Assembly: GCA_963812015.1 (NCBI GenBank)
Contig: CAWETI010000003.1
Span: forward strand, 672,001-736,000
Direction: 5' to 3'
Origin: an uncultured delta proteobacterium
GTDB taxonomy: Bacteria; Desulfobacterota; Desulfobaccia; Desulfobaccales; 0-14-0-80-60-11
DNA length: 64,000 nucleotides
Shown here: one piece after another, positions 1 to 64,000 of the stretch
How positions within the stretch are numbered: the first letter of the stretch is position 1
How the letters are laid out: each line of letters opens with the position of its first letter
Program-made: the position numbers and the translations under genes
Notes under the pieces: generated by a model
Seen by the model: the letters and a program-made list of their open reading frames with translations, nothing else
Databases searched by the model: none
What the model was told of the DNA's origin: nothing

Positions 1-1
1 G

Positions 2-322
2 GTCCGGGGAAACGTCTGGGTTCACTGCTTCCCCGGCAAGGAAGGCTTCAGCCTGCCGGAGTTCAGGAAGGGGCTGGAGTGGTTTCTGGCCCACACCGAA
101 TGTCCCGGCTGCCTGGAGGGACGGGGTCTGGAGGACTGTCCCGTCCGCCGGTGCGCCGAGGCCCGGCGGATCAAGCATTGCTATCAATGCCCGGACCTGG
201 AGCCCTGCGACAAGTATGAGCTGCTCCTGGTGCAGTTTCCCGACGTGAAGGTCAACCTGCGGCGGCGCCAGTTGAAGTTCAAGGCGAGTGAGTATCACCG
301 CAAATTGGAAGGGAAGAAATAG
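2..322 (+). CDS. Cys-rich DUF3795-like protein, 5'-truncated by window edge
   Basis: Frame 2 open from base 2 to TAG 320-322; ECPGC...CPVRRCAEARRIKHCYQCPDLEPCDK resembles the DUF3795 Cys pattern; absent from ORF track because it has no start. Confidence 0.65.
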   Translation, partial: VRGNVWVHCFPGKEGFSLPEFRKGLEWFLAHTECPGCLEGRGLEDCPVRRCAEARRIKHCYQCPDLEPCDKYELLLVQFPDVKVNLRRRQLKFKASEYHRKLEGKK

Positions 323-472
323 TAAGGCCGTAAGCGGAAAAATTCGGCCTCTCTCCTGTAGCCAAAGATTGAAGCCTGCTCTTTCTCTTTTCCAACCAGG
401 ATCTTGGGAACCAAGCAGGATGAGCCATAATCTTTAGCAGTAAGAGCGTTTAAAGCAGTTACTCAAGGTGAC

Positions 473-1315
473 ATGATCCCCCGGGTGGTCAAACGCGAAA
501 CCGACGCTTTGCTGGAATTGACGCTGAAGCTGTTCGTCGATAAGGTCGAGCTGCGCCTGGATAAGGGGCTGTGCATCAAGTGCGACATCTGCGCCAAAGT
601 CTGCCCCCGGGAGGCGGTCATCATTATTCCCGGGGACGATGGCCTGGACATCACCATCGACCCCCGCCTCTGTCTGATGTGCGAAATCTGCGCCCATTTC
701 TGCCCGGTGGCCGCGGTGACCCTGAGCTACAACGGCGAGGTCAAGACCATCATGGCGGACCACCAGGGGCTGGCGCCGTTTCTCCCCAAGATCGACATGG
801 ACAAGAGCCGGTGCCTGCTGCCCTGCCCGACCCAGCCCGAGGGCGAGGAGCACTGGTGCCGCCAACAACTCCAGCTGGTCCCCAACGATCTGACGGAGTG
901 CCCCAAGCAGTGCCGCAAGTGCCTGGCCGCCTGTCCCCGCCAGGCTATCGTCTTGGATGAGGCCGCGGGCCAGACCGTGCCTGCCCCCGACCTGTGTCTC
1001 CGATGCACCCAGTGTCTGACGGTGTGCCAGGAGGAGGCCATTATCGTCAATCCCCAGTTCCGGGGGCGCCTGGTCATCGACGACCACAAGTGCCCGCCGG
1101 ACTGCATGAAATGCATCGAATGGTGCCCGGTGAAGGCCATTGAGCGGGACGGGGACCGGGTCTTTTTTAAGGTGGAGAACTGCGCCTACTGCGGGGTCTG
1201 CGTCAACATCTGCGACGACGCGGCCATCACCCTGGTTCGGGAGGAAGTGGTGGCCGAGGCCGGGGAGTTTTCTCACGCTTGGGAAACGGCGGTGGGCAAG
1301 TTGGTAAATACATAA
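473..1315 (+). CDS. Polyferredoxin (multiple 4Fe-4S clusters, FwdF/MvhB-like)
   Basis: Repeated CxxCxxCxxxC(P) motifs (CIKCDICAKVCP, CLMCEICAHFCP, CLRCTQCLTVC, CAYCGVCVNIC). Confidence 0.85.
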   Translation: MIPRVVKRETDALLELTLKLFVDKVELRLDKGLCIKCDICAKVCPREAVIIIPGDDGLDITIDPRLCLMCEICAHFCPVAAVTLSYNGEVKTIMADHQGLAPFLPKIDMDKSRCLLPCPTQPEGEEHWCRQQLQLVPNDLTECPKQCRKCLAACPRQAIVLDEAAGQTVPAPDLCLRCTQCLTVCQEEAIIVNPQFRGRLVIDDHKCPPDCMKCIEWCPVKAIERDGDRVFFKVENCAYCGVCVNICDDAAITLVREEVVAEAGEFSHAWETAVGKLVNT

Positions 1316-1341
1316 GGGCGCATGGGGGCGCCATGGTTATC

Positions 1342-3738
1342 ATGAGCGAAGACCTGCGCATCGGCCTTTACATTTGCCACTGCGGGCACAATATCGCCGG
1401 GGTCGTCAGCCCTGTGGCCCTGGCGGACGCGGCCCGGGGTTGGCCGGGGGTGGCGGTGTGCCGGGATCATCTCTACTCCTGCTCCGAGGCGGGCCAGCGG
1501 GATATCGCCAAGGATATCCAGCAATTCGGCTTGAACCGCCTGGTGGTGGCGGCCTGCTCCCCCAAGCTGCACGAGCCCACCTTCCGGCGTCTCTTAGCCG
1601 ATAACGGGGTCAATCCCTATCTCCTGGCAATCGTCAATATCCGGGAGCATTGCTCCTGGGTCCACGCCCGGGAGCCGGAGGCTGCGTTGGCAAAGGCCCT
1701 GGAGCTGATCCGCATGGGGCTGGCCAAGGTGCGGGAGGCCTGCGCCCTTGCGGAGCGCCAGGTGCCCGTGACCCGGGCCGCCCTGGTGGTGGGCGGGGGC
1801 CCGGCGGGCCTGAGGGCCGCCCTGGACATCGCCCACGCCGGGATTCCCGTGACCCTGGTGGAACGCGCCCCCATCCTGGGAGGCATGGCCAACCGGTTGT
1901 ACAAGACCTTTCCTCAAGGCCAGAGCAGCTTGAGCCTCATCAATCCCATGATGGCGGCGGTGATGCTCCATCCCGGCATCACGGTGCTCACCGGCAGCTC
2001 CGTCACCGGGGTCAGCGGCCACCTGGGCAACTATAAGGTGACGGTGCGGCAAACCCGTGCCCGGGTCACGGAGGCCTGCGACCGCTGCGGGGAGTGCGCC
2101 GCGGTTTGCCCGGTAAAAGTGCCGGATGACCGGGAAGGGGGGCAGGGCCAGAGGACGGCCATTTACCTGCCGTCGCCCACGGCCTTTCCGGCCCGCTACG
2201 TGGTGGATTTGGCCCACTGCGACTGCTGCGGCCGATGTGTCCCGGCCTGCCCCCGCCAGGCCATCGATTTGGCGATCGAGGGGGAAGTCGACCTTAGCCT
2301 GGAGGTGGGGGGCATGGTGATGGCCACGGGCTTTAGGCCTTTTGAGCTGGCAGGCAGCCGCTATGAGACCTGGGCGGCGCTGCCCCAGGTCATCACCACC
2401 GTGGCCCTGGAACGCCGCTTGGCCCTCCAGGGGGCCGGCGGGGGCGGGGGGCTGCTCCCCGGTGTGGCCGCCGACCCCCGGGACATCGCCTTTGTCCTGT
2501 GCGTGGGCTCCCGGGAAGAAGAGGGCAACCGCTTCTGCTCCCGGGTCTGCTGCCCCACGGCCTTGAAGCAGGCCCTGGAATTGAAGGCTCTCCTGCCCCA
2601 GGCCCGCATCCGCATCTATTACCGGGATATCAGGGCCACCAAGAAGGAGTGGGAAGCCCTCTACACCCGGGCCCGGGAGGCGGGCATCATTTTCATGCGG
2701 GCCCGGGTGCGGGACATCCGGTCCGGTGAGGGGGGCCAGGTGGTGATCGAGGCGGACCAGGAATTAGGGCAGTGGGTGAGCCGGGACCGGGTGGACCTGG
2801 CGGTGCTGGCGGTGGGCATGACGCCGGGGGACGGGGTCGCCCTCAGGGAGGTGCTGAAGCTGCCGGTGGGGCCCGACGGTTTTTTCCTGGAGGCCCACCC
2901 CAAGCTGCGCCCCCTGGAGACGGTGCTGGACGGCATCTACCTGGCCGGGGCCTGCCAGGGTCCCAAAGACCTGGCCGATTCCATCACCCAGGGCTCCGGG
3001 GCCGCGGCCAAGATTCTGAGCCTCATGGCGCATGACACCATCACCCTGGACGGCCTGATATGCGAAGTGGACCCGGACCGGTGCATCGGCTGCGAGAGCT
3101 GTTACCAGGAATGCCCGTTCCAGGCGGTGGAAATGGTGGGGGAGGGGAAAGAACGCCGGGCCCGGATCATCAGCGCGGCCTGCAAGGGATGCGGGGTGTG
3201 CGCCGGGGCCTGTCCCAGCGGGGCGGTGATCGCCCGGGGCTTTACCGACGAGATGATTTTGGCCCAGGTCGATGAGGCCCTAGCGGCCAATCCCGAGGAA
3301 AAGATCCTGGCTTTCTGCTGCAACTGGTGCTCCTATGCCGGGGCGGATTTCGCCGGGGTGTCCCGGCTGCAATACCCCCCAGCGGTGCGGATCATCCGGA
3401 CCCTGTGCGCCGGGCGGGTCCATCCCAAGTTCATCCTCCATGCCTTTGAACAGGGGGCCGGCCAGGTGCTGGTCTCGGGCTGCCACCCGCCGGGAGACTG
3501 CCATTACGTGGCCGGGAACCTCAGGGCCCAGGCCCGGATCGAGAAGCTCAAACCCAAGCTGGCCAAGCAGGGCATCGACCCGGCGCGCCTGCGGCTGGAG
3601 TGGATTTCGGCCACGGAGGGCAAAAACTTTCAGCAAGTTATCCAGGAGATGGTTGAAAGGATAGGGACGAAAAGGGGGAAAGGCGAAAGGGCGAAAGGGG
3701 AAATGCGAGAATCAGATTTTTCAGAGCCGGAAGGTTAG
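1342..3738 (+). CDS. hdrA: HdrA-like flavoprotein fused to C-terminal MvhD domain (QmoB-like layout), Cys-type
   Basis: N-terminal CHCG, VVAACSP, VGGGPAG FAD motif, ferredoxin inserts, CVGSR..CSRVCC, EAHPKLRP, C-terminal [22 protein letters not shown] (MvhD); start set at MSEDLRIG. Confidence 0.9.
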   Translation: MSEDLRIGLYICHCGHNIAGVVSPVALADAARGWPGVAVCRDHLYSCSEAGQRDIAKDIQQFGLNRLVVAACSPKLHEPTFRRLLADNGVNPYLLAIVNIREHCSWVHAREPEAALAKALELIRMGLAKVREACALAERQVPVTRAALVVGGGPAGLRAALDIAHAGIPVTLVERAPILGGMANRLYKTFPQGQSSLSLINPMMAAVMLHPGITVLTGSSVTGVSGHLGNYKVTVRQTRARVTEACDRCGECAAVCPVKVPDDREGGQGQRTAIYLPSPTAFPARYVVDLAHCDCCGRCVPACPRQAIDLAIEGEVDLSLEVGGMVMATGFRPFELAGSRYETWAALPQVITTVALERRLALQGAGGGGGLLPGVAADPRDIAFVLCVGSREEEGNRFCSRVCCPTALKQALELKALLPQARIRIYYRDIRATKKEWEALYTRAREAGIIFMRARVRDIRSGEGGQVVIEADQELGQWVSRDRVDLAVLAVGMTPGDGVALREVLKLPVGPDGFFLEAHPKLRPLETVLDGIYLAGACQGPKDLADSITQGSGAAAKILSLMAHDTITLDGLICEVDPDRCIGCESCYQECPFQAVEMVGEGKERRARIISAACKGCGVCAGACPSGAVIARGFTDEMILAQVDEALAANPEEKILAFCCNWCSYAGADFAGVSRLQYPPAVRIIRTLCAGRVHPKFILHAFEQGAGQVLVSGCHPPGDCHYVAGNLRAQARIEKLKPKLAKQGIDPARLRLEWISATEGKNFQQVIQEMVERIGTKRGKGERAKGEMRESDFSEPEG

Positions 3739-3746
3739 GAGGATAT

Positions 3747-3950
3747 ATGCCCTTTGTCAACATCAAGATCACCAAAGATGGCGCGACCCCGGAACAGAAA
3801 GCCGAACTCATTAAGGGAGTTACCGATCTGCTGGTGAAAGTGCTCCAGAAGAATCCCGCCACCACTGTGGTGCTGATCGAAGAAGTGGACACCGACAATT
3901 GGGGGATCGGGGGAGAGACGGTAACCGCGAGAAGGGGTAAAGGCAAGTAG
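3747..3950 (+). CDS. 4-oxalocrotonate tautomerase family protein
   Basis: 67 aa, MPFVNIKI (Pro1 after Met removal), EQKAELI, NWGIGG; RBS AGGAGG. Confidence 0.9.
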   Translation: MPFVNIKITKDGATPEQKAELIKGVTDLLVKVLQKNPATTVVLIEEVDTDNWGIGGETVTARRGKGK

Positions 3951-4098
3951 CGTTAAATCGTCCATTCTAGGTAATATGCTGCGCAGTATGCGCTCACCAG
4001 TGAGGCCGCGATTAGCCAATCCTTAACCTTGGCTGAATGCGGGAAGCTGACCGCTGATAGCTGATACAAAGGGCTGCGGCGACGGATTGAAACCAAAA

Positions 4099-5703
4099 AT
4101 GACCCGGCGTAAAGTGCTCATATGCCCCTGTCCCGACCTGGCGATTGATGGCCGGGAACTGGCGGCGCGGCTGAAGGAGATGGGCGTGCCGGCCGAGCTG
4201 GGGCCGCCGCTGTGCACGCCGGACGGTTTGGCCCGGCTCAAAAAACTTACGGCAGCCAAGGCCGGGACCTGGCTGGTGGCCGCCTGCGGGCCGGAGATCC
4301 ATGCCGGCTTTTTGCCGGAGCCGGTGGTGGATGTGCGGTCCTGTGCCGATCTTTCGACCGCAATGGGGGCCCTGACCCTGGCCCTTTCGGCCCCGGAGGC
4401 GCCGGAACCTCCGGCCGGCCCGGTCTGCCGAGAGGTGCTGGTGGTGGGCGGGGGCGTGGGGGGGAGCCAGGCGGCCCTGGATCTGGCCAACGCCGGGTTC
4501 AAGGTCTACCTGGCCGAGTCTTCGCTCTCCATCGGCGGCACCATGGCCCAGTTGGACAAGACCTTCCCCACCCTGGATTGCTCCATCTGCATCCTGGGGC
4601 CGAAACTGGTGGAGGTGGCCGCCCATCCCAACATCGAGCTGCTCAGCTATGCCAGTCTCAGCCACATTGCGGGCCAAGCCGGGGGGTTTGAGGTGGAAGT
4701 CACCATCAAGCCCCGCTACGTGAACATGAGCAAGTGCGTGGGGTGCGGGACCTGCACCACAGTGTGCCCGGTGATCGTGCCCAGCCGCTGGAATCTGGGG
4801 CTCAAGCCCCGGAAATGCATCCGGATCATCTTCGCCCAGGCGGTGCCGCTCAGGGCCACCATTGAAAAGGACTACTGCATCGATTGCCAGATGTGCGTCC
4901 AGGCCTGCGAGCATCAGGCCATCAACCTCCTGTACCATCTCAGCCAGCGGCGCCTGACGGTGGGCGCCATTGTCCTGGCCACCGGAGCGCACCCCTTTGA
5001 CCCCAGCATCAAGAGCGAGTACGGCTATGGCCGCATCGCCGGAGTGGTGACCAATTTGGAGTTCGAGCGCATCGTCTGCGCCACCGGTCCCACTTTGGGC
5101 AGCCTGGTATCTCCCGGAGGCCGGCCGGTGAAACGCCTGGCCTTCATCCAGTGCGTGGGCTCCCGGGACCGGCGCTTCCTGCCCTATTGCTCCGGTTATT
5201 GCTGCACCGCCTCCATCAAGGAAGCCATGCTGGCCCTGGAACATGAGCCGGACTGCGAAGTCACCATTTTCTACAACGATATCCGCACCTCCGGCAAAGG
5301 CTTTGAAGAGTTGTACCTGCGGGCCAGGGCGGCGGGGGTCCGGTTCATCAAGGGGCTGCCGGGGCGCATCACTGAGGACGGCGAGGGGAGGCCGGTCATC
5401 TGCTATGAAGACCAGGAGAGGGGAGGGCGGCGGCAGCTGGCCGTGGATATGGCGGTGCTGGCGTTGGGGTTAGAGGCTCCGGGGGATCTCCTGCCCTTTG
5501 CGGACCGGGGCCCGGCCCGAGACGGGCTGGGCTTTTACCAGGAGCGCCACCCCATCCTGCACCCCCTGGAGTCCACCGTGCCGGGAGTCTTTCTGGCGGG
5601 AACCTGCCAGGGACCCCGGGACATCGCCGAAACCGTGTGCCAGGGGAGCGGGGTGGCGGCCCGGGTCATCCGGCTGTTGACCGGGCTCAACGGGAAAAGC
5701 TGA
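4099..5703 (+). CDS. hdrA: HdrA-like flavoprotein (short form, no C-terminal ferredoxin), Cys-type
   Basis: VVGGGVGG, IGGTMAQLDKTFPTLDCSICILGPKL, ferredoxin insert, [25 protein letters not shown]. Confidence 0.88.
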   Translation: MTRRKVLICPCPDLAIDGRELAARLKEMGVPAELGPPLCTPDGLARLKKLTAAKAGTWLVAACGPEIHAGFLPEPVVDVRSCADLSTAMGALTLALSAPEAPEPPAGPVCREVLVVGGGVGGSQAALDLANAGFKVYLAESSLSIGGTMAQLDKTFPTLDCSICILGPKLVEVAAHPNIELLSYASLSHIAGQAGGFEVEVTIKPRYVNMSKCVGCGTCTTVCPVIVPSRWNLGLKPRKCIRIIFAQAVPLRATIEKDYCIDCQMCVQACEHQAINLLYHLSQRRLTVGAIVLATGAHPFDPSIKSEYGYGRIAGVVTNLEFERIVCATGPTLGSLVSPGGRPVKRLAFIQCVGSRDRRFLPYCSGYCCTASIKEAMLALEHEPDCEVTIFYNDIRTSGKGFEELYLRARAAGVRFIKGLPGRITEDGEGRPVICYEDQERGGRRQLAVDMAVLALGLEAPGDLLPFADRGPARDGLGFYQERHPILHPLESTVPGVFLAGTCQGPRDIAETVCQGSGVAARVIRLLTGLNGKS

Positions 5704-5746
5704 GCGACCGGCGCTAACCGCGTCAGCAGGTTTCGCCTGATTAAAG

Positions 5747-5775
5747 TTGACAGTTCCGGGGCAAATTTATATATT
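5747..5775 (+). promoter_or_regulatory. Sigma70-type promoter for riboswitch/cbi operon
   Basis: TTGACA (5747-5752)-N17-TATATT (5770-5775) just before the riboswitch. Confidence 0.65.
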
Positions 5776-5781
5776 CTATCA

Positions 5782-5941
5782 TCCGGGTACCCTTCGGGGT
5801 TTAATGGGGAAGACGGCAGAGCCGTCGCGGTCCCGCCGCTGTGACCGGGGACGAACCCTGCACGAGGCCACTGTTCCACCGAAGTGGGATGGGAAGGCGC
5901 AGGCACTAGGTTGATCCGGGAGCCAGAAGACCTGCCCGGAG
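5782..5941 (+). ncRNA. Cobalamin (AdoCbl) riboswitch aptamer
   Basis: Hallmark segments AATGGGGAA, CCCGCCGCTGTGA, GCCACTG...GGGAAGGC, B12 box GAGCCAGAAGACCTGCC; closing TCCGGGTA/TGCCCGGA; upstream of B12 genes. Confidence 0.95.
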
Positions 5942-6026
5942 GTCTGGAGCCAGCCTAAGCCTGGCCCAGGCACAGGAGTCGCTCCGGACAAGCGGCCCCT
6001 CATTTAAGGATAAAGAAGCTGGGTGC

Positions 6027-6061
6027 ATCCTTAAGTCCATTGGGACTTAAGGATTTTTTTT
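6027..6061 (+). terminator. Intrinsic terminator of riboswitch expression platform
   Basis: ATCCTTAAGTCC-ATTG-GGACTTAAGGAT 12-bp stem plus T run; TTAAGGAT at 6004-6011 could pair with the 5' arm (antiterminator). Confidence 0.8.
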
Positions 6062-6156
6062 CGCCCAGAGGATGCCGAGGACCAGGCAATGACGCCCCGG
6101 CGGGTTCAGGCCATTCGGGCCTTCCGGACCACCTGGATGAGGCGCTGAAGACTCTC

Positions 6157-6296
6157 ATACCAAGTTGCGCTCATAGAAGTAAGAAAAGCTATTGTAGGGA
6201 CATACCTGGCGTGTGCGCCCTCTTGAGGGCGGACACATGGGTCCGCCCCTACAAAAGAATTAAAGGTAAACTACCTATTTGAACGCGACTTGGTAT
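6157..6296. repeat. Miniature element: terminal inverted repeats around a GTAG-type REP doublet
   Basis: ATACCAAGTTGCGCTCA (6157-6173) / TGAACGCGACTTGGTAT (6280-6296), 15/17 match; inner GTAGGG...CCCCTAC 6194-6252. Confidence 0.7.
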
Positions 6297-6301
6297 CAAT
6301 C

Positions 6302-7408
6302 ATGAAGGTGACTTCCTTGCCTACTGAGGACTTGGATCGGGCCGTGGATCTGGCGGAAGCCAGGAGCCGGCAACGACTGGGGGCGCGCCGATTTTACGTC
6401 GCCTTCATCATGCTGAGCCTGGGGCTGGTCCTGTCGGTGGCCCTGGCTACGGGCATCGGCCGCATGGACGTGGGCTGGTCCACCATTGGGGCCGTGATCC
6501 TGGGCAAGCTGGGGTTCACGGTGGGGACCGTCGACCGCACCACGGACGTGGTCATTTGGGGCATCCGCCTCTCCCGGGTGGTGCTCTCGGGGCTGGTGGG
6601 GGCATCTTTAGCCACCGCCGGGGTCATTTTCCAGGGGCTCCTCCTGAACCCCCTGGCCGATCCTTTTACCATCGGGGTGTCCACCGGTGCGGCCTTCGGG
6701 GTGGCGCTCCTGGTGACGTTGGGAGTGGGCGGCAGCTTTCTGGGGTTGAGCCCCCTACCCCTGGGGGCGTTGGTGGGGGCCATGGGGGCCATGATGGCGG
6801 TCCTGGTCCTGTCCCGGGAGTCGGGCCGCATCCGCAAGGAGACCCTGATCCTGGCCGGGATCGTGGTGAGCACCTTTCTGTCCGCCCTCATCAGCCTCAT
6901 CAAGAGCCTGGATGAGGAATCTTTGTCGGCCATCGTCTTCTGGATCATGGGGAGCTTCTCCGGCCGGGGCTGGATCCACGTGGGCTTTCTCCTGCCCTAT
7001 ATGGCGGCCGGCCTGGCGCTGGCCTTCGTTTATCACCGGGAACTGGACATCCTGGCCCTGGGGGAGGAGCAATCCCACCACCTGGGGGTGTCCGTCTCCC
7101 GGGTGAGGATCAATCTTTTGCTGGGGGCGTCGCTCCTCACGGCGGGGGCGGTGTCGGTTTCGGGGGTGATCGGCTTTGTGGGTCTGGTGGTGCCCCACCT
7201 GGTGCGGGTGTTGGCCGGGCCCTCCCATGGGCGGCTGCTGGCGTTGTCCGCCGCGACCGGCGCCCTGATCCTGATCTGGGCCGACGTTCTATCCCGGGTC
7301 CTCCTGGCCAGCGGCCAGGAACTGCCGGTGGGCGTGGTCACCGCGCTCCTGGGCGGGCCGTTTTTCTTTTATCTCCTAAAATCCCGTCGTTCAAAGGGGA
7401 TGTGGTGA
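6302..7408 (+). CDS. btuC: Corrinoid/metal-chelate ABC transporter permease (FecCD/BtuC family)
   Basis: IRLSRV, NPLADPFTIGVSTGA, GEEQSHHLGV, GFVGLVVPH, ELPVGVVTALLGGPFF; under a B12 riboswitch. Confidence 0.85.
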   Translation: MKVTSLPTEDLDRAVDLAEARSRQRLGARRFYVAFIMLSLGLVLSVALATGIGRMDVGWSTIGAVILGKLGFTVGTVDRTTDVVIWGIRLSRVVLSGLVGASLATAGVIFQGLLLNPLADPFTIGVSTGAAFGVALLVTLGVGGSFLGLSPLPLGALVGAMGAMMAVLVLSRESGRIRKETLILAGIVVSTFLSALISLIKSLDEESLSAIVFWIMGSFSGRGWIHVGFLLPYMAAGLALAFVYHRELDILALGEEQSHHLGVSVSRVRINLLLGASLLTAGAVSVSGVIGFVGLVVPHLVRVLAGPSHGRLLALSAATGALILIWADVLSRVLLASGQELPVGVVTALLGGPFFFYLLKSRRSKGMW

Positions 7409-8235
7409 TCCGGGTAGAGGCGCTGGACCTGGGCTACGAGGACCGTCTGGTCCTGGCGGGCCTGAATTTCCAGGTAAACCGGGGGGAATTCGTGGGCATC
7501 CTGGGCCCCAACGGCAGCGGTAAGTCCACTCTGCTCCATGCCCTTTCCGGCCTGCTGCCGCCCAAGCAGGGCCGCATTATTATCAAGTCCGAACCCCTGG
7601 GAGGTCTGCCCAGCCGCCTCCGGGCCCAAATCCTGGCGGTGGTGCCCCAATCCACCGACGTAAGGTTCCCCTTTTCCTGCCTGGAAATCGTGCTCATGGG
7701 GCGGTATCCGCACCGGCGCCGCCTGGGGACCCTGATAGACACGGACCTGGTCTGGGCCCTCCAATCCATGCGCCGGACCACCACGGTGCACCTGAAAGAA
7801 CGCACCATTACCGAGGTCTCCGGAGGGGAATGTCAGCGGGTGGTGATCGCCCGGGCCCTGGCCCAGGACCCGGAAATCCTGCTCCTGGACGAGGCCACCT
7901 CATCCTTAGACGTGCGCAAGAAGCTGGAGATCTTTGAAATCCTCAAGTTTTTGAACGAGACCCGGGGCCTGACGGTGCTCTGCGCCATGCACGACCTAAA
8001 CCTGGCGGCCCTTTATTGCCGGAGGCTTATGTTCATCAAGGAGGAGCGGATCGTGGTGGACGGCCCCACGGACCAGGTATTCACCCCGGAGATTTTGGAA
8101 GAGGTTTACGAGACCCCCATGGAGGTGGTCCGGCACCCCGCCCATCAGCGGCCCTACGCGGTGATGCTGCCGCTGTCGTCGGGCCCCCGGGAGGCGGAGG
8201 CCGAGGCAGACACTCTGGAGGCGATGCAGTCATGA
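7402..8235 (+). CDS. btuD: ABC transporter ATPase (BtuD/FepC-like)
   Basis: GPNGSGKS, VSGGE, LLLDEAT, HDLNLA. Confidence 0.85.
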   Translation: MVIRVEALDLGYEDRLVLAGLNFQVNRGEFVGILGPNGSGKSTLLHALSGLLPPKQGRIIIKSEPLGGLPSRLRAQILAVVPQSTDVRFPFSCLEIVLMGRYPHRRRLGTLIDTDLVWALQSMRRTTTVHLKERTITEVSGGECQRVVIARALAQDPEILLLDEATSSLDVRKKLEIFEILKFLNETRGLTVLCAMHDLNLAALYCRRLMFIKEERIVVDGPTDQVFTPEILEEVYETPMEVVRHPAHQRPYAVMLPLSSGPREAEAEADTLEAMQS

Positions 8236-9152
8236 GGGTGTGTCGATTTGCCGGGCTGGCGTTGTTCGTCTGTTTCATGACGGTGGGGTTGGGAGCCCAA
8301 AACCTGAACGCGGCCCCGATTACGGACGACCGGGGCACCGCGGTGACGTTGGCCGCTCCGCCCCAGCGGATCATCTCCCTGTACGGCGGCCTGACGGAAA
8401 TCTTGAGCGCCATCGGGGTGTCCGACCGGCTCGTGGCCCGCACCCAGGGAGATGAGACCGTCCAGGGGATTCCCACCGTGGGCACCCACCTGCAACCCAA
8501 CGTGGAGATGATCCTGGCCCTGAAGCCGGACCTGGTGGTACAGGGGGGAGTCGCCAAAGGAATCCCGGCCTTGAAGAGGTTGGAGGTGGCGCACGTGCCG
8601 GTGGCCATGTTTGCGCCCAATGATTTCCCCGCCCTGTTCAACACCATCACCCGGCTGGGGGCCCTCACCGGACGGGCGGAGGCCGCCGCAGCGCTGAACC
8701 GGTCCCTGGCGGCCCGGCTCGAAGACGTGGCCCGACGGGTGGCGGGGCGCCCCAAGTCCCGGATTTTTTTCGAGGTGCGGGAACTCAACCTCTTGGCTGC
8801 CGGGCGGGGTTCCATGGTTAATGACATCATCACCCGGGCGGGGGGCGAAAACCTCGTCACCAGCCCCCAAAGAATGACGTTATACAGCCTGGAGGCCCTT
8901 ATCCAGGCCAACCCGGAGGTCTATATCATCCAGAAAGGGCCCATGAACCGCAGCCCGGACAATATTTATACCCGGCCCTATTTTCAGGAACTCCAGGCCG
9001 TGAAGGGCCACCGGGTGCTGGTGGTGGACGAAAGCCTCTATTCCCGGCCGGGACCCCGGTCGGCGGAGGCGGTGGAGGAACTGGCCCGGTTTCTCCACCC
9101 GGAGGCGTGGAAAAGACAGGGATCAGGGGTCAGGGATCAGGGGTCAGAATAA
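8232..9152 (+). CDS. btuF: ABC transporter periplasmic binding protein (BtuF-like)
   Basis: Signal peptide, TDDRG..PQRIISL, ILALKPDLV, SRPGPR; ATGA overlap with ATPase stop. Confidence 0.82.
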   Translation: MRVCRFAGLALFVCFMTVGLGAQNLNAAPITDDRGTAVTLAAPPQRIISLYGGLTEILSAIGVSDRLVARTQGDETVQGIPTVGTHLQPNVEMILALKPDLVVQGGVAKGIPALKRLEVAHVPVAMFAPNDFPALFNTITRLGALTGRAEAAAALNRSLAARLEDVARRVAGRPKSRIFFEVRELNLLAAGRGSMVNDIITRAGGENLVTSPQRMTLYSLEALIQANPEVYIIQKGPMNRSPDNIYTRPYFQELQAVKGHRVLVVDESLYSRPGPRSAEAVEELARFLHPEAWKRQGSGVRDQGSE

Positions 9153-9177
9153 GATTAACTGACTACTATTAACTGGT
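9117..9177. repeat. 7-nt tandem repeats at gene end
   Basis: CAGGGAT CAGGGGT CAGGGAT CAGGGGT then AACTGAC TACTATT AACTGGT. Confidence 0.75.
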
Positions 9178-9192
9178 TACGGGATTCTCTCC

Positions 9193-10599
9193 ATGAATCA
9201 AAAAACGCGCGGGTTGGTGATAGCCGGGACGCAGAGCGGGGTGGGCAAGACCACCGTTACTCTGGGGCTCCTCGCGGCGTTGGCCCGCCGGGGGCTCGCG
9301 GTGCAGCCGTTCAAGGTGGGGCCGGATTTCATCGATCCCGGGCATCACACCCGGGCCGCGGGCCGGGTCTGCCGGAACCTGGATGGCTGGATGCTGAGCC
9401 GGGAGGCCAATCTGGCCCTGTTCCGCCGCCAGGCCGGCGGCGCCGACGTGGCAGTGGTGGAAGGGGTGATGGGGCTGTTCGACGGCTATGACGGGGCCAG
9501 TGAAGCCGGGTCCACGGCCCAGATGGCCAAGTGGCTGGGACTTCCGGTCTTGTTGGTGGTGGATGCCCGGGCCATGGCCCGGAGCGCCGCGGCCCTGGTG
9601 CACGGGTTCGCCAGCTTCGACCCCGGCCTGAGTCTGGCTGGGGTGGTCTTCAACCGCATCGGCAGTCCTGCCCATCTGGAGTACCTGAAACAGGCCCTGG
9701 CGTCTCTTCAAGGGGTGCGCTGCTTCGGGGGGCTGCCCCGGGACCAGGAACTGGCCATCCCCGAGCGGCATCTGGGTCTGGCCACCGTCGAGGACCATCC
9801 GTTAGGGGCGCCCTATCTCAGTCACCTGGCGGACTGGCTGGAGACCCACCTGGACCTGGAGGGGCTGATGGAGGTTTTGCCCCCCCTGGCGCTGCCGGAG
9901 GAGCCGGCCCCGGCGGCCGCGTCGCCGGTGGTGCGCCTGGGGATCGCCCGGGACCGGGCCTTTTGTTTTTACTACCCCGAAAATTTGGAGCTGCTGGCCG
10001 GGTTTGGGGCGGAGCTGGTCTTCTTCTCCCCCCTGGAGGACCGGGAGTTGCCGGCCGATCTGGACGGCATCTTCCTGGGCGGGGGGTATCCGGAACTCTA
10101 TGCCGAAGGGCTGGCCGCCAACGCCGGCCTGAAGCAGGCCCTGAAGGAGGCCGCCGCCGGGGGTCTGCCGATTTACGCCGAATGCGGCGGGCTCATGTAT
10201 CTGGCCCGGGAAATCCGCGACCTGGAAGGCCGGGCCCACCCCATGGCGGGGGTGTTCCCCTTCACGGTGCGGATGTTGCCGCGGCTTAAGGCTTTGGGTT
10301 ACCGGGAGGTCACGTTGGCCGCGCCCGGCCTTTTGGGCCCGGCGGGAACCAGGGCCCGGGGGCACGAATTCCACTACTCGGAAATTGTGGGAGAGCCCAT
10401 CGGGGTGGCCCGCCTCTACCGGCTGACCCCCCGGCGAGGGGGTGAGGCCGTGGCGGAAGGCTATAGCGAGGGTAACGTCCTGGCCAGCTACGTGCACCTC
10501 CACTTCGGCAGCAATCCCGAGGTGGCCCGTCACCTGGTGGCAAGATGCCGCAGGTATAAAGAAGAATCGAGAGAGGGGGCGAGAAGCAGTTGCCAGTAG
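9193..10599 (+). CDS. cbiA: Cobyrinate a,c-diamide synthase
   Basis: SGVGKTT, FKVGPDFIDP, EGVMGLFDG, ERHLGL, GGGYPE, YAECGGLMYL, GHEFHYS. Confidence 0.95.
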   Translation: MNQKTRGLVIAGTQSGVGKTTVTLGLLAALARRGLAVQPFKVGPDFIDPGHHTRAAGRVCRNLDGWMLSREANLALFRRQAGGADVAVVEGVMGLFDGYDGASEAGSTAQMAKWLGLPVLLVVDARAMARSAAALVHGFASFDPGLSLAGVVFNRIGSPAHLEYLKQALASLQGVRCFGGLPRDQELAIPERHLGLATVEDHPLGAPYLSHLADWLETHLDLEGLMEVLPPLALPEEPAPAAASPVVRLGIARDRAFCFYYPENLELLAGFGAELVFFSPLEDRELPADLDGIFLGGGYPELYAEGLAANAGLKQALKEAAAGGLPIYAECGGLMYLAREIRDLEGRAHPMAGVFPFTVRMLPRLKALGYREVTLAAPGLLGPAGTRARGHEFHYSEIVGEPIGVARLYRLTPRRGGEAVAEGYSEGNVLASYVHLHFGSNPEVARHLVARCRRYKEESREGARSSCQ

Positions 10600-10681
10600 T
10601 TCTTCTGGCAACTGACAACTGGCTACTGACTATCCGCCCCTGGCCCCCTCCCTCAAGAAACTGCTTCAAAGAGGAGTAAGC

Positions 10682-11320
10682 ATGACTTGGCAACCCCGCC
10701 TCCCCTCGGAGATCGAGGCCGAGAGTTTCCGCCGCATCGAAGCCCAGGTGGGTCCGCACCGCCTGTCGCCGGAGGTCTGGTTCGTGGTGCGGCGCATGAT
10801 CCACACCAGCGCCGACCCGGAGTACCTCACCACGGCCCGGGTTCACCCCCGGGCCATCGCCGCGGGGGTGGAGGCCTTGAAGCGGGGCAACCCGGTGGCC
10901 ACCGACACCCGCATGCTGCTGGCGGGCATCTCCACCGGGCGCCTGGGCCGCCTGAGGGTTACGCCTTTCTGCCTCATGGATGACCCGGAAGTCGCGGCCG
11001 AAGCCGCCCGCCGGTCCACCACCCGGGCTGAGGTGGCCATGGAGAGGAGCCTGCCGAAACTGGCCGGGGGCATCGTGGCCATCGGCAATGCCCCCACCGC
11101 CCTGTTGCGCCTGGTAGAGTTGCTGGCGGCCGGGGCCCCGCCGCCGGCCCTGGTGGTGGGGGTGCCGGTGGGTTTTGTCAACGCCGCGGAATCCAAGGAC
11201 GCCCTGGCCCGCCAGGATTGCCCTTATATCACCGCCCTGGGGCCCAAGGGCGGCTCGGCGCTGGCGGCCAGCATCATTAACGCCCTGGCCATCATGGCCC
11301 TGGAGGAGATACCGTCATGA
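10682..11320 (+). CDS. cbiC: Cobalt-precorrin-8 methylmutase
   Basis: RRMIHTSAD, IGNAPTAL, GVPVGFVNAAESK, KGGS. Confidence 0.95.
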   Translation: MTWQPRLPSEIEAESFRRIEAQVGPHRLSPEVWFVVRRMIHTSADPEYLTTARVHPRAIAAGVEALKRGNPVATDTRMLLAGISTGRLGRLRVTPFCLMDDPEVAAEAARRSTTRAEVAMERSLPKLAGGIVAIGNAPTALLRLVELLAAGAPPPALVVGVPVGFVNAAESKDALARQDCPYITALGPKGGSALAASIINALAIMALEEIPS

Positions 11321-12039
11321 CGACCAAAACCGGGACCCTTTACGGGATCGGCGTGGGACCGGGAGACCCGGAATTGATCACCCTGAAGGCCGTCAAGGTG
11401 CTGCACCGGGTGCCACACATCTTTGCCGCCTGCTCCACCAAGAACAGCTACAGTCTGGCCCTGAGCATCGTGCGCTGCCACCTCAACGGCGCCGGGATCG
11501 AGCACCTGCCCTTTCCCATGAGCAAGGACGCCCGGGTGCTGCAGGAGGCCTGGGAGCAGAACGCCCGGCGGGTCCTGGAAGTCCTGGATAGCGGCAGTGA
11601 CGCCGCGTTCGTCACCCTGGGGGACCCTCTGACCTACTCCACCTTCGGGTATCTCCTGAAAACTTTAAAGCGACTACATCCCGAGGTGCGCATCGTCACC
11701 ATCCCCGGCATTACCTCGTATAGCGCCGCCGCGGCCCTGACCCACATCCCGTTGACTGAGGGGGAGGAATCCTTTTACCTGGTGTCGGGGGCCATGGGAG
11801 CGGCAAAACTGAAGGAAGTTATTGATAAATCTGATAATATCGTAATTCTTAAAACGTACCGGCACTTTGACGATATCTACCACACCTTGGAAGACCTGGA
11901 TCTCCTGGACCGGGCCACGTGCATCAGCCGCTGCGGCCTGGATGGCGAGACCATCGTGGAAAATCTCCGGGATCTCAAAGGGCGGGATTTACCCTATCTC
12001 TCCATGATCATCATCAAAAAGCACGGTAAGGGATATTGA
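11317..12039 (+). CDS. cbiL: Cobalt-precorrin-2 C20-methyltransferase
   Basis: LYGIGVGPGDPELITLKA, FPMSKD, TLGDPLTYSTF, PGITS. Confidence 0.93.
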   Translation: MTTKTGTLYGIGVGPGDPELITLKAVKVLHRVPHIFAACSTKNSYSLALSIVRCHLNGAGIEHLPFPMSKDARVLQEAWEQNARRVLEVLDSGSDAAFVTLGDPLTYSTFGYLLKTLKRLHPEVRIVTIPGITSYSAAAALTHIPLTEGEESFYLVSGAMGAAKLKEVIDKSDNIVILKTYRHFDDIYHTLEDLDLLDRATCISRCGLDGETIVENLRDLKGRDLPYLSMIIIKKHGKGY

Positions 12040-12171
12040 TGGCCCTTCCCGAAACCCTGGTCCCGGCGGCCGTGCCTTATGCGTCGTGGAAGGGGTAGTG
12101 AGGTATTTTGGGAGGAGGACCGGGGAGGTAACTCCCCCGCCCCCTCTCTCAGAGCCTTTTGCAGTTAAGAG

Positions 12172-12253
12172 GTGGCACAGGCTTTCCAGCCTGTGCTGAC
12201 GCAGGCTAAAGCCTGCGGCTACCAAAAACAACCCTTTGAACGCAACTCGGTAT
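12172..12253. repeat. REP-like hairpin doublet plus one TIR of the ATACCAAGTTGC family
   Basis: GCACAGGC-TTTCCA-GCCTGTGC and CGCAGGC-TAAA-GCCTGCG; TTTGAACGCAACTCGGTAT at 12235-12253. Confidence 0.6.
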
Positions 12254-12278
12254 CAGAACCAAAACGGTTGTAAAGCGA

Positions 12279-13451
12279 TTGAAAAAGACACCCATACCTT
12301 ATCCGGCCGATGGAGACGACGAGGCCGTCAGGCCGCCCCGGCCCCGGAAGGAACTGCGCCAGGGGTTTTCCACCGGCAGCGCCGCGGCGGCCGCGGTCCA
12401 GGGGGCGCTGTACGAACTGCTGGGCCGGCCCTGCCCCGAACTGGTGGCGGTGGACCTGCCCGGCGGGGGAAGCCTCAGCATCCCGCTTTACCGCCACGGC
12501 CGGAACGACGCCCGGGGGGAGGCGGTGGTGGTCAAGGATGCCGGAGATGACCCCGACGTCACCAACGGCGCCGAGATCGGGGCCCAGGTCTGGTATCTTA
12601 CGGGGCCGGGAGCGCCGGAGGGCGTCACCCTGTTGGGCGGCGAAGGCGTGGGCCGGGTGACCAAGCCGGGTTTACCGGTGGCGGTGGGTGAGCCCGCCAT
12701 CAACCCGGTGCCCCGGAGGATGATCGTCCGCTCCCTGCGCCGGGTGTGGGAGCAGGGCGGCACCGGGCCCCTGCGCCTGGGGGTGGAAATCTTTGTCCCC
12801 CGGGGAGAGGAACTGGCCCGGCACACCCTTAATCCCCGCCTGGGGATCGTGGGGGGCATCTCGATTTTGGGCACCACCGGGCTGGTGAAGCCCTTTTCCC
12901 ACCAGGCCTACCGGGCCACCATCGCCGCCAGCCTGCGGGTGGCCCAGGCCATGGGACTTCAGCATATCGGGTACAGCACCGGGGGCAAAAGCGAGGGTTA
13001 CCTTAAAGGGCTCCTCCCGGGACTGCCCGATGAGGCCTTTGTGCAGATGGGGGATTACGTCAGTTTTGCCCTGAAGGTGGCCACCCACATGGGATTCTTG
13101 AAGATCAGCGCCGCGGCTTTTTTCGGGAAAGCCCTGAAGATCGCCCAGGGTTTCGGACACACGCATGCCTCCCGGGGGCTGGCCGATTTAAAAGAGCTGG
13201 GCCGCTGGACCCTGGACTTGACGGGGGATGCGGCCCTGGCCGAGGCGGTGGCCGGGGCCAACACCGCCCGGCAGGCCCTGGAAATCCTCACCGGGGCCCG
13301 GGCCGGCCAGGTGGTGGCCCAGGTGGGGGCCGGGATGCTGGCGGCCCTGCGGGGCTATGCCGGTCCGGGGCCTCAGCTCGGCGCGGTGGTGCTCGATTTT
13401 GACGGCTCACCCCTCTGGCAGGGACAGAGCCCCGGGGAGGCGGCGGCATGA
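12279..13451 (+). CDS. cbiD: Cobalt-precorrin-5B C1-methyltransferase
   Basis: LRQGFSTGSAAAAA, KDAGDDPDVT, GVGRVTKPGL, AINPVPR, NPRLGIVGGISILGTTG. Confidence 0.95.
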   Translation: MKKTPIPYPADGDDEAVRPPRPRKELRQGFSTGSAAAAAVQGALYELLGRPCPELVAVDLPGGGSLSIPLYRHGRNDARGEAVVVKDAGDDPDVTNGAEIGAQVWYLTGPGAPEGVTLLGGEGVGRVTKPGLPVAVGEPAINPVPRRMIVRSLRRVWEQGGTGPLRLGVEIFVPRGEELARHTLNPRLGIVGGISILGTTGLVKPFSHQAYRATIAASLRVAQAMGLQHIGYSTGGKSEGYLKGLLPGLPDEAFVQMGDYVSFALKVATHMGFLKISAAAFFGKALKIAQGFGHTHASRGLADLKELGRWTLDLTGDAALAEAVAGANTARQALEILTGARAGQVVAQVGAGMLAALRGYAGPGPQLGAVVLDFDGSPLWQGQSPGEAAA

Positions 13452-14692
13452 TTCCGGTGCAGGTAGTGGGGCTGGGGATGTCCCCGGAGGACCTGACTCC
13501 CCGTGCCCGGGAGATCATCGGGGTGGCCCAGGTGCTGGTGGGGGGGCGGCGGCTTCTCGACTACTTTCCGGAGCACCGGGGCATGAAAATTCCCCTGGGC
13601 AAGGACCCGGAAGGGACCCTCAGGCAGCTCCCGCCCCTGGCCAAAACGAAACGGGTGGTGGTGTTGGCTTCCGGAGACCCAAATTTCTATGGGGTGGGGC
13701 CGCTGGTGGTCCGGGTCCTGGGCGCGGAGCAGGTGGTGATCCACCCCAACCTCACCGCGATTCAAACCGCCTGCGCCCGGCTCCACATGCCCTGGCAGGA
13801 CGCCACCGTCATCAGCCTGCACGGGCGCGCCTGGGAGCCGCTGGCCGCAGCCCTGGGAAAGCCCGGCCCTCTGTTGATCTACACGGACCCGACGCATACC
13901 CCCGGGGAGATTGCCAGCTTTCTGCTGGCCCGGGGCCTGGCTCGGGCCCGGGTGTGCGTGCTGGAAGACCTGGGCCAGGACACGGAGCGGGTCACCTGGC
14001 TGAGCTTGACGGAGGCCCAGGAACGAGGGTTTTCGCCCTTGAACCTGGTGGTGGTGGTGCCGGACCCGGAAGAGGTCAGCCCGGCGCGTCCCCGGCTCCA
14101 TCTGGGGCTCCCCGAGGAGGCTTTGGCCCATGAGGCCGGGCTCATCACCAAGTCCGAGGTGCGGGCGGTGGTCCTGGCCAAATTGAAACTTTTCCCCGGC
14201 CAGGTGCTGTGGGACGTGGGGGCCGGGTGCGGCTCGGTGGGGTTGGAGGCCAGCCTGCTCATCCCCGGGGGAAAGATTTTGGCCGTGGAGCGCCATCCGG
14301 AGCGGGCGGCCCAGATTGCCGCCAACCGGGACACATACGGGGTGAACAACCTGGAGGTGGTGTGCGGCGGCGCGCCGGAGAGCCTGGCGGACCTGCCCGA
14401 ACCCCACCGGGTCTTCGTGGGGGGCGGGGGGCAGGCGGTGGGCGCTATCGTCCAGGAGGCCGTGCGGCGCCTGGGGCCGGAAGGCCGGGTGGTGATTAGC
14501 GCCGCCCTCCTGGAGACCCTGGCCGCGGCCCGGACCGTCCTGGAACAGGCGGGCTGGGAGGTGGAGGTGGTCCAACTCCAGGTGAGCCGGTCCCACCCCC
14601 TGGCCGATGGGAACGCGTTGCAGGCGTTAAATCCGGTGTGGATTATTGCCGGTTACTTGAGGGGAGGGCCGGGGGAGGACAGGAGTCAGTAA
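13448..14692 (+). CDS. cbiET: Cobalt-precorrin-7 C5-methyltransferase / precorrin-6B C15-methyltransferase fusion
   Basis: LASGDPNFYG, SLHGR, ITKSEVRA, WDVGAGCGSV, VFVGGGG, ALNPV. Confidence 0.93.
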   Translation: MIPVQVVGLGMSPEDLTPRAREIIGVAQVLVGGRRLLDYFPEHRGMKIPLGKDPEGTLRQLPPLAKTKRVVVLASGDPNFYGVGPLVVRVLGAEQVVIHPNLTAIQTACARLHMPWQDATVISLHGRAWEPLAAALGKPGPLLIYTDPTHTPGEIASFLLARGLARARVCVLEDLGQDTERVTWLSLTEAQERGFSPLNLVVVVPDPEEVSPARPRLHLGLPEEALAHEAGLITKSEVRAVVLAKLKLFPGQVLWDVGAGCGSVGLEASLLIPGGKILAVERHPERAAQIAANRDTYGVNNLEVVCGGAPESLADLPEPHRVFVGGGGQAVGAIVQEAVRRLGPEGRVVISAALLETLAAARTVLEQAGWEVEVVQLQVSRSHPLADGNALQALNPVWIIAGYLRGGPGEDRSQ

Positions 14693-14758
14693 CCGGAAAA
14701 AATACTGACAACCGGCAACCGCGCCTCGCCCCCTGCCTCAGGGAAAAAGGAAAATTTC

Positions 14759-15544
14759 ATGACCGAGCGTCATCCCGTTATCTTCGTGGGGGCCGGGCCC
14801 GGCGACCCGGAGCTCATCACGGTCAAGGGGCAAAAGGCCCTGGCCCGGGCCGACCTGGTGCTCTACGCCGGGTCCCTGGTGTCGCCGGCGGTGCTGGAGT
14901 GGGCCAGGCCCACGGCCGAACTCATCGACACCGCTCAACTGAACCTGCAGGAGATCCTCGACCGGATCACGGCGGGCCACCGGGATGGCCGACGGGTGGT
15001 CCGGGTCCACTCCGGGGACCCCGCCCTGTATGGCGCCATCCAGGAGCAACTGGAGGTCCTGGAGCGGGAAGCGATTCCCTGTGCGGTGATTCCGGGGGTG
15101 ACCGCGGCGTTTGCCGCGGCCGCGGCCCTGGCCCAAGAACTCACTTTGCCGGAGGTGACCCAAACGCTCATCTTCACCCGGGCGGCGGGACGCACCCCGG
15201 TGCCGGAGCGGGAGGCCCTCCACGACCTGGCCCGGCATGGGGCCACCCTGGTCATCTATCTCAGCATCAAGCTTATTGACGCGGTGGTGGCCGAGCTCAC
15301 CCCCAGCTACGGCCCGGCGACTCCGGTGGTGGTGGCCTACCGGGTGAGCTGGCCGGATCAGAGGCTGATCCGGGGCACCCTGGCCACTATCGCCGGCCTG
15401 GTGAAGGGGGCGGGGATCGAGCGCCAGGCCTTGATTCTGGTGGGACCGGCCCTGGCCGCGAGGGAGGGGGAGTTGCAGGCCCGCTCCAAGCTTTATGATG
15501 AGAGTTTCAGCCATGGATTTCGGAGCGGCGGGGGAGATGAGTGA
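14759..15544 (+). CDS. cbiF: Cobalt-precorrin-4 C11-methyltransferase
   Basis: FVGAGPGDPELITVKG, YAGSLV, RVHSGDPALYGAIQEQ, ELTLPEVTQT, SKLY. Confidence 0.95.
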   Translation: MTERHPVIFVGAGPGDPELITVKGQKALARADLVLYAGSLVSPAVLEWARPTAELIDTAQLNLQEILDRITAGHRDGRRVVRVHSGDPALYGAIQEQLEVLEREAIPCAVIPGVTAAFAAAAALAQELTLPEVTQTLIFTRAAGRTPVPEREALHDLARHGATLVIYLSIKLIDAVVAELTPSYGPATPVVVAYRVSWPDQRLIRGTLATIAGLVKGAGIERQALILVGPALAAREGELQARSKLYDESFSHGFRSGGGDE

Positions 15545-15627
15545 AATATCGGGAATATAACAAAGGGATGGCAATAGCGGCAGGGGTGACCCGCCGGATC
15601 GCCCTAGGTCCTGAATTCGGTAGGTGC

Positions 15628-16674
15628 ATGGCTTCAAAGACGCGCCCCATTAAAATCCTGGCCCTGACCCCTGCGGGCGCGGCCCTGGCCCGGCGGCTGG
15701 CCCGGGGGATAAAGGAAGCACAGTGTTGGCTACCAGCGGCTCAGGCCAGGGAGCCGGGGGACCAGGCTTTCTCCCGGCTCTCCGAGGCCTTTCGGGAGGC
15801 CTTCGCACAGGGCGATAACCTGGTGTGTATCATGGCCGCGGGGATCGTGGTGCGGGGGAGCGCACCGTTTCTGAAGGGCAAAGACACGGACCCCGGGGTG
15901 GTAGTGGTGGATGAGGCCGGGCGGTTCGCCATCAGCCTCTTGTCCGGACACCTGGGCGGGGCCAATGAGCTGGCGCGCAAAGTGGCCCGGATTCTGGGCG
16001 GCACCCCGGTGATCACCACGGCCACGGACGTGCAGGGATTGCCGGCCCTGGACGTGCTGGCGGTGGAGCATGGCCTGACCATCGAAAACCTGCCGGAAGT
16101 GCGGACGATTTCCATGGCCCTGTTGGAAGGCCGGCCTATCCGGGTGGTGGACCCGGATAACTATCTGGCCGACATGGTGTCAGCCTATCCGGAGCGATTT
16201 GCCCCTGAGCCCGACCTGGACCTGGCCTTACATGCCCCCGGCCCCACCGTGTATGTGGGCTTCCGGGAACGCCCCTGGCCCCCGGAGTGGCTGAGGCTGA
16301 GGCCCCGGAACCTGGTGGCCGGCATGGGCTGCCACAAGGGCACGCCTGGGGATGAACTTATTGAATTTATTAAGCAATCTTTTCAGCAAGCAGGGTTGTC
16401 CCTCCTGTCCCTGCGGGCCCTGGCTACCATTGAGGCCAAAAAGGAGGAACCCGGGCTGCGGATGGCCGCCCGGAGTCTGGGAGTTAAATTCTTATGGTTT
16501 ACCGCGACAGAGTTACAGGAGATACCGGTGCCGAACCCCTCGCCCCGGGTGGCCCGCCACATGAAAGTGGCGAGTGTCAGCGAGGCGGCGGCCCTGAAGG
16601 CGGGGGGGGTGGAGCTGATCGTCCCCAAGCGCAAGGCCGCCAACGCCACCCTGGCGGTGGCCCGGGTCGCTTAG
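15628..16674 (+). CDS. cbiG: Cobalt-precorrin-5A hydrolase
   Basis: IMAAGIVVR, KDTDPGVVVVDE, SLLSGHLGGANELA, VITTATD, GMGCHKG, SVSEAAAL; start uncertain (15541-15628). Confidence 0.92.
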   Translation: MASKTRPIKILALTPAGAALARRLARGIKEAQCWLPAAQAREPGDQAFSRLSEAFREAFAQGDNLVCIMAAGIVVRGSAPFLKGKDTDPGVVVVDEAGRFAISLLSGHLGGANELARKVARILGGTPVITTATDVQGLPALDVLAVEHGLTIENLPEVRTISMALLEGRPIRVVDPDNYLADMVSAYPERFAPEPDLDLALHAPGPTVYVGFRERPWPPEWLRLRPRNLVAGMGCHKGTPGDELIEFIKQSFQQAGLSLLSLRALATIEAKKEEPGLRMAARSLGVKFLWFTATELQEIPVPNPSPRVARHMKVASVSEAAALKAGGVELIVPKRKAANATLAVARVA

Positions 16675-16676
16675 CG

Positions 16677-17459
16677 GTGGTGAGCCTGGGGCCGGGGTTT
16701 CCCGACTACATCATCCCCCGGGCACAGGCCGCCCTGGCCGAGGCCCAGGTGGTGGTGGGCTACCAGACCTATATCGACCTGGTGCGCCCCCTCTTGACCA
16801 CCCAGGAAGTGGTGGCCACCGGCATGAAGGCCGAAGTGAAGCGCTGTGGGCTCGCCCTGGAGCGGGCCCGGGGCGGGGAGTGGGTGGCCATAGTCTCCAG
16901 CGGCGACGCCGGCATCTACGGTATGGCCGGGCTGGTCCTGGAGATGTGCGCCGCCCAAGGGCTTAAGTTGGGGCCGTCTGGAGGGAGCGCCGACGTGGAC
17001 CTCTTTCTGGAAGTGATCCCCGGGGTTCCGGCCCTGGCGGCGGGGGCGGCGCTGTTGGGGGCTCCCCTGATGCATGATTTTGTCGCCATCTCCTTAAGCG
17101 ACCTCCTCACCCCCTGGGAGACTATTGAAAAGCGCCTGGACCTGGCGGCCCAAGGGGATTTTGTCATCGTGCTCTATAACCCCAAGAGCAAGAAACGGGA
17201 CTGGCAACTGGGCGCGGTGGGGGACCTGCTGCTGCGCCATAAAGACCCGATGACGCCGGTGGGCATCGTCTCCCGGGCCATGCGCCAGGGCCAAACCACC
17301 ACGATCACGACTTTGCATGACCTGACGAAAACCCCGGTGGATATGCAGACCATCGTGGTCGTGGGCAACTCCCAGACCCACACCTACGGCCCCTACATGA
17401 TTACGCCCCGGGGGTACTTGAGCAAGTACCGGGTGACAAAGTCTCAAGATGCTGATTGA
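16677..17459 (+). CDS. cbiH: Cobalt-precorrin-3 C17-methyltransferase
   Basis: VVSLGPG, VVGYQTY, SSGDAGIYGMAG, GAPLMHDF, SLSDLLTPW, LYNPKS, MITPRGY; start ambiguous (see findings). Confidence 0.92.
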   Translation: MVSLGPGFPDYIIPRAQAALAEAQVVVGYQTYIDLVRPLLTTQEVVATGMKAEVKRCGLALERARGGEWVAIVSSGDAGIYGMAGLVLEMCAAQGLKLGPSGGSADVDLFLEVIPGVPALAAGAALLGAPLMHDFVAISLSDLLTPWETIEKRLDLAAQGDFVIVLYNPKSKKRDWQLGAVGDLLLRHKDPMTPVGIVSRAMRQGQTTTITTLHDLTKTPVDMQTIVVVGNSQTHTYGPYMITPRGYLSKYRVTKSQDAD

Positions 17460-17485
17460 GCTACAGCTTATGAAAGTTCATCATA

Positions 17486-17584
17486 AAATCCCCCCTATCC
17501 TCCCTTTGACAAAGGGGGGGATGCTTCGCCAGAGAGCACTTAAGGGAAAGTCCCCCTTTTATAAAGGCGGATTTAGGGGGATTT
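17486..17584. repeat. REP-like inverted repeat pair
   Basis: AAATCCCCCCTA...TAGGGGGATTT ends with internal CCCTTT/AAAGG hairpins. Confidence 0.6.
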
Positions 17585-17609
17585 CCGCTGACCCAGGACG
17601 TTTGTGCCT

Positions 17610-19124
17610 ATGAAGTATCGCCCCTTAATGATTCTCGGTTCGGGCTCGGACGTGGGCAAAAGCATCATGGTGGCGGGTTTGTGCCGCATCTTCCGCCAGG
17701 AGGGCATGCAGGTGGCCCCCTTCAAGGCCCAGAACATGGCCTTGAACAGTTTCATCACCCCGGAAGGCGGGGAGATGGGCCGGGCCCAGGTGGTCCAGGC
17801 CCAGGCCGCGGGCCTCACCCCCCACGTGGACATGAACCCTATCCTGCTCAAGCCCAGCAGCGAGGTGGGGTCCCAGGTGATTGTCCACGGCCGGGTGTAC
17901 GGGAACTTCCCGGCCCGGGATTACTACCGGCTCAAGCCCCGGCTGTTGCGGAAGGTGATGGAGAGCTACCGTCGCCTGGCCCAAACCTATGACCTCATCG
18001 TCCTGGAGGGGGCCGGCAGCGCGGTGGAGTTGAATTTAAAGAAAAACGACCTGGTGAATTTCAACATGGCCCGCCGGGCCGGGGCAGCGGTCCTGCTGGT
18101 GGCCGACATTGACCGGGGCGGGGTGTTCGCGGCCACCATCGGGGCCTATCATCTGTTGACCGCGGGAGAGCGCCGGATGCTTCGGGGCTTCATCATCAAC
18201 AAGTTCCGGGGTGATGCCACCCTGTTCGAAGAGGGCGTCACGATCATCGAGAAACGGACCCGAAGGCCGGTCCTGGGGGTGGTGCCCTACGCGGGTGATT
18301 TGGTCCTCCCCGAAGAGGACAGTGTCGCCCTGAGCCGCAAGCGCCTAACCGGAGCGTGGGAAGAGGATGGCGGCCTCAGGATCGGAGTGGTGCGTCTGCC
18401 GCACATCTCTAACTACACCGACTTTGATCCCCTGGAGCAGGAGCCCGGGGTGACGCTCCGCTACCTGGACCATCGGGATGAGCTGGGCGGCCTGGACCTC
18501 CTGATCCTGCCGGGGACCAAAAATACCATCAGCGACCTGCTCTATTTGAAGGATACCGGCCTGTTTGGGCGGATTCAGGCCTATGCCCAGGGGGGGGGGC
18601 GCGTGGTGGGCATTTGCGGGGGCTATCAGATTTTGGGCCAGGAGGTCCGGGACCCCCTGGGGATGGAAGGCGCCCCCCGGACCGAGGCGGGCCTGGGGCT
18701 CTTGCCCGTGGTGACCACCATGGCCGGGGCCAAGACCACCACCCAGGTGGAGGCCCGAGTGCCGGACCGGCCGGCCTACGGCATGCTGCTCGCCTATGAG
18801 ATTCACATGGGGGTCACCGAGCCCCGGGAGGAGGGGCGGCCGGCCTTTGAGATCATCAGCCGGAACGGCCGGCCCCTGAAGGTGGCCGATGGCTGGGTCA
18901 GCCCGGACCATGGCGTTTGGGGCACCTATCTCCACGGCGTGTACGATAATGACGGGTTTCGCCGGGGTTTTTTGCAAGAGCTGCGACGGACCCGTCCGGA
19001 CGTGGCAGCTACCTCGCCGGCGACGTCCTATCAAAGCTTTCAAGAGGCCCAACTGGACCGTCTGGCTGACCTTTTGCGGCGCCATCTGGATATGGCGCAG
19101 ATCAACGCGATGATTCGAGCTTAA
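17610..19124 (+). CDS. cbiP: Cobyric acid synthase
   Basis: GSDVGKS, APFKAQNMALNS, MNPILLKP, EGAGS, DIDRGG, ISNYTDFDPL, GICGGYQ, GTYLHG. Confidence 0.95.
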   Translation: MKYRPLMILGSGSDVGKSIMVAGLCRIFRQEGMQVAPFKAQNMALNSFITPEGGEMGRAQVVQAQAAGLTPHVDMNPILLKPSSEVGSQVIVHGRVYGNFPARDYYRLKPRLLRKVMESYRRLAQTYDLIVLEGAGSAVELNLKKNDLVNFNMARRAGAAVLLVADIDRGGVFAATIGAYHLLTAGERRMLRGFIINKFRGDATLFEEGVTIIEKRTRRPVLGVVPYAGDLVLPEEDSVALSRKRLTGAWEEDGGLRIGVVRLPHISNYTDFDPLEQEPGVTLRYLDHRDELGGLDLLILPGTKNTISDLLYLKDTGLFGRIQAYAQGGGRVVGICGGYQILGQEVRDPLGMEGAPRTEAGLGLLPVVTTMAGAKTTTQVEARVPDRPAYGMLLAYEIHMGVTEPREEGRPAFEIISRNGRPLKVADGWVSPDHGVWGTYLHGVYDNDGFRRGFLQELRRTRPDVAATSPATSYQSFQEAQLDRLADLLRRHLDMAQINAMIRA

Positions 19125-19128
19125 AAAA

Positions 19129-20211
19129 ATGACTGATTTGCCTGATCAGACCCCCAAACACGGGGGAGACGTGTATCAGCTGGCCCGCAGCCTGGGGATC
19201 ACGATTGGCGACCTCCTGGATTTCTCCGCCAACATCAACCCCTTGGGGTTTCCGCCGGGTCTCAACGGCGCGGTGCAGGAGGCCCTGAAGGAGATCATCC
19301 ACTACCCGGACCGCCGCTGTCTGGCGTTGCGGGAGGCCCTGGGGGCCTATCACGGCCTCAGCCCCGAGCAGATTCTGGTGGGCAACGGCTCCACGGAGCT
19401 AATCTATTTGGCGGCCCGGGCCCTCGGGGTCGCCCGGGGCCTGATTGTGACCCCGGCCTTCAGCGAATACGAACACGCCCTGGACGTGGCCCGGGTGCCG
19501 GTGGATTTCCATCCCACCGCGGAATCCGACCATTTTACTCTGAACCAGGTCCTGGAGCCGCACGCCGATGATCTGGTCTTCCTGGCCCATCCCGCCAGCC
19601 CCAGCGGGGCGCTGCTTGATCCGGCCCGGTTCCTGGCGGTGGCCGAGGGCCTGGAGGCGGTGGGGGCTTACCTCCTGTTGGATGAAGCCTTTGTGGATTT
19701 CGTCGAAGAGGCCTCCTTGAAGGTTCACCTGGACCGGTTCCCCCGCCTGATGATCCTGCGCTCTTTTACCAAGTTTTTCGGCATCCCGGGGATGCGCCTG
19801 GGCTTTTTGTTAGGAGCCCCGGAACTTATGGCCCGCCTCGGGGATGCGCAGGAACCCTGGTCGGTGAGCACCATGGCCCAATTTATGGGGCGGGCCTGCC
19901 TGGCCGATCTGGAGTATATGAGCCGGACCCGGACCTTGATCGCCGAGGAGCGGCAATTCCTCTGGGACCGTCTGGCGGCGCTGCCGGGGTTCACCCCCTT
20001 CCCCAGCGCGGTGAACTATCTTCTGGTGAAGCTCACCCGGCCGGGGGCGACTGCGGCCCGCCTGCAAAGAGCCATGCTGGCTCACCGCGTGGTGATCCGG
20101 GACGCCGGCAATTTCCGGGGGCTGGATGAGCGCTTCTTTCGGATCGCGGTGCGGAGCCGGGAGGAGAATGAGCTGCTGCTGGGGGCCCTGGAGCAGTGTT
20201 TGAAATTTTGA
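19129..20211 (+). CDS. cobD: L-threonine-O-3-phosphate decarboxylase
   Basis: HGGD, DFSANINPLG, GNGSTELI, DEAFVDF, RSFTKFFGIPGMRLG (PLP Lys). Confidence 0.9.
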   Translation: MTDLPDQTPKHGGDVYQLARSLGITIGDLLDFSANINPLGFPPGLNGAVQEALKEIIHYPDRRCLALREALGAYHGLSPEQILVGNGSTELIYLAARALGVARGLIVTPAFSEYEHALDVARVPVDFHPTAESDHFTLNQVLEPHADDLVFLAHPASPSGALLDPARFLAVAEGLEAVGAYLLLDEAFVDFVEEASLKVHLDRFPRLMILRSFTKFFGIPGMRLGFLLGAPELMARLGDAQEPWSVSTMAQFMGRACLADLEYMSRTRTLIAEERQFLWDRLAALPGFTPFPSAVNYLLVKLTRPGATAARLQRAMLAHRVVIRDAGNFRGLDERFFRIAVRSREENELLLGALEQCLKF

Positions 20212-20315
20212 GGGAGGGGGCCAGGCGCTTCCAGCCCGTGGGCTAAGCTTGAGAAAAACCCTACTGTTTCCACAGGTCAGAGGCCTGTGCCACTAAACTG
20301 AATCCGGAGTGAACT

Positions 20316-21284
20316 ATGGGCCTGGCCCTGCCTTTTCTGCTGGCTTACCTGCTGGACCTGCTGCTGGGGGATCCTCCGGCTTGGCCCCATCCGGTGCGGC
20401 TTTTGGGCCGCATCATTCAGTACTGGGAGTCGACCCTCTACCAGGACCGGGTGCGGTCCGGGGCCCTCTTCTGGCTGGCAGTGATGGGGACTACCCTGGT
20501 TTTTATTTTTGGGGTGCTGGGGGTCGCGGCCTGGCTGCCGCCTTGGGGGGGGCTGGCCGTCCTCGCCTACTTCCTGTATACCGGCCTGGCCACCCGGAGC
20601 CTGCACCAGGAGAGCCTTAAAGTCGAGGCGGCCCTGGAGCGAGAGGATCTGATGGAGGCCCGGGCCAACCTGGCCATGGTCGTGGGTCGGGAAACCGCCC
20701 ACTTATCCCCGGAAGAGGTGCGGCGGGCCGTGATGGAGACAGTGGCCGAGAACCTGGCCGACGGGGTGGTGGCCCCCATGTTCTTTACCCTGGGGCTGGG
20801 TCTGCCGGGGCTGTTTTTTTACAAGGCCGCCAACACCATGGACAGCATGGTGGGTTACAAAAACTACTGGTACGCCCGATTCGGCAAGGTGGCGGCCCGG
20901 GCGGATGATGTCCTCAATTTCATCCCGGCCCGCCTCACGGCCCTCCTCATGATTCCCACGGCCGCCCTCCTGGGCCTGGATTGGCGGGGAGCCTGGCATA
21001 CCCTGTGGCGGGACCGCCGCCAGGCCGCCAGCCCCAACGCCGGCTGGCCCGAGGCCGCCATGGCCGGAGCTCTGGGGGTGCGCCTGGGAGGCCCCAGCAC
21101 CTACTTCGGCCGCCTGGTGGAAAAGCCCTATATCGGTGAGGCCCGGCACCCCCTGGACCATGAGTGCTACCGCCAGGCCGTCCGCCTGTTGTACGGGACT
21201 TCGCTGCTGATGGCTGTCCTCACCCTGGTGGGTTTGCTGGCCGGCGGCGCCGGGGTTTGGGGATTGCTGCCGCTGGTCAGATAG
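20316..21284 (+). CDS. cbiB: Adenosylcobinamide-phosphate synthase
   Basis: GDPPAWPHPV, VGRET, ETVAENLADGVVAP, NTMDSMVGY, SPNAGWPEAAMAGAL. Confidence 0.95.
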   Translation: MGLALPFLLAYLLDLLLGDPPAWPHPVRLLGRIIQYWESTLYQDRVRSGALFWLAVMGTTLVFIFGVLGVAAWLPPWGGLAVLAYFLYTGLATRSLHQESLKVEAALEREDLMEARANLAMVVGRETAHLSPEEVRRAVMETVAENLADGVVAPMFFTLGLGLPGLFFYKAANTMDSMVGYKNYWYARFGKVAARADDVLNFIPARLTALLMIPTAALLGLDWRGAWHTLWRDRRQAASPNAGWPEAAMAGALGVRLGGPSTYFGRLVEKPYIGEARHPLDHECYRQAVRLLYGTSLLMAVLTLVGLLAGGAGVWGLLPLVR

Positions 21285-21620
21285 GGGTAAGGGCCTGTCT
21301 CGGGATTACCGGCAGGCATATAATGAGCAAATCGCCCCACCGGGGAGGTAACCTCGCCCCTACCCGGCCAGGCGTAAGAAGCATCCCCCACTACTCGAAG
21401 TCCCGGCGGGCCAGCCCAAGACGCGGCCGGGTGCGGCCCGGTTTGATTTTCCCCGACCAGAAGGTTATAATTCTGCATCAAATAGTATGCTTTTTGCATC
21501 GCTCACCCGATCCAGCGCCAATCAGAAGCAGTGTAATATTTCGGTTAATTACCTGAACCAAAGATGCCGACATACTCAGAGGGGGCCTGAAAGCTGACCG
21601 CTGAAGGCTGATAGCTCATT

Positions 21621-24959
<3,339 letters not shown>

Positions 24960-25163
24960 ACGGGCCTGGGGGGCCGTTCGGGGCGGTGGGGCGGCCGTCC
25001 CCGGCCGCCAACCTGATATCCCGGGCCCAGAGGCCCTTCCCGCCTGAACCGAACCAAAAGCGTGAGATGGGGCGGGTTTAAAACCGGCCCCTCCCACCGA
25101 GATTCGCACATTCCTCATCAGCTAATCCTTGCAATAAACCTCAGAATCGAGAAAAATAAGCTT

Positions 25164-27104
25164 ATGGCAGATAAAAAGACCAAGACTTCCCCCACCCAGG
25201 TGCGGCATGACGTCTCGCTGTTGACGGATGACGATCTCTACCTGTTTAACGAAGGCAGTCACTACCGCCTCTACCACAAGCTGGGGGCCCATGTGCTGAA
25301 TGAGAAAGGGGCGCCGGGAACCTACTTTGCCGTGTGGGCCCCGGATGCCGAGCAGGTTTGGGTCACCGGCGACTTCAACGGCTGGGACAAGGGCAGCCAC
25401 CCGTTGTCGCATCGGGCCCAATCAGGCATCTGGGAAGGGTTCATCCCCGGGTTGGGGCATGGCTCCCTGTACAAGTACCATGTGGCCTCCAAGTACGGCG
25501 CCTACCGGGTGGACAAGGCCGACCCCTTCGCCTTTTCCCTGGAAGGCCCGCCCCGCACCGCCTCCATCGTTTGGGATCTGGACTACGTCTGGGAAGACGG
25601 GGACTGGATGACCCGGCGCCACCGGGCCAATGCCCTGGACGGACCCATGTCGGTCTACGAGGTGCACCTGGGCTCCTGGCGGCGGGTGCCGGAAGAAGGC
25701 AACCGCTCCCTCACCTACCGGGAACTGGCCCCGCTCTTGGCCGAACACGTCCAGCGCCTGGGTTTCACCCACGTGGAATTTATGCCGGTCATGGAGCACC
25801 CTTTTTACGGTTCCTGGGGCTACCAGACCACCGGCTACTTCGCCCCCACAAGCCGCTACGGCACCCCCCAGGATTTCATGTTTCTGGTTGACTACCTACA
25901 CCGGCACGGCATCGGCATCGTCCTGGACTGGGTGCCCTCCCACTTCCCGGCGGACGAGCACGGCCCCGGCTTCTTCGACGGCACCCACCTCTATGAGCAC
26001 GCCGACCCCCGCCGGGGGTTTCATCCCGACTGGCGCAGCGCCATTTTCAATTACGGCCGCAACGAGGTGCGGTGCTTCCTCATGAGCAGCGCCCTGTTCT
26101 GGCTGGACCGCTACCACGCCGACGGCATCCGGGTGGACGCGGTGGCCTCCATGCTCTACCTGGATTATTCGCGGGAAGAGGGGGAATGGCTGCCCAACCA
26201 GTACGGCGGCCGGGAGGACCTGGAAGCCATCGCCTTCCTGCGGCAGTTTAACTCGGAGGTTTATAAGAGCTTTCCGGATGTGCAGACCGCGGCCGAGGAA
26301 TCCACGGACTGGCCCATGGTCTCCCGGCCCATCTATGTGGGGGGCCTGGGTTTCGGCCTCAAGTGGGATATGGGCTGGATGCACGATACCCTGAAGTACA
26401 TGGCCGTGGACCCGGTTTTCCGGAAGTACCACCACAATACCCTGACCTTCCGGATGCTCTATGCCTTCCAGGAAAATTTCCTTCTGCCTCTGTCCCACGA
26501 CGAGGTGGTCTACGGCAAGGGGTCCCTCCTGGCCAAGATGCCCGGGGACGATTGGCAGAAGTTCGCCAATCTCAGGCTCCTCTTGGGGTACATGTACGGT
26601 CAGCCTGGCAAGAAACTGCTCTTTATGGGAGGGGAGTTCGGACAGTGGTCCGAATGGTACCACGAAGCCTCCCTGGACTGGCACCTGCTGGGCGAGCCCA
26701 GGCATGCGGCCTTGCAACGGTGGGTAGAGGACCTGAACCGCTGCTACCGCGGGGAGCCGGCCCTGTTCACCCAGGATTTCAGCCCCGGGGGCTTCGAGTG
26801 GATCGACTGCAACGACTGGGAGCAGAGCTGCATCTCCTTCCTCCGGAAAGGGCGGGAAGGGGAGCTGCTGCTGGTGGCGTGCAACTTCACCCCGGTGCCC
26901 CGGCACGACTACCGGGTGGGGGTGCCGACGGGCGGGTTTTGGCAGGAGGTCCTGAACAGCGACGCCTTTGAGTACGAGGGCAGCGGCCACGGCAACCTGG
27001 GGGGCATGGAGGCTGTCCCCATCCCCTGCCACGGCCGCTTGCACTCCCTCACCCTGACCCTGCCGCCTTTGGGCGTGGTGTTTTTTAAAAGCAGTAGTCA
27101 GTAG
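25164..27104 (+). CDS. glgB: 1,4-alpha-glucan branching enzyme
   Basis: [58 protein letters not shown]. Confidence 0.95.
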
Positions 27105-27234
27105 TCAGTCAAAATGTGGAACAGCCGCCCCGGCTGTTTTTGGAAAAAGACATGGTGCGCAGGGCACACCCTCTCTATGGATTGCCTGTGTAAACCCTTG
27201 CCTTGTGCTGAAAGCTATTGTCATATTCGTCGTA

Positions 27235-27350
27235 ATACGAAGTTGCCGTCAAAAAGGTAATTTTAGCTTTATGATAGCAACCCATGTAGGGGCGGTTCGC
27301 GAACCGCCCCTACAATTCGAATAGTTACTTGTTTGACGGCACCTTGGTAT
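27235..27350. repeat. Miniature element: TIRs around a perfect GTAG REP palindrome
   Basis: ATACGAAGTTGCCGTCAAA (27235-27253) / TTTGACGGCACCTTGGTAT (27332-27350), 17/19; GTAGGGGCGGTTCGCGAACCGCCCCTAC at 27286-27313. Confidence 0.75.
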
Positions 27351-27364
27351 AAGTTCAATACCAC

Positions 27365-27492
27365 AAGCCATTTCAAAACCTGGATGGATAGAGAATTGTC
27401 ATTCTGAGCGAAGCGAAGAATCTCGTATCTTTAATAAGTTGAGATCCTTCACTCCGTTCAGGATGACAAAAAAGCAGGTTTTAAAATGGCTT
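27365..27492. repeat. Miniature element: TIRs around a GTCATTCTGAGCG-type REP doublet
   Basis: AAGCCATTTCAAAACCTG (27365-27382) / CAGGTTTTAAAATGGCTT (27475-27492), 17/18; inner GTCATTCTGAGCG...CGTTCAGGATGAC. Confidence 0.75.
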
Positions 27493-28732
27493 ATAACCAC
27501 TGACCACTGACTACTGTCCCCGTCAACTCCCGATAGAACTCCAGGGTCTGGCGGGCGATGGATGTCCAGCTGAATTCGTCCAGCACCCTCTGCCGGGCCT
27601 TGATCCCCATTTCTCGCCGCAGATCCGGGTTATCCAAGAGTTGGTTCACCGCGGCGGCCAGGTCTTGGGCAAACCTCTGGGCGACGTTAGCCTTGGGATC
27701 CTCTAGGTTTTTCAGGTCCAGGGGCACCAAAAGGCCGGTCTCGCCGGGGAGCACCACCTCCTTGATGCCGCCCACCGCCGAGGCCACCACCGGGGTGCCG
27801 CAGGCCATGGCTTCCAGGTTGATGATGCCGAAGGGCTCATAGATGGACGGGCAGATAAAAAGGGCGGCGTGACTGTATATGGGGATGACGTGGTCCTGGG
27901 GCACGAAGGTGGAAATCCACACGATCTTTTTTCCGGTTTGGGCCTGGAGGGCCTCGATCCTGGCGGCGGTTTCCTGGCCGATTTCGGGGGTATCCGGGCC
28001 GGAGGCGCAGAGCACCACCTGTACCCCGGCCTGGAAATATTCGATGGCCTTGAGGAGGTGCATGATCCCCTTCTGGTAGGTGATGCGGCCCACAAAGAGG
28101 ACGTAAGGACAGTCCGGGTCGATGTGGTACAGGTGCAGGACTTCGGGGTTGAAAGTGGGCTGGTATTGGCTGACGTCGATGCCGTTATAGATGACCCGGG
28201 TCCGTTCCGGCGGCACCCCGTAGAGTTCCTGGACGTCCGTCTTCATAGCCCGGGAAACCGCGATGACCCCGTCGGCGTTCTGGTAGGCGGTCTTCTCCAC
28301 CCAGGTGCTGACCTGGTAGCCGGGACCCAGTTGGTCCGCTTTCCAGGGGCGGTGGGGCTCCAAGGAATGGGTGGTGAGGACCAGGGGCACGCCGAGCAGG
28401 TGTTTGAGGAGGCAGCCGGCCAGGTGGGTATACCAGGTGTGGCAGTGGATGAGGTCCACGTCGGTGAGGGAGCCGGTCATGATCAGGTTGCGGTAGAGGG
28501 TGTCCAGGAGCCGGCGGTTGCGGGGTTCTTGAAAAGGAAAGGTAAACTCGGTGGTGACCCCGGTTACCGTTTCGTTGTCCAGGGTTTCCCGCTGTTCCCC
28601 GAAACAGAGGACCTTGACGGTATGGCGGCGGTCTTCCAGGCGGGCCAGTTCCCGGGTGAGATAGCTGACGTGCACCCCGGCGCCGCCGTAGATGTGGGGG
28701 GGATATTCATTGGTCAGGATAGCTATTTTCAT
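27491..28732 (-). CDS. glgM: GT4 glycosyltransferase, actinobacterial GlgA/GlgM-like (maltose-1-phosphate synthase)
   Basis: LTNEYPPHIYGGAGVHV, HCHTWY, HSLEPHRPWK, FVGRITYQKG, PSIYEPFGIINLEAMAC. Confidence 0.82.
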   Translation of the reverse strand: MKIAILTNEYPPHIYGGAGVHVSYLTRELARLEDRRHTVKVLCFGEQRETLDNETVTGVTTEFTFPFQEPRNRRLLDTLYRNLIMTGSLTDVDLIHCHTWYTHLAGCLLKHLLGVPLVLTTHSLEPHRPWKADQLGPGYQVSTWVEKTAYQNADGVIAVSRAMKTDVQELYGVPPERTRVIYNGIDVSQYQPTFNPEVLHLYHIDPDCPYVLFVGRITYQKGIMHLLKAIEYFQAGVQVVLCASGPDTPEIGQETAARIEALQAQTGKKIVWISTFVPQDHVIPIYSHAALFICPSIYEPFGIINLEAMACGTPVVASAVGGIKEVVLPGETGLLVPLDLKNLEDPKANVAQRFAQDLAAAVNQLLDNPDLRREMGIKARQRVLDEFSWTSIARQTLEFYRELTGTVVSGQWL

Positions 28733-28914
28733 TAATTATTACCGTATATTATAAGATGACAGACCAATAACGACTCCCTACCCTTGTATCAAAGCCTGGT
28801 CCCCTTGTCAATTTGAGGCGGCGCCGCCAAGATCGGCGGACCGGCCCCCAGGCTTGAAAAAACCGTGGTTCGAGAGATAATAGAACCAATGAGCGCTATC
28901 AGCGAGGAGGACGT

Positions 28915-29562
28915 ATGGGCAGCAATGTGAGAAAGGTTGCGGTGGACATGTACGAAGACCGGTTGCAGCAGGACCTGGAACGGTACCGGGCCCGGGCCCT
29001 GGAACTGGGGGCCACCCAGGCAAAAATCGTCAAGGCCGAAGAAATTCCGGTGGACGAACGGGTGACCCTGAAATGCCAGATTCCCCGCTGTTTCGGCTAT
29101 GGGGTGAGCGCCCACTGTCCCCCGAACACCATGAAACCGGCGGAACTCCGGGACCTGCTGAAACAATACCATTGGGCCGTGTTTTTCATCAAGGAGGTGC
29201 CGCCGGAGGTGATCGTCCGGGACAAGGCCACCATCAAAGAGCGGGTGGCGGCCTATCAGCAAGTCTATAAAATCGTTAACGAAGTCGAGTCCATGGCCTT
29301 TTATGACGCTCACTACCTGGCCTTCGGGTTTGCCGCCGGCTCCTGCCGCCACACCTTTTGCGGCCAGCAGGAGGGTTGCCTGGCCATGGAAGGGAAAAAG
29401 TGCCGGTTTTCCTTGAAATCCCGGCCGTCCATGGAGGCGGTGGGCATCGATGTCTACAACATGGTGGCCCGGGCCGGCTGGGACATCTATCCCATCGGCA
29501 GCGGCGCCAAGCCGGAGGATATGCCCAAAGGCACCCTGGCGGGCATCGTCATCGTGCAGTAA
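28915..29562 (+). CDS. DUF2284-like predicted metal-binding protein
   Basis: LKCQIPRCFGYG..HCPP, AGSCRHTFC, C...CRF..RPSMEAVGIDV; RBS GAGGAGG. Confidence 0.8.
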   Translation: MGSNVRKVAVDMYEDRLQQDLERYRARALELGATQAKIVKAEEIPVDERVTLKCQIPRCFGYGVSAHCPPNTMKPAELRDLLKQYHWAVFFIKEVPPEVIVRDKATIKERVAAYQQVYKIVNEVESMAFYDAHYLAFGFAAGSCRHTFCGQQEGCLAMEGKKCRFSLKSRPSMEAVGIDVYNMVARAGWDIYPIGSGAKPEDMPKGTLAGIVIVQ

Positions 29563-29875
29563 AACCGCCCTTCGTCACCTCCCGGCATTGGGGCGGCTGG
29601 CTGTCGACCCGCCCGGTGTAGCGGCCCAGGCATACCTGCGCCCCTCCTCCCCTTGGCCGGGGAGGGGGGACAAAGGGATGCCCCTTCCCGCCATGCCCTT
29701 TCGGGAGGGGATAAAGAGATGATGATTTTTGGATTAGGGGAAAAATCTCCTGGGTGCTCATGGCGGTGGTACATTATTCCTCTCTCCATGGGGAAAATAT
29801 ACCGGTGACCGGCAAGAGATTACCCCGCCCTACGCCTAACCCCTCCTTATTTCGTTGAAAATTGCAACATCGGGA

Positions 29876-29892
29876 TTGGCACAGAAATAGCA
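29876..29892 (+). promoter_or_regulatory. Candidate sigma54 (-24/-12) promoter for hdrL-mvh operon
   Basis: TTGGCACAGAAATAGCA: GG(29878-79)-N10-GC(29890-91). Confidence 0.55.
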
Positions 29893-29962
29893 TTATTATA
29901 TTATTTGAAGTATCTCTAAAAAGTGGGGAAGGAATGTTTTAGGAATACTCCAAAATTCCTTC

Positions 29963-29992
29963 TTGACAAAACTCTATACAAATATTTAAGAT
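29963..29992 (+). promoter_or_regulatory. Candidate sigma70 promoter for hdrL-mvh operon
   Basis: TTGACA (29963-68)-N18-TAAGAT (29987-92). Confidence 0.45.
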
Positions 29993-30080
29993 GAACCAAA
30001 GGTAGTTAATTTGTAAGGCTACAAAACCGCAAACCAATCAAAAACACGCCTCGTTAGCTTTTTAACCATAAGGACGTTCT

Positions 30081-33000
30081 ATGTCAGAGTCGGAAAAAGT
30101 ACTGGGATCGGTGATGGTGGTCGGTGGCGGCATCGCTGGGATGCAGGCCGCGTTGGATTTGGCCAACTCCGGCTATTATGTCCACTTAGTGGAAAAGGGG
30201 CCGGCCATCGGTGGCACCATGGCCCAGATCGATAAGACGTTTCCCACCAATGATTGCGCCATGTGAATTATCTCCCCCAAGCTGGTCGAGGTCGGCCGGC
30301 ACACGAACATCGAAGTTCACGCCCTGACAGAATTACTTGATGTGACCGGCGAGCCCGGCCATCTCAAAGTCACCTTAGATAAGCAAGCCCGCTACGTCAA
30401 TCTGGAGAAATGCACCGGTTGCGGTGAGTGCGCCAAGGTCTGCCCGGTAACTATCAAGGACGAATTCAACATCGACCTGGGCACCCGCCAGGCCATTTAT
30501 CGCTCTTATCCCCAGGCGATCCCTTCGGGTTTCGCCATCTCCAAGTTGGACCGGGCGCCGTGCACCATGACCTGTCCGGCTCACATCAATGTCCAGGGGT
30601 ATATACAGCTCGTTAAGATGGGGAAATACACCGAGGCCGTCAAGCTTATCATGGACCGGGCGCCGATTCCCGGGACCCTGGGGCGCATCTGCCCCCACCC
30701 CTGCGAAGAGAAGTGCCGGCGGCAGGAGGTGGATGAGCCCCTGGCCATCTCCGCCTTAAAGCGATTCGCCGCGGATCAGGTGGATTTAGGGGATATCAAC
30801 CCGCCCCTGGTCGAGGCCAAAAAAGAAAAGGTCGCCATCATCGGCTCGGGCCCGGCGGGGTTGACCTGTGCCTATCACCTGGCCCTGCAAGGTTACCGGC
30901 CCACCATCTTTGAGGCGCTCCCCGAGCCGGGAGGCATGCTCCGGGTGGGCATTCCCCAATACCGCTTGCCCCGGGAAGTGCTGAAAGGCGAGATCGACAA
31001 CATCCTGCGCCTGGGAGTGGAACTCAAGCTCAATATGGCTTTGGGGAAAGACTTCACCCTGGATGGTCTCTTTGAACAGGGCTATAAAGCGGTTTTCCTG
31101 GGCATCGGTTGTCATGAAGGCCGAGGTTTGGGAATCCCAGGCGAGGATCTGGAAGGGATCATGCAAGGCGTAGAGTTCCTGCGCCGTCACAATCTGGGCC
31201 AGGAACTTAAGGTGGGCAAACGGGTTGCGGTGGTCGGGGGCGGCAACGTGGCCCTGGACGTGGCCGGCGCCGCCCGGCGCTACGGGGCCACCGTGACCAT
31301 TGTCTATCGTCGCTCCCGGGAGGAAATGCCCGCGCATGCCTGGGAGATCGACCAGGGGTTGTGCGAAGGGATAAAAATCCTCTACCAGGTGGCTCCTCTG
31401 GAAGTGCGGGCCGAGGACGGTAAGGTGGAAACCCTTTTGTGCCAGCAGATGGACCTGGCGGAGCCCGATGAATCCGGGCGGCGCCGTCCCATCCCCATCG
31501 CCGGGGCCGAATTCGAGCTGCCCGTGGACCTGGTGGTGGCGGCCATCGGCCAGGAAGCGGGGGCTGCGGTGCTGAAGGAAGCGGGGATCACCTGTTCCCG
31601 CCTGGGCACCATCGAGGTGGACGAAGTAACGTACATGACTTCCCGGCCCGGAGTCTTCGCCGCGGGCGATGCCTCCACCGGCCCCTGGATCGCCATTGAG
31701 GCGGTGGGCGGCGGCATCGAAGCGGCGGACTCCATCGACCGCTATATTAAGGGCGAAGATATGTATGCCGGCCGGGTCCGGGGTATTGCCGCGGCGCAAC
31801 GCTGGCGGGAGATCCCCAAAGACGAGGAGGGCCGGCCCCGGGAAATTATGCCGACCCTGCCGCCGGAAGTCTCGTCCATCTGCTTTATGGAGGTGGCCCA
31901 GGGGTATAGCGAAGAACAGGCCCGTTCCGAGGCCACCCGCTGCCTCAACTGCGAGATCTGCTCCGAGTGCATGCAGTGCGTGACGGTCTGTCAGGCCGGG
32001 GCCATTGAGCATGAGCAGCAACGCCAGATTGAGGAGCTTGAAGTGGGGTCGGTCATCCTGGCCCCGGGCTTCAAGACATTTGACCCCAGCGGCATAGTCA
32101 CCTACGGTTACGGCAAGCACCCTAATGTCTATACCAGTATAGAATTCGAGCGCATCCTCAGTCCCGGCGGCCCGTTCCAAGGGCATGTGAAGCGGCGCTC
32201 CGACGGCAAAGAGCCTCAAAAGATCGCCTGGATCCAGTGCGTCGGCATGCGGAGTGACCGGGAAGGTGAACACCCCTATTGCTCCAATTTTTGCTGCATG
32301 GCCTCCCTCAAACAGGCGGTCATTGCCCGGGAGCACCTTGGCCCCGATCTGGATATGGCCCTGTTCTATATGGACATCCGCACGCCCCGCAAGGACTTTG
32401 AAAAATACATGGTGCGCATCAAGGACCAGGGGGCCCGCCTCATCCGTTCCCGGGTGCACAGCATAAACCCGGTGGGCCATGACGGCGATCTGGAGATCCG
32501 GTACGTCACCGAAGCGGGGGAGGTTGCAGACGAAATTTTTGACATGGTGGTCCTTTCGGTGGGGATGGTGATTCCCCCGGCCACCGTGGAATTGGCCAAG
32601 AAATTACAGGTCCCCCTGGGTCCCAATAACTTTGTGCAAACCAGCTGTTTTGCGCCGACGACCACGTTGCAGGAGGGGATCTACTCTTGCGGCGCTTTCA
32701 ACGGCCCCAAGGACATCCCCCAGTCGGTGATGGAGGGGAGCGCCGCCGCGGCCGCGGCCGCCCAGCCCCTGACTGCGGCCCGGGGCAGCCTGATCAAAGC
32801 GAAGGAATATCCGCCGGAAAAGGCGGTGAGCGGGGAAGAGCCCCGCATCGGGGTGTTTGTCTGCAACTGCGGCCTCAACATCGGGGGGGTGGCCGATGTC
32901 CCGGCCATCGTGGAATACGCCCGGAATATCCCCAATGTGGAGTATGTCCAGGATAACCTTTTTAGCTGCTCCCAGGATTCCCAGGCCCAGATGGTGGAAA

Positions 33001-34520
33001 AAATCGCCGAGCATAACCTGAACCGGGTGGTGGTGGCGGCCTGCAGCCCCTCTACCCATCAGCCTATCTTCCAGGATATGCTCCGCAGCGCCGGCCTCAA
33101 CAAGTATCTCTTTGAGATGGCCAATATTCGCAACCAGTGCACCTGGGTGCACCAGAACGAACCGGATCGGGCCACGGCGAAATGTCAGGACCTGGTGAAC
33201 ATGGGCGTGGCCAAAGCCCGCCTGCTCCAGCCGTTGGAGTACATCACGGTGGGGGTCAATCACCGGGCCCTGGTGATCGGCGGCGGCGTCAGCGGCATGA
33301 CCTCCGCCCTGAACCTGGCGAATCAGGGTTATGAGGTGCACCTGGTGGAACGCAAGTACCGCCTGGGGGGCAACGCCCTGAAACTGCACACCACCTGGCG
33401 TGGCGGCCTGGTGCGGCCCCGCCTGGACGCTTTGATCGACAAGATCACCACCCACGACAACATCATCATCCATTTCAATGCCATGGTCACCGGGGTTTCC
33501 GGGGTGGTGGGAAACTTCACCACGACCCTCTCCACCGGTCAGGCAATTGAGCACGGCATCGTGGTTATCGCCATCGGCGCCGTACCCTTCCAGCCGGAAG
33601 GTCAATACCTTTATAAACAGAACCCCAACGTCCTGCTTTCCCTGGACATGGATACGGAGATCACCGGGGAGACCGAGCGGCTTAAGAAGTCCCAGGCGGT
33701 GGCATTCATCCAGTGCGTCGGTTCCCGGATCCCGGAGCGCCCCTATTGTAACAAGGTGTGCTGCGCCCAATCTGTAGAAAATGCCATCAAGCTGAAAGTG
33801 ATGAACCCGGAGAGGGAGGTGTATATCCTCTACCGGGATATGCGCACCTATGGCGAACGGGAGATGCTGTACCAGCGGGCCCGGGAATTGGGGGTGATCT
33901 TCATCCGTTACATCGTGTCAGAACCGCCCCGGGTGGAAGAAGCGGATGGCCGCCTGAAAATCACGGTGAAGGACCAGGTCCTGGGGAGGCCGGTGAGCTT
34001 CATGGTGGACCTCCTCACCCTGGCCACCGCCATCATCCCCCACCAGAATGCGCCCCTGGCGGAACTCTACAAGATCCCCCTGAACGCCGAGGGCTTTTTC
34101 ACCGAGGCCCACGCCAAGATCAAACCGGTGGAGGCTCCCACCGACGGCATCTACCTGGCCGGGCTCTGTCATTACCCCAAGCCCATCCAGGAATCCATCG
34201 CCGAGTCCCTGGCCTGCGCTTCCCGGGCCACCACCGTGCTGTCCAAGGACTTCTTGCTGATGGATTCCATCATTTCCAATCCCATCGATGAGAACTGCGA
34301 CGGCTGCGCCTTCTGCGTGGACGCCTGCCCGTTTAAGGCCATCACCCTTCTGGAATACATGAAAGAAGGCAACCTCAGGAAGACCGTGGAAGTCAACGCC
34401 ACCCAGTGCAAGGGCTGCGGCTCCTGTATGGCGACTTGTCCCAAGGCGGGCATCTACGTGGCCGGGTTCACCCCGGAACAGCTGGAAGCCCAGGTGGATG
34501 CGGCTTTGGGGCTGATTTAG
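30081..34520 (+). CDS. hdrL: Large HdrA-like selenoflavoprotein (HdrL type: HdrA module + GltD-like NAD(P)H module + second HdrA module), 1479 aa, Sec62
   Basis: ORFs 30081-30266 and 30342-34520 are in one frame; TGA 30264-66 reads [18 protein letters not shown] vs DKTFPTLDCSI-C-ILGPKL in the paralog; three GxG/GGG nucleotide-binding motifs, GRICPHPCE, many 4Fe-4S motifs. Confidence 0.92.
30281..30300 (+). promoter_or_regulatory. Bacterial SECIS-like hairpin (hdrL)
   Basis: GCTGGTCG-AGGT-CGGCCGGC, 8-bp stem with G-U pairs, loop GG at +24/+25 from UGA. Confidence 0.8.
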
Positions 34521-34686
34521 CAGTAAGCCGCGAGCAGTGAGCAGAGGCGAGGCGGCCATGCCCCACTGCTTCTCCAGGAAAAAGGAGATTTGGATGTGCT
34601 CCCGTCCCCGCGTTGTAGTGGGGAGCCGGGAAGAAGTGAGGCTTTTGGTTTAAAAAGCCGACCGCTGACAGCCAAGGGGTTTTAAC

Positions 34687-35106
34687 ATGGAAGACCAGTA
34701 CGAACCGCTGATTGTCGCTTTCTGCTGCAACTGGTGCTCTTACGCCGGGGCCGACCTGGCCGGGGTCTCCCGGATTCAGTATCCCGCCAACGGTCGCATC
34801 ATCCGGGTGATGTGCTCGGGGATGGTCCACCCCAACCTGGTGATCAACGCCCTCACCAAAGGCGCCGACGGCGTCCTGGTGTGCGGGTGACACCTGGGCG
34901 AATGTCATTACCTGGAAGGTAATAAAAAAGCCCAAGACCGAGCGGAAGGAATTGATTTAATGCTGGAAGACTTCGGCCTGGAGCCGGAGCGGTTCCGGAT
35001 CGAGTGGATTGCGTCCGCGGAAGCCCAGAAATTCGCGGACGTGATGACGGAGATGACCGAAGCCTTACGGATGCTGGGCCCCAGCCCATACAGCACCAGG
35101 GCATGA
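34687..35106 (+). CDS. mvhD: MvhD hydrogenase 2Fe-2S subunit, 139 aa, Sec68
   Basis: [17 protein letters not shown], then [15 protein letters not shown]...EWIASAE...LGPSPY continuing past TGA 34888-90 to TGA 35104-06. Confidence 0.93.
34907..34923 (+). promoter_or_regulatory. Bacterial SECIS-like hairpin (mvhD)
   Basis: ATTACCT-GGA-AGGTAAT perfect 7-bp stem, loop GG at +24/+25. Confidence 0.8.
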
Positions 35107-35242
35107 TGCAGAGAAACCGGCGAAGCGGGCACAAGGGGGACCGGGAATGGAACAGGGAAGGCTCAGGCTTTCTCTCCCATGTCGCCGCGTCGCCTTTGGC
35201 CTGATTCGCTTCTTTTTTTTAGCTTAGGAAGGAGATACGCTC

Positions 35243-35440
35243 ATGGACATCCCCTTGGCCAGAAAGGTCAACGGCAAAAAATTCATGTGGGACGGCGTCG
35301 TCTACGAGAGTGACGAGCAGGCCCAACAGGTTATGGAGGACTATGCCAAAGACGGATTCGAGGTAGAAAAGGTGGTCGAGGACGGCCAGTTCCTGGTGTA
35401 CAACCGCAGGGTCGCGGAAGCCGCACCAGCGAATAGTTAA
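35243..35440 (+). CDS. Small acidic hypothetical protein inside the mvh operon
   Basis: 65 aa, RBS AAGGAG, host-like codon usage, KKFMWDG..Y..DGFEV..LVYNRRV. Confidence 0.75.
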   Translation: MDIPLARKVNGKKFMWDGVVYESDEQAQQVMEDYAKDGFEVEKVVEDGQFLVYNRRVAEAAPANS

Positions 35441-35521
35441 CCGGAAGGGCCAGGGTGCGGGCGGCAGCTAGTCGGACACCGAAAAGCTGACTGCTGGGCA
35501 CTTACCAAAGGAGGGCACACC

Positions 35522-36466
35522 ATGCCGGTAAATGTAGTGTCAGAGTGGTTGAATGCCTGCTCCGGTTGTGAGATCTCCATTCTCAACACCGGGGAGGCGT
35601 TGTTGGACCTGTTACCCCATCTCAATTTTGTCCACATCCCCGCTTTAGTAGATCATAAGTATTATGGTCAACTGGGGGATGGGGCGACCCTGGAGATCCC
35701 CGAGGCCGTAGTGGGTATCGTCTCCGGTGGCGTCCGCAACACCGAGCACGAGCACGTTTTGAAAGCGGTAAGGGAGAAGGTGAAATTCCTCATTGCCCTG
35801 GGCAGTTGTGCGGGCTTTGGGGGCGTGCCGGCCGAGGCCAACATGTGGAAGGGCGAGGAAGTCTTCGACAAAGTCTTCCGCCATTGCGTCACCACCGAGC
35901 CGTCCGCGGACCCCAAAGACCCCAATGTGCCCGTGTGGACGCCCAGCTGCAAGGCCCTGGACGAAGTGGTCAAGGTGGATATCACCATTCCCGGCTGTCC
36001 GCCCCACCCGGATTGGATTGCCGAGGCCCTCACCGCCTTGCTGGAAGGCAAGACGGCCTGGGCCCTGCCGGAGCGGAGCGTGTGCGACACCTGTCCGGTC
36101 ATCCGGGAGAAGAAATCTGGCGGCGGCCCCATCAAACGGGGTTTGACCAACATCGATTTCAACCCCGAAGAAGGCCTGGAGAAGATGCGCTGCATCAATG
36201 AGCAGGGCTTTTTCTGTATGGGGCCGGTAACCCTGGCGGGCTGCGCCGGCAAGACCGGGGTGCCTCGCTGCGTGCAGGCCCGGACTCCGTGCCGGGGTTG
36301 TTTCGGCCCCATCCGCAAGGGGGCCCGGCCCATGGTGGACATGATGGGCGCCCTGACCTCGGTGGGTCTGGATCCCAAAACCTTGATAGACCGTCGGGCC
36401 ATCATGAATCGCTATATCGGCGCGCATGGCTTCCTGACACCGCTGCCGGCCCGGCCGGCACGATAG
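35522..36466 (+). CDS. mvhG: Group 3c NiFe hydrogenase small subunit
   Basis: ACSGCEISI, ALGSCAGFGG, IPGCPP, SVCDTCP, CMGPVTLAGC, PCRGCFGP; no Tat signal. Confidence 0.92.
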   Translation: MPVNVVSEWLNACSGCEISILNTGEALLDLLPHLNFVHIPALVDHKYYGQLGDGATLEIPEAVVGIVSGGVRNTEHEHVLKAVREKVKFLIALGSCAGFGGVPAEANMWKGEEVFDKVFRHCVTTEPSADPKDPNVPVWTPSCKALDEVVKVDITIPGCPPHPDWIAEALTALLEGKTAWALPERSVCDTCPVIREKKSGGGPIKRGLTNIDFNPEEGLEKMRCINEQGFFCMGPVTLAGCAGKTGVPRCVQARTPCRGCFGPIRKGARPMVDMMGALTSVGLDPKTLIDRRAIMNRYIGAHGFLTPLPARPAR

Positions 36467-36478
36467 GGGGTGAGGACT

Positions 36479-37921
36479 ATGGGAAAAGTAATCAATATTC
36501 AACCGGTTACCCGGATCGAAGGCCACGCCAAGGTGGCCATCACGCTGGATGATGCAGGCAACGTCACCGATACCAAGGTGCACGTCCAGGCGCTGCGCGG
36601 CTTTGAAAAATTCTGCGAAGGCCGCCCGGTGGAGGAAATGCCCCGGATCGTCTGCCACATCTGCGGCATCTGTCCCTGGGCCCATCACCTGGCTTCCAGC
36701 AAGGCGGCCGACGCCTGCCTGGGAGTGACGCCGCCCCCCGCGGCGGTGAAACTGCGCCGGCTGATGCAAAGTATCGCCTACGTCAGCGACAAGATCCTCC
36801 ACTTCTACTTCCTGGCGGCGCCGGACTTCGTCATCGGCCCCGACGCCGACTACTCGGTGCGCAACGTAGTGGGCATTATCCAGGCGGCTCCGGACATCGC
36901 CAAGAAGGTGGTGCAGATGCGCCACATGGGGGCCCAGATGCTGGAGCACTTCGCGGGCCGAGCCATCCATCCCACCTTCTCCCAGGCCGGCGGGGTCAGC
37001 AAGCCCATGACCGAAACCGAGCGGAAGGAGATGCTGCCCCTGGCCAATGAACTGCTGGAGTTCTCCAAGTTCTCCATCAACTTCGCCAAGGAAAACGTCT
37101 TTCCCAAGTACCTGGATGCCATCAAATCCATCGGGGTCATCAAGGTAGGGTGTATGGGCACCGTCACGGACGACGGCGCCCTGGACTTCTACGACGGCAA
37201 ACTGCGGCTGATGAAGCCCGACGGCACCTACGATGATTTCGCCTACGATCAGTACGTGGACTACATCGGGGAGTGGGTGGAGCCCTGGTCCTACCAGAAG
37301 TTCCCCTATGCCAAGAAGTGGGGCAAACTCGACATGTCCCTGGACCACCCCGTGGGCGTCTACCGCACCAACTGTTTGGCCCGGATCAACGTGGCCGACA
37401 AGATGAAAACGCCTTTGGCCCAGGCGGAGTTGGAGGAGTTCCGGGCGGCATTTGGCCGGCCGGCCCACTTCACCCTGCTGTACCACTACGCCCGCCTCAT
37501 CGAACTGGTGCAGGCGGCGGAGACCGCGGTGCAGCTGTTGAACGACCCGGAGATCACCAGCCCGGACATCCGGGCGAAGGTCGAACCCAAAGCCGGCCGG
37601 GGCATCGGCTGCGTGGAAGCCCCCCGGGGCACGTTGATCCACGACTACACCTGTGACGACAATGGCCTGATCACCAACGTCAACCTGATTGTGGGCACCA
37701 CTCACAACAACGCCGCCATCAACATGTCGGTCAACCAGGCGGCCAAGACCTTCATCAAGGACGGCAAGTATGACCAGGGAATCCTGAACAAGGTGGAAAT
37801 GGCCATACGCGCCTACGACCCGTGACTGAGCTGCGCCACTCACCGCCTGGATGGCGGTGTCGCTGTGGAAGTCACCTTCTTGAATCAGAAACAAGAGGTG
37901 ATCGACCAGCTCAGGAACTAA
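36479..37921 (+). CDS. mvhA: Group 3c [NiFeSe] hydrogenase large subunit, 480 aa, Sec449
   Basis: [18 protein letters not shown] (L1), [10 protein letters not shown]2 AYDP-U-LSCATH through TGA 37823-25, then 25-aa C-terminal extension to TAA 37919-21. Confidence 0.93.
37841..37859 (+). promoter_or_regulatory. Bacterial SECIS-like hairpin (mvhA)
   Basis: CACCGCC-TGGAT-GGCGGTG perfect 7-bp stem, loop GG at +24/+25. Confidence 0.82.
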
Positions 37922-37941
37922 GTAAGCGGTCAGTTATCAGC

Positions 37942-37990
37942 AAAAAAATGGAGCCACAGGGAATAGCCAAAGCCCTGTGGCTCTATTTTT
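37942..37990. terminator. Bidirectional intrinsic terminator
   Basis: A7-..GAGCCACAGGG (37951-61) / CCCTGTGGCTC (37973-83)..T5 between convergent genes. Confidence 0.7.
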
Positions 37991-38089
37991 CTCGCTCCTC
38001 AGCCCTGGTGGGGAGCGAAAATATGGCCCAAGCTTTGCTTGGATGCAGTTCGTCAGGGTAAATGACGGCCCGGAGCAGCCGGGCCCAGG

Positions 38090-38644
38090 TCATTTCCCCG
38101 CCTTGCCCCGGGATTTGAATTCCCGGTGGCAGGAGGCCATGCAGTTTTGCAGATCGCGCAATTCATGGAGCATGAATTCCTGCTGGCGGTTGGCCACGGC
38201 GTGCTGCAAGTTGGCCAGGTGGTCCAGATATTCCTGCATGGCCCCCTGCCAGTCCGGCTCGGCCATGGCCGCAAAAGCCTGGGAGCTGGCCACGAAGTCT
38301 TCCAAGGTTCGGGCCTCGGGAAAGGCGCCCTGGCCCACCGCCTGCTGGAGCGCCTTAAAGTCGGCGCCCAGGCGCTTCTTGACGCTTTTCAGGGAGTCCT
38401 GCCAGCGGCTGACTTGGTCCCGACCCCCCCGGTCATAGTCCCCCAATGTGGACCAGGACCAGCTCAGCTTGGCATGTATGCGCCCCTTCTTTTCCTTGAA
38501 CTCCATGCTGACGTCCAGGTCATCCGGCGCGGTCCAGTGGCGCCCCTGGACTTCCAGGCCGCCCCGGCGCAGTTGCTCACTTAAATTTTTCAGATAATCC
38601 GCCAGCACCAGCCGGCTCCAGGTCCGTTCGTCTTTTTCTCCCAT
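38090..38644 (-). CDS. Amphi-Trp + XXXCH domain protein (GAK-system type)
   Basis: N-terminal SR..LADYL..L...KLSWSW amphi-Trp pattern; helical C-terminus ending CMASCHREFK. Confidence 0.7.
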   Translation of the reverse strand: MGEKDERTWSRLVLADYLKNLSEQLRRGGLEVQGRHWTAPDDLDVSMEFKEKKGRIHAKLSWSWSTLGDYDRGGRDQVSRWQDSLKSVKKRLGADFKALQQAVGQGAFPEARTLEDFVASSQAFAAMAEPDWQGAMQEYLDHLANLQHAVANRQQEFMLHELRDLQNCMASCHREFKSRGKAGK

Positions 38645-38724
38645 GCCGGGTCACCTCATTGGCGTTAAAAAGTGGGGCTGGATCAGGTGATCGCCATGCC
38701 GATGGCCGAAAGTCGCGGCGGCCA

Positions 38725-40635
38725 TCAGCCGATGACTTCATCCCGCTCGATGAGCCGTGCCATTTCCTCGTCCCGGAGGACCATCTCTTCTCCCCGGAGC
38801 AACCTTCCCACCGCGGTGAGGAGATGCCGGGCGGCCAGTTGATTGGGCAGGTAGACATAGTCAGCCCCGGCGTTATAGAGCGCCAGGGCCCGGGACGGAC
38901 TTTCGGCGGTGACGATGATCCGGGCCTTCGGGGCGGTCTTCTTGATCCGATCAATTAATTTGAGATTATCCGTCCCCACCAGGATCTCATCGGGGATGGT
39001 GGAGATGACGAGCTTGGCCGCTTCAAGGCCGGCGTGGTGCAGAGTTTCCGAGTTGCTGATGTCGCCATAGACGACCTTGACGCCGTGGTGCGGCAATTTC
39101 TGCAATACCCCCGGGTTGAAATCCACCACCACCAGCCGGTCTTTAATATCCACCGCGGCGTCTTCGATTTCCTGAATGAAGGCGCTGGCGACCCGGAAAA
39201 AGCCCAGGATGGCAATGTCTTTATGGACCTCCACCTGGTCCGGGGTATCGCTCTTAAGATCCCGGAAGCCGATAAAACCCAGGCCTTTACTCAAGCAGGC
39301 CTGGAGATTATGATTGTACTTGATCATGTAGGTGGAGGCGACGGAGGTCATCACAAACACAAAGATGATAATGGTTTGAATGTCCGGGACAATATGCCGC
39401 TCTTTGATGCCGATGACGGTGATCACCAGGGCGAACTCGCTGAGCTGGGACAGGTTGATGGAGGTCAGGAGGCTGATCCGGTTGCCGTTTTTTAGGAAAT
39501 AAAGGATGGGAAAGACCGAGAGGAACCGGGAGGCGATGAGAAAGAGGGCCGCGGCCCCCGCCACCAGGAACATCCCCAGGTTGTCCAGGGGATTGGGAAT
39601 TGCCATCCCCAACGCCACAAAAAACAAGGTGATGAAAAAATCCCGGATGTTGACGATTTTGGCAATGATATCAAGGTTGTAAGGAAAGGTGGAGATGGCC
39701 ACCCCGGCAATCAGGGCCCCCATTTCCATGGAGAGGCCGAACGAGCTGGCCAGGCCGGCGATGAGGAAACACCATCCCAGGGAGGCCACCAGGATAAGTT
39801 CCGGGAGTCGGGCAATTTTGCGGAAGATATATCCCAACACGTATTTGCTGAGGACCAGACTGAAGATGACGAGCAGCCCGGCCTCGCCGAACTGCCACAA
39901 GATTTCCAGGAACTGGGGGTTGGCCAGAGTGGACTGGATGCTCAAAAGCACGATGGCCCAGATATCCTGAAAGACTAGGACGCCCAGGGTGAGCCGGCCG
40001 GCCAGGGTGTCCAGTTCGAACTTCTCATAGAGCAGCTTCACCACAATGGTGGTGCTGCTGAGGGCCATACACACGGCTAAATAGAGCAGATCGTATTCGC
40101 CGCCCAGGACCTTGACGCCGAAGATGCGATACTCATAGGGTTCGCCGATGGTGAACCCCAGCAGCATGAAGAAGCCCAGGCCCATGGCGGCGCAGAGAAT
40201 GAACTGGAAAATGCCCGTGGCAATAAGGGATTTGCCCGATTCCTTTAACTTCTTCAGGTCCAACTCCAGCCCGATCATGAACAACAGGAGGATCAGGCCG
40301 ATTTCGGCGATAATCCGGATGTCCGCCTGGCTCTGGACCCAGCCGAAGCCGAAACGGGGGCCGATGGCTGCGCCGGCGGCAATGTAGGCCAGCAACAGCG
40401 GCTGCTTAAACAGGTAGGCCAGATAGGCCAGAACCGTGGCGGCCAGAATGCTGATGCCGATGGCCGACAGCAGGCCGTGGCCGCTGCCGTCAGTGCTGGC
40501 CCAGGCAACTCCGGGGGTCGAGAGCACGAGCGCCGCTAACAGGAGAAGCCTGAATGGCCGATACCTGAACCTGACCAACCGGGCCGAGGTCAACCCCGCC
40601 CTCCTCCTTCCTGATATCCAGAGCCCCATAATCAC
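38725..40635 (-). CDS. CPA2 cation:proton antiporter with C-terminal KTN/RCK domain (KefB/C-like)
   Basis: LLLFMIGLEL, ALSSTTIVVKLL, GVLVFQD, IRDFFITLFFVALG, SQLSEFA, VVYGDIS; start uncertain. Confidence 0.88.
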   Translation of the reverse strand: MIMGLWISGRRRAGLTSARLVRFRYRPFRLLLLAALVLSTPGVAWASTDGSGHGLLSAIGISILAATVLAYLAYLFKQPLLLAYIAAGAAIGPRFGFGWVQSQADIRIIAEIGLILLLFMIGLELDLKKLKESGKSLIATGIFQFILCAAMGLGFFMLLGFTIGEPYEYRIFGVKVLGGEYDLLYLAVCMALSSTTIVVKLLYEKFELDTLAGRLTLGVLVFQDIWAIVLLSIQSTLANPQFLEILWQFGEAGLLVIFSLVLSKYVLGYIFRKIARLPELILVASLGWCFLIAGLASSFGLSMEMGALIAGVAISTFPYNLDIIAKIVNIRDFFITLFFVALGMAIPNPLDNLGMFLVAGAAALFLIASRFLSVFPILYFLKNGNRISLLTSINLSQLSEFALVITVIGIKERHIVPDIQTIIIFVFVMTSVASTYMIKYNHNLQACLSKGLGFIGFRDLKSDTPDQVEVHKDIAILGFFRVASAFIQEIEDAAVDIKDRLVVVDFNPGVLQKLPHHGVKVVYGDISNSETLHHAGLEAAKLVISTIPDEILVGTDNLKLIDRIKKTAPKARIIVTAESPSRALALYNAGADYVYLPNQLAARHLLTAVGRLLRGEEMVLRDEEMARLIERDEVIG

Positions 40636-40832
40636 CTCTTTCCTCTATGACTTCTTCGGACCAGCCTGAGAAAATAGTTAAGGAGCCGGAGACTATCCGA
40701 GCTAAAAAAACATACCATGGCTGGAAACGAATTTTGCAGGCTCTTAAAAAAAAAGCCCAGGATTTTGGATCCGAGGCCAACGTCCAGCCTGGAGTGGCGA
40801 AGCTGATGAAGAGGCTGATTGATTAAAATAAC

Positions 40833-40882
40833 TGGCGCCCCCGGCCCGACTCGAACGGGCGACACATGGATTATGAATCCAT
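40833..40882 (-). pseudogene. tRNA 3' fragment (anticodon arm, T arm, acceptor 3' strand, CCA) = att site
   Basis: Minus strand ATGGA-TTCATAA-TCCAT GTGTC GCCCG-TTCGAGT-CGGGC CGGGGGC G CCA; no D arm or 5' acceptor strand upstream; 163 bp from integrase start. Confidence 0.85.
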
Positions 40883-40891
40883 TTCAATATA

Positions 40892-41031
40892 AGTAGACCG
40901 TAAATCCCTCAAGTTCACACAAGTAGAAAAATCCCTTTACAATCAATAGTTATATATGGTATAGAAGGTGTCAGTAGTAGACAGTAATTAAACTAAGTTC
41001 ACTTATTAAGGTTATCCCTTGGTTATCCCTT
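40892..41031 (+). repeat. Direct repeats between att and int (candidate arm-type/accessory sites)
   Basis: AGTAGAC-nGTAA-N7-AAGTTCAC at 40892-40918 and 40976-41002; GGTTATCCCTT x2 at 41010-41031. Confidence 0.65.
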
Positions 41032-41045
41032 GGGCGGAGGCGGTC

Positions 41046-42215
41046 ATGGCGAAGAAAATATCTGTCAAGAAATATGCCGGGGTTTATTACACGGAATCTG
41101 TCGCGAAGAAGTGGCGGGAACGCGCCGACCGTATCTACTGGGTAGCCTTCAAGGACGCCAAGACCAATAAGCTGCGCTGGGAGCGGTGCGGCTGGGCCTC
41201 TGAGGGCTGGACTCCGGAAGCTGCACAAAGGCGCCGGCATGAACTTTTAGAGCAGGACAGAGCGGGAGACTATAAGCCCAAGCAGGAGCGCAAGTCCGAT
41301 CAACTGACTTTCGGGGAACTCATGGAAAAGCATTATCTCGCATGGGCAAAAGAACACAAGGGGCATTCCTTAGGTGATTTTTCTCGTTATACCCATTGGC
41401 TCAAGCCCCGGTTTGCCACCAAAGCCTTGAAGGATATTTCACCCCTGGATCTGGAACGCCTGAAAAGGGAAATGCGGGAGGCAGGGAAAAGCGAAGCCAC
41501 GGTAAGGCACGTGCTCTGCATAGTCCGTCAGGGTTTCAACAAGGCTGTGGTCTGGCGGTTGTGGTCAGGTGAGAACCCTTGTAAGGGAGTGTCGTTTCCC
41601 TCCCCCAATAATGCCCGGCAAAGGTTTTTGAGCCAGGAAGAAGCGGCCAAAGTTCTTGAATCTTTGCGGCGTCGTAGTGATCAAGTGGCCCGGATCGCTA
41701 CCTTGTCGCTTTATGGTGGCTTGCGCTTGGGGGAAGTTCTGGGACTCAGATGGTCCAACGTGGATCTCAAGAACGGGATCATATTCGTGCAAGACAGCAA
41801 AAACCGAGAATCCAGACCCATTTTCATCACCGAACCCATAAAGCAGGTTTTGGGTGAATTAACCCCTGGGGCCCCGGATGAACTCCTATTCAAGACCAAA
41901 GCCGGTAATCCCGTTCAACAGTTGAGCAAGTCTTTTGCTATCACGGTGAACGAACTCAAATTAAACGAAGGCGTCTCGGACCCCCGAGAGCGTGTCAGCT
42001 TTCACACCTTGCGGCACACCTATGCTTCTTGGGCAGTTATGGCTGGCGTACCCATCTACATCGTGGGGAAATCCATCGGCCACAAGACAATGGCCATGAC
42101 CCAGCGTTATGCTCACTTGGCCCCCGAGAGCCACAGGGCAGCTTTTGAGGCCGTAGCTCAAAGCGGCAAGGTGAACGGCAATAACCTCCAGGTGGTGAAC
42201 CTGGAGGATAAATAA
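41046..42215 (+). CDS. int: Tyrosine recombinase/integrase
   Basis: GLRLGE (R), SKN (K), HTLRH, IGH, RYAH catalytic set; N-terminal arm-binding-like region; RBS GGAGG. Confidence 0.95.
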   Translation: MAKKISVKKYAGVYYTESVAKKWRERADRIYWVAFKDAKTNKLRWERCGWASEGWTPEAAQRRRHELLEQDRAGDYKPKQERKSDQLTFGELMEKHYLAWAKEHKGHSLGDFSRYTHWLKPRFATKALKDISPLDLERLKREMREAGKSEATVRHVLCIVRQGFNKAVVWRLWSGENPCKGVSFPSPNNARQRFLSQEEAAKVLESLRRRSDQVARIATLSLYGGLRLGEVLGLRWSNVDLKNGIIFVQDSKNRESRPIFITEPIKQVLGELTPGAPDELLFKTKAGNPVQQLSKSFAITVNELKLNEGVSDPRERVSFHTLRHTYASWAVMAGVPIYIVGKSIGHKTMAMTQRYAHLAPESHRAAFEAVAQSGKVNGNNLQVVNLEDK

Positions 42216-42289
42216 ACGGGCCGGCCCGAGTGCGGAGACACCCAGACCGGCCTTAACCACCCCACAAACCTATCAAGGAGATTCATGTC

Positions 42290-42601
42290 ATGGCTGAAGA
42301 TCAGTTTACCACAGGCGCGGAAGTGAGTGAAGGGCAGACCTCACCTGCTGAGGCCAAAGAGGATGATAATTCGGAGAGCTTTTGGGGGGATGATTACACC
42401 GAAATTATCATGAGCCTAGACCAGATAAAAGCCCTCGGCGATGTGTTGACGACCGCAATTGGCGATGCCATGAGACACTATGAAGGTAAAGGCTATACCC
42501 CCTTTAATTTGGACGATAAAAGTTTGATAAGCATAGGCCATCTGATTCAGGAAAAAACCACCAGGATAAAGGCTCTGGTGGGAGAAGTAATGGTATTATA
42601 G
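42290..42601 (+). CDS. Acidic hypothetical protein
   Basis: 103-aa ORF with RBS AAGGAG, followed by terminator. Confidence 0.6.
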   Translation: MAEDQFTTGAEVSEGQTSPAEAKEDDNSESFWGDDYTEIIMSLDQIKALGDVLTTAIGDAMRHYEGKGYTPFNLDDKSLISIGHLIQEKTTRIKALVGEVMVL

Positions 42602-42610
42602 TTGTCGGCT

Positions 42611-42641
42611 ATGGGAGGGCGCCCCAGGCGTCCTCCCATTT
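42611..42641 (+). terminator. Hairpin terminator
   Basis: ATGGGAGGGCGCC-CCA-GGCGTCCTCCCAT followed by short T run. Confidence 0.55.
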
Positions 42642-43335
42642 CAGTAAACTCAAAATTCAGGGAATAAGGGCCGGCTGATCCCCAGCCCCGACAAGGCGGA
42701 TTTCCTGGGCCGCCTTCCCCGAATAATTACCAGGATCATCACCAGGTTTCCCCTGCCAACTCAGGATTTGGCTTAAAAGAACCCGGAGCAGCAGCCCGGG
42801 CCAAGAGCAGCGACAATATCTCTTTCACAAAATAGGGCCAGGGTTTCTCCCTGGTCCTATCGTTTGTCCCTCGGTTACACGTTATCGAACACCGTCATGC
42901 TCCCCTGCCGGTCCCAAAACAGTTTTCTTCAATGAATCAGCCTTCATTTTTTCCTGCTTAGTAAGACGCCATTTTATTATTGGCTCCATCCAGTAATATT
43001 GTAGACGATCAGCACTAAAGCAGTTCAAAAGTGGGATAATTATTGAGGGAGAGAGTGATATTGGGGGAACAAATGGAATAAAAAAAGTTATTATCGAGAG
43101 TAATTCCGTCAGAAACCACTATATCTTCGCATGAGCATCCCACCTAATACGGCTCTTTTGGTAACTCATTAATTTAATTAAGAATAAAAAATTACTCTTT
43201 TTTCATTTTGGCCCTGGACATTGTTAAACAGGCGTGTATCATGGTAGTCAACATATTGATTCTATTGTCAGATTTGTCAAACAGATGTCGTGAAACGTTG
43301 ATGGTAACAGGGCTTTTGTTGTTTAGGGGGTAAAA

Positions 43336-43551
43336 ATGCGATCTATATTTATCGCTTTCCGTGTCACCAAAGTTGAGAAAAAAAATGTTGAAAGATTGGC
43401 GCGGCAGTTCGGGTGCGGATCATTGTCTGATTTCATTCGACTGGTCATACGGCTGGCCGATCCTAAGACCAATCAGGCCGCGGATCGGATGAACTATGCA
43501 CGGCATAAAAAAACCCCGGGGGATGAGGCCCGGGGGCAAGACCAAATATAA
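43336..43551 (+). CDS. Ribbon-helix-helix DNA-binding protein (CopG/MobA-like)
   Basis: IAFRVTKVEK..VERLA..GCGSLSDFIR strand-helix-helix pattern. Confidence 0.6.
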   Translation: MRSIFIAFRVTKVEKKNVERLARQFGCGSLSDFIRLVIRLADPKTNQAADRMNYARHKKTPGDEARGQDQI

Positions 43552-43772
43552 TGAGGTTCACAATGATTACTCGGTTAGAGCTGGCAAAACGTTGGAAGTG
43601 CTCCGCCCGAAAGGTTGACCGGATGAGAAAAGAGGGGCTACTCCCATGGGTTGACCTATCCCAAGGCCGGGGGGCGCGGCCTTGTGTGCGGTTCCGATTG
43701 GTCGATATTGAAACCTTAGAAGCACGCATGGTCAAGGGGCCGGTCATGGAAGCCCGGCCAGAGGCTTTATGA
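43551..43772 (+). CDS. Excisionase/AlpA-like HTH protein
   Basis: ITRLELAKRWKCSARKVDRMRKEGLLP...VRFRLVDIE MerR-type winged HTH; TAATG coupling to upstream gene. Confidence 0.72.
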   Translation: MRFTMITRLELAKRWKCSARKVDRMRKEGLLPWVDLSQGRGARPCVRFRLVDIETLEARMVKGPVMEARPEAL

Positions 43773-43986
43773 AATCAAATGCCCCTGGTGGGCGGGGACC
43801 ATGCCAGGGGCGACGGGCGGTGAACTCTTGATCATGCGGAGATTCTACTATGGAAACCATATTCTATTTTGAACTAAAATTCAATGGATTAGTGTGGCCG
43901 TTCTTCCTGCAACTTCATATCCCTGCCCATTTAGCTCAGTTATCCCTTGCCCTGGATAGGGCTTCGGTTGATTTCGAGGGGGCGGG

Positions 43987-46539
43987 ATGAACCTTGAGCA
44001 GCTTCTAACCCCGAAAACCCTTGCGACCCCGCACGTTCAAGACTTGAAGAGATCCAAGATAAGTCGGGAGGCGGCCCAGGAAGCGGGGATTTCGACCGTT
44101 CCCCCTGACATGATTTCAAAGGTTTTGGGAATGTGTAATTACGGGTGGGCTGCCCCCAAGGTTGACTCAATGCTGGCCTTCCTTTACCGGCCCCTCAATG
44201 GCAGCGGAGATCATGATTATTTCCGGGTTAAGGTATATCCCCCGATTAAGACAAAGAAGGGAACCGCTAAATATTTACAACCTGAGGGGAGCGTTAATCA
44301 CGTTTACTGTCCGTCCGGTGTTGAGCCCCAGGGAAATGACACCCTTTATATTACGGAAGGGGAGAAAAAGGCGGTGTGTCTTACCTTGCAAGGCTTCCCT
44401 TGTATTGGATTAGGCGGGGTGAACGGCTACCGAACAAAAGATGCTGAAGGTAATTCACGGGTAATTCCTGATTTCGATTTAATCAACTGGCATAAGCGTG
44501 ATGTGGTGATAGTTTTCGATGCTGACATAGCCGTCAATGAGATGGTGGAACAAGCCGAAACCAAATTAGCAGAGGAACTACTCTCCCGTAAGGCCAGAGT
44601 ATTCATTAAGCGGCTACCTTATGGCCCGGGGTGCGCTAAAGGGGCGGATGACTATCTAGTTACCCATGGGGCGGAAGCATTTAAAAAACTCCCTGCTAAG
44701 ACGGTAAAGCCGAAAAGAAAAGTGCCGGCCCAGGCCCAGGGAACCGAGCCGGAACCGGCTGAATCCCCCCGAGTGGCTATGTGCGGCCACCTGTATTTCA
44801 TTGACCGGGGGCGGTTGTGCCTGGAAACGGTGGACCGGGAGGGCAAGCCAAAGCTTACCATCCTGGCCAATTTTCAGGCCCAGATAGAAGAGGAAGTGAC
44901 CCGAGACGACGGCTTGAGGCCTTCAAAAGAATTTCATATTGCCGGAAGCCTGGACACCGGGCGGCTTCTCCCCCGGGCCCGCATAATGGCAAAAGAATAT
45001 GATTCCCTCAACTGGATACCCCGAGAGTGGGGGGCGGCGGCGGCGGTTGCCCCCGGCCGGTCCCTTGGCGCCCACCTGGTGAATGCTATTCAAGCTCATT
45101 CCCAGGGGTTCAAGAGGCGCACCGTCTATGCTCACACCGGCTGGCAAAAAATAGGGCTCGTTTGGCGATACCTGCATGGTGGGGGAGCTATCGGCCAGGG
45201 CGATCCGGTAGAGGTTGACCTTGGGGAGAACCTGAGTAACTACAGCTTGCCCGAGCCCGGGGGGATTGAGGCGGCTCAGGCCAGTTTGAGATTTTTGGAT
45301 ATTGGCCCCTGGAAAATCACAGCCCCCTTGCTTGCCTGTGTTTACCTGGCCCCGTTTGCGGACCTGTGCAATGTAGATTTTTCTCTCTGGTTCCACGGTC
45401 CCACGGGGGGGCTAAAATCCACCCTGGCGGCCCTGGCCCTCTGTCACTTCGGGAACTTCTCTCGGACTACCTTACCCGGATCATGGTTTTCAACCGTCAA
45501 CAGCCTGGAAAAGCTCTGCTTTGTGCTGAAAGATAGCCTGCTGGTGATTGATGATTTCATGCCGGCGGCGAACTCAAAGGAATCGCACCGAATGGCGGAG
45601 AGTGCGGCTCGGCTGATTTACCAGGCCGGCAATCGTTCAGGCCGTGGGCGGCTGACGGCGGACCTGAGCGCCCGGCCCGATCATCGCCCCCGTTGCCTAA
45701 TTATCTCTACGGGGGAAATGCTGCTACCCGGCCAGAGACAGAGTGCCACGGCCCGTTACCTGGGGGTTGAGTTTGACCCGGAAAAGACCCCGATAGACAT
45801 GGCCCGGCTGACGGCGGCCCAAAGGGAGCAGGCCCTTTACCCTCAAGCGATGGCGGCCTATCTTGAGCCCCTGGCCCCCCACCTGGATGATACCTTGACC
45901 CAGATTCAGGAGCTCTGGGGAGACTTCCGGGGGGCCTTTCAAAGGACGGCCCATTTGCGGATACCCGAAATTCAGGCCTGGTTAGCTGTGGGGTTCGAGC
46001 TCTTCCTGAGATTTCAAACCATCATGGGGGCAATTACCCAGGACGTCGCGGTTGATCTGCATGACCGCGCCTGGCGAGTGTTTGAAGCCCTGGGGGAAAA
46101 GCATTCCCGGATAATCGAGGGGGAGCGGCCTACCCTGAAATTCTTGGCGATCTTGCGGGAACTCTTCTACCAGTCGCGGGTTTATGTGGAATCGGCTACC
46201 GTGGCGGGTGCACCCCCACAGGAACGAGGAGCCTTGGGGTGGGAAGGAACCGAACCCGCAAAACATGCTGAGCTTGTGGGGTGGGCAGGCGATGGGGTTC
46301 TTTATCTTATGCCGGAAATGACCCTCAAGGTGATACACGAAACGATCCGCCGGCAAGGGGATTTCTTATCCTTGGGGAAAAATGACCTCTTTGCAGCCCT
46401 GGCACGGGAGGGGTTCATTGAGCCGGCCAGGGGCGAAAACACGCAAATAAAGTGGATTCAGGGGGCTTCAAAACGGGTTATCTGTTTACCCCTGGTGAAG
46501 TTGGCCGATGATGAGGCTATGGAAAATGAGAGGACATAA
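43987..46539 (+). CDS. Toprim primase (DUF3854-like) fused to DUF927-like helicase
   Basis: KYLQP, YITEGEKKA, VFDAD, KGADDYL (Toprim); HTGW, GPTGGLKST (Walker A variant), LVIDDF, GRGRL, ISTGE. Confidence 0.85.
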   Translation: MNLEQLLTPKTLATPHVQDLKRSKISREAAQEAGISTVPPDMISKVLGMCNYGWAAPKVDSMLAFLYRPLNGSGDHDYFRVKVYPPIKTKKGTAKYLQPEGSVNHVYCPSGVEPQGNDTLYITEGEKKAVCLTLQGFPCIGLGGVNGYRTKDAEGNSRVIPDFDLINWHKRDVVIVFDADIAVNEMVEQAETKLAEELLSRKARVFIKRLPYGPGCAKGADDYLVTHGAEAFKKLPAKTVKPKRKVPAQAQGTEPEPAESPRVAMCGHLYFIDRGRLCLETVDREGKPKLTILANFQAQIEEEVTRDDGLRPSKEFHIAGSLDTGRLLPRARIMAKEYDSLNWIPREWGAAAAVAPGRSLGAHLVNAIQAHSQGFKRRTVYAHTGWQKIGLVWRYLHGGGAIGQGDPVEVDLGENLSNYSLPEPGGIEAAQASLRFLDIGPWKITAPLLACVYLAPFADLCNVDFSLWFHGPTGGLKSTLAALALCHFGNFSRTTLPGSWFSTVNSLEKLCFVLKDSLLVIDDFMPAANSKESHRMAESAARLIYQAGNRSGRGRLTADLSARPDHRPRCLIISTGEMLLPGQRQSATARYLGVEFDPEKTPIDMARLTAAQREQALYPQAMAAYLEPLAPHLDDTLTQIQELWGDFRGAFQRTAHLRIPEIQAWLAVGFELFLRFQTIMGAITQDVAVDLHDRAWRVFEALGEKHSRIIEGERPTLKFLAILRELFYQSRVYVESATVAGAPPQERGALGWEGTEPAKHAELVGWAGDGVLYLMPEMTLKVIHETIRRQGDFLSLGKNDLFAALAREGFIEPARGENTQIKWIQGASKRVICLPLVKLADDEAMENERT

Positions 46540-46549
46540 CCCTCCTGGT

Positions 46550-46835
46550 CTTACGGTCCTTACGGCATCCTTACGGCAATTTTTGGCAAACCGTAAGGGA
46601 GGAAATGCAGGCCAGTAAAGGGGTAGAGGGGTATCCTTACGGAAATTACGGTTTTATTCTCTATAAGACCCTCTTTGTATCTAGAGAGAGAGGGGTAGGC
46701 AGGGTGCAGGAATTATAACATGTAGCTCTACTGGAATAATGCCGTAAGAACCGTAAGGCGGCCTTTTGAGTTAATAACCGCGCGGGTTTCACCCTTACGG
46801 TTATACCGTAAGGATACCGTAAGGGAAGCGTAAGG
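46550..46835. repeat. Iteron array, candidate replication origin
   Basis: TTACGG at 46551, 46560, 46571, 46637, 46646, 46795; CCGTAA at 46591, 46742, 46751, 46806, 46817; GCGTAAGG at 46828. Confidence 0.8.
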
Positions 46836-46838
46836 AAT

Positions 46839-48206
46839 ATGATCACCCTCAGAATTGACAGCCAAGTTCACTTTGGCCCCATGCCCGAGATCCCGGGAGC
46901 AATCCTGAACGAGATCAAGCGCCGACTGAGCTTCGAGAATCCGGCCTACCTGGAGGCTAAGAAGCGGGGTTTTTACACCGGGAATATTGCCCAACAGATT
47001 CGCGGCTATGAGATCGAAGGCGACCGGTTGATCATCCCCCGGGGTTTCACCCGGCAACTGGTGGAGATGCTTCACCGTGCGGGCGTCCAGTATCGCATCG
47101 AGGACCGACGGCGGACCCTGCCAGAGGAGGTCTTTCAATTCCTTGGTTTCCCCTACGACTTCCAGGCTGAGGCCGTGGAAGCCATGGCAGCGCGGGATTT
47201 CGGGACCCTGGCGGCGCCCACGGGCTCAGGTAAAACGGTGGTGGCCCTGGCTCTCGTGGCCATGCGGCGGCAACCGGCCCTGGTAGTGGTGCACACCCGG
47301 GAACTCATGGACCAATGGATTTCGAGGGTTGAAACCTTCCTGGGAATCCCGGCCCGAGAGGTGGGTATCATCGGCGGCGGCAAAATGAAGATGGGGGACA
47401 AGATCACCGTGGCCATGGTGCAGACCCTTTGCAAGTGCGCCCCCGAGGTTGCCCCTTTCATCGGAAATTTGATAGTTGACGAGGCCCACAGATGCCCCTC
47501 CCGGACCTTCACAGAGGCGGTGACGGCCTTTGATTCATGGTACATGACCGGCCTGAGTGCAACCCCTTGGCGGCGTGACGGCCTCTCCCGGCTGATTTAC
47601 TGGTATGTGGGGGATAAGGTCCATGAGATTGACAAGGCCGCCCTGGTGAAAGCTGGCCACGTCCTCCAGGCTGAGGTGGTCTGGAGAGAAACCGATTTCG
47701 AGCCCACCTTTGACCCCTCAGAGGAATATAGCCGGATGCTGTCAGAGCTTACCCAGGACCCGGCCAGAAATGACTTGATTGCCGCGGACGTGGCCCGGGA
47801 AGCCCAAGGCAACGGCGGCGGGGTATGTCTGGTGCTCAGTGACCGGAAAAGCCACGTCGAAACTCTGGCGGGGCTCCTGGAGGTTCGGGGGATAGAGGCG
47901 GCAATACTTACCGGGGATCTGAGCAACGGAGAACGTCAAGCGGTTGTGGCGGCCCTGAACGCCGGTAAGGTCAAGGTCCTGGTGGCCACAGGGCAGTTGA
48001 TCGGTGAGGGCTTCGATTGCCGGGACCTCAGCACCTTGTTTCTTGGCACGCCCATCCGATTCTCCGGTCGGCTCCTGCAATACCTGGGGCGGGTGCTCCG
48101 GCCGGCACCTGGGAAGAGTCGAGCGGTTGTGGTCGATTATCAGGATGTAAATGTGCCTGTTTTGATGAATGCGGCCAGGGGGCGCCAACGGGTTTATGGC
48201 GAATAA
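46839..48206 (+). CDS. Superfamily 2 DEAH helicase (ResIII/SSL2-like)
   Basis: YDFQ, APTGSGKT, VDEAH, GLSATP.RRDG, GEGFD, QYLGRVLR. Confidence 0.92.
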   Translation: MITLRIDSQVHFGPMPEIPGAILNEIKRRLSFENPAYLEAKKRGFYTGNIAQQIRGYEIEGDRLIIPRGFTRQLVEMLHRAGVQYRIEDRRRTLPEEVFQFLGFPYDFQAEAVEAMAARDFGTLAAPTGSGKTVVALALVAMRRQPALVVVHTRELMDQWISRVETFLGIPAREVGIIGGGKMKMGDKITVAMVQTLCKCAPEVAPFIGNLIVDEAHRCPSRTFTEAVTAFDSWYMTGLSATPWRRDGLSRLIYWYVGDKVHEIDKAALVKAGHVLQAEVVWRETDFEPTFDPSEEYSRMLSELTQDPARNDLIAADVAREAQGNGGGVCLVLSDRKSHVETLAGLLEVRGIEAAILTGDLSNGERQAVVAALNAGKVKVLVATGQLIGEGFDCRDLSTLFLGTPIRFSGRLLQYLGRVLRPAPGKSRAVVVDYQDVNVPVLMNAARGRQRVYGE

Positions 48207-48339
48207 CCTCTAAACTTTTTCAGCATGGCGGATAAATGCCTCGTGAGGTTTGACCAGGAGGCCGAATACCCCGCACCCTGAATTTAACACCGTGGGCGGT
48301 TACTTTGGCCCTATCGTGATAATGGTTAAGGGGAATGTT

Positions 48340-48684
48340 ATGGGAAAAGGTCTTTCTTTTTTACAGGAGCAAATCCTTATCCTGGCCTTGCAACGCGGAG
48401 GGACGGTATCCGTGGCCGACATTTTAAATTCGTTGTGGGAACCGGCCGGAGAGAATGGCGCTCAGCCTTTCAGCCGGCGCCATGTCGGGGCAGGGGATTA
48501 TGGCCAAATCCACAGCACCCTATCAAGATCCGTTGAGCGGCTACGCTTTAGAGGTCTAACGCGGACTTTCAAGGATGTAGCCGGAACCCCTGGGACAATC
48601 ATAGCCCTCACAGCTTTCGGAAGACAGATAGCTCAGGAGATTGCAGAGGGAGAAGAGGAAGAAGCGCTGACCCAGCATGAATAA
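48340..48684 (+). CDS. Putative winged-helix DNA-binding protein
   Basis: LSFLQEQIL...STLSRSVERLRFRGL...IALTAFGR resembles MarR-like wHTH. Confidence 0.5.
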   Translation: MGKGLSFLQEQILILALQRGGTVSVADILNSLWEPAGENGAQPFSRRHVGAGDYGQIHSTLSRSVERLRFRGLTRTFKDVAGTPGTIIALTAFGRQIAQEIAEGEEEEALTQHE

Positions 48685-49289
48685 TTTTTATTTCTTACTA
48701 TTTATGTCAAATTATGAATTACTATCTTTTTCCTATCTATTCAAATCGTGCTTATTGGTGAAAACCCAGGGCTGGTGAGGCTCGCATGACTTCAAGGAAT
48801 TTTCCAGAAATAGCTCGATAAATCCAGAATATTATTAAATCTTTCGAAAATAATATACAGTAACTAATTGATTATTAAAGGTAATCGAGCAATAAATTAT
48901 TAAATAAATTGTTTTAAAGTCCAGATTTGAAAGATTTTCCATATTTTTGCACATACAAGCCAGACTTTTCCTATATAATCCTCCCCCCCATTTCTCCATT
49001 ATCTTTCGGAAGTTTATCGACTCCTGGCCATACCCAGACACCGTCTCCGGTCTCTTGTGTCCCCATCGCCATAAAATCATTTCTCCGGCAATGAAATGAG
49101 CCGCCCAAAAATCCCCCAAAAAGAATTAATGGAATGTCTTCACGTGTGGCATAATACTTTTCGGGTGACCTTCATGAATTTACGGCCCCCTGGCCAACTT
49201 ACTTAACGAGACCGCCAAAGCAGGTCGGACAAGTGCACCCCCCCCGTAGCCAGGGCCATGATGCCCCCATCTTTGAATAGAGGTACACT

Positions 49290-50470
49290 GTGGCAACGAA
49301 TTTACCTACCGTCATCGAAGCCGTTCTCAAGACCTATGCCCAAGAAGTAACGGCCAAGTTTGCTCTCCCCATAGATTTTAACCCGGAGGACCAACTTAAG
49401 ACCCCTATCGATGCCCTCCTTAAAGGTATCGGCGCCGCAATAGGTCTTGCACTCGGGGTCGTAACGGAAGTACATACAGATCAACTCGGGCGCCCCGATA
49501 TGGGCATTGCGGTCAAGGGACTTCTGGCCGGCCACGTGGAGTTGAAGGCGCCCGGCAAGGGCGCCAACCCGGAAAAACTAAAGGGCGGTGACCGGGAGCA
49601 GTGGGAGCGCTTTAAGAATCTCCCCAACCTCATTTACACCGACGGCAACGACTGGGCCCTGTATCGCAACGGCCAACTGGAAGGGAAAATGGTTCGGCTG
49701 GCCGGCGACGTCTCCACTGCCGGCCCGGCCGCCATCGGTCCTGCCGATGCCGAGGCCCTCCTGGCGTTGATGCAAGACTTTCTCCACTGGGAGCCCATTG
49801 TCCCCGCGTCGCCTACCGCGCTGGCAAAAATGCTCGCCCCCCTCTGCCGTCTGCTGCGCGCCGATGTCCTGGCAGCCCTCCAAAATCGCGAGTCAAATCT
49901 TTCTCATCTGGCCGCGGATTGGCGCAAGTACCTTTTTCCCGATGCCGACGATTTCCAGTTCGCCGACGCCTATGCCCAGACACTCACCTACGCCTTGCTC
50001 CTGGCTCGCCTCTCCGGCCCGGGAGCGGGCCTCTCCATCCCCCAAGCCGTGGCCGCCATCCGCACCGGCCATCGCCTGTTGGCCGACGCCCTAAAAATCT
50101 TGGGTGACCCCATGGCCCGGGAGGAGATTGAGACCCCGGTTTCGGTGCTGGAACGGGTGATCGGCGCGGTGGACCCCGCGGTCCTCACCCGCAAGTCAAA
50201 GGGAGATCCCTGGCTCTATTTCTACGAGGACTTCCTGGCCGCCTACGATCCGAAAATGCGCAAGGACCGGGGAGTGTACTACACCCGGTGGAGGTGGTCC
50301 AGGCTCAGGTGCGCCTGGTGGCCCAGTTGCTGGAGGAGCGCTTTGACGCTGACTTTTCCTTTGTGAACGAAAAGGTCATCACCCTGGACCCCGGCGCCGG
50401 CACCGGCACCTATATCCTCGCCGCCCTGCAACACGGCCTGCACCGGGTGGAGCAGGAAAGAGGCCCCAGC
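49290..50470 (+). pseudogene. Type ISP / IIG-like restriction-modification enzyme, frameshifted and truncated
   Basis: PD..ELK nuclease (RPDM..HVELKAP), FADAYAQTLTY, YFYEDFLAAYD, GVYYT then frameshift to VEVV..LDPGAGTGTY; similarity ends near 50470 with no catalytic NPPY motif or TRD. Confidence 0.85.
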
Positions 50471-51471
50471 CAGCGGCCTATCGCCGTCATTTCTTCCACG
50501 CAGCCTCCACAGGGAACGATATACGCCGCTACTTTCCCACGATTTGCACCCGGTCAGCCTCTGAGAGTGAGAAGTGCAAAGATAAGAAGGCGGGGTGTCG
50601 CCTTTGAGACCCAGGCCCTGCTTCCTGGCCAGAAGCTCCGTAAATCTTAAATACTATACTTTTGTATAGTTGTCAAGCGAGCGTTTTTTGACCCCAAGAA
50701 GATCATATATTAACCTCTGACCCAGCCTCGCCCCAGTAACCCCTCAGTCAAAGCGTTAGAACGCCGCAGGAAGCGTGTGACGCTTTTTTAAGGCCTATCT
50801 AAGGGTGGGCCATGGCCATAATTCGGCCGGGGTCAAGTGACCCCACGGACGCGGTTGCGGGTCCCGGACCAGCCGGATTTTTGCTTCAAAATTTTTGGGC
50901 CGTTCCCATCATGGGGGGTGTCTGCTGTTCCTGCCCATGCGAACGAAAAAAGACTCGATCAGTTAGACCTATTTCACTATGCAAACCATATCCGCAACTC
51001 TTTGGAATTTTTGATAAGTCTTGATAGTGGCAAGATATCTGGCTATGACCTGCCTCTCTTCGATCAATTACTCTAAAATAACTTGTGGATTATTTTTTGG
51101 GGGGTAGGTTATTCAGAAGCAAAAATTAGGGATGTCCTAATATAAAATTAAGATTATTTTTGAAATAATTGCGCATAAATTTCTCATGGCCTAAGCTATG
51201 CTCCGCCAGGATCACTGGCTTGACTAAAAAAAGCCGAATTTTCTCACTCAAATTGGTCCAAAAAAAGGGGCAGTTCCAAAAAGGGAGCGGAATCTTGGGC
51301 ACGAGTATGAGATTAAACTGCTTAGATTCATTAATGAAATTTTTTTTCGCCTGAATGCGCCGATCGAAAGCATTTTTGGGGTTAAACCATCAAGGGCCGC
51401 ATATACCGACCTAACACGCCCCGGAGGATACGGTGGCGGGGTCGGCGGGGGTCGGCATGGGGAGGGTTTGA

Positions 51472-52689
51472 TTGAAAAAATGGGCCGTCAACGCCGGGTT
51501 GATAATTCTCAGCATAATGGTGGTGATCACCGGCCTAGAGATGGCCCTTCGATTCACCTCATGCCGCTACCTGCTAACCCGAAACCGCCATCTCCGCTAT
51601 TACTACCATGCCGATCCAGTCAAAGGCTTTGACATTTCCCCCAGTATCAAGCCCAGGCGTGTTTCCGTGGACTACCGGGTGGAGTTCGACATCTGGTCCA
51701 ACGAGCTGGGGTGTTTTGATGAGCCTTACCATGGAGAAAAATCATTCATCCTACTAGTGGGTGATAGTTTCACCCACAGCTTCGCGCCCTTCTCGGATAA
51801 ATGGGGGACCCAGGTAGAAAAGTTGCTGGGCTACCGGGTATTGAAATGCGGGGTTACCGGATATGGGACCTATCAGGAACTTTTGAAGGCTAAAGAGATT
51901 ATCGCCAAGGTCAAAAATCGGCCGCAGCTCATCATCGTGGGCTATTTTTGGAATGACCTTAGCGACGATTACTCCTTCCCCGATCTCACCGTAGTCGATG
52001 GCTTCCTGGTGGAGTCCGGCAAATATAAGGACCCCAAGACTAATGAACTCTTAACGGAAAAATTGACCAAAAGATATACCCTGTGGGAAAAGCTGTTCGG
52101 CGGCGCCTACCCCTTAAATGTGGGCGAGATGATCAGGTACTACCTGGATCAGCATTTCATTGTCATGAACCTGGTGAATGATGCTTTGGCGAGTGTCTCT
52201 CCAGGCCGGCAAAAATATACCCGCCCCGATGAATTTATAGCGTTCGAACCCGAGTCCAAAAATCGGAAGATCTGGCAGCAGCACTTACAGAACGTAGCCG
52301 CATTTAAAGACCTGGCCGTGGCCAATCAGGCCAACCTGCTGATGGTGCTGATCCCCACCAACACCCAGGTCTATCCCTTCCTGGGGGCACACCGGGGTGA
52401 TGATCTAGAAGGTCCTAACAGGATTATGGCGCAGTTCCTGACTGCCCAGGGCATTGATTTTATAGATTTACTCCCCCTCATGAGAACCTATGCCAGTGAA
52501 ACGCCGCGCCGGGCCCTGAACCCGGAAAAGGACCTGTACTGGCGGCATAATTCTCACTGGAGCATCAGAGGCAATCACCTGGCTGGCATGCTGGTGTCCC
52601 GCTATATCCTGGAACACCGGTTGGTGGAGGCGCCGGAACGGGAGGCCAGACTCAGGGAAATAGAGGCTAAATTGCAAGCCTGGCGCTAA
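51472..52689 (+). CDS. Membrane-anchored SGNH/GDSL hydrolase-like protein (AlgJ/AlgX-like)
   Basis: N-terminal TM helix, NELG, VGDSFT, GVTGYGT, WND, SHWSIRGN. Confidence 0.75.
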   Translation: MKKWAVNAGLIILSIMVVITGLEMALRFTSCRYLLTRNRHLRYYYHADPVKGFDISPSIKPRRVSVDYRVEFDIWSNELGCFDEPYHGEKSFILLVGDSFTHSFAPFSDKWGTQVEKLLGYRVLKCGVTGYGTYQELLKAKEIIAKVKNRPQLIIVGYFWNDLSDDYSFPDLTVVDGFLVESGKYKDPKTNELLTEKLTKRYTLWEKLFGGAYPLNVGEMIRYYLDQHFIVMNLVNDALASVSPGRQKYTRPDEFIAFEPESKNRKIWQQHLQNVAAFKDLAVANQANLLMVLIPTNTQVYPFLGAHRGDDLEGPNRIMAQFLTAQGIDFIDLLPLMRTYASETPRRALNPEKDLYWRHNSHWSIRGNHLAGMLVSRYILEHRLVEAPEREARLREIEAKLQAWR

Positions 52690-53028
52690 GAGCAACGTTG
52701 ACCTGCCTGCCATAATACCGGATTACTCACTTGTGGCCAACCCAAACTACTCGGGTACGATATGGCGATCATAGTACGCCACGAACGCACGTAGAGTGCG
52801 GTGCCTTGCAGGAGATGAGGGTTAGGCCCCTTGGAACCGGTCTGCAGAGACAGGTTCAAACCGCCTTAAGCTGCACTGGTTTCACTGATGCACACCGAAG
52901 GCTGTGGCCCTCTGATCAGCCACCGCAGATAACCCTTTCCGGAATCTCTCACCACTCCAGAACGATACACATCTGCAAGCTGTTTTCTTGACATCTTTCT
53001 CTAAATATGCAATAAATTAATATCCTCC

Positions 53029-53343
53029 ATGTCATCGAGAGCTATCAATGTAGTGAAGCAGATAGTAATGCTTCTCTGCACATTTATCCTGTTGACCGAT
53101 TTAGCCGATGATGGGTGCCTCGGCAAGGCCGCTCCGCTAGTTTTTTATAGTCCAGGGACAGTTACCCTCACCTCTTCACCGGATAACTCGGGTAACGTTG
53201 AGCCCCAAGTTTGGCTCCCGCCAACAGAATTGCTGGGTATCCCCCGCCGATTACAAAACCGGCCAGCATTGGGTAAGGTTGATCATGTTCTTAGAATAAT
53301 CACTCCCTACCTTTTCAGCAGTTCCGGTGGTATCCCCTTATAA
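53029..53343 (+). CDS. Small exported/membrane hypothetical protein
   Basis: Hydrophobic N-terminus, DLADDGCLGK, C-terminal SSSGGIPL; TTGACA upstream at 52988. Confidence 0.45.
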   Translation: MSSRAINVVKQIVMLLCTFILLTDLADDGCLGKAAPLVFYSPGTVTLTSSPDNSGNVEPQVWLPPTELLGIPRRLQNRPALGKVDHVLRIITPYLFSSSGGIPL

Positions 53344-53613
53344 ATATCCCTCCACTCGCCTTTCGTCTTTCAGATCAATAACCAATAAAAGCCATATATA
53401 TCAGTAAGTTATACATCATCAAGGGCACGGCATTTCCGCATTGGGGGCAGCGACTTCAGTCCCAGAACAATATCCATATTCGAACGGCCAATATGGATAT
53501 TCCTGAATCACGGACCATGCTTCATAAAGGAGAAATGATAAGGCAACCACGCCAAACGCACCGTGGCCCCCGATGCAGTTTTTGGGCCGCAATGTTTATA
53601 TAAGGAGTACCCA

Positions 53614-54219
53614 ATGGCTCATTTGCTCTTAAGAATCCTGGTGCTCGGGTTAATCTCGAACCTCGTGGTGGGGGTTGGGGGGGCCTGGGCGGGTCCTCCC
53701 ACTGAAAATGTCAAGAAGTTCATTGAAAGGGCCCTGGATGTTCTCCAAAACCCCGCCTACCAGGGTGAAGAACGGCGCCAGATGGTCAAGCGCATCGTAG
53801 ACCCATATTTTGATTACCGAGAAATGGCCAAGCGCTCCTTGGGAGCCACCTGGGGCAAAATTAGCGCCGGCCAGCGAGATGATTTCGTGCATCTGTTCGC
53901 GCAACTGTTAGAAGCTTCCTATTCCGACAAGATTGAGAAGTATGCCCAGCGTGTGAAGATTGACTACACCGGCGAGATTCTGGACGGCGAATACGCCGAA
54001 GTGCGCACAGTGGTAGTGAAAGCCAATGACCGGATCCCCTTAAACTATCGCCTCCTAAATGAAGCCGGGGGTTGGAAGGTCTACGACGTGGTTATCGAGG
54101 GTGTCAGCTTGGTGAGCAACTACCAGTCCCAGTTCCATCGCATTATCCATGAATCGTCTTACATCGACCTAGTGCAACGCCTCAAGAGCAAGGTGTCCGA
54201 ATTACAGCGGAGCGGATGA
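53614..54219 (+). CDS. MlaC/Ttg2D (HpnM-like) lipid-binding periplasmic protein
   Basis: Signal peptide, FDYREMAKRSLG..W, WKVYDVVIEGVSLVSNYQSQF; RBS AAGGAG. Confidence 0.88.
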   Translation: MAHLLLRILVLGLISNLVVGVGGAWAGPPTENVKKFIERALDVLQNPAYQGEERRQMVKRIVDPYFDYREMAKRSLGATWGKISAGQRDDFVHLFAQLLEASYSDKIEKYAQRVKIDYTGEILDGEYAEVRTVVVKANDRIPLNYRLLNEAGGWKVYDVVIEGVSLVSNYQSQFHRIIHESSYIDLVQRLKSKVSELQRSG

Positions 54220-54474
54220 AAACTCCTCTTCCTGGGAGCTGCGGGAACGAGCCTTAAGCCTGCCCGTTTCCCGATAGGTCCGGCCCTGGGACCCAAACTG
54301 ACCTGGCCCCCCAAAACTGGTCCACATTTTATATTAGATGATGGCGCATTGGAGGGATGCAGGTGCACGACCAGGAAACGTTATCCATTGGAGCAGATAA
54401 ATGGAGTGGTGTCGCAGAAAATATCCCGAACATCTCCAACAACCCGGTTCGAAATTAGATGAAGGAGTGCGGTT

Positions 54475-55743
54475 ATGAGTATTTTGAAACTCGTCAATAA
54501 GCCTAAACAGTTCGAGGACTTCATTTCAAAAAATGGGACGGCTGACATCTTCCAAAAAGTGTATGAATTGGAAGCTGTCCTACAGGAGAGTACCCCTAAA
54601 TATATGGATGGGCTGGGACTTCAGATTCTTTCCCCCGCGGGGCCTCGGGTAAGAATCAAGGAAAAAGACAACCATGACCATGAAGTAATTATGTTGGCGT
54701 CGAATTCCTACCTGTCGTTGACCACGCATCCGAGAGTAATTGCCGCTTGCAAAGCGGCGTGTGACGCATACGGGTTTGGAATGGGTGCTTCTCCCCTGCT
54801 TGCAGGGACAAGCGTCCTGCACCGGCAATTGGAAAAACTCATAACAGAGTTCTATGAAGCCGAAGATGCCATGATCTTTCCCTGCGGGTACTCGGGCAAT
54901 GTCGGCATTATATCAGCTCTATGTGGATCAGGTGATGTGGTCCTGACCGATGCAGCCAATCACGCCTCGATTTTTGATGGGTGTAAGTTGTCAGGGGCTG
55001 AAATCAAGGTGTTTCTTCACCGCAATATAGATCATCTGGAGAAAACTCTTAAGAATCTACCCGAATCCCAGAAAGGCCGTCTTATTGTCACATGTGGAGT
55101 CTTTTCCATGAATGGCGATGTGGCTCCGCTTGATCAGATTGTTGAGTTGGCGCAGCGCTACAATGCACGAGTCATGATAGATGAGGCTCATGCCGTGGGA
55201 GTCGTCGGCCCGACGGGAAGAGGCACACCGGAGAAGTTCAATTGCATGAACCGGGTGGACATCATTTTTGGCACACTGAGCAAAGCACCTGGGGCCATCG
55301 GCGGCTATTGTGCGGGTACCGCATCCCTGATTCGCTATCTTCGATATTATGCACGCCCCTATTTCTTCTCCACCAGTGGTCCCGCTCCTATCATGGCGGG
55401 CCTGATTGAAGTATTTAAACTCATGAAGGAAGATGCCGCCGGCCGGGATAGATTATGGGACAATATTCGCTATATGCTGGCGGGCCTGAAAAGGCTTGGA
55501 TTCGATACCGGCGACACGGAATCCGCCATCATACCGATTATGATCGGGGACGAAGGCAAGCTCGCAAATCTTCACAATGACCTTCGTCACCAAGGTGTTT
55601 TTACTAACCTCGTCACGTATCCTGCCGTTAGACGCAAAGAATGCAGGTTACGGGTGAGTATTATGAACTCGCTGACCAGTGAAGAAATGGACAGGGCGCT
55701 GGGTATATTTGCAGAACTGGGGCGGGAATATGGTGTTATTTGA
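54475..55743 (+). CDS. PLP-dependent alpha-oxoamine synthase (AONS/KBL/serine palmitoyltransferase family)
   Basis: SNSYLSL, GYSGN, NHASI, VFSMNGD, DEAHA, GTLSKA (PLP Lys); N-terminal extension. Confidence 0.88.
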   Translation: MSILKLVNKPKQFEDFISKNGTADIFQKVYELEAVLQESTPKYMDGLGLQILSPAGPRVRIKEKDNHDHEVIMLASNSYLSLTTHPRVIAACKAACDAYGFGMGASPLLAGTSVLHRQLEKLITEFYEAEDAMIFPCGYSGNVGIISALCGSGDVVLTDAANHASIFDGCKLSGAEIKVFLHRNIDHLEKTLKNLPESQKGRLIVTCGVFSMNGDVAPLDQIVELAQRYNARVMIDEAHAVGVVGPTGRGTPEKFNCMNRVDIIFGTLSKAPGAIGGYCAGTASLIRYLRYYARPYFFSTSGPAPIMAGLIEVFKLMKEDAAGRDRLWDNIRYMLAGLKRLGFDTGDTESAIIPIMIGDEGKLANLHNDLRHQGVFTNLVTYPAVRRKECRLRVSIMNSLTSEEMDRALGIFAELGREYGVI

Positions 55744-55893
55744 TGAAATATCCCTTCATGACAGGATTGGTAGGATTCATAGGATTATACAGGTTCATTA
55801 CTATTAAAATAGTCAACATCAAAATGTCTACTAATAAAGGTTGCAAGATACAAGAGCATGTGGGCTTAATTCGATCAGGGGAGTTTTGAGGCC

Positions 55894-57474
55894 ATGCGCT
55901 CTTTGCTGGTATTTCCCGAATTTCCCCTTTCCTTCTGGAGTTTCCGAAAATCTTGCCGAATCATGGGAAAAGAGGCGGTTCAACCACCATTGGGTCTGCT
56001 GACGGTGGCCGCCTTACTGCCCTCAGAATGGGAACTGCGTCTGGCCGATCTCAATACCAGAAGCCTGACGGAGGAGGATTGGCAGTGGGCCGATCTGATC
56101 TTGATATCGGCGATGTACATTCAGAGGGAGGGCTTGTTGGCCCTGGTGAAAGAAGCCAAGCACCGTGGAAAAATCGTCGTAGTGGGAGGACCCTATCCCA
56201 CTTCACTTCCTGAGGCAGCCCTGGAGGCGGGATGTGATTTTGTGGTACGAGGCGAGGGCGAGAATACGATTCCCCTGCTCCTGGAGGCGATGCGAGGCGG
56301 CCAGACCGGGGTGATCGAAAACCACGAGAAGCCGGATATTACAACTTCGCCAATCCCGCGCCTTGATCTGCTGGGGCTGGCGGATTACCAGGAACTGACA
56401 ATTCAGACTTCCCGTGGATGCCCTTTTGATTGCGAATTTTGCGATGTGGTGAACCTCTTGGGAAGAAAACCCCGTTACAAGACCCCGCAGCAGGTCTTAG
56501 CCGAACTGGAGACCCTCTACCGCCTCGGGGCCGAAGGCATGGTGTTCATCTGCGACGATAACTTCATCGGGAGCAAGAAGCACGCCCGGGCCCTCCTGCA
56601 AGAACTCACCCCCTGGTCGAAGAATCGGGGCGAGCCCTTCGTCTTCAATACGCAGGCCTCGGTTAACCTGGGGCAAGATCCGGAAATGATCGACCTCATG
56701 ACCAAGGCCAACCTGAAGGAAGTCTTTATCGGGATCGAGTCTCCGGATGAGAAGGTGCTTGAAACCAGCCGCAAATATCACAACATCCAGAATCCGCTCC
56801 TGGAATCTCTCAACAATATCAAGCAGCAAGGTATAATGGTTATAGGCAGTTTCATTATCGGCCTTGACGGGGAAACGAAAGGGGCCGGCCAGAGAATCTG
56901 CTCATTCATGGAACAGACTGCCATACCGATGGCTATGCTTGGTGTCCTTCAGGCCCCGCCGCATACCAGCCTGTGGAATCGACTGGAGAGAGAAGGGAGG
57001 CTGCGCCGGGATGTCGGAAACGACGGGGGAACCTTCTCAGCGATAAACTACGAACCTGATCGACCGGAAGCTGAGATCATGCAGGAATACGCCGATGCCT
57101 GGGATTATCTGTATGAACCATCCCGTTATTTGGCGAGGGCCTACCGCTATTATCTGGCTATGCGACCGGCTTGCCGGGATAAAGCGATGGCAGCAGAGGG
57201 ACCCCTGCGCCGGGAAAACGTCCCCGACCGGGGTATGATTTGGCGTCGGTCGATCCGGGCTATTATCACAATTTTCTGGCAGCAAGGGGTCCGTGCGTCG
57301 TACCGGCGTCAATTCTGGACCCAGTTGATCGGGATGGGGTGGCAAAACCCGAGCAGATTAGAGCAATATCTCACGGCCTGCGTCATGGGAGAGGATCTTT
57401 CCTATATGCGGCAGGTTGTGCGGGAAAAGGTCACGGCTATCATCAAGGAGCTGGGAATAGGGGTTCCCGCTTGA
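55894..57474 (+). CDS. B12-binding radical SAM methyltransferase-like protein (HpnP-like, DUF4070-type C-terminus)
   Basis: FPLSFWS, PPLGLLTVAALLP, GGPYPT, QTSRGCPFDCEFC, DDNFIG, FIGIESP. Confidence 0.88.
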   Translation: MRSLLVFPEFPLSFWSFRKSCRIMGKEAVQPPLGLLTVAALLPSEWELRLADLNTRSLTEEDWQWADLILISAMYIQREGLLALVKEAKHRGKIVVVGGPYPTSLPEAALEAGCDFVVRGEGENTIPLLLEAMRGGQTGVIENHEKPDITTSPIPRLDLLGLADYQELTIQTSRGCPFDCEFCDVVNLLGRKPRYKTPQQVLAELETLYRLGAEGMVFICDDNFIGSKKHARALLQELTPWSKNRGEPFVFNTQASVNLGQDPEMIDLMTKANLKEVFIGIESPDEKVLETSRKYHNIQNPLLESLNNIKQQGIMVIGSFIIGLDGETKGAGQRICSFMEQTAIPMAMLGVLQAPPHTSLWNRLEREGRLRRDVGNDGGTFSAINYEPDRPEAEIMQEYADAWDYLYEPSRYLARAYRYYLAMRPACRDKAMAAEGPLRRENVPDRGMIWRRSIRAIITIFWQQGVRASYRRQFWTQLIGMGWQNPSRLEQYLTACVMGEDLSYMRQVVREKVTAIIKELGIGVPA

Positions 57475-57571
57475 ACATGCTATCTACTGTTAAGACTGGA
57501 AACCGCGTAAAGACAGACCGGCAGGACGGCTGCAAGCTGATCCCGACGTCTGCAGACTTTCCCGCGATTCA

Positions 57572-57883
57572 TCAAAAGGCAGCGCTGAACATCAATTGCC
57601 TGCCTGACGGAGTGGCTTTTGCGCCGAACTCCTCGTAATAACTCAAAGTAAAATAGCCATACTTGGTCAGGGCACTGATCCCCGGTCCAGCCGCATAGAT
57701 CTGCGACCTGCTATTTTCCACCCGATTCATCACTGAATTCTCGACTCCGTTTGCCGGCGTGAAATGTATCTGGTTGTTGGTTACCTGCCACTGCGCATAG
57801 CCTACGGCGCCAATGGTGATCTGCTTTAGAATGTCATTGTTAAAATTAAAGGTCTTTCCCGCACCCCACTCGAAAGGAACCAC
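57572..57883 (-). pseudogene. C-terminal remnant of SphA/Phenol_MetA-like outer-membrane barrel
   Basis: GAVGYAQWQVT..QIYAAGPGI..YEEFGA, terminal Phe; no signal peptide or N-terminal part. Confidence 0.55.
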
Positions 57884-58372
57884 ATCACCAAGTCGTTCAA
57901 ATTTGAGGCTTGAGAGGGCACTTTACCAAGGGAATTTCAACTCTGGCGACGCCGGTAGAGGCATGTAATTTTCCGCCTTAAAGACGAACATGTTGCAGTT
58001 GAGCGATATGGCGGGACTCCTATGAAGCCCCCTTTGTTTCGAACCCTCGTCCTGTTCCTGAGCATGGCCTGCATCTAATGCCTTAAAGCGGGCCAGCCTT
58101 AAGTCCGGAACCCTGACCGTATCCCTTGTTGCGATATGGCGATCATATCTTCATCTCTCTGGAATTTTTGAGAAGCTTTGCTAGTGGCAAGTTATGTGGC
58201 ACCCAGCCAATCTGCTTTAGTTTGTCAAGAGGAGTGGTTAGTTGAAAAGCTCCTCCGATGCTGGGGTATCCCTTTCCCTGACTGCCCTATGAACTATAAA
58301 GATCAAATGGAAAAAAACCACTGCCCCCGGACAGCACGAATGTTACCTTTGATGTTAGCGACCATCTTAGAA

Positions 58373-58939
58373 TTAATCCTCGCTATAATATGCTTTGCGC
58401 TTGCGCCAGAGGGTGGAGGGATCGATACCCAAAATATGGGCGGCCTCGTCAAGGGTTGAAGTGCGGGCCATGGTCCGAAGAATATGCTCCCGCTCGATCT
58501 GCTCCAAGGAATAATCCCCGCCCAGCGCCGGCACATCCGACAGGCGCGCCGCCAGGCTGTTGAGGAAGTCCCGGATTTGCTCCAGGGTGAACGGTTTGGG
58601 CAGATAATCCATCGCTCCTCGTTTGATGGCCTCTACCGCAGTCTCTATGGTGGCATAGGCGGTAATTATCACTATGTGGAGATGAGGGCTGATGGACAGG
58701 AGCTTGGGAATCAGGTCCAGGCCGCTCATTTCCTTCAGGCGCAGGTCCAGGAAGGCCAGATCAAAGGGCTGGTGCTCCAGGACAGCCAAGGCCTCGGAGG
58801 CCGAGGCTATTGCCGTGACCCGGCAGCCCATGGTCTCGAGGCAGGCTGATAAGGTAATTCGGAGGTTCTTCTCGTCATCAATTATCAGGACCCTAAAGGG
58901 ACCAACCTTGGATAGTTCAAGGGAAGCCACGCTATTCAT
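58373..58939 (-). CDS. Response regulator, REC + Fis-type HTH, no AAA+ domain
   Basis: IIDDE, FLDLRL, ITAYATIETAVEAIKRGAMDYLPKPF; SLEQIEREHI..AAHILGIDPSTLWRK. Confidence 0.82.
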   Translation of the reverse strand: MNSVASLELSKVGPFRVLIIDDEKNLRITLSACLETMGCRVTAIASASEALAVLEHQPFDLAFLDLRLKEMSGLDLIPKLLSISPHLHIVIITAYATIETAVEAIKRGAMDYLPKPFTLEQIRDFLNSLAARLSDVPALGGDYSLEQIEREHILRTMARTSTLDEAAHILGIDPSTLWRKRKAYYSED

Positions 58940-59092
58940 ATCCCAACCCCTCCAGTCTTCCTGCACCGGGGCGCTCAATTCCGGCGCAGGAAGCTAAGGG
59001 CTTTTCAACTCCCATGGGATTCGTTGGAAAGCAAATACGGGTTAAGGCCATGGCACTTGACCCTGGATCAACCCTCTCATCCCGCCATAGGT

Positions 59093-60112
59093 TTAGGACG
59101 ATGGGGCTCCATAGTGCTTACGCAGTTCGAGATTCATTTCCAGCACGTTCACAAATTTCTCGCCCGCCAGCCCTCCCCAGGGCGCCGAGGCGTTTTTCTG
59201 TAAGATCCGTTTGATCTCCTGCCGTACTTCTTCCGGCTGGCGCTTTAAATTACCAGCCCATTTGGAGGCCACCCGCTCGAGCTGAAACTCGGCGTTCTGC
59301 AGCGTGATATGCGGATCGAGCCCGGAACCGGAAGCGGTGACCAAGTCGCCGGGGACGTCCGGGAAATTGACATTAGGATGCTCCTCTCGCCACATCAAGA
59401 AGAAAATCGACTGAATGTCCGAGCCCTCATTGACCGGTTCGATCACCTTTTCCTCCTTGCCGTCGGCCCCTTTGTGGGTGACGGCTGAGGGGAATTTCCC
59501 GGGGTGTGCCTCGGAGAAGTTTTTGAAGAACACCATGGCCAGGTCTTCGCGCTTGGGCTTCGGAGTGCCGGGGTTGTCCTTGATAAACTGAGCCACCATC
59601 TCGGGATGCGTCTTGGCCCAATTTTCCACGTAGGCGCCGTTGGCCGGGTCCGCCTTGACCCAGGCCTGGGCCAGGGAGTTGTGTTGGTCCGCCCATTGGG
59701 CCACCAGGTGCGGGTTGCCCTGGTACTTATCCTGCTGGAACCATTTTTCCACATCCGGCGCCACCGGCTGTCCGGCCTTGGGGCCGCCGCGATAGGTCAC
59801 AATGGGACCCAGGCTACGGGCCACCCGGTCACGCAGCGCATAGTTGGAGGCCGCCAGGCTCGATGAAGCCGAGGCCGAGGCGTCGTAGGACGCAGCCGAG
59901 GGGCGGGGCTGAAAATATTCGTCCTTGGTAAACGGCTGGGCAATGAGCCTCGAGCCCACCGGTTTGCCGTCGGGACCTGCCACTATGCTGCCGTTGGCCT
60001 GGAAGGGAAAGAACGCCTGTCCCACCGCCAATAATGCCAACGGGTAAAAGACGCAGATAATAAGCACCGAGACCGACAATAACAAGATGCTCTTGGAAAG
60101 GTATCGCCACAT
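59093..60112 (-). CDS. kdpC: K+-transporting ATPase subunit C (long form)
   Basis: FPFQANGS, GSRLIAQPF..YFQPRPSA, DLVTASGSGLDPHI, VNVLEMN; large central insertion. Confidence 0.9.
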   Translation of the reverse strand: MWRYLSKSILLLSVSVLIICVFYPLALLAVGQAFFPFQANGSIVAGPDGKPVGSRLIAQPFTKDEYFQPRPSAASYDASASASSSLAASNYALRDRVARSLGPIVTYRGGPKAGQPVAPDVEKWFQQDKYQGNPHLVAQWADQHNSLAQAWVKADPANGAYVENWAKTHPEMVAQFIKDNPGTPKPKREDLAMVFFKNFSEAHPGKFPSAVTHKGADGKEEKVIEPVNEGSDIQSIFFLMWREEHPNVNFPDVPGDLVTASGSGLDPHITLQNAEFQLERVASKWAGNLKRQPEEVRQEIKRILQKNASAPWGGLAGEKFVNVLEMNLELRKHYGAPSS

Positions 60113-60140
60113 GATAATGTCTCCTTGATTCACTCAAACG

Positions 60141-62303
60141 TCAGCTGACTAAATGCATGCCAACCAAGACGAGGTCGATCAATTTGATGCCGATGAAGGG
60201 TATGACCACGCCGCCCAATCCCCAGATCAACAAATTCCTCCGCAACAGGGCATCAGCACCCATTGGCCGGTAGCGGACTCCCTTGAGCGCCACCGGGATG
60301 AGCAGCGGGATAATGATCGCGTTGAAGATCACCGCCGACAGAATCGCCGAGGTCGGTGAATGGAGATGCATGATGTCGATCACCTTCAGCCACGGTAAAG
60401 TGCCAGCAAATAGGGCCGGAATAATCGCGAAGTATTTTGCCACGTCATTGGCGATGGAAAAGGTCGTCAGGGAGCCGCGGGTCACCAAAAGCTGCTTGCC
60501 GATTTCCACGACTTCGATCAGCTTGGTGGGGTCACTGTCCAAATCCACCATGTTGGCCGCTTCTTTAGCCGCCTGGGTGCCGGCGTTCATGGCTAAACCC
60601 ACGTCTGCCTGGGCCAGAGCCGGGGCGTCATTGGTGCCGTCCCCCATCATGGCCACCAATTTCCCTTCGGCCTGCGCTTGCCGAATGTAGGCAAGCTTGG
60701 TTTCCGGCGTGGCCTGGGCGAGAAAGTCATCGACTCCCGCCTGTTCGGCAATGGCGGCGGCCGTTAGCGGATTATCGCCGGTGATCATGACGGTGCGCAG
60801 CCCCATCTTTCTCAGCCGCTCAAACCGCTGCGCCATGTGAGGTTTCAAAATATCCTCAAGCACCACCAAGCCCGCGATCTGGGCGTCATCAGCGACGAGT
60901 AGAGGGGTCGCGCCTTGGGAGGCGACGGGATCGATTAAGGCGCTGAGCTCACCCGGCATGCTGCCATGGTTTTCTGCGACGAATTTGACAATGGCGTCCG
61001 GGGCTCCTTTCCGGATGCGCTTGCCTTCGGGAAGATCGATGCCGCTCATGCGCGTTTGGGCGCTAAACGGCACAAACTTTGCTTCCGGCGGCACGCTGAC
61101 CGGGGTGTTGCTTTGCTCCTCGAACAACTTCACGATACTCTTGCCCTCGGGCGTAGGATCTGCCTCGGACGCCATCGCAGCCAGCCGCCCCACGTCGGCA
61201 GCCGTATATTTGCCGATGGGCAAAAACTTGGTCGCTTGTCGGTTCCCTATGGTGATCGTGCCCGTCTTGTCCAGCATCACCACGTCGATGTCACCCGCCA
61301 ACTCCACCGCCTTGCCGCTCTTGGAGATTATGTTGGCCTGGAGGGCGCGATCCATGCCGGCGATGCCGATGGCGGCAAGCAAAGCGCCGATGGTGGTGGG
61401 AATCAGGCAGACCAGGAGCGCAATAAGGGTCGGCACATCGGTGCCGAGACTGCGCAAGGGTTCTTTGATGCCGAGATAGCCCATCATGTATTGCTCGGCG
61501 TTCCAGGCCATGGGCCACAGGGGAATCACCACGATCAAGAAGACCAGGGTAAAGGCGGAAAGCACCAGGGTCAGGGCGATCTCATTGGGAGACCTCTGCC
61601 GGATGGCGCCCTCCACCAGGGCGATCATCTTGTCCAGGAACGAGTCACCGGCACCATGGGTGATCTCAACGACAATCCGGTCGGATAGTACCACAGTTCC
61701 CCCGGTCACCCCGGAGCGGTCGCCGCCCGCATCGCGAATGACCGGGGCCGATTCGCCTGTGATTGCCGATTCGTCCACGGAGGCGATCCCTTCGGTGATC
61801 TCGCCGTCGCCAGGAATCGTTTGTCCCGCCTCTACAACCACCTGGTCCCCTGGTTTCAAAGCCGATGAGGAGACCTCTTCGATGACCCCCGCCGCTTTCA
61901 AGCGATAGGCCACGGTGTCGTGACGGGCCCGCCGGAGCGAATCAGCCTGAGCCTTACCCCGGGCCTCGGCCAGGGCCGTGGCGAAGTTGGCGAACAGCAC
62001 GGTCAAGAAGAGCCAGGCGTCTACCCAGATAAAATAGCTGATGGGCACTTCACTGGTTGCGCCACCCCAGGCCGCTTGGATAACGTACAACAGGGTCAGG
62101 AAGGCGCCGACCTCGACCACGAACATCACCGGATTTTTCCACTGGGTATCCGGGCGCAGCATGACGAACGCCTGCTTCAACGCCGCCATCGCGGTTCCCG
62201 CCTCCAGCAGTCGTTGCGGTTTCACCCGGCGTGGCGCCTGCGCCAGCTCCGAATGCAAATGGGGCTCCCGCGTAGGTTCCGTTATATTGGGTACTTTATT
62301 CAT
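60141..62303 (-). CDS. kdpB: K+-transporting ATPase subunit B
   Basis: [43 protein letters not shown]. Confidence 0.96.
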
Positions 62304-62391
62304 GTCGCACTCCTTTGTGCACTTTACTCATCTCGCAATGCTTCGTTAGGACCACAAGTAGTTGCCACAGGTGATGGTCCAGGGTTTCCGG

Positions 62392-64000
62392 TCAGCCACC
62401 GAACGGGAAAGGCCCGAAGTGCTCCGCCACCGGTCCGAGTACGGCCACCGGCAGGAAGAGCAGGGCCCCGATGATAACTATCGTCCCGAACAAGAGGACG
62501 CCAAAGGTGAGGGTGTCCGTACGGAGAGTCCCCAGGCCAAACGGGCTCGATTTCTTCTCCCCCAGATAAGCCGCCATGGCGATGGGCGCTACAATCGGCA
62601 GATAGCGGCTGAAGACCATCACCAGGCCCGCCGCGATGTTCCAGGGGATGGCGGTGGGCGAGATGCTCGGGTTGCTTAACAACCCGTAGGTAACCCCCAA
62701 GCCGTCGAAGGCCGAGCCGTTATTGGCAGAGGCCGAGGAGAAATTGTACAACATTTGGGAAAAACCATGCGCCCCCGGATTGCTGGCGGCCAGGAGTCCC
62801 CAGCTCGTCGCCGCGAAGAGCCCGGTGGGGATGAGAATCATGAAGGGATGCACCAGCAGGGCGATCACCGCCAGCTTCACCTCCCGGGCCCCGATCTTCT
62901 TGCCCAGATACTCGGGGGTCCGTCCCACCATCATGCCGGCCACGAAGATGCCGACGATGATATACAGCAGCATGTTGATCATGCCCACGCCCTTGCCCCC
63001 GAAGATGCAGTTCACCCACATGCCCCACATGGGCGCTAGGGCGGCAAGCGGGTTGAGGCTGTCCTCTTCAGCGTTGACCGCTCCACAGGTCACGTCTGTC
63101 GTCACGGAGTCGAAGGTGGCCCCAGCCGAAGTCCCGAAGCGTAATTCCTTGCCCTCGAGATTGCCCAGGTGCTGGTCCACCGGCAGGCCCGGGACCGCCG
63201 GCAGATTAACTGCCCGTTTGCCACCCGGCGCCGTGGCGCTGGGAACTTCAAAGGTTTGGGCCTGGGGATGCGCGGTCAATCCCGGGTTCGGTTGCAGCGT
63301 GTCATAATAAACCGCCCAGACGATGGTGCCGGCCATCAACGTCAGCATCACCGAAAAAATGACGTAAGCATGGCGCATCCGACCGAGCATCCGGCCGTAC
63401 ATCAGCACGAGGGCAAACGGGAAGACCATCATGGCCAGGGTGTTGAAGAAGTTTGTCAAGCCGGTGGGATTTTCAAAGGGGTGCGCCGAGTTCATCCCGA
63501 AATATCCGCCGCCATTGGTCCCCAGCATCTTGATGGACTCAAAGGCCGCCACCGGTCCCACGTTGATAGTCTGCGGCTTCGCCTCGCCTTTATCCGTGGT
63601 TCCCATAGCCGCAGGTTCGAGGGTCGAGACCTGGGTCGAGGCTTGTAAGGTCATGGGGCTGCCTTGCACCAGAAACACGAGGCTGACGACAAAGGCGATG
63701 GGCACGAACATGTAAACCAACACCCGCCACATGTCCAGGAAATAGTTGCCCACCGTGGAATCGCTGCGCAAAGCCCGGATGACCGCGCAGAGGGCGCTTA
63801 AGCCGACGGCCGCCGACAAGAAAAGATTGGCGATGGCAAAGAAGATCTGGCTAAAGATCGATAAAGTCTGCTCGCCGGAATAGTGCTGGAGGTCCGTGTT
63901 CGTCATGAACGAGGTCACGGCTTGAAAGATGGTGCTGGGGAAAATCATCCCCTTGCCATCCGGATTGAGGGGCGTCCATGGCTGGAGCGTCAGCACCAGA
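62392..64000 (-). CDS. kdpA: K+-transporting ATPase subunit A, 5'-truncated by window edge
   Basis: SFMTNTDLQHYSGE, LGTNGGG, NLEGKELRFG, GRTPEYLGKKI, ANNGSAF. Confidence 0.95.
   Translation of the reverse strand, partial: LVLTLQPWTPLNPDGKGMIFPSTIFQAVTSFMTNTDLQHYSGEQTLSIFSQIFFAIANLFLSAAVGLSALCAVIRALRSDSTVGNYFLDMWRVLVYMFVPIAFVVSLVFLVQGSPMTLQASTQVSTLEPAAMGTTDKGEAKPQTINVGPVAAFESIKMLGTNGGGYFGMNSAHPFENPTGLTNFFNTLAMMVFPFALVLMYGRMLGRMRHAYVIFSVMLTLMAGTIVWAVYYDTLQPNPGLTAHPQAQTFEVPSATAPGGKRAVNLPAVPGLPVDQHLGNLEGKELRFGTSAGATFDSVTTDVTCGAVNAEEDSLNPLAALAPMWGMWVNCIFGGKGVGMINMLLYIIVGIFVAGMMVGRTPEYLGKKIGAREVKLAVIALLVHPFMILIPTGLFAATSWGLLAASNPGAHGFSQMLYNFSSASANNGSAFDGLGVTYGLLSNPSISPTAIPWNIAAGLVMVFSRYLPIVAPIAMAAYLGEKKSSPFGLGTLRTDTLTFGVLLFGTIVIIGALLFLPVAVLGPVAEHFGPFPFGG

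Follow-up and report, generated by a model that had tools for sequence, protein, structure and literature searches.

A selenoprotein operon of HdrL, MvhD, a 65-aa protein and a [NiFeSe] hydrogenase in a sulfate-reducing bacterium, a candidate for H2/NAD(P)H-coupled electron bifurcation

Organization of the operon

The window analysed here, a stretch of 64,000 nt, contains at 30081..37921 of its plus strand a five-gene operon with the order hdrL-mvhD-orf65-mvhG-mvhA. Its genes and flanking features are as follows:

28915..29562, plus strand: gene of a DUF2284 metal-binding protein (Pfam PF10050, 3.5e-34), a conserved upstream neighbour
29876..29992, plus strand: a pair of matches to sigma-70-like promoters within the AT-rich interval 5' of hdrL (consensus scan only)
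30081..34520, plus strand: hdrL, 1479 aa, selenoprotein, a fused HdrA pair with a GltD/NfnB-like insertion
34687..35106, plus strand: mvhD, 139 aa, selenoprotein with Sec68 at TGA 34888-34890 and a stop at TGA 35104
35243..35440, plus strand: orf65, 65 aa, without Cys, conserved in relatives
35522..36466, plus strand: mvhG, 314 aa, [NiFe] hydrogenase small subunit (PF01058 1.2e-28; VhuG 3.5e-54)
36470..37921, plus strand: mvhA, 483 aa, [NiFeSe] large subunit with Sec452 at TGA 37823-37825
37965..37982, plus strand: terminator-like hairpin with a T-rich tail 3' of mvhA (consensus scan)

Under translation table 11, three open reading frames end at TGA 30264-30266, 34888-34890 and 37823-37825, and readthrough of these TGAs yields HdrL, MvhD and MvhA at the lengths given above. 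The operon is genuine and widely conserved, and it belongs to a sulfate-reducing bacterium; dsrAB and dsrC are present in the host genome, and the same gene order recurs in metagenome-derived genomes of Desulfobaccales and Syntrophobacterales, mostly without hdrBC nearby. The DUF2284 gene lies directly 5' of hdrL in 16 of 70 related loci. Concerning the flanking signals, the promoter scan returned 6 sites as compared to 3.3 expected in shuffles, and the number of terminator sites was no higher than in shuffles. Contigs from four wetland RNA libraries, 93-99% alike, cover 28-29 of the 30 bins of the stretch, which attests to presence in RNA libraries only.

MvhD matches FlpD (2e-53) and MvhD among the solved structures (1.8e-45). 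For orf65, no family was matched in Pfam and NCBIfam; the gene is found in all 36 related loci holding mvhG or mvhA, its homologues form 222 representative clusters at E <= 0.001, and its AF2 model (pLDDT 87) exhibits a beta-beta-alpha-beta-beta fold. MvhA matches VhuA (NF041785) at 2.8e-143, with 477 bits against a curated cut-off of 800, and VhuU over residues 435-463; the NCBIfam scores of the HdrA and VhuG matches are likewise below their curated cut-offs. The nearest solved structures of MvhA are 9sfi_g (4.4e-128) and 5odc_F (1.2e-125), with the NiFe-HydL chain 7t2r_D (1.1e-116) and the NAD-reducing 5xf9_D (1.3e-106) close behind. The large-subunit motifs L1 (ICGxCxxxH) and L2 (AYDPCxxCATH) are described as hallmarks of group 3c (PMC6085437); in MvhA, L1 is present and L2 reads RAYDPULSCATH, with U for the first Cys. 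The minimum set of this group is given as MvhG and MvhD with HdrABC alongside (PMC6085437), whereas the window contains MvhG, MvhD and an HdrA-type protein without any HdrB/HdrC (CCG) gene.

Selenocysteine codons and their hairpins

The first-pass annotation had proposed that the three in-frame TGAs lie at conserved Cys positions with the frame continuing behind them. Alignments, relatives and hairpins agree with this, and the TGAs at 30264, 34888 and 37823 are all very probably Sec codons. The features concerned are:

30255..30266, plus strand: CxxU redox motif of HdrL, Cys59 and Sec62 (TGA 30264-30266), equivalent to HdrA Cys194 and Cys/Sec197
30281..30300, plus strand: SECIS-like hairpin with loop AGGU, spanning nt 18-37 counted from the U of the UGA in hdrL, 7 of 7 pairs kept
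34907..34923, plus strand: SECIS-like hairpin with loop GGA after the mvhD UGA, conserved in relatives
37841..37859, plus strand: SECIS-like hairpin with loop UGGAU after the mvhA UGA (z = -2.29)

Sec62 of HdrL aligns without gaps (phmmer) to residue 197 of the solved HdrA 5odc_A. Sec68 of MvhD aligns with the Cys of GGCH(I/L)GDCHY in all five solved MvhD chains printed, and Sec452 of MvhA takes the place of the first Cys of the L2 motif (as given in PMC6085437). Among the tblastn matches covering the respective site, the codon is TGA in 35 of 35 for MvhA, and TGA in 52 and Cys in 11 of 63 for MvhD. For HdrL, 77 of 125 matches are informative (62 TGA, 15 Cys), the other 48 aligning the query to second halves, with a gap or a different residue at the Sec site. 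The Cys codons in the relatives of HdrL and MvhD are TGC or TGT. Best MvhA matches from 301 sampled genomes of the phylum carry the in-frame TGA in 28 of 33 cases (54-100% identity).

Hairpins were judged by the SECIS criteria of spacing after the UGA and a G in the loop. All three begin 18-20 nt past the U and possess GG in their loops. In hdrL, all 7 pairs are intact in each of 53 unique relatives; in mvhD, where 42 unique relatives were compared, 6 of 7 pairs never vary and the seventh is broken in 6; and in mvhA, all 24 unique relatives share the five G-C pairs. Two-sided compensatory changes are almost lacking, such that the support consists in conservation and not in covariation. An Rfam search matched no family, and the search at the terminating TGA 35104 of mvhD found no hairpin there. 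The host genome contains selA (608 bits), selB (368 bits) and selD (373 bits), all above curated cut-offs, as well as a tRNA-SeC(tca) at C4:18351-18448, so that the check for selA, selB, selC and selD proposed along with the TGAs came out in their favour.

A pseudogene or split-gene reading, with decaying genes and the TGAs as real stops, would fit the table 11 call, which stops at each TGA, and a cut-down mvhA remnant elsewhere in the genome, which holds the same TGA and adjoins a transposase-like ORF. It is nevertheless highly improbable in view of the recurrence of TGA at the same codon in the matches counted above, Cys in more distant homologues, frames that are open and conserved 3' of each TGA, the conserved hairpins and the full Sec machinery. 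The hydrogenase is common in the phylum, and annotation pipelines stopping at the TGAs will overlook three of its subunits or report them in truncated form.

Domain structure of HdrL and possible electron flow

HdrL combines a pair of HdrA-like flavin modules with a GltD-like NAD(P)H module, an architecture read from the sequence in the first-pass annotation and borne out by Pfam, NCBIfam and PDB matches (to HdrA in the PDB, 1.1e-177). In its size, in the combination of HdrA domains with a GltD-like domain that binds NAD(P)H, and in being followed by mvhD, the protein corresponds to HdrL as described in PMC2702500. Within hdrL, the following parts are distinguished:

30552..31934, plus strand: residues 158-618, the GltD/NfnB-like module for NAD(P)H and FAD, which has two [4Fe-4S] sites (Pfam and PDB matches)
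32310..32312, plus strand: codon of Lys744, the equivalent in half 1 of the flavin-N5 lysine of the bifurcating FAD (HdrA Lys409, BamE Lys280; alignment count and the BCRII preprint)
32835..34517, plus strand: second HdrA-like half, residues 919-1479, without CxxU, inserted ferredoxin domain or Lys

The GltD-like module follows the domain order of NfnB and GltD, i.e., an N-terminal domain with two [4Fe-4S] (Fer4_20 at 158-234, 3.3e-19) and then FAD and NAD(P)H Rossmann domains (Pyr_redox_2 at 250-543, 1e-58), and it matches NF009410 with 553 bits (cut-off 516); no NfnA or GltB partner is found within the operon. It splits the inserted ferredoxin domain of HdrA half 1 between the two cluster motifs of that domain. 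Half 1 exhibits the hallmarks of an HdrA-type bifurcating module, in that its TrxR-like FAD domain possesses both the N5 lysine and the Cys59/Sec62 pair, whereas in the self-alignment (CCMASLK vs CCAQSVE) half 2 has Glu at the position of Lys744.

The 36 related loci with mvhG or mvhA differ in this insertion. A GltD-type HdrL is found in 12 of them and a set of NuoE-like, NuoF-like and 2Fe-2S/Fer4 parts at the same site in 21, the remaining 3 being incomplete at a contig end; among these loci are some whose MvhA is 94-96% identical to that of the present operon. That one site is occupied by either of two unrelated NAD(P)H modules argues for coupling to pyridine nucleotides as the point of the insertion, and the NuoEF-type module at this site in close relatives constitutes a natural experiment on the assembly of bifurcating enzymes from parts.

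With a probability of roughly 0.55, the operon may best be read as encoding a soluble, H2/NAD(P)H-coupled complex of the HdrA type that bifurcates or confurcates electrons with a third partner, possibly ferredoxin. While the genes, Sec sites, domain topology, conservation and module swap in relatives are observed, we infer the formation of a complex, its electron path, the pyridine nucleotide used, the third partner and bifurcation itself. The five gene products would form one complex, in which a group 3c-type [NiFeSe] hydrogenase composed of MvhA (Sec452 at the Ni site) and MvhG would pass electrons to MvhD, with Sec68 in its GGCH motif, and on to HdrL. HdrL would act as a built-in HdrA heterodimer. 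Its half 1 has the Cys59-x-x-Sec62 pair, at the position of the Cys/Sec197 thiol-selenol relay of methanogen HdrA, and with Lys744 it probably binds the bifurcating FAD; the flavin site of half 2, without Lys, would probably be structural. Since half 1 has the GltD/NfnB-like module, with FAD, NAD(P)H site and two [4Fe-4S], within its inserted ferredoxin domain, the bifurcating flavin would have one of its exits hard-wired to NAD(P)+/NAD(P)H. H2/H+ would be coupled to NAD(P)(H) and to a third redox partner not encoded in the operon, most simply ferredoxin or, alternatively, a higher-potential acceptor bound where HdrC docks in Hdr, with the direction set by the H2 pressure.

Coupling to ferredoxin is putative, and no ferredoxin-docking site can be named. 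With ferredoxin as the other acceptor, NAD(P)+ would thermodynamically be the high-potential one, yet the GltD module is situated on the homologue of the low-potential arm; either the roles of the arms differ or the partner is not ferredoxin. In the version given in the first-pass annotation, GltD replaces HdrBC as the high-potential arm of an H2-, NAD(P)+- and ferredoxin-coupled complex. On this version, 2 H2 would reduce NAD(P)+ at that arm and ferredoxin at the low-potential one, and the complex would be a [NiFeSe]/HdrA analogue of HydABC. The premise that hdrB and hdrC are not adjacent was confirmed: no CCG (HdrB) domain exists within the window, and no CCG-like match was found in the flanks of 34 of the 36 related hydrogenase loci, in a tblastn screen whose sensitivity is limited by its use of only the 17 domains of this genome. 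The bifurcating-flavin hallmarks kept in half 1 and the thermodynamic precedent of HydABC (as listed in Table 1 of PMC5861303) also speak for this version. The role given to GltD is at odds with the topology, however, because the module is situated in the inserted ferredoxin domain, described as the low-potential exit in Mvh-Hdr and BamE (PMC9012536 and the BCRII preprint), and not at the HdrBC docking site, i.e., the TrxR-domain cluster said there to contact HdrC or BamD. With the usual ferredoxin exit taken by the insertion, a new ferredoxin site would be required, and we regard this version as rather doubtful.

Alternatively, the high-potential acceptor might be encoded elsewhere (an HdrBC-like or HdrD-like protein, DsrC or ETF), with H2 driving NADP+ reduction as the low-potential branch and the remaining electrons passing to sulfite reduction. 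Such a branch would be of advantage in sediments, since at their low H2 pressures NADPH lies below the H2 couple; an in-vivo E' of NADPH of about -370 mV is quoted in PMC10482914. The position of GltD on the homologue of the low-potential arm would be accounted for, and besides dsrAB the organism possesses DsrC and 17 CCG-domain matches, which makes an HdrBC-like or DsrC partner encoded elsewhere possible. Furthermore, an HdrL paralogue of the host (C3:937870-942303) adjoins CCG-domain genes, as does hdrL-mvhD in two related loci without hydrogenase (L031 and L035); in a third such locus (L037), hdrL-mvhD-orf65 is followed by a DsrC-like gene, and HdrL1-MvhD is reported to precede dsrABC in Db. 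autotrophicum (PMC2702500). No such partner exists in the operon itself, however, nor in 34 of the 36 related hydrogenase loci, and we consider this alternative unlikely.

The H2/NAD(P)H-coupled complex with a third partner may also be viewed more broadly. Tentatively, and as a possibility only, Desulfobaccales and their relatives might harbour a modular family of HdrBC-free, HdrA-based [NiFeSe] hydrogenases, in which HdrA would be a self-heterodimer whose ferredoxin arm takes up interchangeable pyridine-nucleotide modules of the GltD/NfnB type or of the split NuoE/NuoF/2Fe-2S type. Such enzymes would have two potentially bifurcating flavin sites in series and would balance H2 and NAD(P)H with ferredoxin, or with an acceptor of the sulfur cycle, near the thermodynamic limit; the 65-aa protein would be an extra, previously unnoticed subunit.

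Comparison with known systems

The operon is less hidden and less new than first claimed, its parts being known from genome papers. Hidden it is for a naive ORF track only, since HdrL with Sec followed by MvhD with Sec was described in 2009 (PMC2702500), and a 2026 review lists an frhA-frhD-hdrA selenoprotein operon in Deltaproteobacteria (PMC13188914). The statement that no biochemical characterisation of the HdrL-Mvh assembly is known agrees with our literature searches, which found none.

By description, HdrL and MvhD resemble those of Desulfobacterium autotrophicum HRM2 and the HdrABC/HdrL of Syntrophobacter fumaroxidans, where a "heterodisulfide reductase/glutamate synthase fusion" with an NADH-binding site is reported (PMC2702500, PMC5947623). 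According to the same accounts, HdrL1 and HdrL3 are selenoproteins and each is followed by mvhD, four of the mvhD being Sec forms. The HdrL loci described therein are linked to dsr or hdrABC genes, whereas the present HdrL is linked to mvhGA and orf65.

As in the Hdr-Vhu of Methanococcus maripaludis, Sec occurs in the same three families and at corresponding sites, there reported as HdrA with Sec197, VhuD and VhuA/VhuU (PMC13518236); as in Hdr-Vhu/Mvh-HdrABC (Methanothermococcus, 5ODC), MvhA bears its Sec in a DPUxxC motif and MvhD is the adaptor. The Cys-x-x-Sec pair at the position of the methanogen thiol-selenol relay offers a bacterial system for studying that relay. There are differences, however: the present system is bacterial, its HdrA, which bears a GltD insertion, is an asymmetric pair in one fused chain, HdrBC is lacking in the operon, MvhA and the Sec-bearing C-terminus form one polypeptide instead of VhuA plus VhuU, and there is the additional 65-aa gene. 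One Sec was found in MvhD, whereas two are listed for VhuD in PMC13188914.

Concerning the fusion, HdrA9-11 of ANME-1 are described as having their inserted ferredoxin domain interrupted by some 500 aa of NfnB-like sequence, and fused HdrA pairs as having complementary domains (PMC9012536), but they are archaeal and without linked hydrogenase, and in the ANME fusions the N-terminal half is said to keep the N-terminal domain without Cys197, the reverse of the present HdrL. BamE of the class II benzoyl-CoA reductase of Geobacter metallireducens is likewise a fused HdrA dimer, in which the FAD of the first TrxR domain is reported to be bifurcating, with the Lys, and the second FAD to be structural, next to a Cys59-x-x-Cys62 pair, and the Bam complex contains a Sec-bearing MvhD-like adaptor and a NuoEF/HydBC-type NADH module (10.64898/2026.04.10.717634). 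In Bam, however, a NuoEFG-like module is described as feeding the input via BamI and BamF, with BamD (HdrBC-like) and a tungsten enzyme as outputs, and the Sec of BamF is placed at position 19 and not in a GGCH motif. Here the input would be the hydrogenase, and it is the inserted ferredoxin domain that harbours the NAD(P)H module, of the GltD type or, in relatives, of the NuoEF type.

For HdrL residues 145-636, the best matches among solved structures are 9bov_A (5.5e-131), 9n5u_A (1.8e-125), StnC 8oh5_C (3.9e-119) and NfnB 4ylf_B (3e-90), and like the module of HdrL, those of StnC, NfnABC and NfnB each possess FAD, an NADPH site and two [4Fe-4S]. They differ in the unit to which they are wired, which is of the bifurcating HydBC type in Stn, NfnA in NfnAB and of the HdrA type here. 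The GltD-like domain of StnC is described as a non-bifurcating NADPH port wired into a separate bifurcating module (PMC10482914); from sequence similarity, the FAD of the HdrL module may be bifurcating as in NfnB or non-bifurcating as in StnC.

HydABC and NiFe-HydABCSL might be functional analogues in coupling H2, NAD(P) and ferredoxin, but their bifurcating module is unrelated, with FMN in HydB and FAD in HdrA. If our reading is true, sulfate reducers and syntrophs of wetlands and sediments possess a [NiFeSe] counterpart of HydABC for balancing H2, NAD(P)H and ferredoxin. A 2026 paper (PMC13689815) still treats the HdrA-type bifurcating enzymes as the only family without use of NAD(P)H; an Mvh hydrogenase wired via HdrA to an NAD(P)H module, without HdrBC, would extend that family.

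Evidence for selenocysteine decoding in the operon

Three TGA codons of the hydrogenase operon (30264-30266, 34888-34890 and 37823-37825) each end one ORF in the ORF list (table 11). With these codons read as selenocysteine (Sec), the operon and the sites flanking it are as follows:

29876-29992, promoter-like sites (consensus matches only)
30081-34520, HdrL, 1479 aa, TGA read as Sec
34687-35106, MvhD, 139 aa, first TGA read as Sec, ending at a second TGA (35104)
35243-35440, orf65, 65-aa ORF between mvhD and mvhG
35522-36466, MvhG, 314-aa ORF
36470-37921, MvhA, 483 aa, TGA read as Sec
37965-37982, terminator-like hairpin (consensus match only)

Read-through translations and family matches confirmed the three in-frame TGAs reported in the first-pass annotation, with family-typical sequence continuing behind each of them. 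In Pfam and NCBIfam, HdrA models match HdrL in four stretches, and GltD/NfnB-type models match its residues 158-655 (Fer4_20, Pyr_redox_2; NF009410 with 553 bits, above cut-off). The 139-aa protein belongs to FlpD/MvhD (2e-53), the 314-aa protein is matched by the VhuG model (3.5e-54), and the 483-aa protein by VhuA (2.8e-143) as well as by VhuU over residues 435-463. Scores of the operon proteins against the archaeal equivalog models all lie under the curated cut-offs, which marks them as relatives, not equivalogs.

Concerning the positions of the Sec residues, HdrL Sec62 aligns without a gap to position 197 of a solved HdrA chain, 5odc_A (query 12-114 to target 147-249), MvhD Sec68 corresponds to the Cys of GGCH(I/L)GDCHY in 5/5 printed solved MvhD chains, and MvhA Sec452 takes the place of the initial Cys in the L2 motif (motif text from PMC6085437). 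The Sec machinery, which the first-pass annotation had proposed to look for, is present in the genome: selA, selB and selD all score over their curated cut-offs, and tRNA-SeC(tca) was found by ARAGORN. The selD gene (1058596-1059513 on contig C2 of the host genome, G000) itself contains one in-frame TGA, such that SelD would also be a selenoprotein.

A hairpin with GG in its loop starts 18-20 nt after the U of each in-frame TGA (z = -1.3, -1.9 and -2.3); downstream of the terminating TGA at 35104 no such hairpin was found (z = +0.9). The hairpins following the hdrL, mvhD and mvhA TGAs are kept in 53/53, 42/42 and 24/24 unique relatives, respectively, and six of seven pairs of the mvhD stem are invariant at synonymous sites. 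Since changes among relatives are nearly all one-sided, the support provided by the hairpins is conservation, not covariation. An Rfam scan of 29000-39000 matched no SECIS family and returned three chance-level matches only.

Among the tblastn matches covering each site, the codon is TGA in 35/35 for MvhA, TGA in 52/63 and Cys in 11/63 for MvhD, and TGA in 62/125 and Cys in 15/125 for HdrL; in the other 48 HdrL matches, the first half of the query was aligned to second halves or paralogues, with a gap or another residue at the site. An MvhA match at E <= 1e-60 exists in 105 of 301 sampled genomes of the phylum; in this sample, 28 of the 33 best MvhA matches (54-100% identity) contain an in-frame TGA, and nearly all matches of <=49% identity are without one. 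Decay of the three genes to pseudogenes, the other reading of interrupted frames, was rejected because pseudogenes would not retain an internal stop, the reading frame that follows and the hairpin, all of which are kept here. On the sequence evidence, Sec decoding of the three TGAs appears close to certain, and the selenoprotein reading of the operon may be called sound.

Contigs from four wetland metatranscriptome libraries (X1-X4) are 93-99% alike to the window over 28-29 of the 30 bins between 29500 and 38300, and one contig extends across the mvhD TGA. Most carry many differences and therefore come from relatives. The bin 29794-30087, upstream of hdrL, is uncovered in all 4 runs; since the data consist of contigs and DNA may be present in the libraries, the coverage shows presence in the libraries, not proven transcription.

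Asymmetric halves of HdrL and the place of its NAD(P)H module

Map of HdrL (residues), drawn from four phmmer stretches against HdrA and two self-alignments

1-157, start of the thioredoxin-reductase-like (TrxR) FAD domain, with Cys59-x-x-Sec62
111-122, first CxxCxxCxxxCP motif of the HdrA inserted ferredoxin domain
158-618, GltD/NfnB-like module
~620-905, second cluster motif and remainder of the FAD domain, including the CVG...YCSNFCC cluster motif and Lys744
919-1060, HdrA N-terminal cluster domain
1061-1395, second FAD domain
1396-1479, C-terminal two-cluster ferredoxin domain

Lys744, counted on the alignment, is the equivalent of HdrA Lys409. The second FAD domain has a gap of 5 residues at the CxxU pair, no inserted ferredoxin domain, and Glu at the position of the half-1 Lys. 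On this map, the two fused HdrA-like halves are complementary, forming an asymmetric two-half design. The same complementary pattern is found in fused or tandem HdrA of ANME archaea, where it is read as a built-in heterodimer (PMC9012536), and in BamE of class II benzoyl-CoA reductase. The BamE preprint (10.64898/2026.04.10.717634) describes the first FAD, with the Lys, as bifurcating and the second as structural, and it places the disulfide formed by the Cys59-Cys62 pair near a cluster. In the HdrA of M. maripaludis, the position matching HdrL Sec62 is occupied by Sec197; together with a Cys, this residue is suggested by the authors to form a selenenylsulfide relay linking a [4Fe-4S] cluster to FAD (PMC13518236). 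The HdrL Sec thus lies at a site that is already known and whose mechanism is under debate.

The GltD-like module interrupts the inserted ferredoxin domain, separating its first cluster motif from its second; ANME-1 HdrA9-11 are described as having an NfnB-like insertion there (PMC9012536). In Mvh-HdrABC and BamE, the inserted ferredoxin domain is described as the low-potential exit, and the high-potential electron as going to HdrC or BamD by way of the TrxR-domain cluster (PMC9012536; preprint 10.64898/2026.04.10.717634). The first-pass annotation had the GltD module stand in for HdrBC; however, as the insertion lies in the domain of the low-potential exit, on the ferredoxin arm and not on the side of the TrxR-domain cluster, the topology gives this proposal no support. 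Among solved structures, the module is closest to 9bov_A, 9n5u_A (NfnA of an NfnABC) and 8oh5_C (StnC), followed by NfnB and GltD. In StnC, this domain is described as a non-bifurcating NADPH entry port that two [4Fe-4S] clusters connect to another bifurcating unit (PMC10482914).

Related loci, orf65 and the host genome

Scanning one genome per species yielded 70 related loci, by record titles nearly all from Desulfobaccales, Syntrophobacterales or unclassified deltaproteobacterial MAGs. In 36 of them mvhG or mvhA is present, and in all 36 orf65 lies between mvhD and mvhG. Twelve of these 36 hydrogenase loci possess a contiguous hdrL of the GltD type, 21 have the GltD insertion point taken up by other genes (around 3 kb), and 3 end at a contig edge. 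In one relative (L063:5516-11580), of the type shared by these 21 loci, hdrL is split into three genes and the GltD module is replaced at the same site: the first gene encodes the HdrA N-part, in which the Sec is retained, joined to a NuoE-like thioredoxin-like domain, the second a 636-aa NuoF-like protein (Complex1_51K 1.7e-47, NADH_4Fe-4S), and the third begins with 2Fe-2S and 4Fe-4S domains, followed by the remainder of HdrA and the second half. The mvhD-orf65-mvhG-mvhA cassette is unchanged in relatives of this NuoEF type, three of which (L042, L046, L019) have an MvhA 94-96% identical to that of the window; close relatives have therefore exchanged the module and kept the hydrogenase cassette. 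That two unrelated pyridine-nucleotide modules share one site is the strongest argument for NAD(P)(H) coupling as the function of the insertion.

In a tblastn screen of limited sensitivity with the 17 CCG domains (the mark of HdrB) of the host genome, CCG-like genes flank only 2/36 hydrogenase loci, around 2 kb downstream of mvhA. In two further loci (L031, L035), they adjoin an hdrL-mvhD without hydrogenase.

Orf65, which is devoid of Cys, represents a family of unannotated small proteins of around 65 aa. It has no Pfam or NCBIfam match; its 200 close relatives are all unnamed or 'hypothetical', and the 222 representative clusters at E <= 0.001 are nearly all 50-90 aa long and stand-alone. 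The confident structure model (pLDDT 87) has a beta-beta-alpha-beta-beta fold, for which Foldseek found no PDB neighbour at E <= 0.001; an atlas search returned only unnamed clusters and a weak SPOR lead at 0.77. The predicted complex with MvhG scored 0.00 (mark 0.32), a value uninformative on binding either way. As hdrL-mvhD-orf65 occurs on a Syntrophobacteraceae contig with no hydrogenase genes (L037:207-6915), orf65 may be part of the HdrL/MvhD side. On that contig, the next genes encode a response regulator and a 256-aa protein that has two DsrC-like stretches.

The host genome contains five full-length HdrL paralogues including the window copy, each followed by mvhD, and only the window copy is linked to mvhGA and orf65. 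The other four loci, with HdrL 47-62% identical, are:

G000:C3:937870-943145
G000:C3:2010058-2018221
G000:C2:991609-996494
G000:C2:3019-7799

Three of their four mvhD genes contain an in-frame TGA, and the HdrL paralogue at C3:937870-942303 adjoins CCG-domain genes, including one with two CCG domains. A further HdrL-like match (C3:669041-671569) is situated just upstream of the window. The host also possesses dsrAB and dsrC, four hydrogenase endopeptidase-like genes and two further [NiFe] hydrogenases, one group 1-like and one group 3-like, with no in-frame TGA in either match. At G000:C3:371126-371425 (L085:5214-5438), a 74-aa ORF, 57% identical to the MvhA C-terminus and with the same in-frame TGA (DPUxxCATH), adjoins a 454-aa ORF that is transposase-like by eye; the 74-aa ORF is probably the remnant of a second mvhA.

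Further genes of the window are:

473-5700, second Hdr-like cluster: 280-aa poly-ferredoxin, 819-aa HdrA-like-MvhD fusion (FlpD 9.5e-49, no TGA), 538-aa HdrA-like protein
6290-14689 and 21621-28732, ordinary surroundings: ABC iron/cobalamin-type transporter, cobalamin biosynthesis (CobQ-like, CbiC, CbiD, methylases), glycogen/trehalose cluster (alpha-amylase-family genes, branching enzyme, GT4 glycosyltransferase)
28915-29562, DUF2284 metal-binding protein gene, conserved upstream neighbour of hdrL

The DUF2284 gene precedes hdrL in 16/70 related loci. Its protein shows distant similarity to DUF2284 selenoproteins (MbdU) as modelled in NCBIfam; in the window's copy, a Sec codon was not seen.

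Putative electron path and comparison with known systems

Both the gene families and the notion of a Sec operon have been published before. An HdrA/glutamate-synthase fusion that contains Sec and precedes Sec-MvhD is described under the name HdrL (PMC2702500), proteomes of S. fumaroxidans list HdrABC/HdrL and the clusters Mvh1 and Mvh2 (PMC5947623, PMC8691401, PMC10787695), and a frhA-frhD-hdrA selenoprotein operon is reported from archaea and Deltaproteobacteria (PMC13188914). The tables and lists of characterised bifurcating enzymes in PMC5861303 and PMC13689815 hold no HdrA-type [NiFe] hydrogenase with NAD(P). Full-text searches of the non-subscription literature found no biochemical study of an HdrL-Mvh complex. 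The comparative genomics of sulfate reducers by Pereira et al. 2011 may describe hdrL-mvhDGA clusters. The present assembly is a biochemically uncharacterised variant of the Mvh-Hdr kind, to which are added here the assignment of Sec62 to position 197, the asymmetric design of HdrL, the location of the NAD(P)H module on the ferredoxin arm with a NuoEF-type module swapped in at the same site in relatives, and the conservation of orf65.

By homology throughout, H2 would be split at the Ni-Fe-Se site. From there, electrons would travel via the clusters of MvhG and the 2Fe-2S centre of MvhD to the ferredoxin domain at the C-terminus of HdrL half 2, and on to the FAD of half 1, a step in which the half-2 N-terminal cluster and the Cys59/Sec62 pair may take part. 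Of the two exits of the half-1 flavin, one would use the split ferredoxin domain, followed by both GltD clusters, to reach the GltD FAD and NAD(P)+; the second would be the TrxR-domain cluster, for which no partner is encoded.

If the usual polarity of the arms is kept, low-potential electrons would go to NADP+, and an acceptor of higher potential, encoded elsewhere, would be needed, for which DsrC or an HdrBC-like protein are candidates. If the third partner is instead ferredoxin, the enzyme would, in low-H2 habitats, more likely run towards H2, and it would constitute a [NiFeSe]/HdrA analogue of HydABC.
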